64,000 bases of DNA from contig CM052827.1 in assembly GCA_028534125.1 (NCBI GenBank), positions 12,214,001 to 12,278,000 of the forward strand, written 5' to 3'. This DNA comes from Lama glama (lineage: Eukaryota). Under the pieces are notes generated by a model. That model ran no database searches and was not told the DNA's origin. It saw only the letters and a program-made list of their open reading frames with translations. The translations under genes and the position numbers were made by a program. Numbering within the stretch: the first letter of the stretch is position 1; every line of letters starts with the position of its first letter. Of the stretch, positions 1-64,000 are shown piece after piece.

Positions 1-949
1 CTCTTTTACAGATGAAGACACTGAGGCCCAAGACCCCATACCTGAGGAGTGGCAAGGCTGGGATACAAACCCAGGCAATCTCTGGCTTCAAAGCCAGCAC
101 TCTGTGCAGGGCAGACACAGTGAGCAAAAATGGACACTGCCCATTCCCTCGCAAAATTCACAGTCTAGAGGTTCAACAAGTAAAGAAACAAGTGAATAAT
201 CACACTTGAAATCTGAAAACTCTCTAAGCAAAGTCAGTCAAATGAGCCAGTCCCCATCATGGTTGATTCAACACTTCAGAACTGTGGTATTTGCATATTA
301 TGAAGAGACTAGTTTCTAATTGTTATAAAGTAAAATATTCTCAAGCAAGGTGTTGGCCTCAGAAATGAGAGGCAAACATAGGCTAGTAATAACTAATGTT
401 TACTGAGCACCCAACCAGGAGCCAGGCACTCTCTGAATCCCTATAACTGTATTAACTTGTTTAATGCTCACAATAACCTTGTAATGTGGTCATTATCATC
501 ATCGTTATCTCCACCTTACAGATGAGGAAACAGAGGCCCAGAGGGGTAACCCATCTGGAAGGAGCGGTGCCAGGACTAACCCAGGCAATCAGGCAATGGC
601 AGGCACTCACACTGTTTTTTTAATCTGTTAATCAGCATTATTGGACATTAGCAATAGCTGGTCATTTTTAGACTAGGTCTTTTGCAAGCCAGATGGACTC
701 TGCACTGCCAACCAAGAAAAATAAATAAATGACATCAGTCACCCAAAATACACAATCCTAACACCAATAGAGTATTTGCAATGTGCCAGGTGTTGTTCTA
801 AGTAGTTAAGATACGTGAGCTTACTTAACCGTCACAAATACTCTATAAGGCAACACTAACATTATTATCCTCATTTTACAGATGAGAAAACTGAGGCACA
901 GAAAAGTTCAGAAAAGGAGGAACAGAATTAAGATTAAACCCCAGGCAGT

Positions 950-1080
950 GTGAGGGAATAACTCCGTGGTAGAGTGCATGCCTAGCATGCACAAGGCCCT
1001 GGGTTCAATCCCCAGTACTTCCTCTAAAAATAATTAAGTAAACCTAATTAACTCATCCCTCCACAAAATAAATAAATACA
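950..1080 (+). mobile_element. tRNA-derived SINE (camelid Vic-1-like) inserted in a MIR
   Basis: A/B-box-like head (gtggtagag...gggttcaatcccc), aacctaatta tail and A-rich end. TSD taaa(c/g)cccaggcagt at 935-949 and 1081-1095. Confidence 0.85.
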
Positions 1081-2418
1081 TAAAGCCCAGGCAGTCTGGG
1101 TACAGAGGTGGTGTTCTTAACCACCTGGCTATACTGCTTCTCTGAAATGACTAATGTTTTCCTCTTCTTTATACAGTTTAGACCTCACAAGGCACTTTCA
1201 GAAACATACAAGATAAGGGCTATGAAGTAGAGGGTGCTGGTCAGAGGTTAAGGTGGGTGTCTGCTTGCGGCTGGAGTTCAAGGCCTCTCAGGGTAGGGAT
1301 ATTCAGGCTGAGACTCTGGGGATGAGGAATCAGCCCCGTAAACTGCAGGAAAAAGCCCTGGTGAAAGAAGGCTCACCAGACACAAAGGCTAGGAGGCGGA
1401 AAAGAGCCTGGAGCCTCCGGAAAACAGAAAGCAGGCTAGTGTGAACCTTGGTGAGAGGGAGGAGCAGGGAAGTATGGCCAGAGAGCTGGGCAGAGGCCAC
1501 CCGTCTGGCACCTTGCTGTCAGGTGTGGGTGATGTAATCAGAGTGCAGCAGGAAGCCACAGAGCAGGAATGAAATTCACCAACAGTTACCACTTATCGAC
1601 CCTTTATCTGGACTTTGTGCCAAGTAGGTCATATTCACAATTTCATTTCATCTCCCTGCAACACCATGGTTACTGTTTATCTCCATTTTATAAAAACAGA
1701 CTTTGTTGCTCAGGGAGTTGGAGAACAGTTTTTTAAATTGCTGCTGTGCTACTGGAATTTCTTCTACCTACTCTAAAATCTGTTTCTGAGTCTCAGGATT
1801 TAGGGAGATGTTCTATACGCCGCCCCCCACCCGCACCCCCACCCCCACCCGGGGCCGTGCTGCTGAGATTTTACAAATATTACTCACATATTTTCCATAA
1901 TTTAGGGTGGCAATGTGGAATAAGAATCCCACCTTGGTAAGGAAGAAGGAAAGAGAAGGCAGGGGTGAGAGAAGGCAAGATAGAGCTGAGGGAGAGTTGG
2001 AATAGGTTGCACTAGGGACTGAACGCTGGTAGGGATACGAAAGACCCAGCAGGGGGTGAGATCAACGAAAGTGGAAGGGCCCAGAGAGACGTCTAATGGT
2101 GACGCAGGAAGGTTGGACTCAGAGGTGATTAGCAAAACTAAAGTGCCCTCCGAGGTACAGGGCCAGGCAGAAACCCCGGGAATACTCCAGGGGCTGAGGG
2201 TGGGGCCAGGAATGATGAGCAGTACCCCAAAGAGGAGGAGACGGGACAGGAGGAGGAGCCTGGGCTCAGGGGGCGGGGCTCAGGGGACCAGGCGGGCCAG
2301 AGAGCAGCTTGAAGGGTACAAGCTGGGGGCTGATGGGCGGGGCCAAAGATCTAAGGGCGGGACCAAGGAAGGCCAAGGGAACCTGGAACTGGGATGGGCA
2401 GGGCAAGCAGCTCCTCAC

Positions 2419-2595
2419 CCGGTTCTGCACCGTATCCTCGGGCGCCGCCAAGAGTCGCGTCCGCCGCCGGAGGCAGACCGGTGGAGCGGGGGGCGGGGAG
2501 GACTGGGCCCTCCGCGCCGGAACTCCCGCCATGACGGATGGCAGCTTCTCGACTACATCGTTCCGCGCGTAACCTCCGGGCCCCAAGGCCGCCAT
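2419..2595 (-). CDS. WDR62: WD repeat-containing protein 62, coding exon 1 (gene continues beyond the left edge of the window)
   Basis: Translates [59 protein letters not shown], matching the WDR62 N-terminus. 177 nt, followed by a GTGAG donor, in a CpG island head-to-head with THAP8. Confidence 0.96.
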
Positions 2596-3341
2596 CGTCG
2601 CGCCGGAGTCAGGCGACCGTTACACTCCTCAACCGCCGCCGCCGCCGCCACGGCTCACTCGAATAGCGAACGTCCGCGGGAAAGCCGGCTCCGCCGCCCA
2701 TTGGACGCAGCAGGCCGCTGGTCTAACCAATCTTAGGGTTGCCGGGCAGCTGTTTTGACCAATGAGGGCTAAGGGGCGGAGCAGAGTGTCTGGCAAGATG
2801 GAGCCACCGTCCGTCAACTTGATGCTCGATCGAGCGTTGTAGGGTATTTTTTATCCCGTCTGAGTTTTCATCATTCACTAAATATACAGGTCTTAACTTT
2901 CGAGGCTAAGGCTAAAGCCGTCTCACCTCGCTTTTTGCTGACCTCCACTCCACCCCAGAGTGACTAGCCCCACAGTGGCAGTCGCCCGGATGTAAGAGTA
3001 GGGTGGAGCTTGAAGAGACTGAAGGGTTGGCGCAGACTCAGAAACGCCGTGACGCTGCCCTCCCTCGACACGTGATAAGGTCCGGTTGGCTAAGAGCTGG
3101 TTTTGCGCAGACGTGCTCGCTTTTCACCATCTGCCAAGTGATGAGGGCGTAGCTGTTGTAGCGCGGCAGGGTGCGTAGTACGCAGGCGCTCCCTACCCTT
3201 CCCCCCCGGCACGTGACGAGGCACTAAGGGCCGTCACGTGAGGCAGGCAGAGAGCACGCGGGCGGGGTGGGGTTTGGCGGCGCTCGGCGAGGACCAAAGT
3301 AAGGCTGCAGACCCGGCAAAACCCAATTGGGTTGGACAGCC
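2596..3341. promoter_or_regulatory. Bidirectional CpG-island promoter of WDR62 and THAP8
   Basis: CpG-rich interval between divergent ATGs. CCAAT/ATTGG at 2700, 2727 and 2759; GGGGCGG at ~2772; CACGTG E-boxes at 3069, 3210 and 3235 (GTCACGTGA 3233-3241). Confidence 0.85.
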
Positions 3342-6300
3342 ATGCCCAAGTACTGCAGGGCTCCGAACTGCTCCAACACTGCGGGCCAGCTGGGCGCGGA
3401 CAACCGCCCGGTGAGCTTCTACAAGTGAGCACAAGCGAGGGGCGGGGCTTGCAGGGAGGCGGGCCCTGTGGGGGCGGGGCCCGAGGATAAATGCGCTGAG
3501 CAGGGCACCTGGCCCAGCTTGCAGGCGTCTAGTAAACAAGGTGGAAATATGGTATTCCCGGCGTTTCACTAGCAATAAACACGGTACCTGTAAAGGTGCA
3601 GATGCGTAAAACAGCAGGGGTAGACGATTAACTGCAGGTGGTGAACGGGGCGAGCGGAAGAAGGGGAGGGTTGTGTAGAGAAGTGAGTATGGTCCAGGCT
3701 CGGTAAGAGCCTACAACTGCCCGTTCACCATCTCTACTAATTAGAGTCATCTCAAACTCAAAACACCCGAAACCAAGCTCCTGATTTTGTCTCTCCCAAA
3801 ACCTTCCATAACGTTTCCTATCTTAGTTAATAGCTTTCCATTTTTCATGTTGTTCAGGCTAGAAACCCTTAGCGTCATGCTTATCTCCTACCTTTCCTCA
3901 AACCTGAGAAAGCAAAAATTAGCCTGAACTGTTAAAAAAAAAAGGCACCCCCCCATCATTTATTTAACAGACACGGGAAAAGCCAGCTGAAGAGTTAATA
4001 GGAAAAAATATTGTTATATTTTTCTCAGGGACGTTGCTGCTCATGTAAAGTGAAGAAACTCCTCATCTTTGAATGACTACTGCTTTCTTACTAGGAAGCT
4101 TTGTTTTCTAAAGTCATAGGTTATCGCAGACTTTGCTGTTTGAAATTACATCAGTAAGAATGAAACATCTTACCTAGGGCCGGGAAAAGTTGTCACTTTG
4201 ACACAGAATAGCAACCTTGGTTTACAATCCAGGTGCTGAGCTTTGCGTAAGGGGTTTCTGGACACAGTATTTCACATCTATCCAAACTTTATTGCTTCCA
4301 AGGAGACAGGCCCCTGAGCCCACTTTGCCATCTAGACCTGATTTTGATCCCACAGTTCTCTTTGCTTTGAACCTATCTAAACTCTATTTCATTTACACCT
4401 CACCTGAATTTCACTCATCTCCCAAACTCAAAAACTTTTTTCCTCTGTTTGGCAAGGCTTCCTCACAGGACCTCTGGTGTGCAGTCTCCCTTATTGCCCT
4501 GGTAAATAAACCAATTTCTTGGACTTCCCCTTCCAATTGCGCTATTTTATTGGCCTCTTCATTCGTCAGCCTGCTCCCACAGTCTGTCCCCCACACACAG
4601 TCACAGGGAAACTGTGAACACCAGAGTCATATCAGGGCCCTCCTTATCTCAGGTCCCTCCCCTGACTCCTACTTGACTCTGTAAAAGCCAAGACAGGCTG
4701 GCACAGGCACAAAACAGGCCTACAAAGTCTTACAGGAGCTGATCCCCTTATCTCCCTCCTGCCCCTCCCTCAGTCTGCCTGTTGGATATTCCGCTAGCTC
4801 ATCAGGCACATTATTGCTCCAGGGCCTTTGCCTGTGCCATTTCCTCTGCCTGGAAAGTTCTTCCCTTTATGACCACCACTCTGTAAAATGATAGCCCTCT
4901 CCCGGTCCTACATATTCTCACTACTTGCCTCCTGTTTTATTTTTCCCTTTAACACAACTGTCCGGCATACCACATATTAGATATATTCATTTATTGCCTC
5001 CTCCACTAGAATGTCAGCTCCAGGAAGGCAGGGATTTTTGTCTGTCTGACTCCCTGGGGTGTCCTCAGCACTTATAACAGTGCCTGGCACATAGTGGATA
5101 TTTAGTAAATTCTTTTTGGATGGAATAAATGAATGCATTTCAGATGGGCTCCCCAGGAAACCCAGCACTGTGTCCCAGCTATCCCTTGAGGGACCCTGGT
5201 TCAGGGAAGGAGGAGTGCAGAGGAGTCTTTGAACCTGAATCAGTATGCCCAGACTTGCTTTTAAAAATCTATCACTCTGGCACTGTTTATTAATTCAGCA
5301 GCTCTAGGTGTCTCCTGGAGTAAGTAAGCCCCTGCTGGACACCGGGACCCTGACCGATCTTGCTCTTGCTCTTGCTCATGAGTAGGTGAGGGGTCAGACA
5401 CTGAAGAACTGAGTACACAACTTGATTCGTTCTTTTCCTCAGCACTACTGCTCCCAATCTAGTCCCTTAACCCATCCATTGACTCTACCTACCAGTGCAT
5501 CCCCAACCTGCAGCAAGCACAGCAAAACACCTAACACCTTGGCTATACAGTTATAAATGCAAATGGCAGGCTCCTAACTAAACTATTAGGAAATAAGAGG
5601 GAAAAACCCACAATCCAGGTCTGACCACTTCTTAATCACCTCCACTGTCGCAGCGTGGTCCAGGCTACCATCATCTCTTAGCGGGACACTGTGATAGCTG
5701 CCTGCTAGTCTCCCTGCTTCCCATGCTTGCCTCCCTTACAGCTACAATAGCTTACTTAGAGAACACTTATTGTTTGCCAGGTACTCTTCTCAGTGCTTCA
5801 CATATAATAATGAGAACAGTGACAACTCTACTTAGCAGCCAGTAACCATATAAAAAGCAGTTCCTGTCTGTTTAAATCCCACCAGGCTGTTCCTCACCCA
5901 GGCTAAGCCATTCCCACCTCAAGGCCCCTCCCTGAATTTTGATAAGAGTTGAGTGAGAAGCAGTTTTCAAAGGAGATTCAAGAGCAGGCATAGATGCTAG
6001 CCCAGAAGAAGGTGAAACATTGAAGGAAGTGACTCCTAGGAGATAACTGGAAAGTCCTGCCTGGGTGCCAGAGGAAGCATTCATTAGCTGTGTTTTAGCC
6101 TCTTTTAGGAACAACTGACAGTCATCTCTCATGGGGGAGCCTGTCATGCAGGAATTGCATCTGTCTGGCAGTTCACAAAGTCCTGAAATGATAGCAGCTT
6201 AACCAAATTATGGGGTCTGTAGGAATCAGTATGGTTACATTATGGTACAGTAACAAACTCACAAAATCTCAGTGGCTTACTGCAACAGAGATTTATTTCT

Positions 6301-9300
6301 CACTCACACTAGGATCCTTTGCAGGCCATGTGTGGCCCTGCTCTGCTGTATCTTAACTGGAGACTCTGGCTGAAGGAGCTGCTCCTACATAGAACGTTGC
6401 TGGTCTTTTTGTGTGTGTATGTGGAGGGATGGATAGGAAGAGAAAATAGAGAGAATCACCCCATGGCTCCTGGTACACTGTATGTTTAGAAGTGGCCCAT
6501 GTCACTTTTACTGCTCTGGCCAAAGCAAGTCTATAGCAAGCCTCAGGTCAGTGGAGTGGAAAATGTGTATCTTAGTGTGGGGCAGGGTAGCAAATGTTTT
6601 CAACAATAGTACAGTCTACCATAAGGTTTGTTTTTCTCTCATATGCAACAAGTAGAGAGGTTGGCAGACCAACACTGGTGTTGCAGCTCCAGTCATCAGG
6701 GATGAGGGTCCCATCTTTCATGTCATCCTTGGCATGAGCTTCTGCCCAAGATGGCTGCCGGGTGTCCCAGCGATCAGGCCCTACGATTCCTGTTAGAGAG
6801 GAAAGAGAAGGGAGGAAGAGCAAAAGGGGCTCAACTCTGTACTGAGCCAGTCCCCTTACAAAGCCAACCCAGCAAGCCAACCCAAGGGTGAGTTCTTCAT
6901 CATTGGTTACACCCAATTCCCAGCAAAGGAGGCTGGGAAATGTAGTCTTTTAGCTGGGCATTTAACCACCCTGAAGACATTTTGAGTTATATTAGTAATG
7001 AAGAAGAGAACTAGCAGTGCTCTAGATGGGATGACCGGCAAGACTGAAATATTCTACAAAAGTGGACTGGTTGTCCGCTTAAGGTAGATTTTTAGAGGAG
7101 GACATTTTCCACTATAAATGTTGCCATCCGGAGAAACAAAAGAGAATGAAAACAAGATCAAATTAGGAAGAGCTGTTTGGTTTTTTAAAAAATGATACTC
7201 GCTTTCCTCCTTTGCCCCTTGAGCTACTTCTGATTCCGTTTCAAGGTACCATCCTTCACGTTCAAGGTACCATCCCAGATGTCCCACACAACACACAAGT
7301 ATTCACTGGCCAGAACTTAGTTACAGGGCCCCACCGATGGCAGAGGAAGCTAGGAAACAGTTGTTCAGCAGGGCACAACATTGTGGCCTCGGGAAAAGTT
7401 GTGGAAGTTGCAGTTTGTTAGTTAAGGAAGAAGACGAGCATGCGTACGGAGTAATCAGTTGGCAGTCTCTGCCCAGGAGCGGGTGGGAAGTGCTGCTACA
7501 AGGGATTTTATGTGCCCGTCCAGGCAGAATGAGGCTGGTGAAAGCATTTGGATCTCAGATTGAGGCTGAAGGAACTGCAGCAGCCAGAGTCCCTGGCTCT
7601 GTGCCTGGGGGTTCTGCTCTTTGGATGCTGCGGCTCTTCTCTGAGTCAGCCCTTGCCCCCCCCCCACTTCCCTCTCTTCTGCCTTTTGCCAGAGAAGTCT
7701 TGCTTTTCTGCCCCTGCCACCAACCTCTGCCCACCCGATCCACCTCCTCCCCGAGAGTGGCCTCTTTAGTTTCTTATGTGTCTTTCCCAGTGTTTCTCCA
7801 TGCAAATACAAGCAAATCTGAATGTATGTTCTTATTTCCCCCTTCATTAGTTTTCTGTAGCTGCTGTTACAAACATGGTGACTGAACAGGAATTATTCTC
7901 TCACAATCCAGATCAGTTTTACTAGGCCAAAATCAAAGGGTCAACTCTACACACACATATGTGCATAGAAAACTGGCAAAATCTGAGTAAGATTTGTGTA
8001 GTTGTACCAACGGCAATTTCCTGGTTTTGTTTTTGTTGTTGAGACATTACTGTTGGGGGAGACTGACTGAAGAGTACACAGGACTTCTTTGTACTTCTTT
8101 TTAAGCTTACTGTGAATCTATTTCAAAATAAAACAATAATAACAAAAAAAGAAATCTTGTGAAATCAAGGTGTCAGCAAGGCTGCATTCGCTGGGAGGCT
8201 CCAGGGGAAAATCTGTCCCTTGTATCTTCCAGTTTCTGGTGTCGTCAGGCATTCCTTGGCTCGTGGCCATCACTCCAATCTCTGATTCCGCGGTCACATT
8301 GCCTTCCCCTCTTTCATCTGTGGTAATATATTCTTCTGCCTCCCTCTTATAAGAATACTTGTGATTGCATTTAGGGCCAATGGGGATGATCTAGGATGAT
8401 TTCCCCGTCTCAAGATCCTTAGCTTAATTACATCTTTTGTCATGAGTTGTAATATTCACAGGTTCCAGGGATTAGGATATGGATATCTTTTTTGGTGGGG
8501 GGCATGACTCAGCCTACCACAATTGCTAAATGCTGATATATTACTATATTTGGAACCTTGCTTTTTTCACATAATATTTGCCAAAACAGTAGCATGTCAG
8601 TTCATACAGTGCCTTCATAGTCTGTTTCACAGCTGTATAGTATTCCTTTGTGTGCACATGCCAGAGTTTATTTTTCTCCTAAGAATAGTGCTGTTCCCCA
8701 CTCTCTAACACTCCTTACTCTTCCTTTTTAACAAAGAGAGAACAGCCAGTAAAGGTATCCGGGTGTTTTTATGGTTAACTCCTATTTATGGAATTGATAC
8801 TGGTTTTCCATTTTCAGGGGGTATAAAGTTTCTAAAAGGTATCCTTGTTTAATACTTAAAGTTGGTCCATTTTAAGAAAAATATTAAGTAAAGTCACAGA
8901 TATGGAAGACACTATGAAGGTGGGATGTGGATGACGGACTGTATTAGTTACCTAATGCTACATACAAACTATCCCCAAAATTAGCAGCTTAAAATAAACC
9001 TTTTCTCACAGTTTCTGGCAGCTGCCATAAAACAGAGACTTGCCCGGCCTTAATCATGTGGCCACCCCTAGCTGCAAATGAACCTGAGAAATGAGCTCTT
9101 TATTGTGGGCAGCCTTGAGCCCAGGTCTAAACAGAAAGTATATTGCTATAAAAGAGGGCAAAAACAGAAGTTGGGGACAATAGCACCAAGTCACAGGAGT
9201 AGTGGGACACCTGTAGAGGGTGCCTTTTCAGATAATCCCCACCCACTCCCACTGGGAAAGCTTTTATTTAGTTCATTTTATAAAAAAAAAAATTTTAAAT

Positions 9301-12300
9301 TAAAAAAATGTTTAATTGTGGAAAGACATATAAAATCTACCATATTAACCATTTTAAAGTTCATTAGTATTAAGCATATTCACATTGTTGTGCAACCCAT
9401 CTCCAGAACTTTTTCATCTTGCAAAACAGAAACTCTGTACCCACTGAACAAGAACAGCCCCTGGCAACTACCGTCCTACTTTCTGTGAATCTGACTACTC
9501 TAGATAACTCATACAAGTGGAGTCATACAGTATTTGGGGGTTTTGTGAGTGGTTTATTTCACTTACCATAATGTACTGAAGGTTCATCCACATTATAGCA
9601 TGAGTCAAAATTGCCTTCTGTTTAACGCTGAATAATATTTCATTGAATGTATATACCACATTTTGCTGATCTATTCATTTGCTGATGGACNNNNNNNNNN
9701 NNNNNNNNNNNNNNNNNNNNNNNNNNNNNNNNNNNNNNNNNNNNNNNNNNNNNNNNNNNNNNNNNNNNNNNNNNNNNNNNNNNNNNNNNNNNNNNNNNNN
9801 NNNNNNNNNNNNNNNNNNNNNNNNNNNNNNNNNNNNNNNNNNNNNNNNNNNNNNNNNNNNNNNNNNNNNNNGCTCCATTTTGCATTCCCACCAGCAGTGC
9901 CCAGGGTTCCAGTTTCTGCACATCTTTGCCAACATTTGTTATTTTGTTTTTTTAAATAGTAGCCATTCTAATGGTNNNNNNNNNNNNNNNNNNNNNNNNN
10001 NNNNNNNNNNNNNNNNNNNNNNNNNNNNNNNNNNNNNNNNNNNNNNNNNNNNNNNNNNNNNNNNNNNNNNNNNNNNNNNNNNNNNNNNNNNNNNNNNNNN
10101 NNNNNNNNGGGTTATTGTTTTTGTTGTTGTTGTTAAGTTGCTTAAAAACCTTTTGATGTGTTTTCAAGCATACACAAAAAATAGAGTTGTTGATAAATGA
10201 ATCCTCATGTATCCATTACTCAATTTACACCAGTTGTCAACATTTTGCTAATCTTTTTTGTATACCTTCCTCCCACATACACCTTTAATGCAATATTTTA
10301 AAGTAAATTCCAGACATTAGGTATTTTATCCATAAGTATTTCAGAATATTTTCCCAATAGATGATTATTTTAGAAGCTTAAACCAATACAATTATCATGC
10401 ATACCAAAATTAATTTCTTGCAATTATCTAATACCCAGTTCATGTTCAGTTTCCCCCAACTGTGTTAAAATGTCTTTTTGCAGAATGGTTTGCTGCAACC
10501 CCTGCCTTTGGGTTGATGTTTCTTAAATCTCTTTTAATCCATAATTCCACCCCCACAGCCATGAATGTGGAGTCTTCCACATTCTAGATTTGTCCAATTT
10601 TGTAAACTGCTCCCTTAGGTTCATGTGGAGGAGCAGACTGGGGGCCCAGGGGTGGGAGGGAGAGTGGCAGTGGATAGGGAAACTAGGAAGGGGCTGTTAC
10701 AAAAACCCACCCAGGAGAGGACAGAGGCTGGGTGCGAGGGACAGCCAGGGTGGGAGAGGTAGGCTGATGCCAGGTGTTTAAAAGATGGAGAGCCTAAGGA
10801 GTGGATGTGGGGAGGAGGTAGAGAGCCTGGTTGGGAGGCTGGGCCAGATTCTGGCCCAGGGGAGGCCGAGATTTGGAGTCCGTGGACCTCGGGTGTTTGT
10901 GGGGCGTGTCCGTAGCAAGGACCTGATATCACTGACCACCCCCCCCCCCCGGCAGGTTCCCACTGAAGGATGGCCCCCGGCTGCAGGCCTGGTTGAGGCA
11001 CATGGGCCGGGAGCACTGGGTGCCCAGCTGCCATCAGCACCTGTGCAGCGAGCACTTCGCCCCCTCCTGCTTCCAGTGGCGCTGGGGTGTGCGCTACCTA
11101 CGGCCAGATGCTGTGCCCTCCATTTTCTCCCGGGCGCCGCCCGCCAAGGTGAGCTCAGGGAGGTCCTGCTGCTGAAGTCTGATCCCCAGGCGTCCCCTCC
11201 TGCGGGAAGTCCCTCCTGGAGTCTGACTCTCAGCCCCCCCCTCCTAAGAGAAGAAGTTCTTCCCTGAGGTCTAGCCTTACTGAGGGAAGTCCTTCCTGGA
11301 GTCTGATCCCGAGCCCTCCACTCCTGAGGAAATCTCCCTTGGAGCCCAGCCCTGATGTCCCCCACCCCCACCCCGTGCTTTGTCTTCCAGAGGCAGCAGA
11401 ATGCCCGGAGCGCCGAGAAACCAGTCCTGCCTGCGCCTCCGCAGGAGGCCACGTCCCAGTCCCCTGGCCCAGCGGTCCCACCGTCTGGCCCTGTACACCT
11501 TGTGGTGCTGGGGCCAGCATCCGGAGGCCCCGAGGCCCCCGCCACCGTGTTCCTGACGCCCCTGCCGGCTCCCAAGGGGCCGCGCCCTGGAGTCTCGGCC
11601 CAGCACCCCCGGGCGGGGCTGGGCGCGGCGCTGGGAGCGCTGCAGCGGCGGGTGCGGCGGCTCCAGCGGCGCCACGAGCGGCACCAGGCGCAGCTGCGGG
11701 CTCTGGAACAGCTGGCGCAGCAGCTGCGCGCCGAGAGCCTGCTGGCGCGCGCGCGCCGGGGCCTGCTGTGCGCGGTGAGTGCCCCCGCCTGGCCCACCCG
11801 CCTGCGGTCCCCTTTATACCGGAGTCCAGTCCTTAGAACATTTCACCCGTGTTTCCAAATTTCGGGCTTGAAAAAACCGATCTGGCAATGGCAAGCAACT
11901 ATCGGTAGGAGCTGAGTAGTGGCCGCCCCGTTTATTAATAATAATATTTAAGAAGCCTTTATTCTCTGCCAGACATAGTTAATAACTCATTGAAAGCTCT
12001 CCATGACCTTGATATTGCTCTTGTGCCCATTTTCCAGATGAAAAAACCAAAGCACAGAGTGGTCCAGTATTTTGCCCAAAGTCAGTAAGTGGCAGAGCAG
12101 GGATTCAAACCCTGGTGTCTGGCTCCAGAGGAGGCCTGTGCTCTTCTCTTGGAGGGCTCCCTGCCTGGCAGGTAAAGAACTTGAGTCTGCAACTCTATCC
12201 TAGTCTTCCGGGCCGGATCTAAGGACCCTTTGCCCTTATATTTTACCGCTGAGTATTTTCCAGGGCTGGGGGTTGGGGGGATCGTGTGTTTAAAAATCAA

Positions 12301-13314
12301 AGTTTAACCAGGTGTGTTCCCTGCTTCAAACTCCAGGGTCAAGCTTGAGGTCCCAGGTCCCAGGTTCCTGCCTGGACAAGGGAAGTGGGAGGGGGTTTCA
12401 GAAAGCCCCTGAGGTCCCTCGGTAGCTGACACCAGTGGGTTGGACCTAGCCCACAGACATGAATTATTTGGCCTCTACAATGCTTTAAAACATTTTCTGG
12501 TCTTTCCTGAAGGCTCAGCAGACCTAGCAGCAGGGAGTTCCTATCCCCAGACAGTAGCAGTCAGCTGGAGCTCCAGTGGCTGCCCCTGGAGACCGGGGCC
12601 TGAACCATGCCGGGGCACAAGAGGGACACACAGTGGGGCGAGGACAGAACTCAGACCCAGGCCTGGGGCTCTTCACCGAGCCTGCTGGGGCCCCTGGGCT
12701 GACAGCGTCTTTCTCTGCCTCTCCTGCCCCCATTCCATCCCTGTCTCCCCAATCTCTTCCTCTCTCCCCGACATTCACCTTTGTCTTTCTGCCCCCCATC
12801 TCTCTGTCATCCATTTATCTTCCCCCTTCCCCATGTCTCTCTTCTTCTGTATCTTTGTCTCATATCTATGTCCCTGTCTCTCTGTGCCTACATTTCTCCC
12901 ATCCCCCATATCTCTCTCTCCCTGTCTTTGTCCCCCCACATCTCTCTCCCTGTTTTCCCACACCTCTTAATTCCCTCCTGAGTGTCTCTCTGATTCTCAC
13001 ATCTCTTTCCTCACATCTCTTCTGTTTCCTGACACCCTCCCTTCCATCTCTACCTCCCTGTTTCTCACCATTTCTCCCCCTGCCCAACCTTTTCCTTCCC
13101 TCCTTCCCTCCTCTCACTTCCCTCGTTCCCCTGTGTCCTCCATCTCTACCACTTCTTTGCCTGGGCGGCCTAGCACCCTGGACCTGAGGAATCCCAAGCC
13201 TTCACCATCATCTGTGGAGGGCCCGAAATAGCTGTGGTCCTTGCCCAAGGTCCTGCACCTCCCACACTGGACGCCAAGCCTGAGCTCCTGGACACTCAGA
13301 CTCCCAGTGTATAA
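3342..13314 (+). CDS. THAP8: THAP domain-containing protein 8, 266 aa; exons 3342-3424, 10956-11148, 11391-11774, 13174-13314
   Basis: THAP zinc finger MPKYCRAPNC...SFYKFPLKD...WLRHMG...LCSEHF...LRPDAVPSIF; coiled coil ALGALQRRVRRLQRRHERH; C-terminus GPEESQAFTIICGGPEIAVVLAQ. All junctions GT/AG; 801 nt in frame. Confidence 0.95.
3905..4568 (+). mobile_element. Probable solo ERV LTR in THAP8 intron 1
   Basis: TG...CA ends, AATAAA at 4505-4510 and an LTR-like U3/R/U5 layout, apparently interrupting an L2-like fragment. No clear TSD. Confidence 0.55.
7850..8522. mobile_element. MaLR (MLT1-like) LTR interrupted by an old L1 3'-end fragment (~7945-8155)
   Basis: MLT1-type text (aatcaaggtgtcagcaaggctg...ttcacaggttccagggattagg). 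The A-tailed insert is flanked by aaatcaaagggtca and aaatcaaggtgtca. Confidence 0.65.
9280..10140 (-). mobile_element. L1 (L1M-type) 3' fragment containing two assembly gaps (N 9691-9871 and 9976-10108)
   Basis: Typical antisense L1 3' UTR phrases (cattcacattgttgtgcaacc-like, ttttgcattcccaccagcagtg, atagtagccattcta). Confidence 0.75.
11158..11350 (+). repeat. Degenerate ~40-bp tandem repeat filling THAP8 intron 2
   Basis: About 5 copies of a gaagtcc..cctggagtctga-like core. Confidence 0.65.
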
Positions 13315-15819
13315 GCACCAGGACAGAGAATGTCGTGGGACAGATGATAGAAGAGAGAGGAAGAGAGACGCGTCGCACATGGAATTGGCCCAGTCCCACC
13401 ACCCATGCCGGGGGCATAGTAGTGCCTCCCTCCAGGGCCTGGATCCCACCACCTCCTCTTATGAATCCCTTGCACCTACCTTAGGGCCAACCTGGGCCTA
13501 AGACCCGACCCCTGTCAGCAGCGATTACGTGGGTACCAGATCCCTGCCAACCCCAGCTTGAATCTTTGCAGTCAGCAAAACATCCTCTGAGTAGAACAAG
13601 GGTTGAGTGTTTGGGGAGAGTTGTACCTGGTTTTGAAGAGCACCTCATACCCTTTGCTGAGCCTGGTGCCAAGCTGGGGATATGGCAGTGAACACAGCTG
13701 ACAAAAATCCTGTTCTCATGGTGCTCACATTCTGCTTGAGTAGAAGATGAACTAGTAAACTAATAAACAAGACAATTTCAGATTGTGATTAAGTGCTATA
13801 AAGATGAATGAAAATGTAATGGGCTGTGGGAGGGGGAGGACTGTCTTAAGGAGAGTGTTTGAGCGGAGACCGGGATGATGAGAAGGAACTGGCCTAGAAG
13901 TTCCAGGGAGAAGAACCCCTGCACATGCCCCAACATCTACGGTGTAAACTGGGGAAGGGCAGCATTGCTATGGAGAACACTAAAGCAGGGAAGGAAGTGA
14001 GTATGTCGAGGGGAAAGGGGGAGTTGGGATGCAATTTTTGATGGAGCAGAGAAGGTCTCATTGAAAAGACACCAATAAGCAAAAACCTGAGAGGAGAAAG
14101 GGAACCAGGTATCTGGGGGAAGAACATTCCAGCAGAAGGAAGAGCCGGTGTGAAGGCACTGGGGTGAGGAGGAGCAAGTGAGGTCAGCGTGGCTAGAGTG
14201 GAGTGAGAGGAGGTGAGATTGGAGAGATAATGGGAAAGTTCATATAGGGTCTTGTGCGCTGTGGTTGGGAACATTGGCTTTTACCTGGAGTTAGGTCCAG
14301 AAAGCAGATACCTCAAGGAGGACGCTGATGTAAAAGGTGTTCCTAGGTACCTATAGCTGCATATGGGGTGGGCGTGGTGAGGAGGGAGCAGGGAGAACAG
14401 GGGAGGCTGCTGCCATAGTCCAGGTGGTAGAGATGAAGGAAAGACCAGGATGAGGGCCTGGGGTTAGGGGTGAGGGATGAAATTCTGGAAATATTTTTGG
14501 TGGAGCTACTGGGCCTGCCCATTAGAAGGATGGAGGGTTGAAGGCAAAGTCAGCCGTTCTTGTTCAGGTTGGGAAGATTGTGGGCAGTGCAGGCTAGAGA
14601 CAGGTATGACAGCTAAGCCATGACGATGGAAACAAGAAAGCCTGGGCCCTGGGCTGGCTCCTGGAGGCCCTTCTGCGGAAAGGGTCCACTGGCAGATCTA
14701 TCCCCTAGACACCGCCAAAGCCATGTAGCATGGGGACTAAAAGCCCAGACTCAACAGGTAAGCCCCTTGGATTCAAGTCTTAACTCCATCACCTACTTGC
14801 TGTGTGCCCTTGGGCAAGTGGCTTAACTTCTCTGGGCCTGGTAAGTGCGGTGTGGTTACTATGCGATGATAATGACAATGAAAATGATCTCTACAGAATC
14901 ATCTGAGACATCCCTTGTATACGGCGAGCATGGGGAGGGGATCAGGTCTGATATGTGAGGGAGATAAAATACCCATCACCATCACACACCGAGACCTCTA
15001 CCCTAACTGGCCTGGTTCGGGGCCCGCGAGAAGGCGCTATCACAGCGGGATGGGCAAAACGAACTGTACCCATTTTCCCATCCCTCTCTTTGCGCTCTTG
15101 TCCCTGCTTCATCTTTCTCCTTCTGTCTCCATGTCTCACATCCTTCTTCGTGGCTATTTCTTCTTCCTCTCCCCATCCTAGGTGTCTATCCCCTTTGCAT
15201 CGCTGCCTCCAGCCCTTTCATCAATGCGAACAGCCTGGCGGTATCTCCGCCCCCGCGCCTGGTTGGGGGTGACACAGCGCATGCGCCGTCAGCGCCCCTC
15301 CCTCTCCACCCCCACCCCTCTTCGGCGTCTGGGCCTCGTCCCCTTCTCTCTGTCTCCTTCTCCCCCATCACTTCTCCCGGCACTGACACCCCATTACTCC
15401 AATTCCCCGGGTCTCAGCTTTGGTCTCCAGCCCCATCCACCCGAGGTAAGCTGGGTAGAGGGAGGCCTGCGGAGAAGGGGAGGGGCAAAGCATCCTGCAT
15501 CCTGAGATAAACAAACCCGGGGAGGGGGCGGCCTATACTGTGGGGCCTGACGCGGGAGAAGAATGGGAGACAGGACCGGGTAATGGAAGTGGTAGGCGCT
15601 GGACCCATATACCAGGGTCCTCTGATGGATGACTGGCGTCTCTGTGATGCCCCCAAATCCAGAGCTGGGGTCGTGGGAGCCACCCGGAGCCCTGGAAGCG
15701 TCTGGGGTCTCAGATTCCAGAGACCGTGGGGCACCCTCTCTAGCTAACCTCTGCCCCTAGGATTTGCCTGACGGCTGCCCCCAACTCTGCACCTGCCCCC
15801 CTGAGGGCCACCAAGGACC

Positions 15820-18800
15820 ATGACTAAGACAGATCCCGCCCCGATGGCCCCTCCGCTCAGGGCGGAGGAAGAAGAGGAGGAGGAGGATGAGCCTGTCCCG
15901 GAGCCCCCCAGCCCCACCCAGGAGCGCCGGCAGAAGCCTGTTGTGCACCCCTCGGCACCTGCCCCCCTCCCCAAGGACTATGGTAACCACCCTCCCCACC
16001 CTGCAATATGGCCTGGAGCCTTGGGTGGCCAGGGAGGTTTGGCTGAACTCTGCTGGTGGAGATGGTGGGAGGATTCTGGAGCATTTGATGATGGTCTGGA
16101 GGAGTCATGGCCCTTGGATCCCCACCCCCTTCATTAATTCATTGATTCACCCATTGGAGAATAGAATTGGGATAATCCTAATCTTTGATTCATGACACAT
16201 CATTCAGTCATTTAGTCATTCAACAAACATTTTTGAACGCCTGCTGTGTACCTCGGAGCTAGGGGCACAGCATGGAGCAAGACAGACCCAGTCTTTGCCT
16301 GAGAGAACTCACAGGTGGCCTCAATAATGACTGCACAAATAAGTATAACGATATAAGTATATAATTACAAGACGTGATGAGAATTGTGTTTGCCAAGAAC
16401 AGGATTCTACAAGAGCTTTTTAAGATATGGTTTCCCTGAGGAAATAACATTTAAGGGAGACCTAAGGATGAGTTGGGGGTTAACAAGGGAAAGGCTCAGG
16501 GGAAGGGGGTTACCCAGGGTAGATTACCACAGGAGTAAAGTCTCCAAGAATGTAGCGCTGAGAGGGTGGCCTCTTGGAGAAACTGAAAGTGTCTACTCAT
16601 TCACCAAGCAATATTTATCCATCATGACTACTCTGACAAGTCTTGTGCTGGGAGATGGAGACTTAATGGTGAGCAATCCAGGCATGATACCTGCTCTCAG
16701 GAGAGAAGGTGAGACTAAACAAGTAACAAATGAATCAGATAAGTTCAGATGAGTGAATGCTATGAAAGAAATTAAAAGGTGGAGATATAATAGAGAATGG
16801 CTAGGGGGCATCATCTTGACGCAGAGTGGTCAGGGTGGGTCTTTCTGATGAGGTGGCATTTGGGTTGAGACCCAGAGCACGAGGAGGAATCAGCCATAGA
16901 AGAGCTGGGGAAAGAGAGTTCCAGGCTGTAAGTGGCAAGTGCAAAAGCCCTGAGACAGCATTGAGCTTGAAACAGAGAAAAATCATGGTGCTACACTTAG
17001 GGAGTGAAGGGAGTTAAGGTCAGAGGTTGGCAGTGCCTAGGTCTGGAAGGACCTTAAAGGCTACTATGAGGACTTTAGATTTATCCTGAGTGTGATGAGG
17101 GAAGAGCAGTTGTAGGGGGTGGGTATTTGAAAGCAGACAGGTGGCAGGTCTGATTTATATTTTTAACAGCTCCCTCTGACTACTGAGCAGGAAAGGTGGA
17201 GCTCAGCCAGGATTGAATACAGGAAGGGCTTTTAGAAGATGCTGGCTGGGAATCCCCAGCAGCTGTAAGTTCAGAAACTAGATTCCAAGTTTTGAGAGTA
17301 GGCATCACCAGGATACGGCAGGAGGGATGACATCTGTGGACATGTCACCCACTAGAGGTGGGTCGGGGTCAGGGAGGCCACAAGTTGCCCTCAGTCTGAT
17401 AGAAAAATAAGAACTTTATCTGGGTGTCCGGGGTTGGGTATTCACCCCAGGAAACTGGAAAATCTTCTCTGGAAATGTGGCTGGGGACTGTGGGCCAGAG
17501 GGGAGTCTTAAAGAGTCTAGGGTGCCTGTCCCCTGCCCCCAGAATCCTGCCTGTAGAACAAGGAGGGTTTGGTTACAGAATGCGAAGGAATCTGAAAATA
17601 TGATCTAGGACAGAGAGAAGGCTAAGGTGGATTCCAAAAGAAACTTGTGTATTTATTTATGAAATTTGTACATTAATACCGTCAAGGCTGACTGAACATC
17701 TAGTACCTTCCAGGTGCTGTCCTGGGCCCTGCAAATGAGGGAGTGAACACGGCAGCATGGAATTAGCCAAGTGACATTTTTAAAGAAATAAAGAAGGGCA
17801 GAGGTGCTGATTTAGCCAAGACGGTCTGGGGAGGCCTCTCTGAAGCCTTCAGAAGATCTGAGAGTAGACTGGCCCAGGCAAGAAAAACAGCAAGCACAAA
17901 GCCCTGAGACAGGAATTTGTCGGGCGAGTTGGAAGGACAGAAGGAGGCCAGTGTGGCTCGAGGGGGATGAGTGAAGGGGGAGAGGGCAGAGAACAGAGGA
18001 GGCCAGTTTGTACAGGGCCTGCGGGCTGGCATGAGGACTTCGGTTTGTAATCTGAGTGTGATGGGAGCCAGTGTTCCCAGCCAAGGAGAGCTGTGCTGTG
18101 ACTGGGGTTTTAAAAGGCTTATTCCTGGAGAACCCTCCTCCGCAGCTCTTCCCTGGGCTCTGTATCATCTGGTCATTCATTTGCTCATCCATTCAACGTG
18201 CGCTGCGCTCCTGCCCTGTGCCAGGCCCTGTGTTGGGTGCTGACCTTACTACAGAGTCTTAAGAGGGGAGATGCAGTTCCTCGGGGCACCACCCTGGCTA
18301 GTCACAGCTTGGACCCTGCTCATGGATACGTTTTGAAAAATTGGGGGAGGTTTCTCTTAAAAACTGTGATCTCTGGCTTTTTAATTTTCTTTACTCTGGA
18401 GATCTGGCGAACCTGTGCCCATACTCTGACAGGGCAACAGGGGCCAGAGCAGCAGCAGCCGCTGTTGGGCATGCTGGGCACCCCCTCATTTCAAGGGGTG
18501 GAGTTTGCTGCTACATAGGAATTGCCTGATCTTCCAGTTTTTCCAGACATGCTGGGCACCCGCATTTTTAGGTGAAACCCTCCCAATTTTGAAACCCCGT
18601 GCTGGCCACACAGAAAATGCCTGTGGCCCACGTGCCACCAGTTTGAGACCCTGCATTAGAAGGTCTTAAAGGCAAAGACCTAGAACTCCCCTGCCTCAGG
18701 ATGGAAGGACGGGGTCACTTTGCCTGGGTGACCTCGGACCTCTCACTACCCCAGCCTTCACCTTCTTCGACCCCAACGACCCTGCCTGCCAGGAGATTCT

Positions 18801-21800
18801 GTTTGACCCGCAGACTACCATCCCTGAGCTGTTCGCCATTGTGCGCCAGTGGGTGCCCCAAGTCCAGCACAAAATCGATGTCATTGGCAATGAGGTAAGA
18901 ACGCTGGGGAAGCCAGGGAGGAGACAGTGGGGTCCTTCACGTGTTTGGGTAACCCTGCTTGGTCCCCTGGTACTCCCAGATTCTGCGCCGAGGCTGCCAC
19001 GTGAATGATCGTGATGGGCTGACTGACATGACACTGCTCCATTATGCTTGCAAGGCTGGGGCTCACGGAGTCGGTGAGGTTACCAATCCCCAAACCACAA
19101 ACCCAAAACCTAGGCTCCCACACCCGACACCTTCAGAACCCTGCCCGTGGACCCCCAATCTGAACCCGCAGCCTAAGATCCCAAAGCGTCTTCCCCATGC
19201 GCTGGGTCCACACTCTAGAGGAAGGGACCCAAGCTGACCCGGGCTGTCGCGCAGGGGACCCCGCGGCGGCTGTGCGCCTCTCTCAGCAGTTGCTCGCGCT
19301 GGGCGCGGACGTGACCCTGCGCAGCCGCTGGACCAACATGAACGCGCTTCACTACGCGGCCTATTTCGATGTGCCCGACCTCGTGCGCGTGCTGCTGAAG
19401 GGCGCGCGGCCCAGAGGTGAGGAGGAGGGGCTGTGCTGGGAGGGGGCAGGACCTAGACGAGGAAGGGGATCTGGAAGCAGAAGGAGGGTGCCTGGATGTG
19501 GGGAAAAGAGACGTGATGTGAAGCAGGCAGGGCAGGTGAGTGATGGGGCCTGGTGCGAGATACGGGTGGGAGGGGAGGCCACAGGCAGGAGGTTGGCCAG
19601 ATGGGGCTCAGTGGTCCATAACCCCATGGCCTGGCAGGAGCTGGTCAGGAGGGGAGTGGCCAAGGAGGGCAGGGCTCTGCGGTGGGGCGGGGCTCTGCAG
19701 CAGAGGCTGCGAGAGGCACTGAGGCCTGTGGTTTAAGAGGTGGATGAAGAGATGGACTTCCGGAGGCTGGAAGGTACCAGGAGGGCTGGGGTGCCAAGGG
19801 CGCTCACCCGGAACCCTCCTCTCACCCACTTCCCAGTGGTGAACTCCACGTGCAGTGACTTCAACCACGGCTCAGCCCTGCACATCGCTGCCTCCAACCT
19901 GTGCCTGGGCGCGGCCAAATGCTTGCTGGAGCACGGCGCCAACCCAGCGCTTCGGGTACTGCCACCCTGGCCCAGCCCTGTTGTTTTCCTTCTCCTTCTT
20001 CCCCAATCCCTTTCCCGGCCAGCAGGCCTCTGGTGGGGAGGGGGCAGGACCACTTCAGTTTCTTGAAGCTCTCAAAATATGGCAAAAATCATCTATACAT
20101 ACAACAAATGTAACAGCTGACATTTACTTAGTGTTCATGATATGTCAGGTGAACCCTGTTTTGAGCCCTATATTACAATGGAGAAACTGAGGCAGAAAAA
20201 GTGATTTGTCCAGGGTCACCCTGCAAGGAGTATCTTCTTTAAATCTGGGCTGGACCCATGGCTGTGTGTACACAGAGACCCTTGGCCCCCCATAAGCCCT
20301 CAGTATGATCTTTGACCCCGACCCATCCATTTCCAGGTCCTATCCCCAACGTCAGTTTCTCTGCAGCATCCCAGGCACAGATATTGCAGGGGGACATGGC
20401 CTGCGCCCCTGAGGTTCTGCCTCTCTCCATTCTGCATTGGCCTAGCTGGACCCCTGAGCCAGTACCATACAGTACCATTTTCAGTGTTTGTCCTTCACAT
20501 GGTCCCATTCCAGGCTTGGGGTCTTGGCCTTGAGGCCGTGACCTACAGCTCCGAAGTGGGACCTTCATTCCCTATTGGCTCCACCCCAGTCCCACCCTCA
20601 ATTACTTGACACCCCCAGCCTGAGGTCTTGAGTGGACTTCCCTGGGGACCGTGGTCTACACCTTAATGTCCCACCCCTTCTATTTCCATGGTGGTCCAGG
20701 GTATGACCTAGTCCCACCTCTGCTTCACCTAGACCTGGGGTCTCTTGCAGGGGGGAAGGGGCTCATTGGGGGTGTGGATTACATCACTGAGTTTTCGCCC
20801 TCTCTCTTCATGTTGCTGCCCAGAACCGAAAGGGACAGGTGCCAGCGGAGGTGGTCCCAGACCCCATGGACATGTCCCTGGACAAGGCAGAGGCAGCGCT
20901 GGTGGCCAAGGAGCTGCGGACACTATTGGAGGAGGCCGTGCCACTCTCCTGTGCCCTCCCCAAGGTCACACTACCCAACTATGACAACGTCCCAGGCAAT
21001 CTCATGCTCAGTGCACTGGGCCTGCGCCTGGGAGACCGCGTGCTACTGGATGGCCAGAAGGTCAGGGACTGGAGCAGGGATGGGAGGGCCGGGTTCAGCC
21101 CTCATCCCTCAGAGATGGGTCCTTGGGCAGAGTGCAGCCTCTCCCCTTTGTCTGCCCACCCTCCTGGTCATTCACACAGTATTGATTTCACCTCACAGTT
21201 GCTCTGTGAGTGCCTCCTTTGTGACCCACCCTAGGCTGAGCTCTCAGTCCATGTTGGAAGACAGATCCAACACGTGACAGTGACAGCCCAGAGCAGCTCC
21301 ATGGCTGCCACGAGGAAGCACAAGCAGAGTGATCAGTGCAGCTCTGCCCCATTTGGGTCCCCCGGGCCTTTTAGTCCCCATGCAGGGCCCACTTGTGCTC
21401 CCAGGGTGATCAACACTTTGATTAGGAAAAACGTACAAGTCAGAGTGATCCAGGGTGTGATGGGGAAGACACACTTGAAGATGCAGGTGAGTGAGCCAGG
21501 AGAAGAAAGGAAGAAGGGGGGTCTTAGGGAAAGGGAGCAGGTCTAAAGGCCAAGAGGACAGAGAGAATCTTCATTCATCCAGGAATTCCAAGTTTTATTC
21601 ATTTACCTGGTGTCCCTCAGGCTCCATGCTGGACCCAGCCCATCCTTGGGATAAAGGGCTGTATTGGCCCCAGCCCTGCTCTCAAAGAGTTCCCTTTCTA
21701 TTGAAGAAGAGACAGTCAATAAAGTAAACCCACAGTTGAGATAATTTCTGGTAGCAACAAGGGCCTTGAAAAGCATTAAATACTTGGATTTAGTAAATTG

Positions 21801-24800
21801 TCCCTGGCTGAGGGCAGAGGTTGTTTTTAGCTAGGGTGTTCTGAGACAGCTTCTCTGAAAAGCAAGGGTGGTATCTGATTGGAAGGAGCTCATCTTGCAA
21901 AAATACGGAGACACAGGAAATAGTAGGTACAAAGGCCTGGAGGAGGGAAGGGGTGGTGTAACAGGGGAGTTACCAAGGGAGGGTGAGGTGGAGAGGTTAG
22001 CAGGGGCTGGATGACACCAGACCTGCAGGCCACTGAAATGAATTTGAATTTTGTTTCTTTGTACAGCGAGAAACCCTAAAAGTCACATTTTATTTCCTAA
22101 TCAAGAGGTTTGCATGCATCAGCCCCATCTAGAAAGCTTCTATACGTGATCTGATCAAATCCATTTGTGACAATTTTGAAAGCAGGATGGGTTGACTTTC
22201 CCCATTTTACGACACAGAAGACTGTAAGAGTCTCAGAGAGGTGAAACCCTTTGTCTGAAGACATCACAATCTCTGCCCATAGAGGAGCAGCAGAGCACAA
22301 TGGTTATAAGCTCAGGCTCAGGGATTTGCTCAGGCAAATCTTAGCTTTGCCACATACTAGCTGTGGGGCTTGGGGCCAGTGATTTCACCTCTCTGGACAT
22401 CAGTTTCTTCATCTGTAAAATGGAGCTAACAGTAGCCACTTCAGCAGGTCATATGAGGTTTAAATGAATTAAAATGTGTAAAGCCCTTAGAACAGGGCTT
22501 GATGCACACTAAGTGCCCTTTGTGTGTCAGGCACTGCTCTGATCCCCACACCGCTTCTCCAAAGTAGGCATTATTATTATTTAGCCCATTTTACAGACAA
22601 AGAGCTGAGGCTTAGAGAGGTGAGGGAACCTCACACAATGATATTAGTCACACTCAGTGCAGCTAAGCAACTTTGTGTTTATCAAAGATGTTTCAACCAG
22701 ACAACCAGCCGATGAAGTGGACTGTTTTCCCCATTTTCCAGATGAAACTGAGGCCCGTGAGTTATCAAAGTCACAGGATAATAAGAATCAACACTTACCG
22801 ATCCCTTACTCAGTATCAGACCCTATTCTGAGGGCTTTAATTTCACTATAGCATTCATGTCCAATAGACCTTGTGATGATGGAAATGTTCTGTGTCTGTG
22901 TCATCCAGTGCAGTAGCCACAAGCCACCTGTGGCTATTAAGCACTTGAAATGTGGCTACTGTGATTGGGGAAATGATATTTTAATTTAATTTTAGTTAAT
23001 TTAATTTGCCATATGTGGCCAGTGGCTATTTGCTGCTTCCGACAGGGCAGCTTTGTAATGATCCTATAAGGTGAGTGTGAATTCTGTCCCCATTTTGCAG
23101 ATGAGGATGTTGAGGCACAGTATGGTTAAGTCATACGGCCAGTGAATGGTGATGTCCAAGCTGAGATTTGAGCCTGGGGCTTCCTCACCTGCCCCACCAG
23201 CTGCCTGTGTATCAGTGATCTGTGATGGCCTCCCAAGGCCCACCCAAACTATATCCTCCCTTGTTTCTGCAGACGGGCACACTTCGGTTCTGCGGGACCA
23301 CCGAGTTCGCCAGTGGTCAGTGGGTGGGCGTGGAGCTGGATGAACCTGAGGGCAAGAATGATGGCAGTGTTGGGGGTGTCCGGTACTTCATCTGCCCTCC
23401 CAAGCAGGGTGAGTCCCACAGGGGCTCAAAAGGGTGGTGATGGTTTCCACTCAGTAGTTCTGATGCTGCCAGCTGAGGGGGTTGGGGGGTGATGGCAGGG
23501 CAGAGGGCAGAGGCTTGGACAACTCCCAGCCCAGGCTATGTCCCCCCAGGTCTCTTTGCCTCTGTGTCCAAGATCTCCAAGGCAGTGGACGCACCTCCCT
23601 CATCTGTTACCTCCACACCTCGGACTCCCCGGATGGACTTCTCCCGCGTCACTGGCAAAGGCCGCAGGGAGCACAAAGGTCAGAGGGGGAGCCCTGGGGC
23701 TGAGGAGAGCCAGTCTTGAGCATCTTCTGTGGGTAGCCCAGCTTCCGTGACTCAGTTTCTTCTCAGGCCCAAAGTCCCATTTTAGAGGATGATCTCTGAG
23801 TCCCTGACTTCTATGACTTAGTGTCTCCTTTGACTCAGTACCGGCCCCACCTGGTTCTTGGAAGGACCTGTGGGTTCCCTGCCCACTGTGACACAGTTTC
23901 TCGTCAGACCCAAAGGTTTTCTCCCAGTTTCAGGGAAGAATCTATGGGGTTCCTGGCTTCAGTGACTTGATTTATTCTCAGACCCAATAGCCACTTCATT
24001 GTGAAAGGATAGTTTCTGGGTTCCTGACTTCTGAGACTCAGTTTTTCCTTTGGCTTAAGTAGCCTCAACTTTGAGAAGGAGTTTTGGAATTCTCCAGGTT
24101 CTTGACTCAGTTTTCCCTCCGGCCTAAAGCCCCCAGCCCCAGTTATCTGACAACTGGGGATGTTTCCTTTCAAGCTCACCCACCCCCCAATTTGTAGGAA
24201 GGCTCTGCTTTTCCTTTGATTGGAACCAGGCAAGAGCTTCTACCTTGTGGCTTTCTGGTGACACAGGGTCCCCGGGGCTGGCATTTAGAGGCCTCTCCCT
24301 CACCCCTTGTACCCTCCACCCCCAGGCAAGAAGAAGCCCCCGTCATCCCCATCTCTGGGCAGCCTGCAGCAGCGCGACGGAGCCAAGGCTGAGGTTGGAG
24401 ACCAGGTCCTCGTCGCAGGCCAGAAGCAAGGGATTGTGCGCTTCTATGGGAAGACAGACTTTGCCCCAGGTGAGGACAGATATCTGGGCTGGGGAGCAGG
24501 CAGGACCTCGAGGCATCCTGACACCCTCCTGCCACAGGTTACTGGTACGGCATCGAGCTAGACCAGCCCACCGGGAAGCACGATGGCTCTGTCTTTGGCG
24601 TCCGGTACTTTACCTGCCCCCCGAAGCATGGAGTCTTTGCTCCAGCATCTCGAATTCAGAGGTGAGTCCAAACTCTGATCCCAAAACAGGGCGCCACCCA
24701 GAGCCCTGATTTCTCCCTTAGGTGCCCTGGAGGGGTATTCCTCCTCGTGGACCAGGAGGACAGTTTGGATACCCACCCCCACGCCCTAGCTCTTTCCTTG

Positions 24801-25873
24801 TAGGCTCCCTGGCGCACAGCTCCTGGCCAGACCCTGCCTGACCTCTTGTGGCTCTGACTCCTCCCACCCCTCGTGTCTCCCTAGGATTGGTGGATCCACC
24901 GATCCCCCTGGCGACAATGTTGGAGCCAAAAAAGTACATCAAGTGACAAGTGAGTTGGGGGCTGGGTATGAGGAGGAGTGTGGGTTTGGGGATAGGAGGG
25001 AAGGTCGTGGGTTCTCAGGTCTATGCTGGAGTAGAATCTCCAGTGTTCATTTGGGACACAGGATCTGGGAAAATGATGAGACAGGATCCCCCAAAGGGTG
25101 GGTGCTATGGGGATGGGGATGTTAATGACAAGGCTCTGGGCAGGCACTGGAGACATGGGCAGGTCTTGGAGGACACAGGAAATATTATTGACGACAGGTC
25201 TAGATGGCTGTTGGGAATGCCAGCCCACCGGTAAGCATGATGGCTTTATCTTTGGTGTCTAGTGGGATGTGGATAAGTATTAATGACAAGGAGTCTGGGT
25301 GGGTATTGATAGACAGGTGGGTCTGCCATCCCCTCACCTGAGACCTTGCCCTTCCCTTCAGTGTCACAGCCCAAACGCACCTTCACAACAGTCCGGACTC
25401 CAAAGGACATTGCATCCGAGAACTCCATCTCCAGGTGCGTAGCAACCCTTGGCCCCCTCTCCTGCGGGATATTCAGGAAAAGGCAATCACCAGGCCATTG
25501 GACACAGGGGTCTGGAGCTCTGGGTGGGGCTGGAAGTAGAGGTTAGGAAAACTTATGGTGAGTTAGCTTACCCAGACACAGTCTTTACGGAGTGAGGCCC
25601 CACACTGAATTCTGGTGACTTCAGCTTTTTAGGGGCAGGTAGAGGAGGCAGAACATCCTCCGCCTCATGGGAGCCTGAGAAGGCATAGCCGGAGAGGCAG
25701 AGGCAGAATCCAGAAAGGCCAAATCCCAGACACGTGGGGAAGAGCTGGGGGGTGATGGGTCCAGATGCTCTCACCCGCTGCACCCTGCACCAGGATGTGA
25801 CACAGTTCTCTTCCCCAGGTTGCTCTTCTGCTGCTGGTTTCCCTGGATGCTGAGGGCGGAGATGCAGTCTTAG
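15820..25873 (+). CDS. CLIP3: CAP-Gly domain-containing linker protein 3 (CLIPR-59), 546 aa; coding exons 15820-15982, 18755-18894, 18980-19073, 19255-19416, 19837-19955, 20824-21060, 23273-23408, 23550-23678, 24326-24469, 24538-24661, 24885-24949, 25362-25434, 25819-25873
   Basis: Acidic N-terminus [21 protein letters not shown]; ankyrin repeats ([29 protein letters not shown]); two CAP-Gly motifs (GKNDG, GKHDG); C-terminal [17 protein letters not shown]. 1641 nt in frame. Probable non-coding exon 1 ends at a donor at 15445; exon 2 starts at 15761. Confidence 0.97.
22850..23050. mobile_element. MER3-like hAT DNA transposon remnant
   Basis: tgtccaatag...gatgatggaaatgttctg...gtagccac...gtggctattaagcacttgaaatgtggcta with an AT-rich core. 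Confidence 0.7.
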
Positions 25874-27356
25874 AGGCCCTGGACATCCCACAAAGAGACA
25901 CAGAGTCCCCTCTAGTGTCTCCTGACACAAGGAGCCCCCGAGTCACCCTGAGATAGAGATTCCCAGTAACACATCCAGAATAGAGACTCCCCCAGTAGCC
26001 AGCCCTCGATCACTGAGGCCCCATTATTAACAGATTTCCCCATGATAACTCCCCAAATACAGACCTTGTGTTACCCAGAAAGAGATTCCCTGAGTGTAGC
26101 ACCTTCAGGCTAGTCCCTATCCCCAACCTCTCAGAGCAGACCCCCTAGTAACAGATTTCCACATCATTCCAAATGACGGTGACTTTCTCTACATAATGCT
26201 CCACAACAGAACATTCCTGAGTCACTTGTCACTGGATCAGAACCCTTACCTATTAACAAAGACCCACCCCATCAAGTCCCCTTGAAAGAAACCCCTCCAG
26301 AACAACAGGGTAACAAACCCACATTTAATTTCAGTCCCCTCAAGATGCTGTGACCCCTGTGGTCACCCCAAACCCTTACACTACAATCAGAGACCCCCCT
26401 CCACTGACAAAAACCCCTGCTCTTACCCCTCAAGAAGAGACCCACATTAACCAGCCCACTGTCACCACCAATTTACAGACACCAAAACAGTCCTGGAAGT
26501 GCTAATTACAGGACCCCCAAGTCTTCCTGTCCTCTGTACCCTCAAGAAACCCCCAGTGCCTTGTATGAAGCCCACCCCATGTGGCCCACAGTACCTGTGC
26601 TGGCCAGGCTCCCAGAAAATTCTCTATTTTTAAAGCAATTATTTCCCCCTTTGGGGGACCCCAAAATTTGGAGGTCCCATTCTGGGACTCTAAGCATCCT
26701 AAACCCCAGATTACATGTCCCAAACTACCCTGTGCCCCCAAGTCCTACATCCCCTAGGAGACCCCAAAGCCCTAACTCCCAGGACCCCCAAATCATGGAC
26801 TCCCCAAATCCCCAGGGAATCCCAAATTTAAAAATCCAATCCCAAGCCCCCAGGAAACCCTAGTCATGGAGGTCCTTGTGCCTGGGATGGAGGAGACTGC
26901 AGTCAGGATATGTATCCCGGGCTCCCAGGGCACCTTAAGTCCCATTCATAGGCCCCAGGAGACCCCAAACAGGAATTCTTATCCCTGGAAAACAGAGGAC
27001 TTCAGTGCCCTGAGTCAGTAGATCTCAAGACACCCAAATTCCAAGAGCCCTAGCCCCAAGGGAACCCCAAATCCTCAAACCTCCATCTCTAATACATGAA
27101 GGGCACCAAGGCCTTGAGGGGATCCCAAATCCTGGAGCCCCCACTATAGTCTACTTTCTGGTCACAGGTCCAAGACATTAAATCTTAAGTTACTGGCCTC
27201 GAAGGACCTCACAGCTCCCTGGCCAGACTATGCTCGAGGGAGACCCTGAAGGCCCAGGAGGTCCACGGCAGACCTGGGGCCCTGAACACCAAGGACAGCT
27301 CACAACTGCCCCTTCACTGCATGTCCCCCAAACTCAGCATGACCCCGACTCCCTTC

Positions 27357-27362
27357 AATAAA
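27357..27362 (+). terminator. CLIP3 polyadenylation signal
   Basis: AATAAA ~1.5 kb after the stop, followed by GT-rich sequence, just before the ALKBH6 promoter. Confidence 0.8.
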
Positions 27363-27589
27363 GACGTTTCTATGGCTCTTTGCGTCGGGTCTGTGGCGAG
27401 TTACGGCCTTGCCTCTGTATCCTTGCTGGGGGAGGATGGCAGAGTAAGTTCATACCTCAAGCTCGCCTCCCTGCGGCTTGGGTATAAGATCGCCTAGTCT
27501 GTGGGAAGTCCATCTAACAGTCGCGTTTTTCCTGAGGCCGCCACAGCTGCCCCTCGGCGCTGGGCTCTCTCCGCAGTGTGGACAGGTTC

Positions 27590-27830
27590 TGTTCTAGCGC
27601 TCTGATTGGCCGCTGCCAGAAGAATACGCGTTTCTGAAAGATCCCCAATGGCTCAGAGGCCAGGAGGTACAGCCTATCACCGAACGAAACTGAAGGGGCG
27701 GGGCAATATTGTGTAAGAGCGCCGATTGGGTGGAAGGCGGAGCCTTAGCGCCTTTGAGAACTCCCATTGGTCCGAGGACTCTGCGTCAGGCATGTGGGGC
27801 GGAAGTGGCTGGGAAGGGAATGGGGGTGTT
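27590..27830 (+). promoter_or_regulatory. ALKBH6 promoter
   Basis: CpG-rich. ATTGG boxes at ~27605, 27725 and 27766, CCAAT at ~27644, GC box GGGGCGGGG at ~27694, ETS-like CGGAAGTG at ~27800. Confidence 0.7.
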
Positions 27831-28659
27831 GAATTTGGAATTTGGAGGGGACACTGGTGGACGGTCAGTTCTTGGGGGTGGCTGAGGGCGGAGATAAGGG
27901 TCTGAGAGGGCTGAGAGTGAGGATTCGGAAAAGCTCAGACGGGAGTCCGAGGGAGTTCAAAGCGTGGGATCCAAGGGGTTCAGGGAAGGGAGGTGTGAGG
28001 AGTCAGGCTCCGAGTCAAAGGTCCAAGGGTGCTGCAGTGAAGGGCTCTTGGAAAGAGAGGTCTGAGGGGATCCTAGAGTTGGGGGATCCGAGGAGACTGC
28101 AAATGGATGTATCTGAGGCGGCTTAGATAGGGGGTTCGAGGGTACTCAGAATGGGGCGTCTGAAAGGGCTTAAGGCGGGAGGAGGGTCCACAAGGACCTT
28201 GAATATTGTTAAGAGAGTCGGGCTCAGAGTTGCAGATCCGAAGTTTTTAGGATGAGGTCTTAAATTAAGGTGTCTAAAGGGGCTCTAGGGTGCAGCCCTG
28301 GGGGATATGTGTGGTGGAGCTCTTGAGAAAGGCTCCCAATGGACTCAGGGGTTGTTCTCTGCGAGAGCCTTGGGAGGGCAAAATACGTGTAGCCTGATAG
28401 GCCTTTGGTGGATGGCGTTTGGGGGAGTGTTCTGGGTATTCATCGTGTCTAGGCAGGGAGCCTGGGGGTGCATTGGGTGGCTTTTGAGATGTTGAGGACT
28501 TAGGTTTTAGAAACCAAGTGAGTTTTGCTAGAGGGCTGAGGTGAGGCCCTGGCCCATGATAAGAGACGAAGGCTGGATCATATCCTGAGGGTGGCAGTCT
28601 TGGTGGCTTCAGTGTGTTCTCTTTCCACAGAACTGACTGGGTACTCGGAGTTGCTGTTG

Positions 28660-32665
<4,006 letters not shown>

Positions 32666-33283
32666 CGCCAGGTCCCAGGATCCGCCGGAATTCCCGGGCT
32701 TTCGCCTGCTCTGGACAGCTGCCACCCTGTGACCTTGAAACCCTGGGGCAGAGGCAACTCCTCTTACCTCTCCCGGGGTTATTTTCCCAGTAACTGTGTG
32801 GGAACCATAGGAAAAGGCCCCATTCCAAATAAACCAACAACAAAAAATACCTTATTTTGGTTTTGGACATGGCAGAAGGGAGGGGTCAGATGCTTGGGTT
32901 CCTGAGGGGCGCTGCGCCTGGCACCTTAGAGGGAGGGTGTGGGCCATGGGGGTCAGATGTATGGGTCACAGAGTGGAGCAGAATCCAGGGCTTTTGAGGG
33001 GGGAGGGTTATATCTGGAGACCCCTTATGTGGGTGGTGCGAGCTTGGGAGGTTCAGCTACTGGTCTGCTGGGGAGGAATGAGTTAAGTGGTACTGCTGTC
33101 ACCTGAGCTGGGCATCAGATTACCTGGGTCCAGTTTCCACCTGGGAAGAGCCTGGCCCTGGGCTCCTGGCTACCTCAGGCCTGGGTGAGTCCTACTGAGG
33201 AGGTCTGGGGGTGGGTACCCCTGGCTGGGAAAAGGGCTCCTACTGGGGATCCTCACTGAATCTCTGTTCCCAGGCTCCCGAAT

Positions 33284-34537
33284 ATGGCCCTGCCCCCACC
33301 TCTGAGCCCTAGGCCCTCTTCTGAGCCCTTCAGCCACACCCCTGGAGCGCCTAGGGAGCTGGATACTGCTGAATGCACCATCTACCCTGCATCTGGAGAC
33401 GACAGAATCAGGTAGGAGCTGGTGTTTTTGAAACTTGGGTCCCAAAAGGGTGGGGGCAGTACCCCTTTTGAGGGTAGGAGATACTGTGAGTATGATCACC
33501 TGGGGACACGGGAGAGGTAACTGGGATAGGGTAGATAATGGGCACCTAGGCTTACCCAGGGACCTGTCAATGTCCCCTACCAGGTTGGAACAGGCTCAGA
33601 AGCAGGGGCAGGTCTCCTTGGACCCTCCTGAGCACTTCCAGAGTGGACCGAGGGGCACCAAGCCTGCCACTGGCCTCCCCACATCTCCAACGTCCTCTTC
33701 CCAGGAGGACCCAACTGGGGCCAAACACTGTGAGGTGAGCTGGGGTGACCTGGGCCCCTCCCTGTGCCAGCTCCTACCTCCTGTTGCTCTCCCAGAATTT
33801 GGCCTCCACACCAGGGATGAGGTGATGATTCTGGAAGAATGTTGGGCATCTGTTGGGGGAGGGATGCTCTGGACAATGATTCTTTACCAATCACTATAGA
33901 AATATTTCAGTATTTACCAGCTGAGAATTATTTTTATCATTGGCCCATTCCTTGGCGGGGTTATCCAGCTCCATCACCCCTTCCCTGTCCAGACCCGTAG
34001 GCCCTCCATATACACATTTCCAGAAACCTTGGAACCTGGAGAATTTGAACTAGAGGTTCTCAGGCCTGGCTCCACTGGGAGGTTTCTCTAGATGGGAGCA
34101 GCCCTGGTGCAGACCCAGTGATAGACTCTGCTGCAGAGAAGCATCCAGAAGGCAGGAGCCTGCAGAAGAAGGGTGCAATGGGAGTGGGGGCACATCTTAG
34201 TTGACTCGCCAGCCCTGACTCAGCTCTCTGTGTTCCCCAGCACTCCATCTCTGGCCAGGAGGTATTGGAGGCTGAGCAGGACAGCCTGCATCTTAGCCTT
34301 CTGGGGCTGGGCCTCCAGCTGCAGGACCTGGAGCGAGGCCTGGGGCCCTGGGCATCAGCCCAGAGCGGGATGGTCCAGCTGCAGGTGGGTAATGGGAAGC
34401 TAGGATGCGGGAGGGTGGGCAGGGCCTCAGGAGTGGGTGCCAGCTCCCTAGGGTAGGAAATGTGTTTATTCCATGTTCTAGGTTGGGAAGGGGAGGAGGG
34501 GTTGTAAATCCAGGTCCCAGGTCTCTGGTGCCCCTGG

Positions 34538-34581
<44 letters not shown>

Positions 34582-37126
34582 CCAGGTCCCAGGTTTCTGG
34601 TGCCCCTGGGGTGTGTGTGTGTGTGTGTGTGTGTAAATCCAGGTCCCAGGTCTCTGGTGCCCCTGGTGTGTGTGTGTGTGTGTGTGGATTGGGGAGGGGA
34701 GTGACGTCCAACTCTGTGTACCCAGGCCCTCCAGGCAGACCTCCGTGGGGCAGCTGAGCGTTTAGATGCACTGCTGGCATTCGGTGAGGGGCTGGCACAG
34801 CGGAGTGAGCCCCAAGCCCGGGCACCCCTGGAGCAGGTCCTGAGGGCCTTCAGAGCCCATCGAGACAGCATCTTCCGGCAGCTGTGGCGGCTGCAGGCCC
34901 AGATGGTCAGCTTCAGCCTGGTATGGACCACCCTGGAGGTCCCTGGTGCAGGCACGAGTCCCAACCCTCATGACCTCTGTCCTCTGACCAGGTGTTTGAG
35001 GATATCAACACACTGGAGCAGGACTTGGAGGTTGAGGGGGACTCAGACGGGCCAGGACATGGTAGGATCTGGGGGCCCTGGGCATCCGGTAGCCTCCCCA
35101 CTCCTGCAGAGTTGGAGTGGGACCCGGCGGGGGACGTTGGGGGCCTCGGGCCTTTGGGGCGAAGGACAGCCTGGACACCAGGGGCTCCCTGTGAGCTATG
35201 TGGCCACAGGGGCCCCTGGGGCAGGGGACAAAGCCTCGAGGTAAGAGCAGGTGGGGTCACCTCCCCCCAGGCACCCATGGACCCCTCTGTGTGCCTCCTA
35301 GCAGGGTCCTTCCCCTTTAAGGTTTTCATGGCTCTGTGTCTCCCTCTATCCCTCTCGGGGTCTATTTCTCTTTTGCTATCTCAGTGTTCCCTTCCCTCCC
35401 TCCCTTTGTCTCTCTTGGCCTCCATGTCTTCCTCCATCTCACTCTGTTTCCTTCTGTTGTGTCTACATTTCCTCATTTCCTCTATCTCCCTCACTCACCC
35501 TAAGGGGCCACGCTATTCCAAAATCACTCCCATCTCAAAGCCCCCCAGTGCATGCCCAGCTTACCTCCTCATTCATTCGTCTCTCCTCAAATGTTACCTC
35601 TTCAGGGAGGCCTGTTCTGGCCTCCAAATATTATTGCTCCTTATCCTCTGACTTTATTTCCTAACTGCACTTACCACATCTTGACTTTATACATTTGTTT
35701 ATTAACTTATGGTCTCTCCCTCTCTCCTGCTAGAATGTAAACTTCATGGATGCCAGGACTTTGTCTGTTTCTACATCCACTGTGTCCCCAGCTCCTAGAA
35801 CTGTACCTGGCATGTAACAGACACTCATTAAATATTTGTTGAATGAATGAATAAATAATGTCTCCCTTCTCTTGCTTTCTTTGGCTCTGTCCCTCTCTTC
35901 ATCTCTCCCCGCGATCTCTTTCCCCAGAGTCTCATCTCTACAACACCCACCCCCCATCTAGGTCCTTTCCCAACCTTGTGTGTCTTTGTCACTGGTTCTC
36001 CAAGGACCTCACCACTCTCTCCTCTAAAAGGACATGCTCATGTCAGGCCTCAACCATCGGAAACACTTAGCAGGTCACCGAAGACGCTCCCTGCTCCGGA
36101 AGTCCCAGGTGAGCTGGTCCTCAACCAGGTGTATCACTCAGGAATCTCGATGGCAAGTGACAGCAACCCAACCCAAGTTGAGTTACATAAAAAAGGGGAT
36201 GCTATTTTTTTCATGTGACTGAAAAGTCCAGGTGCTGTTGAATTCCAGACCACAGCTGCTGTCAGGGCTGGACTCTGCTTCTCCAAGGTGGATTCCTTCT
36301 CAGCAAAATGGCTGCCCCAGCAGCAACGTACTCACTTCCCACTGGCTTCCCCACCCCAGGAGGAGAGAGTGTCACTGTACCTACCTGCAGTTAAAGTCCT
36401 AGGGCTGACTCCAGCTTCCCCAACTTGAGTCATGGCCTAGATCCAGAACCAATCACAGTAGCCAAGCTGATGGAGGGCTGCGATTGGCCAGGTCTAGGTC
36501 ACATGCCTAATCATGGAAGAGGAGTCCTGAGGTCAGGAGAGTGGAGAGGTATGACACCCACCCCTACCAGTTGAACCACTGTTACCAGGAAAAGGGGGAT
36601 TGGATGAAGGGCAGGCACAAACAGACATCCACTACACTTGGAGGTATTCCAAGCCTGTGTGGGGTCCTGGGGATGGAGGGGGTGCTAGGAAAGGAGGAGA
36701 AATAAGCTCAGCTCTGTAGGTCTACAGCAGTAAGGGAAAGACCACATTAAGTGCCACTTCCACCCATTCTAATGCTGGCTGCTATCTACCCTTAGGACAA
36801 GATGAGACAAGTATCTCCCAATCTCCAGGATGTGATGCTAGAGGTAGACCCTGGGTGAGATGCCTGGAAGATGGGTATGGGGGGTGTGGGGGACAGGGCT
36901 CATGGTGGCAGCCCAGCCACACATTTAACACTACATTTCCCTTCACAGAGCCCCCAGTTCTACATCCAGGCGGCCCCTGACCTTCCTCCTTCTCTTCCTC
37001 TTCCTTCTCCTGGTGGGTGCCATGTTGCTCCTCCCCACATCAGGGGGCTCCTGCTGCTCTCCTGTCCGACTGGCCAGGACACCTTACCTGGTGCTCAGCT
37101 ATGTCAATGGTCCCCCCCCAATCTGA
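33284..37126 (+). CDS. SYNE4: Nesprin-4 (KASH protein), 393 aa; exons 33284-33411, 33584-33734, 34241-34384, 34726-34920, 34992-35240, 36031-36108, 36796-36854, 36949-37126
   Basis: Spectrin-like segment [31 protein letters not shown]; kinesin-1-binding LEWD motif; transmembrane segment [17 protein letters not shown]; KASH tail [24 protein letters not shown]. 1182 nt in frame; AATAAA at 37146-37151. Confidence 0.95.
34503..34686 (+). repeat. Compound tandem repeat: 3 x (~35-bp unit plus (TG)n) in SYNE4 intron 3
   Basis: tgtaaatccaggtcccaggt(c/t)tctggtgcccctgg occurs three times, each followed by a TG run of different length. Confidence 0.95.
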
Positions 37127-37169
37127 GTACAGTCCAGATATACGTAATAAACAGTTGCCATCAAAGGAT

Positions 37170-37523
37170 GTGTCTGTCTGTTCCAGCTGCTGTAATAAAA
37201 TGATGTAGACTGGGTGGCTTATGAACAATAGAAATTGATTTCCCACAGCTGAAAAGTCCAAGATCAAGGTGCTGGTAGATTCAGTGTCTGATGAAGACCC
37301 TCCTCCTGGTTCACAGATGGCCATCTTCTCGCTGTGGCCTCACATGGAAGAAGGGGCAAGCAGCTGTCCGGGTCTCTTTTATGAGGGCACCAATCCCTTT
37401 CATGAGGGTGGAGCCCTCATGACCTAATCACCTCCCAAGGGCCCCACCTCCCAATACTATCACTTAGAGGATTAGGATTTCAAGATACGAATTTTGAGGG
37501 GACCCAAACATTCAGTCTATAGC
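37170..37523. mobile_element. MLT1A-like MaLR LTR immediately 3' of SYNE4
   Basis: gctgctgtaataaaa...gactgggtggctta...aagtccaagatcaaggtgctgg...gccctcatgacctaatcacctcccaagggcccc...aacattcagtctatagca. Confidence 0.75.
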
Positions 37524-39361
37524 AGGATGTGTGAGGACCCTGGGTGTCCAAGGATTGAGAATCTAGGAAATGGTCTTGATACATCTGGACGCCCCCTCCA
37601 TAGATCGCTTTGCCTTGAGCATAGAACACAGAACAGAATCAGCCCACATTGGGTTGGGTTCCCCCAGAACCTGAACAAAGACTCAGGCACAGGTAGCTTT
37701 TTTGGGGAGGTGATCCTAAGCAGATTGACAGGGAAGTGGGAAGTGAGCCAGGGAAGGGAGTTAATGAGCTAGTTGCTGCTCTGGGCACGTGGGGTGCCAT
37801 CCCCCTGGGGAACTCTGGGAGACTAGAACACATTCAAAGTTGTTCTACCCAAGAGGTAAAGAGGTTGTGGCATGCGTACCAGCTCCCATCTCTCACTGGT
37901 TAAGGACTGTTTCTGGAGATGTTAACTCCCAGCACTTCCAGCCTCTCCTGCCTGTAAAAGACCCTTAGGCAAAGAGGCACAGATGCTTGCCACAGGAAGC
38001 TAGAGGAAGGGTGCAAGTGTACAGGAGGGGTGCAGGTGATGTGGATGGGTTGCCAATAGCTCCTGACCTGCATTCAACCAGGAGCTCTGTTTAAACATTC
38101 TACATGGTGGGCTTCCAGGCTGGCCAGCACTGGTGCAGGACTGTGAAAGCTCTCCTCTCCCAGGTCTTGACGACACCAAGCGGAATTGCCAGGGCTTAGA
38201 CCCGGAGTCCATTCCCCAGCCTCAGGTATCTAAGCTCACCCTGTCCCCAGAGTTTAAGACATCAGGACAAGAGGTGGGGCAGACTCAGACTCAGGAACAG
38301 AGGCAGGAGCCCTGTGCTAGGCTCCTGGATATGCCCTTAAGACAGATCCTTTCACCTTTAATTCTCATAACCACTGTGATATGTCCCTGCTTAACGGAAT
38401 GGGAAACTGAGGCTCTAGAGGGGAAGCCCCTAGTCTGAGGCCACACAGGGAGCAAGTGACTGAAGCCTAATCCCACTGATTTAAAAAGAAGTGGGAATTT
38501 ATTTTTGTGAGTAACAGAAAAGGTCAGGACTGCAAGCATAGCTGGATCCAGGGGCTCAGTTCTTTCCTTTGTTTTGGCTTCATTCTTATCCGAGTGGTGG
38601 CCAGAGTGCCCCACAAAGCCCCCAAGCAGACATCCCACCAATTTGGCAGCCGATAGGAGAGTTACTTGTCCCTTACAGTTCCAACCAAAGCCCCACGTGC
38701 TTTGCTGGGCCTGCAGTCAGCCTTGCCTGAACCATGAAAACAGGGGGAGGAGTGGTTCTCCAAAAATAGTCAGGGAACTGTTACCAGATGGGGAATGGAC
38801 ACTGAGGGAGTGGGGCGGGAAGCAGCAGATGCTGGGAGTTACTCCAGGTTCTGGGAGAAGTCAAGATGCAAACCTGGGTCTGTTCTGTTTCAAATGGGAG
38901 ACCGGGTCTCTGTTCCCAACCAAGGAGGAGACGTGGTCTCCCTGGGGTCACCAGCTAATAAGATAGTCTTGGTAATACTGACCCAACCAACCAGGCAATG
39001 GAGCAAGTTGTACCATTCGTTCACTCATTCATTTAGTATTGACTAAATGTCTGCTATGAACCAGGTCCTGGTCAAAGAGCAGGGCTATGACCCTGAACAA
39101 GGCAGGCTAAGATCCTGGTCCATGTTGCTGACATTCCAGTCGGGGAAAGCTAACAATAAGTAAAACAGACAGGCAAAATCTGTCACAGATCAGATAGTGA
39201 AAGATGCTAAGGAGAAAACTAAAGCGTGCAAAGGCAGGGTGTGTGTGTGCAATTTAATTAGGATGGATGAGGAAGGAATCAGGGAGACAATTATTATGCA
39301 ACAATTATGTCATTATATCAAATTGCAGTGAGGACACGAGCCACAGGGACTCCTAGAGGGG

Positions 39362-39812
39362 GGCTGTCTGATAGAAATACAACGTGAACCACGAATATAA
39401 TTTTGAATTTCCTGTCACAGTAAAACAGTAGAAACAGGTGAAATTAATTTTAATAATTTAATTTATACTCTAACCCAACATATCCAAAATATCACTTCAA
39501 CATGTCATCAGTATAAAAATAGAGGTCTTTTACAATCCTTTTTTTCTTCCTGCATCTTTGAAATCTGGTGTGTGTTTTATACTTTTTAGCACATCTCAAT
39601 TTGGACACCTTAATTTGCAACAGATAAAATGAAATGTAGTGCTACCAAGACAATACAACTGTGTTTAATGACAAAATATTTTACACTGCTTCAATTTTAA
39701 GTTTAAATTATTTAAAGTTTATAAAAATTAAAAAAAAATTCCCTGGTTGCAATAATCACATTTAAAATGCTCAAGTCACAGGTAGCTCCCAGCTACTGTA
39801 CTGGACACTGCA
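39362..39812. mobile_element. MER33/Charlie-like hAT DNA transposon remnant
   Basis: ggctgtctgatagaaatac...aaacaggtgaaattaattttaataa...acatctcaatttggac...tactggacactgcag. Confidence 0.6.
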
Positions 39813-42800
39813 GACCTGGAAGAACATTCCAGGTAAAGGGAACAGCAAGTACAAAGGCCCTGAGGTAGGATTTTGCCTGGCACATGGGAAGGCCAGTGCG
39901 GCTGGAGCGTGAATGGTGGAGTGGGCGACTGGACAGAGGTAAGGTGAAAGAGGCAATGGAGCCAGATCAGGTGGACTGTGGACCACAGTGAGGACTTCTA
40001 GTCTGCATGAGATGGGCACGGGAGGGTTTTTGGTTGCTGTTTTTTCAACTTTCATTCTGGGAATTTTTGAACTTGTACAAAAGGGGAAGGAACAGCATTA
40101 CAAGTCCTTGTGGACTCATCACTGACTCTGATCATTAGCAACTCAGGGCACCTCTCAGGTGCCCACTCCCCTCTTCCTAGATTACTTTGAAGCCAGTTCT
40201 AGATATCATACCCTTTTTTTCACCAACAATTCATGGAGCATCTCCAGAAGATCGATTCTGTTTTAAAACCCAATCACAACACTCCTATCACTGTAAAGAC
40301 AATTCCAGTCATTCCTCCACATCATCATCCCTCAGATGTCGCTGTCGGAGGGAGCTGAGCAGGAGAGGTGGGAACTCATGGGTGTGCCTGGTGACTCCTC
40401 ATGGGGTACTGTGAGTGTCCCAGAATTCCCCAAAGCCCCACTGGGCCACCTCGTGCTCCTGGTCATTGGCTTGGCCCCTTTGGGACCACTGAGTTTGTGA
40501 CCCAAGACAAGGACATATTCTAGTGACCTGTCATTCCCAATAGAGTGGAGATCAGAATCTGTAAGGGAGAGCAGATGTTATTTCCAAGTTCAGAAACTTA
40601 ATTGAAATTGATGGCTAAGTCTGTCAAGAAGTTATGTACAGGAGTTAATAAAGTCTCAGAAAATACAGGCTTTCCTTTTCTCAAATCTCTTGAAAAAATG
40701 CGCCCTCTGTACGAAGATCTCTGGCGCTCAAAGATAAATGACCAGTGACACATTGATATGACCATTTTCTATTTTGTTTTTTGTAACTTTAAGTTTTGTT
40801 TCAAGTTAATGAAAAGTTTTAAGACTAGTACTACAAAGCCCCATACACCCTTTACCCACATTCATCAATTGTTAACATTTTACCTCATGGGCTTCACCAC
40901 TTGGTCTCACTGATATGTATGTGCACATATTTTTGGAACCATTTGAGAGTAACTATACTTGAGCATATAGTTCTTAAGATCAAGGGCATCCCCTTACACA
41001 ACTAGAGTACAATTAAGGGAATCAGGAAATGTAATAACTCAATTCATTCAATGACTGCTGTCCCTCACAAGCTTCTGTTTGCTCCTGAGGGCATTAACCC
41101 ACTTCACATAACTCAAGAAAGCCCTTAAGCAGAAGAGCAGGATTGCAGGGGCTCAGAGTAGGAAGCTGGCAGCCTCTAGAGAACCCTCTTGTGCAGCTAC
41201 AAGTGAACACAAATAGGCAGGAGAGTTATGGGGTTGGGACATTATCATCTGCTGCCACATGTATTTCACTATTTCATCATTAACAGCCACATGAGGGAGG
41301 CACCATTAGCACGCCCATTTTGCAGATAAGGGTGTTGAGGCACAAAGAGGTTAAATCACTTGCCTATGATCATGTAATCAGTAAGCGTTGGAACTGGGGT
41401 TTAAACCCAGGCATTCCATTTCCAGAGTCTATCATCACTGCTCACTCACCTACAATCTCCTCCCTCAAATCGGGCATTCTCCTCCCCCATCCTCTTTACC
41501 AGGCAAACTCCATTCACTGGTAATACCCAGGTGAATGTCTCCCTTCCTGACCAGGATGCCCGGCCCCAGTGGGAACTCGATCAAGGCTTGCAGCCCTGCC
41601 AGAAGCTCCCATCCTGGAGTTTATTAGGGCTCAAGATCTTGGAGTCAGAAGTGAGCAAGATGGGGGGGAGGAAACAGAAGTGAGGAAGAGGGAGATTAAA
41701 GGTGGAGACATAACGGGGGCGAGATGGGTAGGACTCAACCCCCTTACCCACTTTCAAGACTCTGGTTTTTACTCTGAAATGGAGCCAGGCCAGGAGTAAC
41801 TGCATCACCCTGCTGAAAAACAGGCTGCGAGAGATGAACGTGGCTGAGGAGGTTTGAGTACCAACCAGAGACAAAGCTGAAGTAGAAGCCACATGCACAA
41901 ACCTCACAGCCTGTGCTCTGGGGCACTCCAAGTCCCAGCTGGGCCCCTGCATTTCTCCCCTTTGTCCTCTCCAGGCCTCTACCCACACTGGTCCTCCTGC
42001 TTAAAAGTCTATCCCTACCTTCTGGCAAACACCTTATAATTCTTCACATTTCAATTCCACCTTATAACTATTCGAGTACCTCCTCCCCCACTGGGATTGG
42101 GGCAGAGATTGTTTCTCATCTGTCCATCCTCCCTTTGGTCCGAGGTCTGGGCTCCTTTCCTAAGGCCTTCCTCCTCCTCTCAACTGCATCTTGCTAAGAA
42201 TTCAACTGCTTTCCATTTATTTAACAGACATGGGTGCAAATACAGCTGAGGGCTGCAAAATGCAGTACCCCAGAGAATGTCTAGAGCAGGTCCATGTGAG
42301 GACATGGGAGGAGGTATGCCTGTGGCCCAGGGTCTCTCTCTCTCCTCCCCTACCCCTGGGCGTTGCTAACAAAAATCTCGGCCTATAGCTGAGGCTGGAC
42401 TCAGTCAGGTTTGAGGGCCCCGCCACTGCCTCAGGGATTACCAGCCAGGCCTCCTCCGCTCCACCATTTCCTCTCCTGCTTCACTACTCTCCATTAAGGA
42501 GTCAACTGGGGCTTCTTTGGGGTCAAGTCAGGGTGGGTTCCCTCCATGGGTCTGCTCAGGAGAACTATGCTAATCCAACCAATCTGCCAATCTAGAGGCT
42601 CCAGAGGGAGAAGAGACAGCTCCCCACACCCATCCCCTCCCAAAGGGTCACTTCTTGGTATGTTGGAGGGGGGACACTTCAAAAACCCCCAAACACATTA
42701 AGACCACCAAAAGGGAAGTAAGCAAATCCCCAATTTTATTCCCTTTGTCCAACAGTCCTGAGCAGGAAAGTGGGCAGGAGTTGGGGCTCCCCCTCAGAAC

Positions 42801-43384
42801 CATCATGTAGAGGTCTTGGGGAGGTCTTTAATTGATTAGCTGAAGTGAAAGAACCCTAGCCCCTTCCTCACCGGTCCAAGTTTGTCACAATGGGGCAAAG
42901 GTTTTTCTAAGGGGGATTCCAGACTTCTCATCCTCCATCAGGGTATCTCTTCAAACTCCTCAGCAAAAAGTCTGTTCTTTTCAGAGTTAAATACAGAGGA
43001 AGGGAGTTTCCTTGAGGAACCAGGAGTAGGTATGTTCTCAGGAGTCAAGAGAGGGGCATGTCAGTTTCTTTCTGTCCAACAGCCGGGCGTCCCGGCTCCC
43101 CAGGCCTGAGGGTAAGTAGCTCTCAGCTTGAGAGTCCAGCCAGCCGGCGACCCAGGCCGCCCCAAGCCTTCATGGGGAAGTTTGACCCGTTACCATACAT
43201 CGGGCAAGGTCGGGCATCTCTCGCCATCGGACCCTTCATCATCAAGAGGGCTCTCCAGTATCCCCAGTCTGTCGATCTAGTCTCTTAAGACCGCTCACCT
43301 TCCATCAGGCGGGTTCCCTGGTCCCCCCACGCAGTCAGGCGGGCCCCTCGTTCCCCTGGGCCATCGGGCGAGCCCTTCTGCCAG

Positions 43385-43741
43385 TCACCGTCCTTCGGAC
43401 GGGGTCTCCGGTGCCCCCATGCTGTCAAGCGGTCTCCTTGGACCGTCATCAGCGTCAGGCGGAGTCCCTGGGGTTCCCGCGTCACGGGTCGCCTCGGTCG
43501 GGTCCCCCAAACGCACGAAGGCGCCCATGGCCTTGGCGTGGCCGGAGCGTAGCAGCTGGAGCTGGCGGCGCCCGCGGCGGTACAGGTACTCAATGCGCAG
43601 TACGTCGGAGCGTGGCAGGCCGGCGTGCTGCCGGAATTCGGCCCGCACCCGCGCCTCGGCGCCCGGCTTCCCGCGCCCGGCGCGCAGTAGCTCGCGGTAC
43701 AGGCTCAGAACTTGTCTCTGCAGCCGGCTGGGGCGACTCAT
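43385..43741 (-). CDS. SDHAF1: Succinate dehydrogenase assembly factor 1 (LYR protein), single exon, 118 aa
   Basis: [40 protein letters not shown]...[12 protein letters not shown] with LYR motifs, in a CpG island. Minus-strand AATAAA at 42735-42740. Confidence 0.97.
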
Positions 43742-44074
43742 GGTTACAGCTGGGCCGCGGGAGCACACAGTCAACGCGTCACAAAGTCGTGCGGCAGCAC
43801 TGCTGGGAAAAGCGGCGTTGCAAGGCAACAGGCACTTCCGCCTCTTGCTATGAGGCACCGTCGCATCCCATTGGCTGTCGCTGTAGTTACATCACAATGT
43901 CGCGAGTAAGGGGCGGGGCCTCTGAATTACTGGCCCACCCAACAGGGAATAGGTGTCCTTGTGAGGACAGTAGTTCTGAGGCGGTCAGACTCTAAGGTTT
44001 CGGATTGGAAGGAAACAGGGTGTCCTGACTTAACTCCCGAGTCCTGGGAGAGGAGAGAGACAGGCACAAGCATG

Positions 44075-44620
44075 TTTTTTGCCACGTTATTTATTAAAGC
44101 AATCTCCGTGCGTCCTCACCCCCGGGGCAGGTGTGCGTTGAGGGTCCCAACCCTGCGGACGCACAGAGGGACGATGTCAGGCGCTGAAGTGTTGGGTCAT
44201 AGCCGGCACTACAAGCTCAGTGCTGTAGGAAGACGAGCTTAGAGAGATGGTGTGGGCTGCAATCCCCTAAAGGCAGCCTGTAGCGCAGGGAGCTGGGCTG
44301 GTAGCGCCCTCTGCCGATGTGAGTCGGACCCGGGGGTAGAAGAGGGAGGGGCCTCACCAGCTGTTGAAGCCCCAAGTCCAGCATGCTTGGGACACGTCGA
44401 CCAGGCTGGCACCCCGGTGTCCTCCAGGGAGTATCAGGTCATCCGTCGCAATTCGTTGTAGTCCCCAGAGGCTACGCGGAGGCGTCCTCGTAGCACTGGG
44501 GAGGCCCGCAAGGCCATGGCCCCCTTGGTCCCTACCAGCACCTGGAGCGTAGGGGACCTCGCCTAGCTTGCGACCACGCCTCCGCACAACTGGGTAGCAA
44601 GCTGCGTGGGGCGTCAGTTC
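44075..44620 (-). pseudogene. FCGBP-like last two exons (~44358-44620; 44075-44222) with polyA signal
   Basis: LQVLVGTKG...GRLRVASGDYN(1-nt frameshift)IATDDLILPGG...WGFNS-TG|GTGAGG. The acceptor cctacag| supplies C to complete Cys, then TELVVPAMTQHFSA*. AATAAA at 44090-44095. Confidence 0.75.
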
Positions 44621-44745
44621 CTTTGTGGAGAGCGGAGGCGGGTCAGGGGCTGGGATGAGGGCCGGAGTCCGGGAATCAAAGGGGAACTCAGAAACCGCTG
44701 TGAATCCCGCCCGCCCGTGTCTCTATCAGAAATGCATATTCATCT

Positions 44746-44895
44746 GGGGGGAGGGTATAGCTCAGTAGTAGAGTGTGTACCTAGCATTCATGAGGTCCTG
44801 GGTTCAATCTCCAGTACCTCCATTAAAACAAAACAAAACAAAACATAAACCTAATTACCTCTTGCCCCCAAAGAAATAGATTTTTAAAAAATAAT
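44746..44895 (+). mobile_element. tRNA-derived SINE (Vic-1-like)
   Basis: ggggagggtatagctcagtagtagag...gggttcaatctccagtacctcc...aacctaattacc. TSD aaatgcatattca at 44730-44742 and 44896-44908. Confidence 0.9.
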
Positions 44896-46135
44896 AAATG
44901 CATATTCAGGTCTTTGCTAGAGGAATAAGTTCTGAGATTTTCTTCAGAATCCTCCAACACAAACAAAACAAAAAGAGTGGGAGGAAAAGATGCCTTAAAG
45001 GAAGAATGGCAAAATATTTGTAACCATAATGGGGTTTCATAACACTATTCTCTCTTCTTTTGTGATGCTTGAAATTTTCTATAATGAACTCTTTCTTAAA
45101 AGGAAGCTTTAGAGAGAAAAAAAGCCTCTAGAATCTGTCATATCTCTCTCACCTGTGTCTTCATAATCTAATAACTATTTACTGAGCACATACTCTGTTC
45201 CAGGCACTATTCCAAGGGCTTTATAAATATTTATCTTATAATGTGTAACACAGTATGTCAACATAATATGCAATATAATAGAATGCAATTGATTTTTAAT
45301 ATATTGTCACGTAATTTATATTTTATGTAATACATTTATTTTAAAATAGTGACTATTTAAAGTAGTTTATTAAACATTTAATATTTTAAGTGATATTAAA
45401 TCCTCACCAACACTCTGACAATCTAGATCTGCAGCACCATATACCTTCTGCCTCCTAGGAAACTAGGGCCAGAAAAGTAACATAGCCTGCCTAGGTTTAC
45501 ATAGCTGGTAAGTGGCAGAGTCAGGTTTTCGAAACCTAGGGGTCTGACTTCATGTCGTGTGTTTTTAGCCACTCTGCTATCTATACTGCCTCTCCAAAAG
45601 ATAATATAAAAGTGGCTGCTAGAGCTATCACAGCTTATACTTATTGAGTACTTATGCCAAGCCTCTTACTTTATCTTCACAGCTACCCTATGCAGTGGAT
45701 AGTGTTATCACCACTTTTAGTGGATGAGGAAACAGGCATAGAGACTGAGTCACTTACCCAAAGTTACACTAGAATTCTAAGAAACATAGTCGGAGTCTCT
45801 TGACCCTCTAGCCAAAGGCTCTGGCTTAGCTTACCTGCTAGGTTGTGGCAGATACCGAAGCAGTTCTCTTGCTGGTCCATCCCCCCATTCCTACAAGTAG
45901 CCTTGAACTCACAGGTGATTCTATTTCTCATCAAGGGATTTCAAGTTTGTTTCCCCTTATAAATACTACCCATTTTGCCTGCCTGGATTCTAGTTCTTCT
46001 GTGGCTCTCCTGCTTCCGTGTTCCTTGGGGACCCAGGGGTCTCTACCCTGGCATCTTTCCCTGCTGGGTTTCCGACCTCTCCTAGTCTGGCTTCTTCCCA
46101 TTAGCACTTAAACATCCCCAAGTTTCTCCCATCTC

Positions 46136-46166
<31 letters not shown>
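46136..46166 (+). repeat. (CAA)n microsatellite
   Basis: About 10 perfect caa units. Confidence 0.95.
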
Positions 46167-46167
<1 letters not shown>

Positions 46168-46903
46168 ATCAGCTCTAAGATACGCTTGCCCTCTGCCTCT
46201 TCCTAACTGACTTTTTTCTCCCCTTTCTGCATAGACATCTTGTCAAGAGAGGGGTCTATGCCTGCTGTCTGTACTTGTCTCATTCCTCAGCCCTGCAGTC
46301 CAGGAGATGACCTCCTGATGTGATTTCTTAAATCACCAACAGCCTCCTTGGTCCTAACTCCACAGACATTTAGTGGGATATTTTATACTCATTAGTTGAT
46401 TTTTACTGCAGCCCCGAGTGTAGCATCTCCCTTTTTCTGGCCTTGCCTTACAGTTCTCCTCCTTGCTCTCTTCCCCAGTTTAATGTCAGGTCTCAGCTCA
46501 TTTGTTGTCTCCTTCAGAAGGCCTTCACTGATCCCCTAAACTGGAGGTACTGCCTCTGGGTTCCCACAGCCTGCCTATTCAAGCCCTGATCACTCCAACA
46601 TGTGCTGCCCCTATTATAGCTCTGGTCACTCAGTCAGTAGTTTCCAGGAGTTCAGCAGGTCTTGTGTCAAGGTGGGGTCAGTGGGTCCTGAGAAGTCCAG
46701 GGTGAGGTTTATGTGGGGTCTAGAGGGTCATGGGGGATCAGGGCAAGGACATTTAATCAGTGGAGGTCAATGTGAGATCAGAGGATTATGGGAGGACAGT
46801 TCTACATGAAAAGGTTATGGAAAGTCAGTGAGGGGTTAAGAGGCCCCTGAGATCAGTACTAGGCTACACAAAGGTCTTGGCTGGAATTGAGGTAGCCCTT
46901 TAC

Positions 46904-47895
46904 TCGCATTTCCCAGTTGGGTCCCACAGCTGCACAGCCATCCCTGAAGCTGATGATCATTTGTGGTTGGGGAGCAGTGCAGCCAGGACAAACTGGGAAG
47001 TCAGAAATTACATGGAACCAGTCAGGATCTTGGGGCCTAGAACCCACCAATGTGGCTAGCTCACAGGCACAGGGTATAATAGGCATGGGTGTGAGCACAC
47101 TGAAGCCATCAAAGGTGGTGAAGAGGCCCCCAGGTGCTAGGTAACACATGGCACCCTTCTCAGACTCACAGTGAAGGAGGATTAATAAAATGGCCACATT
47201 TAGGCTAACAGATTGCTTATTCTTATGCTTGCCCTTGAAACGGTCAACTGACCTGACTAACCGGTTGCTACTCACAGTTTCAGGCCCATTGTTAAAACTA
47301 AAGCTATTGATCTTACTATTTTTACGTTATTCTAGTAATCAAAAGCTATAATCATGATTGGCCTCTGGGTCAATCTCCAGGGAGAAGGTCACAGAACTGT
47401 AACCTTCCAAAGTAGGCTAAATACCAAGAAGACCACACCTTGAGTGCTTACGAGATAACGAGATCGAAAAAGTGACAACTGCTAGCCTCTATAGAATTGG
47501 TCACCTGGAGGCATCATGACGCCATTCTAAGTCTTCTGATGAGAAAATGATTCTTTTGATTGTTATTGATGCTTTATTGTTTGAGCCATGGCTATAAAAC
47601 CTACCCCATCCCCAAAGTGGGTTCACAGTTTTAAAGGCACTAGCCTGCTGTGAGTGCCTTTTGCCTGGCAAAGTAATAGAGCTACCTCTTTTCTTCTAAG
47701 CTCCAAGACCCGGTCCCTGAGTTATTTGGCTCATCAGGGATGGGGGCGGAACTTTCAGCAACAACAACACTGTACATCCCCACCCAGGATGCAGCCTATG
47801 CTTTGTGGGCAAGAAAAGGGCTGGCACTGAAGGCCTTGGCCATGTCAGCACATACAGCGCTCTTGGCAGCCAGGCCGGACCAATGCCTCCCCAAT
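46904..47895 (-). pseudogene. FCGBP-like exon: TILa plus first half of the terminal VWD, split by a solo LTR
   Basis: IGEALVRPGCQERCMC*HGQGLQCQPFSCPQSIGCILGGDVQC [LTR] CESEKGAMCYLAPGGLFTTFDG...DWFHVISDFPVC...IISFRDGCAAVGPNWEMR|GTAAAG. Resembles the last VWD of FCGBP. Confidence 0.88.
47172..47763 (+). mobile_element. Solo ERV LTR (~590 bp)
   Basis: TG...CA termini, TATAAAA at 47593, degenerate polyA signal at ~47674 and an imperfect 4-bp TSD (acag/acaa). Removing it restores the reading frame of the host exon. Confidence 0.85.
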
Positions 47896-49489
47896 CTGCA
47901 GAGACAAAGACTCAATATTGGGTCCAAAAAGCCGTCATAAACATGAATGGACAAACAATGAAGCACCTGTGTAGCACACATCACAGACAAAGGACTAATT
48001 TCCCTAAATACATGAAGAGTTCCTAGAAATCAAAAACAAAAAGACCAACAACACAATATTTTTTTCTCCTTTATCAACAATACAATATTTTTAAAATGGG
48101 CAAAGGCTATTCAGAAAGTTAATAAAAAAGGAAATAGAAATGTTTCTTAGATATATGAAAAGATGCTCAACTTCCTAATAAGACATACAAATTAAAAATC
48201 TATTGAGATATTTTGTGTGTCTATGCAGAACAGACAGCCCCAGCTGTAGGCTCGGAGGTAATGGCCACAAAAGAAGGACAGTGATTCCATAATTCTGTCC
48301 AGCTACAGAGAGGGCATGGGGGGTGGGAGAACAGCCAGGGAAGGGAGTATTGGCAGTCAGAAGACATTCTTGGAACTGTCAATGAAGGATCAGAGAGAGA
48401 TCAAGGAGAACATTCATTAGGGATCAAAAGAGAATTCAGTGGGAAGTCAATGGAGGCTAAATGGGGGGTCACCAAAGGATCCAATGGGGGATCAATGATA
48501 GAGTGACTGGATGGTCAGAATTAATGAGAGGTCAGTGGACAATCAATGAAGGTGGTAAAAAAAAAAAGAATGATTAGGGAGTCAGTGGGAAGAGTCAGTG
48601 AGGAATCAAAGGGAGGATCAAGAAGAGGGCAAATGGAGAAAGTGAAATGAGTCACTGAAGATCAAGAGAAGGCTTTGGGTGGAACTAGGGGTGCTGCTCA
48701 AGTGGAGGGTTAATGAGGGTGGAGTTAGAAAGTGAGTCGATGAATTAATGAGACACTATGAAAGGCTCAATGGATGAGATAATGAGTCAAAGAGGCTCAA
48801 CTGGGTAACAGAAAAGCTGAGAATTCAATGGAGGAGTCAGTATCAACAGGAAGCTCAATAGCAAGATCTACAGGGGTGTAAGTGGGGGCATTAATGGGCC
48901 AGTCATGGATCACTGGGAGTGTCAATAGATAGCTCAGCACAGATCAGTGGGGTAGGAGTGTGGGGTGGGGTCAACAGGGCAGTAAATAGGGTTAATGGGT
49001 GAGTCAATATAACAGTAGTAGGATCAGTTGGGGAGGGGCAATGGGTTAATGGGATATTAAAAGGGGGGTGAAAGAGAGGGTCAATGGGGAGGTCAGGGCT
49101 GAGCCGGTGGGTTAAAGAGGAGTCAATCAGGGAGTCAATGGAAGACTCAATGGAGAGTTAATGGGAGAGTAGTAGGAGTCTCAAGGGTGGTTAAGCATGA
49201 ACAAGTCAGAGTCAGTGGGAAGGAGTCGACAAGCAAGTCAGTGAGGAGGAGGGTCAGTAACCACCGGTAAGGGATAAATAGGGCCACTAGGGAATTGGAG
49301 TGGACACATTTGAGGACCAGTGGGAGAGTCAGTAAAAGAGGCATCAAAGGAAAAGAAGGGTCACTATGGGTTATCTGAGAATAGTGGGAGGGATGGTGGG
49401 TCAGTGTGGGACTTTGGAACCTCCCCTAGAAGTAGTTGCGATCTTTCAGACTCACATCTAGCCTCAGACCATAGGCTGAGGGGGTCAGG

Positions 49490-50034
49490 TCCTTGGGCAG
49501 CCACATGACCACAGAAGTGGGGTCAAATTGAGGCTGAAGGGCTCAAGGTTGGTGTGGGCTGTGTCACAGAGACCTGCCAGGTGGTAGACGCAGGAGCCAG
49601 GGAGTTCACAGTGGGCTCCTCCAAATGTGTGGAAGTGGAAGTCTCCAGTGGCAGTGCAGACCAGTGGTTCCTCCAGGGTGGTGGTGCTGGGTGGGGGCTG
49701 GGCTAATAGGTAGTGATGCCAGCCACCTGTGGCAGCCTTGCAGCGACCACAGCCCTTCTCAGGCCAGCACCCGGTAGACTGCTCACCAGGGCCCCAGGGG
49801 CTGGGCAGTGGCGGTTCTGAATACAGCTGTCTGTCCAGAAAGTGCAGCATTGGTGCAGGAAGCAGGAGCAGTGGCACGGAGCACACATCAACCCTCCAGC
49901 AGCGAAGAGCAGGCAGGCACTGGCAGCTAGGGGCACAGGGGTGGCCACAGTGCTCTGGGGCTGAGGGGTTGGCACATGTGGCTGGATGTGCAGAGACACA
50001 TGGGAAAAAGCAGGAGTTTGTCAGGCACTGGGGA
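49490..50034 (-). pseudogene. FCGBP-like exon: TIL-TILa plus start of a VWD (3' end truncated or unclear)
   Basis: PQCLTNSCFFPCVSAHPATCANPSAPEHCGHPCAPSCQC; TFWTDSC; CTATGDFHFHTFGGAHCELPGSCVYHLAGLC. The phase-2 acceptor matches the upstream donor. Confidence 0.85.
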
Positions 50035-50227
50035 CTGGGACCAAGGACTAATGATGGGGAACCAGCAGTGGGGCCACAGGCCTCAGGGCAGGGGCCAAGG
50101 TGGCTGAGGGGGAGAATGAGGGTCAGGGACCTATTAGTTGCAGGAGTCTGGGTCACCAGTCCCCTCCTTCCCAAGACCCAGAGGTCATGCCTCTATCTCT
50201 GACCCCTCAGACCACAACCCTGCTCAC

Positions 50228-50680
50228 CTTGCAGTAGAGCCTAGGAGTCCATCTGTGATGCCACAGACTTCCTCCGTAAGGCAGCTGAAGGGGACACAAG
50301 CCAGGTGCCCTCCAGGGCTGCACACTGGCACCAGCCGTCTGGCAGGCGGCCACACAGGCTTGCAGGCAGGCCACAGAGCACTTTGTGGTTCCTGAGGGCA
50401 CAGCCCATTTTGACCACAGAGGTCTGGAAGATGGGCTCCAGCAGCAGGCATGCGTGGCAGGGCGCCAGCAGGCCGCTGGGCTCACACGGGAGGCCACAGG
50501 TGCTGTGTCTGGGCTCTTGTCCTCAGTGGCTGCTGGACAGCTGGCATCTGGGCAGGGATGCAGTGCAGGCCAAGGCCTCGGCTGCTGCAGGTTATCTGTT
50601 GAAGTCGCCACAGAGGCTGTGCAACCGCCCCTGTCAGCGCAAGGACAGGCAGCCGAAGGTCAGTGGTGGGGGTCAGGGAC
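50228..50680 (-). pseudogene. FCGBP-like exon: VWD tail, then C8 fused to a TILa end
   Basis: QGRLHSLCGDFN; CGLPCEPSGLLAPCHACL; LQACVAACQTAGASVQPWR; CSPGGHLACVPFSCLTEEVCGITDGLLG. Phase-2 donor AG|GTGAGC. Confidence 0.85.
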
Positions 50681-51619
50681 TGGGGAGAATCAAGGAGAAG
50701 AGGGGTTGGCAGTGGTGTGGGGAGTGAGTGCGGAGGCTAAGAGAGGTGGTGTGCTGGAACAGGGGGAGAGTGGAGAGGGAGGGGAAGAGGGAGAGGAGGG
50801 ATGTGGGGGTGAAGTAAAGGGGGAGAGGGAGTCAAGGCGGAAGGGGCAATCACAGCAGCACTTGGGAGTGGGTACTGAAGAGTAGGAAGAAGACCAGGAA
50901 AGGTGTGGGAGGAGGTGTGTGGAGGTTAGGAGAGGGGAAGGAAAATGAGGTGAGGCGAGTGGTGGGGTGGGCACGGGGGTGTAAGGTGAGAAGGAGTATT
51001 CCTATTTGGAGACAAAGGAGAGACCTAGAGGGCATCTGTGGACCTGGGGGATCAGGAGGCGGCAATGGAGGGTTGGAGAGCCAGGGAAGAGGTGGGAGGA
51101 GATGTTGGGACAGGAGGAGGGGAGAGGATGCGAGGCAGGAGGAAGGGCAGAGGTGAGAGAGGGGCATGCAGGGAAGGAAGGTGGGCAAGCAGGGACTGGG
51201 GTTGGGGATGCCAGGTGGGAGTTGGGGAAGAGGTAACGGTAATCATGGAGCATGGAGGGCACCCGGAGACCCAGGCAGAGGAAAAGAGACCTGGAGATGA
51301 AGATGTGGGGGGTGGGAGAGACAGGTGGGGTGGGCATACTGGGGTGAAGAGAAGTGGGGGAGGGAAGTGGGAGAGACAGAGAGCCTGGGCAGTATGGAGA
51401 AGGGACATGTGGACCCAGCTATTGGGAGAGGGGCTGAAAGGAGAAGGGGAAGGAAGAGAGGGAGGAGGAGGTGGAGAATAGAGAAGGAAGAAGGAAAAGA
51501 GAGTGGAAATGAGGGTGATGGGGGGAGGAAGGCCTCAGTGGGGGGTAGGCAGAGATTGGACCATCAGTAAGAGACTGGATGGCAGCTGAAAGGAGGCAAA
51601 GGAGGGGGCGGGATCTCAC

Positions 51620-52097
51620 CTTGACACATCCCTGGTCCAGGAGGAAGCGGTGGAGCAGCACGCGGTGGATTTCAGGCATCCATGAGCCATTTTCCAGCAC
51701 TACCTTGAAGGGCCACGTACCCAAAGGCAACATTTCTGTGTGCCCACCAATGAATAGGTGCAGGCGTTGGGGAGGTGGAAGGTGGTGCTCTCGAAAGTGC
51801 GGTAATGGAGCCTGCCTGGGGCGAGGCAGAGATCAGGGGCCACCCATCCTGCTCGGCACGGTTTGCAGGCCATCTGGCCGCCAGGTGGCAGCGGCAGCAG
51901 CGGCTGTGTGCGGAGTGAAGGGCGGGCAGCGGCGCCGGCGCAGCTCAGCACGAAGCCCGCTTCGCACACGCAGCCCTCGCAGCCCTGGAGGCAGCGCCCG
52001 CGATCCTCGCAGCCGGGTGGCCGCTCCTGTCCTGCGATAGTGTCTGGGCAGCTCCGAGCACACAGTGTGTAGTGTGAGTGTGTGCGGCAAAGCAAGC
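51620..52097 (-). pseudogene. FCGBP-like exon: TIL plus first half of a VWD
   Basis: CRTHSHYTLCARSCPDT...CLQGCEGCVCEAGFVLS (TIL); CLAPGRLHYRTFESTTFHLPNACTYSL, then a frameshift to PFKVVLEN...K|GTGAGA. Confidence 0.88.
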
Positions 52098-52669
52098 CTG
52101 CGAGGAGTAGGAATGGAGGGTTACTTGATGGCAAGTGGCTGCTGGAGTCTCACCCTCACCTCTGGGGCTGGGCTGTGGCATCTGGGGCCTTGCAAGGGTA
52201 AGGGATGGAAAGCTTGACTTGGGCAGAGCTGAAGCTAACTTTGCAATGGGTAAAGAAAGACCAGGTAGCCAACCATGAATCAGAAGCACAGTTAATCCCT
52301 AAGGGTTTGGGATGGGTAAGGGTTTGGGGGCTGGACCATGAACAGGTCTGAGTTTCTGAAGAGGTAAGGGTTGACGGGCTGGACCATAATCAGGGCTAAG
52401 AAGTAGGAAGGATAAGAGCCAGGGGAAGGACTTTCGTCTGAGTTGGGCTGACACTTTTGGACGGGCAAAGTATGAGGTCCCCGACCATGACAGGGAGTGG
52501 AGAAGTGGTTGGAGGCTGGCACCGTGGGAAGTATGGGTCTCAAGGACTAAATTGTGTGTGGCGGGTGGGAGGTGGGGAGACTGGCACCCTAAGATGGGCA
52601 ACAAGGAGCTGAACTGGGGTCAGGAGTGGGTCAGAGAGGAGAGGCTGGACCGAAGCCCTGGACACTCAC

Positions 52670-53030
52670 TGCACAGGCTCAATTTCTGCCAGGGGAAGAC
52701 CTGGCTGCCCAGCAGCTGGCAAGTTTCACGGTAGACACTTAGCATCTAGCAGGTTACAGTGCCCAGGCATATATCCACCATGCAATCTTGGACAGAGGGG
52801 TTTGGGGCAAGCAGTTTACAGCACAGTCAGAAGGGCCCCAGTGTGGCCAAGAGGATGTCACATATGTAGACAAAGTGGGCTGGGGTGCTGGTGGTTGGCA
52901 GGGTGACAGAGGATGGTAGCAGTGGCAGCATCTTGCCAGCAGCATCCAGGTACCCAGCGCGGGAACCCACCAAGAAACTACGGCCAAAGGCCCAGGCCAA
53001 TGCATCCTCAGGCAGCTTGGTGCCCCCTAG
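52670..53030 (-). pseudogene. FCGBP-like exon remnant: VWD tail plus C8
   Basis: AFGRSFLV...CDILLATLGPF*LC..LLAPNPSVQDCMVDICLG..C*MLSVYRETCQLLGSQVFPWQKLSLC. Stops at 52827-52829 and 52746-52748; phase-1 GTGAGT donor. Confidence 0.85.
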
Positions 53031-53533
53031 AGTGGAGGCTTTGCAGCCCCAGCAATCCTCACCTCACATAGTAAAGTTTCTGTCCTCAGAAACCGGAAGT
53101 CCCTTCTCCAGAACATAAAAGTCAGGCCATGGGACATGAAACTCTCACTGCAGACCCTGGAGTCTTCACTGCCTAGAGGACTTTTCCATCCACCAAATCT
53201 AGGAATCTTGCCTTTTAGAACTGCGTAATTCCGGACCCCAGAAACTATGTCTTCACTTTCAGGACCCACAGACTCCAACTCCAAGACCCAGGTGTTCCAG
53301 TCCTCAGAACCCAGAAGCCCCACCCCTAGGGTGGAGGAGCCTCCATCCTCAGACCCAAGAAGCCCTGGCTCCAGAGCCTCAGCAGTCCCATCCCTAAGGC
53401 CCGAGGCCATCCCACCCCAGGGACCCTGAGCTTTGCCCCAGGAATCAACTCTAGTATCAAGGAATGTCCCCTCTAGTTTCCAGAGTCCCTTTCACCAGCA
53501 GCCCATAGCCCTTTACTTCTAAGGCTCACTCAA

Positions 53534-54102
53534 GGCAACCAGCTGGGAATTTCCAGGGATGGACGCTGATACCCAGGTGCTGACAAGCAGGCATATAGAC
53601 CTGGAGGGCCACACAAAGCCCAAGTTGGTAGTTGGGGAAGAGATAGATCGACAGATCCAAGCACTGCAGCTGGACACAAAGAGTGTAGGCTGCAGCAGAT
53701 AATCGCAGTGGCCTGATGACCTGTTCAGAGCTCCTAGGACAGCACAGGGCCCTGGGGTCTCTGTTTGGGGTGCAGGCTGGGCACAGGAAGCAGCCCAGAG
53801 GGTGTGGCATGGGGTAGCAGGTGGCTGCAGGGCCCAATTGCACAAGAAGACGCGAGGCTTGGGACCTCCCACATCTTCGGGAGTTTCCCAGTTGAAGTTC
53901 CCACACAGGCCTGCCATTTGTGCACGTTAGCTGCTGGTCATTTGCAGAGACCACACGTGCTGCCAGTCGGCGACGAGGCACAGTTTGGGTGGCTCTTGTT
54001 CCAGATCTGCCTCTGCTCATAATTTGGAGCTGCGAGGGTACAACCACAGCTGCCCATCACTCAGGGTCACTGGCTGCCACAGCCACTGCTGGGCAGGGCG
54101 AC
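53534..54102 (-). pseudogene. FCGBP-like exon: second half of VWD1 plus C8
   Basis: PVTLSDGQLWLY...DWQH...SS*RAQMAGLCGNFN...LCVALQVYMPACQHLGISVHPWKFPAGC. In-frame stops at 54017-54019 and 53927-53929, plus a frameshift. The donor reads TTGAGT. Confidence 0.88.
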
Positions 54103-56401
54103 CTAAGAGCCAGAGTCACCAGAAAGGCTGCATTCCTAAGCATTTGAGGAGGGGTGAGGGTTGGAAGCTGAGGGGGTTGAATGTTGGGGTACTGATTGAG
54201 TGGGGGCTTCAAGGTCTCATTCTCAGCCACTAACCAAGAGTCTTGTTTCCACACCCAGATGTGTCCTCACACAAAACTCAAAAGTCTTTCTCTGAGGAAT
54301 CCAGATAAGTTATTTTCACTAAGGAGCTACGACTGCCCACTTCCTCCAGTTCATAGGAGAGCCTTCAGCCAGAACTCAAATGTCTTTCCCACAATTACCA
54401 AGAGCCTCTGCTAAGAGCTTCCAAATCAGAGAGTATCTCCCTTCTTCCAATCCATGATTTCCTTTTTTAATCCTCTATCCCCCAGAAGGTTTCCAACCCA
54501 CCTTTTAGTCTCCCTCACTGCCTCCATCCTGGCCCGACCCCCATCATCTCCTGCCAGGACTACTGCAGCAAACCTCCTCACTGTTCTCCCAGCACTTCCT
54601 TCACAAGCTCCAGAGTCTGTTCCCCACATGGCAGCCACAAGGACCTTATTCACATGCAAGTGATAGTTCATCCCTCCCCTGCACAAAATCTTTCCTTGGC
54701 TCCCACCTCACAAAGAATAAAAGCTAAAGTTGCTGTGAGAGCCCACATGGCCATACACAATCTGACCCCCATGATCTCTCCCTTTTCTCGGCACCATGAT
54801 CCCTCCACTTCAGCCTGGACTTCTTGCTGTTCCTGTAATGTCCCTGGCAGATTTTCACTTTAGGCACTTGCTGTTCCCTCTGCCTGGAATGCTCTTTTCT
54901 CAGATACCCACACGGCCCTCTCCCTCACTTCCTTTAAGACTTGGCTTAAGTTTCATCTTCTCAGCGAGGCCCTCCTATTTAAAACTGTACTCTCAGAAAT
55001 CCTGATCCCACTTTCCTTGCTCTATTTTTTCTCTTTAGCACGTATCATCTTCTAACATACTATAAAATTAACTTAAATGTGTGGCTTATCTCTCGCCGCT
55101 AGAATATAAGCACTGGAAGAACAAGGATTTTGTCTGCCTTGGTTGCTGATGTGCCTTCCGTTTCTTGAACAAGGTCTGATACACAATAATTAAAAATATT
55201 CCTCAATTAATGAGGGAACTCAGGAGTGTCAGGTCCCTGGGAGATGGGGGCCCATGTGGTGAGAGTAAAAATCTGGAGCCCTGAGAATTTGAGGATGCTG
55301 GAGACCTGGAGTGGAGGCTGAAGGATGCTGAGGAACCACTAGAGCACTTGGGGGAAATCCTGACTCCTGAGTGTCAGGGCGAGCTCTCAAGGGGTGTGGA
55401 GGGGAGTATGGACCATCATGGGCTCCCACAGCAAGTCAGAATCATACACTTTCTGAGCTTTCCATGTATTCTCATTTTTGTCCTCAATACAGCCCTATGG
55501 AGTAGGTCTTTACATCATTCTGATTTCACAGATGAAGAAACGGAGGCTCAGAGAGGTTAAATCATCTGCCTAAAGTCATACAAATAACAAGTAGTCAAGT
55601 TGGGATTGCACCCATGCCATATGGGTCCAGAGTCTGTTGTCCTTCTATAGTGCTGAAAGGTGGCTTTGCTACATCCGTAACCTCCATGAGTTTTCCCCCT
55701 CTAGCAACTCTGATTAAATATAGTCTAGCCCCCACAACCTTCCATCCAGAGCACTGTCCCTAAATCTTCCCTGAAGAAAAATGTGGGACATACCCGACAT
55801 ACCCGTGACTGCATATGGTCCGAGGATATGTCCAAAGCTCAGAGAATTTGGAGGCTCCAGATGCCAGTGTTAGGGGGCAATAAACATAGCAAACATCCCT
55901 CACATGGCACTTACCATGAAATGGACTCTGTTCCAAGTGCTTTTCATATATTAACTCATTCCCACCTTACAGCGACCTGACGAGGTGGGTGCTAGAGATC
56001 CATAATCCCTTAACTACAATCCCCCAATGCAAAACTGGTCTGAAGACAGAAAGATGTTTTGTGTGTTTGATGTTAAAACTAACTTGGCAGCGAAAGCTGA
56101 CCTGAACTTATGAGTGGCTGCTTACTGTCTTAACTTATTCCACTCAGTATGAATATTCAGACATGTCACTGCAGAGATATTAATATTTGTTATTTTTAAC
56201 ACCCACTAGGAGTATGATATAAAATACGTGGCATTTGCATGATATGACCATTTGAAATTCCAAAATCTGAAATGCACTTGGCCCCAGTCATTTTAGATAA
56301 AGGACGGTGGACCTGCATAATTGCCTCCATTTCTGAGATGACAAAACTGTGGGACAGAGAAGGATAGGGCTTCCCAGGATTCCATACAGTATGATTCTTA
56401 C

Positions 56402-57400
56402 CAGAACAAAGCAGAACTCATGTTTGACTGTAGTGATGGTAATGCCAAAGATGTGCCTTGTGACAAAGCATGGGCTGTCTCCCTCCAGAGTAGGCAACCC
56501 ACAGTTGGAAGGCAGGGAGGCCACTGGTTAGGGTCTGAGGGTGCAGCCCCAAGGCATGGGGAAAGAGTAGCCATCAAAAGTGTAGATGTATGGTAACCCA
56601 GAGGCCCAAAACTTACCCCTTGTGATGGACCCCTGCCCATTAGAGACAGTTGCTATCTCTGATTTGCACAGGTATCATTTTGGACCCAAACACAGTTTCA
56701 AGTTCTGGTTTCTCCACTGCCACAGCCTCTGAGCTTGGCTCAGTCACTGGCACCACCTTGAGCCCCAGCTTGGCCACTGAGGCAATTTCTGACTGAGATC
56801 AAGACACTGTCTTGGATTTGGGCTCTGGTTCAGCTGAGCATGGGCAGGGAGACAAGTGCAGGTGCTGGTTCAACTACAGCTAACAGATTTAGGCCAGGGT
56901 TCACTCACAGCCCCTGAGAAAGCCCCAGATAAGCTGCAGCCACAGGTAAAAAAAAAAGCCCTGGTTTAGCTTCATGTATGCTCTCTGATCCTGGTTTGAC
57001 CATTACCATAGTTTTAGCTCTGGACGCTGTTTTGGAGTCCTTTAGAGATACTGTCTTGGAACTGGACATGGTCTTGGATCCAGATGTGTCCTGAGTGCTG
57101 TGCATACACTTAGCTTTGTGCTTTACAAGGTGACTTGTGGTCCCATCAGAGCATGCATAGTCTTTACAGGAGAATGGAACTGGAGGGGCATCATCACGGA
57201 AGATTCTAGGCATCATTAGGGAAGATTCTAGGAAGGAATGGGATTCCATGGGAGGGTCCACAGCCGTCTCAGAACACCTGGAGATGAGTGGAGAGGATGC
57301 AGCAGAACTGAATCCTGGCATTTAATTTCATCCCTGACCTGCCTTCACACCCTAAGCATCCAGGGTCCCTGGCATTGAAGCCTCAACATTCAGAAGCTAA
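56402..57400 (-). pseudogene. FCGBP-like exon: S/T/K/E-rich repetitive stalk plus first half of VWD1 (5' boundary approximate)
   Basis: Degenerate SKTVS/KPGSE/KPELE units run into WASGLPYIYTFDGYSFPMPWGCT and IFGITITTVKHEFCFVL|GTAAGA, typical of a VWD first-half exon. Confidence 0.75.
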
Positions 57401-57650
57401 CAGCATTCCCAATCTAAAATGAATTGGGGTCCGTATCAGCAGAAAGAGAAGGGTGGGGCTGAGGGGCAATACAGAAATGATCAGCACAGCCTGGGTGTAT
57501 AATAGGACTTTGATAAGCCAGTGAGAACGCTTCCTCTAAAGACAGCTATACCAATTATTTAAAAGTATCTGTGCTAGTAAGTCCAAACACATCTGTAAGT
57601 TGATTTTGGCCAGTGAAGACTTCCACCTTGTCATGTTAAGCAGCCTTAAG

Positions 57651-57652
<2 letters not shown>

Positions 57653-57692
<40 letters not shown>
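57653..57692 (+). repeat. (GT)n microsatellite
   Basis: About 20 GT units. Confidence 0.95.
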
Positions 57693-57695
<3 letters not shown>

Positions 57696-59299
57696 CACTC
57701 TTTGGGGGAGGGATTGGAAATATATATCCTCCCTAATTCCTAGGGAGAGGAGTTATTTTTCATAATTGTTGGTGCATGAAGTTAGCCATCTACAAAGTAA
57801 ACTTGAAAGAAATTTTTTGTTCTATAGGATTTTGTATATTTTCCATCAAGATGAAATATAGAGTTTTGGTGTGGATTAGAATGGGAGCTTAAGTATCAGC
57901 TCCTCAGGGTAGGGATGTGGTCTATGTTGTTCATTGCATTTCCAGTGCCTAGAACAGGCCTGGCCTGAGGGAACTATTTTTAAAACTTATTGAAAAATAA
58001 TGGCAAATATTTACTGCATGCCAGACGCTGTTCTATTAACTCATCTTTTAATAGGCCACGAAAACCTTATGATGTTGTTGGTATTATTACTCACACTTCA
58101 CAGAGGAGAAACTAGAGGGTTTGAGAAGTGAAGTGACCTGCCCAGAAGCACACAGCTTGTTGCAAGATTTTAATTCAAGCCTCTTGGCTCCGGAGTCCAG
58201 CTCTGAGCCATTATGAATAAATGACTTGAAGTATGTATCTTCGTTTCTAAAATACCCTAGCCTCTCTGAGTATTCCCTCACGCTTCTCTCATCTCCCTGG
58301 TCTCCTGCTGTTTTTTCGGAACTGGAAGATATTGGATGGGAGCCCCCTGATTGCAGGGTTTCGGGGAAATCCAGAGTGCCTTGGCACAATTCAGGACCAT
58401 GGTCAGCGCCCAGTTACCATTTACACTGAGTCTGCGCGGAGCGCAGCGCTCACTGTGGCGATACGCCTCTTTGGAGCAGCCTGAGAGAATGGGGATCGCG
58501 GCTGCCACACTCTCCGTGTGTAGATTTGGGAAGTGATTTTGCCACTTCAACCTTCAACTGCTCCCTCTATAAAATGCGGATTTTATAAAAATCTGCCTCC
58601 ACGGTGGCTACGAGGAATACATTACATAATGTACATGCATTATATATATATAATTATATAAGCACTTAACTCATAAATCTTGACTATAAGTGTTTGTGAG
58701 GCAGTACAAAAAGCAAACAAAACAAGAAGACGGTTAAACAACTTGTGCGCTGGAAGTAAGTGTACCAGGGTTCAAATCCTGACTCTGCTCCTTTCTAGCT
58801 TGGCAAAAGATTTGAGTTCCAGCCCTTCCCCTTCCTTTCTCCAGGAGAAAAAAAGGAGGGGAATTATTATATTATTATAGAGTCTACCCTAAAGGCTAGG
58901 AGGAAGGTTAAGCATTCAATGTTAACTTTGTTATTTTATCCCTCTCTCCCCATCGTTCACATTTTACACTGTAATAAAGAAAAAGAGCATGTGACCATCA
59001 GCAATAACTTTCCCTTGAGCCCAGTGCCTGGTATAAAAATAATGTGGCACACATTTAATAAATCATAGTTATTATTATTCATTCCATAAATACTTACGGA
59101 GTGCTGGGCACTATCATAGGTGCTAGTGATTCAATGGTGAACAAAACACTTTTGCAAAAATCTGACCACTTGAAGCTATTTGGGGTGACAGAAATATTCT
59201 ATAACTTGATCTAGGTGATGGTTACACGGGTGTGTATCTATATGGGAATATTAATCAGGCAGGTTACTTTAAGATTGTGCTTAAATTAAGCCTTACTTT

Positions 59300-59460
59300 T
59301 TGTTGTTGATTTTTGTTTGTTTTTGTGGGGGAGGGAGGTAATTAGGTGTATGTATGTATATATGTATGTATGTATGTATTTAATGGAGGTACTGGGAATG
59401 AACCCAGGACCTCATGAATGCTAGGTACACACTCTACTACTGAGCTATACCCTCCCCCCT
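59300..59460 (-). mobile_element. tRNA-derived SINE (Vic-1-like)
   Basis: Reverse complement of the same family. TSD ttaag(c/g)cttacttt at 59286-59299 and 59461-59474. Confidence 0.9.
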
Positions 59461-59985
59461 TTAAGGCTTACTTTAAAAAAATTGTTCTCAAGGAACTAAT
59501 GTGTAGCAGAGAGAGAAAATAAGTTAAGAATAAAGAAAGTGATATGCTTTATGGAAAAAAAAAGCAGGGAGGGGCAAAAGATTGTAGGGCTTGGAGAGTT
59601 GCTATTTTAAACTGGGTGGCCAGGTTGGCCTCAGTAAGAAGATTCAATTGAGTAAACAATTGAAGGAGGTGAGGGAGTGACACAAAAGTATATTATGGGG
59701 ACAGCCAGTGCAAAGGCCCTGGAGCAGGGAGAAAAGAGTAAGGTGGCCAGTGTGGCTGCAGTCAGGGAGGATAAGAGAGGACATGAGATCAGAAAGGTAA
59801 TGGGAGCAGGTCGTATGGGGCCTTACAAAACACTGTAAGGACTTTTGTTTTTTACTGGGAGTGAGGTGGAATGATTGCATGGGGGGGACGTGACTTGGCA
59901 TTTTAAAACTGTCTCTTTGGCTGCTAGTCGAGCAATCCAATGTAGTGCTATGATTTTCGAGCCTCATCCCCTGAAATCCCATTAC

Positions 59986-61296
59986 CTGTCCACCGCCTCT
60001 CTTGGGCCCCAGAGCTGGTCACCCGCTGCCGGGAACCCCGCGGCTTGGGTGCGGAAGCCAGAGCCGTGGGCGGTGCTGGAGCTGAACTACGCCCGCCGCG
60101 TCTCCTGGCTGTGCACGGCATCGCGCCCGCGCCTGGGCCCATAGGCCAACTCGGTAACTCGGTCGAGGCGAAGCTCTGAGCCAAGACTTGCTTTGGCCAG
60201 AATACTGCCCGGGATGAGGCTCAGGACCAGCAGGAATGAGACTCCAGTGCGAGCTGGGCAGCGACTGCTGACTGAAGAAGCCTGGCAGCGCCTCGAGCGC
60301 GAAGCTCAGTCTGAATGCGCCCACTGGGAGCATGAGCGCAAAAAAAGGATTGTAGGTGACGCCCCGCAGGCGGTGGCTGCAGCCAGGAAAGTACCTGCTG
60401 GCGGGCGGGGAAGCTCAGCACTAGCGGGCGCACCGGATCCACGTCCAAGCGCAGCAAGGCGCCAGGGCTCAGAGCCTGCGCTCTTTTCGGGGCTGCCCCC
60501 CGCGGCCAACAAACGCAGGCCACCGGGACCGAGAACCGCCAAGTACACAAGGTCTCCGGGCCCGGGATCCAGGAGGCGCGAATGGAAGCACGGCGTAGAC
60601 ATGGCCCCAGCGACTCTGGGGCAGCAGCTGTTCGTACACGTGGCCACAGGCTTTGTCTCCGCTTGCCGGCAACTGTGATCAGCTAGGAGCGCGACGGGAT
60701 GAGTGGCCATGACGTGGGTGCCCCACACGTCTCCTGAGTTCTAACCCCCTCTGTGCCTGGAAGGGCTCAAGGTGTACGAGGAGGGGCCGGCGGGCAGCGT
60801 GCTCGGGGCCGTCCAGTGGGACCGGCACCGGAGATCTGAGACGCAGGCACATGGGCCCAGCGCCGGGCACCACGGCAAACTCCTTGTGCCCGTCGTGGGG
60901 CTGCAGAGACGGCGTCACAACCACGTATAGAGGACCCAGCGGGCGGTGCGGAAGAGCCAGGGAGAATCTCAAGAGGCTCGCTCACCACCACAGTCACTCC
61001 CACCGGCCGCCACGCGCTGCCCGCCGCCCGCCCCGAGCCCCGCAGTTCCACAGCGCGGGGCAGGCTCACGGACGCACTGGCGCTTGGCCGCAGGCTCAGC
61101 GCGCGCCGGAAGGGCGGCGCCCCCACCGGGGGGCGCTCTCACTAGCACTGCCCTCGCTGGGCGGAGTGGGGGCCCTTGGGCGGTGGCGACACGTACGGCC
61201 GGAAGTGGGGCTTCTCAGTGCTGGACTTCTCTAAGAAAGCCGTGATGAAGTAATGGCCCTGGAAACTCATAAACGCAGCCACTGGGCTTGAGGGAT
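59986..61296 (-). pseudogene. FCGBP-like exon 2: IgGFc-binding N-terminal domain, multiply frameshifted
   Basis: Motifs in the expected order but in different frames: GHYFITAFLE; SASVSLPRAVELRGS; LGPLYVVVTP..KEFAVVPG; PVALLADHSC; CGHVYEQLLPQSRWGHVYAV; DLVYLAV. Acceptor ttcccag| before 61296; donor ACAG|GTAATG at 59986. Confidence 0.9.
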
Positions 61297-61804
61297 CTGG
61301 GAAGAGGGAGGAAAGAGTCAGCATAATCCTGTGGATTTTGAGGCCAAATAAATCAGGTTTTAATTCTGACTGCCACTCCCCGGCCATTTGAACATGCGCA
61401 AGGTATTTAACTTATTTGGGCCTCAGTTGCCTCATTTGTAAGAGGAGTTCTTAGCGCACATTCCACAGGGCTAATGGGAAGATTAGATGAGATAATATAC
61501 GTAAAGGCTATGGAACAGTGTCTGGTATATAAATATCAGCTTAAAATACAGTCGTTCCATTGGGCTACCGTCCCAGAAAGGTGTGACTGGCCCCCTTCCT
61601 ACAAGTAGTTTGGCCAATCCCTCTCCACAGAGTCTGCCCAAATAGTCCCTTGTCCCAGCTGGCCAGGGCCCTGTCCCTAGAAGCTCCACTGTGGCCAATT
61701 CCAGAATTTGCCAGGCAGCCCCCCAACCCTAGCCAGCACAACCAGGCCCTGCTGCAGACCCAGACCAGATCACCAGCCTACTGGGTCTCCCATGGATCCC
61801 TCAC

Positions 61805-61859
61805 CCCGTAGGAAACTCAGGGCCCCCAGGCACAGCAGGGCCGGTGTGACGGCAGCCAT
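61805..61859 (-). pseudogene. FCGBP-like exon 1: signal peptide MAAVTPALLCLGALSFLR, phase-1 donor
   Basis: Kozak GCCATGG, hydrophobic leader and G|GTGAGG donor. Phase matches the exon 2 acceptor at 61296 (G+AT = Asp). Confidence 0.75.
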
Positions 61860-62061
61860 GGCTGGAGAGAGAAGGGATGGATCCAGGCTAGTCAGTGCAG
61901 TCTCTCCCCCAAGTCTGCCCTCCAGCCCTCCTACTGCAGGAGCAGAAGGGGACACAAAAGGAATTCCAGAGAAAGGCTTGGGCCTCAGAGCCAGGGGAAA
62001 AGGCAAGGTTGGGGGTCTCACTTGCCAGGAGCTAGACTAAGGCCAGGCATATTGTGGGGGC

Positions 62062-62068
62062 ATTTATA
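62062..62068 (-). promoter_or_regulatory. Candidate TATA box of the FCGBP-like gene
   Basis: TATAAAT on the minus strand, ~200 bp upstream of the signal-peptide ATG. Confidence 0.45.
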
Positions 62069-64000
62069 GTCCCAGATGCCTGGGCCTGGCCCTCAGCACT
62101 CTTGCAGGGTCAGCACACAGATGCCCCCATTAGCATTGGCTCCAGCCTGACCTGGTGCCATTGATCATAATGTTGGCGGGGTCAGGGAGAATGGGCAGTG
62201 GAGAGACAGGGAGGGGAGGGGAGAGACAGAGTGAGCAGAGACACTGAAAGAAGGAGAGGGGGAAAAAATGCAAGAAAATTACTGTGAGATGGAGAGATGG
62301 GTGTGGGGCGAGGGACAGACAGGGTGAGGAAGGTAGAGAGAGTTCAGAGTGGTGGACAGACATAAGGACCAAAAGAGAGACAAGAAAGATATTTCTTCAA
62401 GGGGGCCTTCGAGTGTGGAGGAAGTGGTTGTGTCTGAAAGGAGTGACTGCTCCAAGTTTGAGACAGAAAATTACACATTAGGGGATTGAAGTGGGCCAGG
62501 CAACAATACCATGGTTCCTCAGAAAAGAAAGGCTCCTGAGCCTGCTGAGGAAGGAGAGGTTTCAGGCTTGAGCTTTGGGGATCTTGGGGAAGAGGGTGCC
62601 AGGAGCCCACACTCCTGGATTCTGTGCAAGGAGGGACTGGAGACTGGATTTCTGTGTCTGAGGGAGGAGGACTGGGGACCTAAACTCCTGAGCCTGGGGA
62701 AGGAGGGGGCTGCGGCCTGGACCCTAGGCCCTGGACGTGACTGGAGACAGGCAGGAGAGGACACCATGGGCCTGGTACGTGGAGGGCTGGAGGATTTGGG
62801 GGTGGAGCTCCCCAAGGGAAGACAATGGCTTCCAGTCACTCCCATCCTTCCAGAATGGTCCTGAGCTGAAGAACAATGAAGCCACACCCTCCACCCTCCG
62901 TGGAGGATCTGGGAGGAAGGACAAGCTGGGGCTCTAGACAGGGACCCTGGATACAGTTTCCAGCCCCTCCCTCCCCCAGGTCCCTGGAGCCTGTGCCCTT
63001 GGCCCTTTCCCCCCAGAATCCTTGCCTTTGGTGGGAGAAGTAGGGGGAATATTCAAGAAGGAACCGAGTTTCTTTCAGTAGCTTCATTTCTTACCTGCTT
63101 AAGGTCCTGCCAGACTCTTCATCACAAGGTGAGGTGAGGGAAGGCTCTGCCGAGGGCACAGGGAACAAGGTGAGGGACGGTGTGGGAGTGTAAAGGTGTG
63201 GGCCTTTCAGGGAGCAGTGATTTCCTTCCAGCCTGAGGTGGGGAACGTATGTGCTAGAGATGCAACCAGGCGAGGGGGAGGGCAAGGCCTGTCCGGCCCT
63301 GCTGAAGAGCCAGGACCCTGTCCCATGAAACTTGGAGAGCCATGGAGGATTCTACGCAGAGGAGGGTCAGGTTTGGCTTTAGGAAGCGTCCCTGGACCAG
63401 AGGGTGAGACTTTTGGACAGAAACCCAAGGAAAGGAGATGCAGAGACCCAGGCGGTTGACCAGAGCTAGAACGGGAAGGGGCCAGAGAAAGGAGGAAGAG
63501 AAGGTGGGTGGGATGCTCAGGAGGCCGAGTGAGGGTTGCCCTGAGACAGGACCAGTGTGGGACCCAGTGTGTGTGAGAGGCCTGAAGGGTGTCCAGGAAG
63601 CCAAGGTCAGCCAGGCCTGGGGTTTCGGAGTGGGGCCAGGGTGGGAGACAGAGATGTGGAGGTCATCAGCAGAAAAAGAAAACAGAGGCGTCGGGGTGTG
63701 CTGGCGGGTGATGGCCCAGAAGGAGGTGAGTGGAGAAGCAGGAAGGGGGTGAGTTCCCAGCTCTGGGGACCACAGCATTCAGGGTCGTGGATGAAGAGGA
63801 AGTTCCTGAAGAACTGATGTTTCATCCACAGGACCAGGCAGAGTGAAGTGTATCCCAGGGGTTCCACAAAGGTGAAGCCAGAATATACCCAGAATAAAGT
63901 CCTTTGAAGTCTCACATTTTATACTCTAAATTCTTGCCAATTTTGCATTCATGTCCATCGGTCTATCCATGTGAGTTCTCATATGAAAAGGTTTCTAGTA

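What the first reader, a model, noticed from the sequence alone, without database searches (positions are those of the whole stretch)
44075..62068. Fossil of a second FCGBP-family mucus/IgGFc-binding gene next to SDHAF1
Seen: about 11 colinear minus-strand exon remnants encode signal peptide > IgGFc-binding domain > repetitive stalk > VWD-C8 > C8 > TIL-VWD-C8 > TIL-TILa-VWD > TILa-terminal VWD > short tail > AATAAA. Several junctions have matching splice phases, and stops and frameshifts scatter the homology across many short ORFs. Known: this architecture, including a last VWD with no C8 and a split Cys codon before a tiny last exon, is FCGBP-like. Human FCGBP lies several Mb away, near FBL/PSMC4, not beside SDHAF1. 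Inference: this is a distinct, diverged paralog that arose by genomic duplication and died in this lineage. It may be intact and poorly described in other mammals.
Basis: partly seen in the sequence, partly recalled or inferred. Interest (0 to 1): 0.85.

Follow-up and report, generated by a model that had tools for sequence, protein, structure and literature searches.

The report
Dead FCGBP-like mucus gene beside SDHAF1
Next to SDHAF1, this camelid genome carries the wreck of a second FCGBP-type mucus-protein gene that still looks intact in dogs, seals, mustelids and marsupials; it is an ordinary gene loss, but it points to an unstudied paralog.

Summary
On the minus strand, 13 colinear blocks from 61859 to 44180 match the 2905-aa grey-seal "IgGFc-binding protein-like" protein over residues 1-2905. 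The blocks run signal peptide, IgGFc_binding domain, Ser/Pro/Glu/Thr-rich linker, VWD/C8/TIL/TILa units, terminal VWD, tail exon, stop, AATAAA.

A frameshift-aware alignment gives 1726 aligned residues at 64.5% identity, with 24 frameshifts and 12 in-frame stops. About 1000 ancestral codons are missing.

A tree puts the fossil in a 100/100 clade with carnivore FCGBP-like proteins, and then with marsupial ones. True FCGBP, including camel FCGBP, forms a separate clade. So this is a distinct old paralog, not a displaced FCGBP.

Contigs from other sequencing runs reproduce 4.7 kb of it with no indels, so the breaks are not assembly errors. RNA contigs from a relative about 3.5% divergent share at least 10 of 11 frameshifts there. 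They also show a GT..AG splice, so the wreck is old and still transcribed.

The intact paralog has no GDPH self-cleavage motifs and carries an extra linker.

This is an ordinary unitary pseudogene of a known family.

The parts
61803..61859 (-). Exon 1 remnant: start codon and signal peptide (MAAVTPALLCLGALSFLRG)
   Evidence: 15 of 19 residues identical to the ferret and jackal FCGBP-like N-termini, E 2e-5 to 4e-5; open, with no disablement.
60027..61285 (-). Large exon remnant encoding the IgGFc_binding (FCGBP_N) domain; 8 frameshifts and 3 stops
   Evidence: Matches seal residues 20-454 at 64% identity. Pfam IgGFc_binding scores 26.8 bits, above the cut-off, in piece 60472-60678. tblastn E 4e-74.
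56399..57315 (-). Ser/Pro/Glu/Ala/Thr-rich linker ('stalk') and start of VWD1; 4 frameshifts and 2 stops
   Evidence: Matches seal residues 444-753 at 59% identity. The linker is present in FCGBP-like proteins but absent from cat and camel FCGBP, where VWD1 starts at about residue 471.
53535..54091 (-). End of VWD1 (…GLCGNFN…) and C8-1; 1 frameshift and 2 stops
   Evidence: Matches seal residues 755-937 at 58% identity. Pfam C8 is above its cut-off. The frameshift at 53649 is shared with the divergent relative's RNA contigs.
52668..53024 (-). C8-2 remnant; 2 stops. The TIL and VWD2 that should precede it (seal 938-1214) are missing
   Evidence: Matches seal residues 1215-1333 at 71% identity. 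Only about 510 bases lie between this block and the previous one, yet the missing part is present in the dunnart.
51619..52098 (-). TIL, truncated TILa and start of VWD3; 3 frameshifts. The exon ends are defined by RNA contigs
   Evidence: Pfam TIL scores 26.9 bits. Matches seal residues 1335-1508 at 63% identity. RNA contigs in X17 and X18 end at 52098 (preceded by AG) and at 51619 (followed by GT).
50630..51618 (-). Intron, purine-rich on the + strand, spliced out in RNA. The exon for seal residues 1509-1574 is missing here
   Evidence: A joint from 51619 to 50629 skips 989 bases with ends CT..AC on the + strand, which is GT..AG on the minus strand. It is seen in two RNA runs. GC skew is +0.35.
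50225..50629 (-). End of VWD3, C8-3 and a TILa piece; 3 frameshifts and an internal loss of the TIL (seal 1696-1771). The exon ends are defined by RNA contigs
   Evidence: Matches seal residues 1575-1695 at 63% identity and residues 1772-1800 at 72% in another frame. Pfam gives C8 at 20.3 bits and TILa at 17.3 bits, both below their cut-offs. A GT donor follows 50225.
49512..50104 (-). TIL-TILa and start of VWD4 (…TGDFHFHTFGG…); 4 frameshifts and 1 stop
   Evidence: Matches seal residues 1805-2006 at 69% identity. Pfam VWD scores 25.0 bits, above its cut-off. This piece was the query of the phmmer search, E 1.3e-48.
48216..48302 (-). Small piece of VWD4. Seal residues 2065-2659 that should follow (rest of VWD4, C8, TIL, VWD5, C8, TIL) are missing
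   Evidence: Matches seal residues 2036-2064 at 59% identity. Only about 315 bases separate it from the next block, yet the missing part is present in the dunnart.
47764..47901 (-). Last TILa remnant; 1 stop
   Evidence: Matches seal residues 2660-2705 at 76% identity.
46895..47170 (-). First half of the terminal VWD (the one without a C8); still open
   Evidence: Matches seal residues 2705-2796 at 72% identity with no stop or frameshift.
44360..44613 (-). Second half of the terminal VWD; 1 frameshift and 1 stop. It ends with the first two bases of a split Cys codon
   Evidence: Matches seal residues 2797-2889 at 69% identity. The sequence reads ...AACAGCTG|gtgagg.
44177..44222 (-). Tiny last exon (C)TELVVPAMTQHFSA plus the stop codon
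   Evidence: Matches the seal C-terminus CTEKLVMPAVTQHFTA.
44090..44095 (-). AATAAA polyadenylation signal
   Evidence: Read directly from the sequence.
43388..43741 (-). SDHAF1 coding sequence, the intact neighbour just downstream on the same strand
   Evidence: 118 aa, 95% identical to Camelus SDHAF1, with Pfam LYR-motif families (Complex1_LYR type; PF05347, PF13232) on its homologs.

Best explanation
This is a unitary pseudogene. It is the decayed, in-place remnant of an FCGBP-like paralog, the gene that RefSeq pipelines call 'IgGFc-binding protein-like'. SDHAF1 identity indicates that the genome is a camelid other than Camelus. The ancestral gene encoded a secreted protein of about 2900 aa. 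Its layout was signal peptide, FCGBP_N/IgGFc_binding domain, a Ser/Pro/Glu/Thr-rich linker of about 220 aa, five VWD-C8-TIL(-TILa) assemblies, a terminal VWD without C8 and a short tail. By analogy with FCGBP it would be a disulfide-rich component of mucus or saliva; this is an inference. Unlike FCGBP it has no GDPH motif, so it should not undergo the autocatalytic Asp-Pro cleavage typical of FCGBP; this is also an inference. In this lineage the gene stopped coding long ago. It has 24 frameshifts and 12 stops, and about 1000 codons are gone. Decay began before the split from a relative that is about 3.5% divergent. The locus is still transcribed and spliced in that relative, with skipped exons, and no frame stays open through the RNA-defined exon 52098-51619. 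That RNA is therefore most likely non-coding.
For: Domain and homology evidence:
- Pfam domains exceed their cut-offs in separate stop-free pieces.
- The best hits among 1.8 billion proteins are carnivore 'IgGFc-binding protein-like' proteins.
- The colinear match to seal, ferret and walrus proteins lies on the minus strand only.
- Summed tblastn score is 1600 bits at 52.5% identity for seal FCGBP-like, against about 320 bits at 30-32% for cat, camel and elephant FCGBP.
- In the tree the fossil joins carnivore FCGBP-like at 100/100 and marsupial FCGBP-like at 100/100. True FCGBP is a separate 100/100 clade that includes camel.

Evidence that the gene is dead:
- The frameshift-aware alignment gives 13 blocks, 1726 aa, 64.5% identity, 24 frameshifts and 12 stops.
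- The missing segments are present in the dunnart, so they are losses in this lineage.
- Only 70 of 94 aligned cysteines are kept here, against 94-100% between intact orthologs.
- A 7176-base contig of run X4 spans 49400-54100 with 2 substitutions and no indel. Contigs of organism B show 3 substitutions and no indel.

Evidence on age and transcription:
- RNA contigs from a relative about 3.5% divergent show no indel at 10 of the 11 frameshift sites in that stretch.
- The same contigs show a GT..AG joint 51619|50629 in two runs and links on to about 56403 and about 44538.
- The wild camel model EPY81234.1 (341 aa, no Pfam domain) is built on the same fossil at 87-90% identity.

Evidence on the intact paralog:
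- It has no GDPH motif and carries a linker.

Indirect evidence for synteny:
- Wolverine FCGBP-like pieces VCX15588 and VCX15589 lie in N-to-C order on a 156,687-base contig, and wolverine SDHAF1 is VCX15591.
- Walrus FCGBP-like and walrus SDHAF1 each lie on a scaffold of 4,388,953 bases.
- Sea otter FCGBP-like and sea otter SDHAF1 each lie on a scaffold of 9,304,990 bases.
Against:
- An intact second copy elsewhere in this genome was not excluded by a whole-genome search. The evidence is only that no camelid full-length FCGBP-like protein appeared in the searches, which are limited by length and by shared words.
- The reads evidence consists of assembled contigs, not raw reads. The tool warns that X4 might be this DNA's own source.
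- The fossil's row in the tree was aligned by projection onto the seal protein, which favours seal-like placement.
- Some of the 24 'frameshifts' may be alignment choices.
- The RNA comes from one study and from a relative, not from this species.
Confidence: 0.9

Rival explanations
1. The gene is alive and the stops and frameshifts are assembly or consensus errors.
For: A few blocks are still open: 46895-47170, 48216-48302, exon 1 and the tail. The N-terminal exon is GC-rich, which can give sequencing errors.
Against: There are 36 disablements, and about 1000 codons are missing. Identity to orthologs is only 64.5%, and a quarter of the aligned cysteines are lost. Contigs from other samples and from a second organism label reproduce 4.7 kb without any indel. 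A relative about 3.5% divergent shares at least 10 of 11 frameshifts. The camel gene model on this locus has no domain.
Confidence: 0.01
2. It is the true FCGBP ortholog, moved next to SDHAF1 and then broken.
For: It has the same domain family and the same N-terminal domain. In camel, FCGBP and SDHAF1 lie on the same chromosome-sized contig.
Against: The tree separates the two clades at 100/100. The tblastn score to FCGBP is one fifth of that to FCGBP-like. Camel keeps a full 3002-aa FCGBP with 5 GDPH motifs, whereas the fossil's VWD starts carry none and it has the FCGBP-like linker.
Confidence: 0.01
3. It is a duplicated, non-unitary pseudogene, and a working FCGBP-like copy survives elsewhere in this genome.
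For: The rest of the genome was not searched. VWD genes do duplicate often.
Against: The fossil has the full exon-intron layout, its own first exon and its own polyA signal. It sits where indirect evidence places the live gene in wolverine, walrus and sea otter. No camelid full-length FCGBP-like protein turned up, although three Camelus genomes are annotated.
Confidence: 0.05
4. The wreck has been reused, either as a spliced long non-coding RNA or as a short residual protein with a role in the reproductive tract. This does not exclude the pseudogene reading.
For: Spliced RNA contigs with a canonical GT..AG joint occur in two RNA-Seq runs labelled reproductive system, at higher word depth on exons (about 17) than on introns (about 4-5). 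A 341-aa model was predicted in camel.
Against: Contigs cannot give RNA level or strand, and intronic coverage suggests pre-mRNA or DNA carry-over. The exons evolve like the introns, at about 3.5% in both. No frame is open through exon 52098-51619. The camel model has no Pfam domain. Transcription of old pseudogenes from a surviving promoter is common, by general knowledge.
Confidence: 0.1

Closest known systems
RefSeq/UniProt 'IgGFc-binding protein-like' models of Caniformia and marsupials, e.g. grey seal XP_035923990.1 (2905 aa), black-footed ferret XP_059237595.1 (2897 aa), fur seal XP_073741243.1 and fat-tailed dunnart XP_074162790.1 (3065 aa)
   Same: They form one clade with the fossil at 100/100. 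Block order is the same from the signal peptide to the tail, and so are the linker, the terminal VWD without C8 and the C-terminal tail sequence. Identity over 1726 aa is 64.5%.
   Different: Those models are full-length predicted proteins that keep 94-100% of their cysteines. The window copy has 24 frameshifts and 12 stops, and four segments of about 1000 codons in all are missing.
FCGBP (IgG Fc-binding protein), the goblet-cell mucus protein of human and mouse
   Same: It has the same building plan of an N-terminal IgGFc_binding/FCGBP_N domain followed by repeated VWD-C8-TIL(-TILa) units and a terminal VWD (PMC4948705). It is a secreted, disulfide-rich protein.
   Different: It is only 30-35% identical and forms a separate clade. 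Cat and camel FCGBP carry 5 GDPH self-cleavage motifs, and all GDPH sites are cleaved in secreted FCGBP (PMC8267560; PMC10880436). The FCGBP-like proteins and the fossil have none. FCGBP lacks the linker of about 220 aa.
Rodent Fcgbpl1 (9530053A07Rik)
   Same: It is named as an FCGBP-like gene and appears only in expression lists.
   Different: From memory it sits beside Fcgbp, not beside Sdhaf1, so it may be a different duplicate.
Zonadhesin, alpha-tectorin, otogelin and the gel-forming mucins
   Same: They share VWD-C8-TIL units (PMC4948705).
   Different: They lack the IgGFc_binding N-terminal domain and have MAM, NIDO/ZP, AbfB or PTS/CK domains instead (PMC4948705). None of those domains was found here.

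Membership tests
FCGBP family in the broad sense (FCGBP_N domain plus VWD-C8-TIL repeats) | N-terminal IgGFc_binding (PF17517) domain | tested here: met
   26.8 bits against a cut-off of 25.6 in piece 60472-60678. 64% identity to seal residues 20-454.
FCGBP family in the broad sense (FCGBP_N domain plus VWD-C8-TIL repeats) | Several VWD, C8 and TIL/TILa domains in series after it | tested here: met
   VWD, C8 and TIL are above their cut-offs in separate pieces. TILa is weak. The order is colinear with the seal protein.
FCGBP family in the broad sense (FCGBP_N domain plus VWD-C8-TIL repeats) | Open reading frame able to make the protein | tested here: not met
   24 frameshifts, 12 stops and about 1000 codons missing. 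It is a pseudogene of the family, not a working member.
True FCGBP orthologs | Groups with FCGBP of other mammals in a tree | tested here: not met
   It lies outside the 100/100 FCGBP clade that holds camel, dolphin, cat, bat, elephant and others.
True FCGBP orthologs | GDPH autocleavage motif at the start of most VWD domains | tested here: not met
   The fossil's VWD starts read GLPYIYTFDG, GRLHYRTFES, GDFHFHTFGG and GGLFTTFDG. The intact FCGBP-like proteins have 0 GDPH motifs against 5 in cat and camel FCGBP.
FCGBP-like ('IgGFc-binding protein-like') orthologs of carnivores and marsupials | Same clade and highest similarity | tested here: met
   100/100 support. 1600 bits against 320 bits for FCGBP.
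FCGBP-like ('IgGFc-binding protein-like') orthologs of carnivores and marsupials | Ser/Pro/Glu/Thr-rich linker between the N-terminal domain and VWD1 | tested here: met
   Window 57315-56700 aligns to the seal linker. The linker is absent from FCGBP.
FCGBP-like ('IgGFc-binding protein-like') orthologs of carnivores and marsupials | Same genomic place (next to SDHAF1) in species with the intact gene | tested here: inconclusive
   Support is indirect only: consecutive wolverine accessions VCX15588/89 and VCX15591 in the expected order, and equal scaffold lengths for both genes in walrus and sea otter.
Unitary pseudogene | Disablements are real, not assembly errors | tested here: met
   Contigs from other runs and from a second organism label show no indels over 4.7 kb, and the frameshifts are shared with a divergent relative. 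These are contigs, not raw reads.
Unitary pseudogene | No working copy elsewhere in the same genome | not testable with these tools
   Only this window is available. No camelid full-length FCGBP-like protein turned up, which is weak negative evidence.
Processed (retrocopied) pseudogene | No introns, and a polyA tract at the end | tested here: not met
   The 13 blocks are spread over 17.7 kb with introns, and one intron is confirmed by RNA.

The most novel reading that the evidence does not exclude
The FCGBP-like gene is an old therian protein of mucus or saliva that works without the GDPH self-cleavage typical of FCGBP. It has been kept in caniform carnivores and marsupials and lost independently in several placental lineages (camelids, and probably rhinoceros). 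In camelids its wreck has been kept as a spliced, regulated non-coding RNA in the reproductive tract.
Probability: 0.12. Interest if true: 0.5.

Novelty: new member of a known kind. Interest (0 to 1): 0.35.

Why it matters
The pseudogene is one more lineage-specific gene loss and changes little by itself. Its value is as a pointer. Therian mammals had two FCGBP-type genes, and the second is known only from automatic annotation.

That second gene differs from FCGBP in two ways that bear on mechanism. It has no GDPH cleavage sites, and it has an extra flexible linker. One peptide of it was reported in dog saliva (PMC6279226). Mucus biology is built on human and mouse, so a paralog that some lineages kept and others lost offers a natural experiment on what this protein class does.

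The case also shows that junk protein models, such as the camel EPY81234.1 and probably the rhino KAF5924289.1, have been built on such wrecks and now sit in protein databases.

Tried and rejected
- **Contig look-up for synteny.** The direct check of synteny in carnivore and marsupial genomes could therefore not be run, and no other tool was used to get around this.
- **Pfam scans with no result.** Pfam found nothing relevant in many other stop-free pieces, including 60682-60981, 56531-56674 and 46862-47326. These pieces nevertheless align well to the seal protein, so single short pieces are simply too weak for Pfam.
- **Earlier findings.** The search of earlier findings returned only this same finding.
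- **Papers.** Searches for FCGBP with SDHAF1 or pseudogene, and for Fcgbpl1, found no description of this locus. Lang et al. 2016 do not mention a second mammalian paralog.
- **Repeats and RNA families.** Tandem Repeats Finder found only a (GT)20 repeat. Rfam found only two tRNA-like SINE heads.
- **Dating the loss.** The density of stops and frameshifts gives anything from about 25 to over 60 million years, depending on the mutation rate assumed, so I give no date.
- No human sequence was fetched or compared. The N runs at 9691-9871 and 9976-10108 were left alone.

Full report
**What the window is.** SDHAF1 is intact at 43388-43741 on the minus strand. It is 95% identical to Camelus SDHAF1 and 85% or less to other mammals. 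Its own database record is masked and sits on a 77.9-Mb contig. I take the genome to be a camelid other than Camelus; this is an inference. The window has two N runs, at 9691-9871 and 9976-10108, far from the finding. They were left alone.

**Checking the observation.**
- Stop-free minus-strand pieces hit Pfam models above the curated cut-offs on their own: IgGFc_binding at 60472-60678 (26.8 bits), C8 at 53529-54056, TIL at 51703-52149 and VWD at 49488-50192. Weaker C8 and TILa hits lie at 50.2-50.6 kb.
- phmmer with the 235-aa piece 49488-50192 against 1.84 billion representative proteins gave 40 hits. The best was a walrus 'IgGFc-binding protein-like' at E 1.3e-48.
- tblastn with the full-length grey seal (P0055, 2905 aa), black-footed ferret (P0049) and walrus (P0041) proteins against the window gives hits only between 61285 and 44360, all on the minus strand. 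They are colinear from residue 20 to 2889 and the reading frame keeps switching.
- Short-query searches add exon 1 at 61859-61803 (MAAVTPALLCLGALSFLRG, 15 of 19 residues shared with ferret and jackal). They also add the last exon, (C)TELVVPAMTQHFSA followed by a stop.
- The Cys codon is split as TG|gtgagg…ctacag|C, and AATAAA lies at 44095-44090.

**How broken it is.** I aligned the seal protein to each block with a frameshift-aware dynamic programme. The result is 13 blocks, 1726 aligned residues and 64.5% identity, with 24 frameshifts and 12 in-frame stops. The N-terminal exon alone has 8 frameshifts and 3 stops. Four seal segments have no counterpart: 938-1214, 1509-1574, 1696-1771 and 2065-2659. 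The space left for the two largest is about 510 and about 315 bases. All four are present in the marsupial ortholog, so they are losses here and not carnivore gains. In the tblastn projection, only 70 of 94 aligned seal cysteines are still Cys. Seal and ferret share 99% of cysteines, and seal and dunnart share 94%. A few blocks remain open: exon 1, 48216-48302, 46895-47170 and the tail.

**Whether the breaks are assembly errors.** Twenty runs hold the 49400-54100 stretch or part of it. I laid contigs of four runs on it.
- Run X4 spans the whole stretch in one 7176-base contig, with 2 substitutions and no indel.
- Run X16 carries another organism label and covers almost all of the stretch, with 3 substitutions and no indel.
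- These are assembled contigs, not raw reads, and the tool warns that X4 may be the source sample. Even so, 36 disablements plus large deletions cannot be consensus errors.

**A divergent relative shares the damage, and the locus is transcribed.**
- Two RNA-Seq runs labelled reproductive system (X17 and X18, from one study) give contigs that differ from the window by about 3.5% (109 of about 3110 bases).
- This fits the 87-90% protein identity of the wild camel model EPY81234.1 (P0003) to the same exons.
- Across the exons in the laid stretch these contigs show only two single-base indel differences, at 51836 and at 52801 (the latter in X18 only).
- At least 10 of the window's 11 frameshifts there are therefore shared. 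The gene was dead before the two lineages split.
- Both runs contain a joint 51619|50629 that skips 989 bases with CT..AC ends on the + strand. On the gene's strand this is a canonical GT..AG intron.
- The contig's loose ends map to about 56403 and about 44538. The splice-site contexts fit: cag|G at 52098 and AAG|gtgagc at 50225. The RNA thus joins …56.4 kb | 52098-51619 | 50629-50225 | 44.5 kb… and skips several old exons.
- No frame stays open through 52098-51619.
- Intronic parts are also covered at lower word depth, so pre-mRNA or DNA carry-over is present. Contigs give no strand or expression level.

**Which gene it was.**
- A search with the N-terminal 460 residues of the seal protein finds pinniped and canid 'IgGFc-binding protein-like' proteins at 90-100% identity and a dunnart protein at 52%. 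True FCGBP of cat, camel, dolphins, elephant, bat and others reaches only 31-35%, and turtle proteins 33%.
- A search with the dunnart protein adds a second marsupial at 67%.
- Summed tblastn scores on the window are 1600 bits for seal FCGBP-like, 758 for dunnart FCGBP-like and about 320 for cat, camel and elephant FCGBP.
- A maximum-likelihood tree of the N-terminal region (19 rows, LG+C20) puts the fossil in a 100/100 clade with the carnivore proteins. That clade joins the marsupial proteins at 100/100. True FCGBP is a separate 100/100 clade that includes camel FCGBP.
- The fossil's end branch is about ten times longer than those of the carnivores (0.76 against about 0.07), as expected for neutral decay.
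- One caveat: the fossil's row was placed by projection on the seal alignment.

So the locus is not a displaced FCGBP. It is a second, old paralog, at least as old as the split of placentals and marsupials.

**What the intact gene looks like.** Pfam finds one IgGFc_binding domain in each protein. Seal and ferret have 6 VWD, 5 C8, 6 TIL and 4 TILa domains, and the dunnart has 7 VWD. Two features set it apart from FCGBP.
- It has no GDPH motif in any VWD, whereas cat and camel FCGBP have five. In FCGBP all GDPH sites are cleaved autocatalytically and the cut is thought to stabilise the domain (PMC8267560, PMC10880436).
- It has a linker of about 220 residues, rich in Ser, Pro, Glu, Ala and Thr, between the N-terminal domain and VWD1. 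In FCGBP, VWD1 follows at once.

The peptide VAGLCGNFNRDPADDVDGPDPR was reported for 'IgGFc-binding protein-like' in dog saliva (PMC6279226). It occurs exactly in the jackal protein, and its counterpart in the window reads MAGLCGNFNWETPEDVGGPKPR. This is a single, low-scoring peptide, so it is weak evidence that the protein is secreted in saliva. That the protein acts as a disulfide-linked mucus component like FCGBP is an inference from the shared architecture (PMC4948705, PMC11796319).

**Synteny.** Three indirect lines remain.
- In the wolverine annotation, two FCGBP-like pieces are VCX15588.1 (seal 1415-1605) and VCX15589.1 (seal 1948-2099), on a 156,687-base contig. SDHAF1 is VCX15591.1. 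This is the same order and direction as in the window.
- In walrus, both genes are on a scaffold of 4,388,953 bases.
- In sea otter, both genes are on a scaffold of 9,304,990 bases.

This fits the window's arrangement but does not prove adjacency.

**Other lineages.** The camel model has no Pfam domain. The black rhinoceros model KAF5924289.1 has only partial domains and is 43-60% identical to seal. Both look like models built on wrecks; this is an inference. A 62-aa dolphin fragment is 84% identical to seal residues 2602-2662, so the state of the gene in cetaceans is open.

**Other strand and surroundings.** The plus-strand ORFs over the GC-rich N-terminal exon have no support. Rfam finds only two tRNA-like SINE heads, both in introns.

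**Comparison with what is known.** The locus belongs to the FCGBP family by domains and to the FCGBP-like ortholog group by tree, linker and colinearity. It fails the tests for true FCGBP and it is not a working gene. I found no paper on this paralog or on this locus. Its relation to rodent Fcgbpl1 was not tested.

**Verdict.** It is a unitary pseudogene of a known family, so novelty is modest. The more interesting point is the unstudied live paralog it reveals.

Noticed in passing
window 44751-44822 (+) and 59384-59454 (-): Two tRNA-like Rfam hits (34 bits each) sit in copies of one repeat whose translation recurs (…GGGYSSVVECVPSIHEVLGS…). They are most likely tRNA-derived SINE insertions in introns of the fossil.
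   Followed up: partly
window 48400-49400 and 50650-51600: Long purine-rich (+ strand) low-complexity tracts with GC skew about +0.35 and AT skew about +0.23. On the minus strand they give long Pro/Ser/Leu/Thr-rich pseudo-ORFs that could be mistaken for a mucin PTS domain. The second tract is an intron that is spliced out in RNA. Tandem Repeats Finder does not call them.
   Followed up: partly
window 57653-57692: A perfect (GT)20 microsatellite lies in the intron upstream of the linker exon.
   Followed up: no
P0003 (Camelus ferus EPY81234.1) and P0006 (Diceros bicornis KAF5924289.1): These public 'hypothetical protein' models appear to be stitched from exons of this same dead gene. The camel model has no Pfam domain and the rhino model only partial ones, so they are likely annotation artefacts in protein databases.
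   Followed up: partly
P0044, P0045 and P0054 (Mustela putorius furo): The domestic ferret annotation splits the FCGBP-like gene into three models (seal residues 19-1692, 1692-2211 and 2449-2903), and one of them is named plain 'IgGFc-binding protein'. Canid models are short (2170 aa with 4 VWD; dog 714 aa). Names and lengths in this family are unreliable.
   Followed up: partly
window 53404-53422 / 53814-53831 and 50777-50799 / 51439-51456: Small contigs of the DNA runs touch these places for only 18-23 bases and then run on into unrelated sequence. They are probably short repeats shared with other loci, not rearrangements.
   Followed up: no
window 19197-19736, 30970-31377 and 34293-35651: ORF fragments here look like ankyrin-repeat CLIP3, ALKBH6 and SYNE4 exons, which would fit the usual gene order beside SDHAF1. 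They were recognised by eye only and not tested.
   Followed up: no
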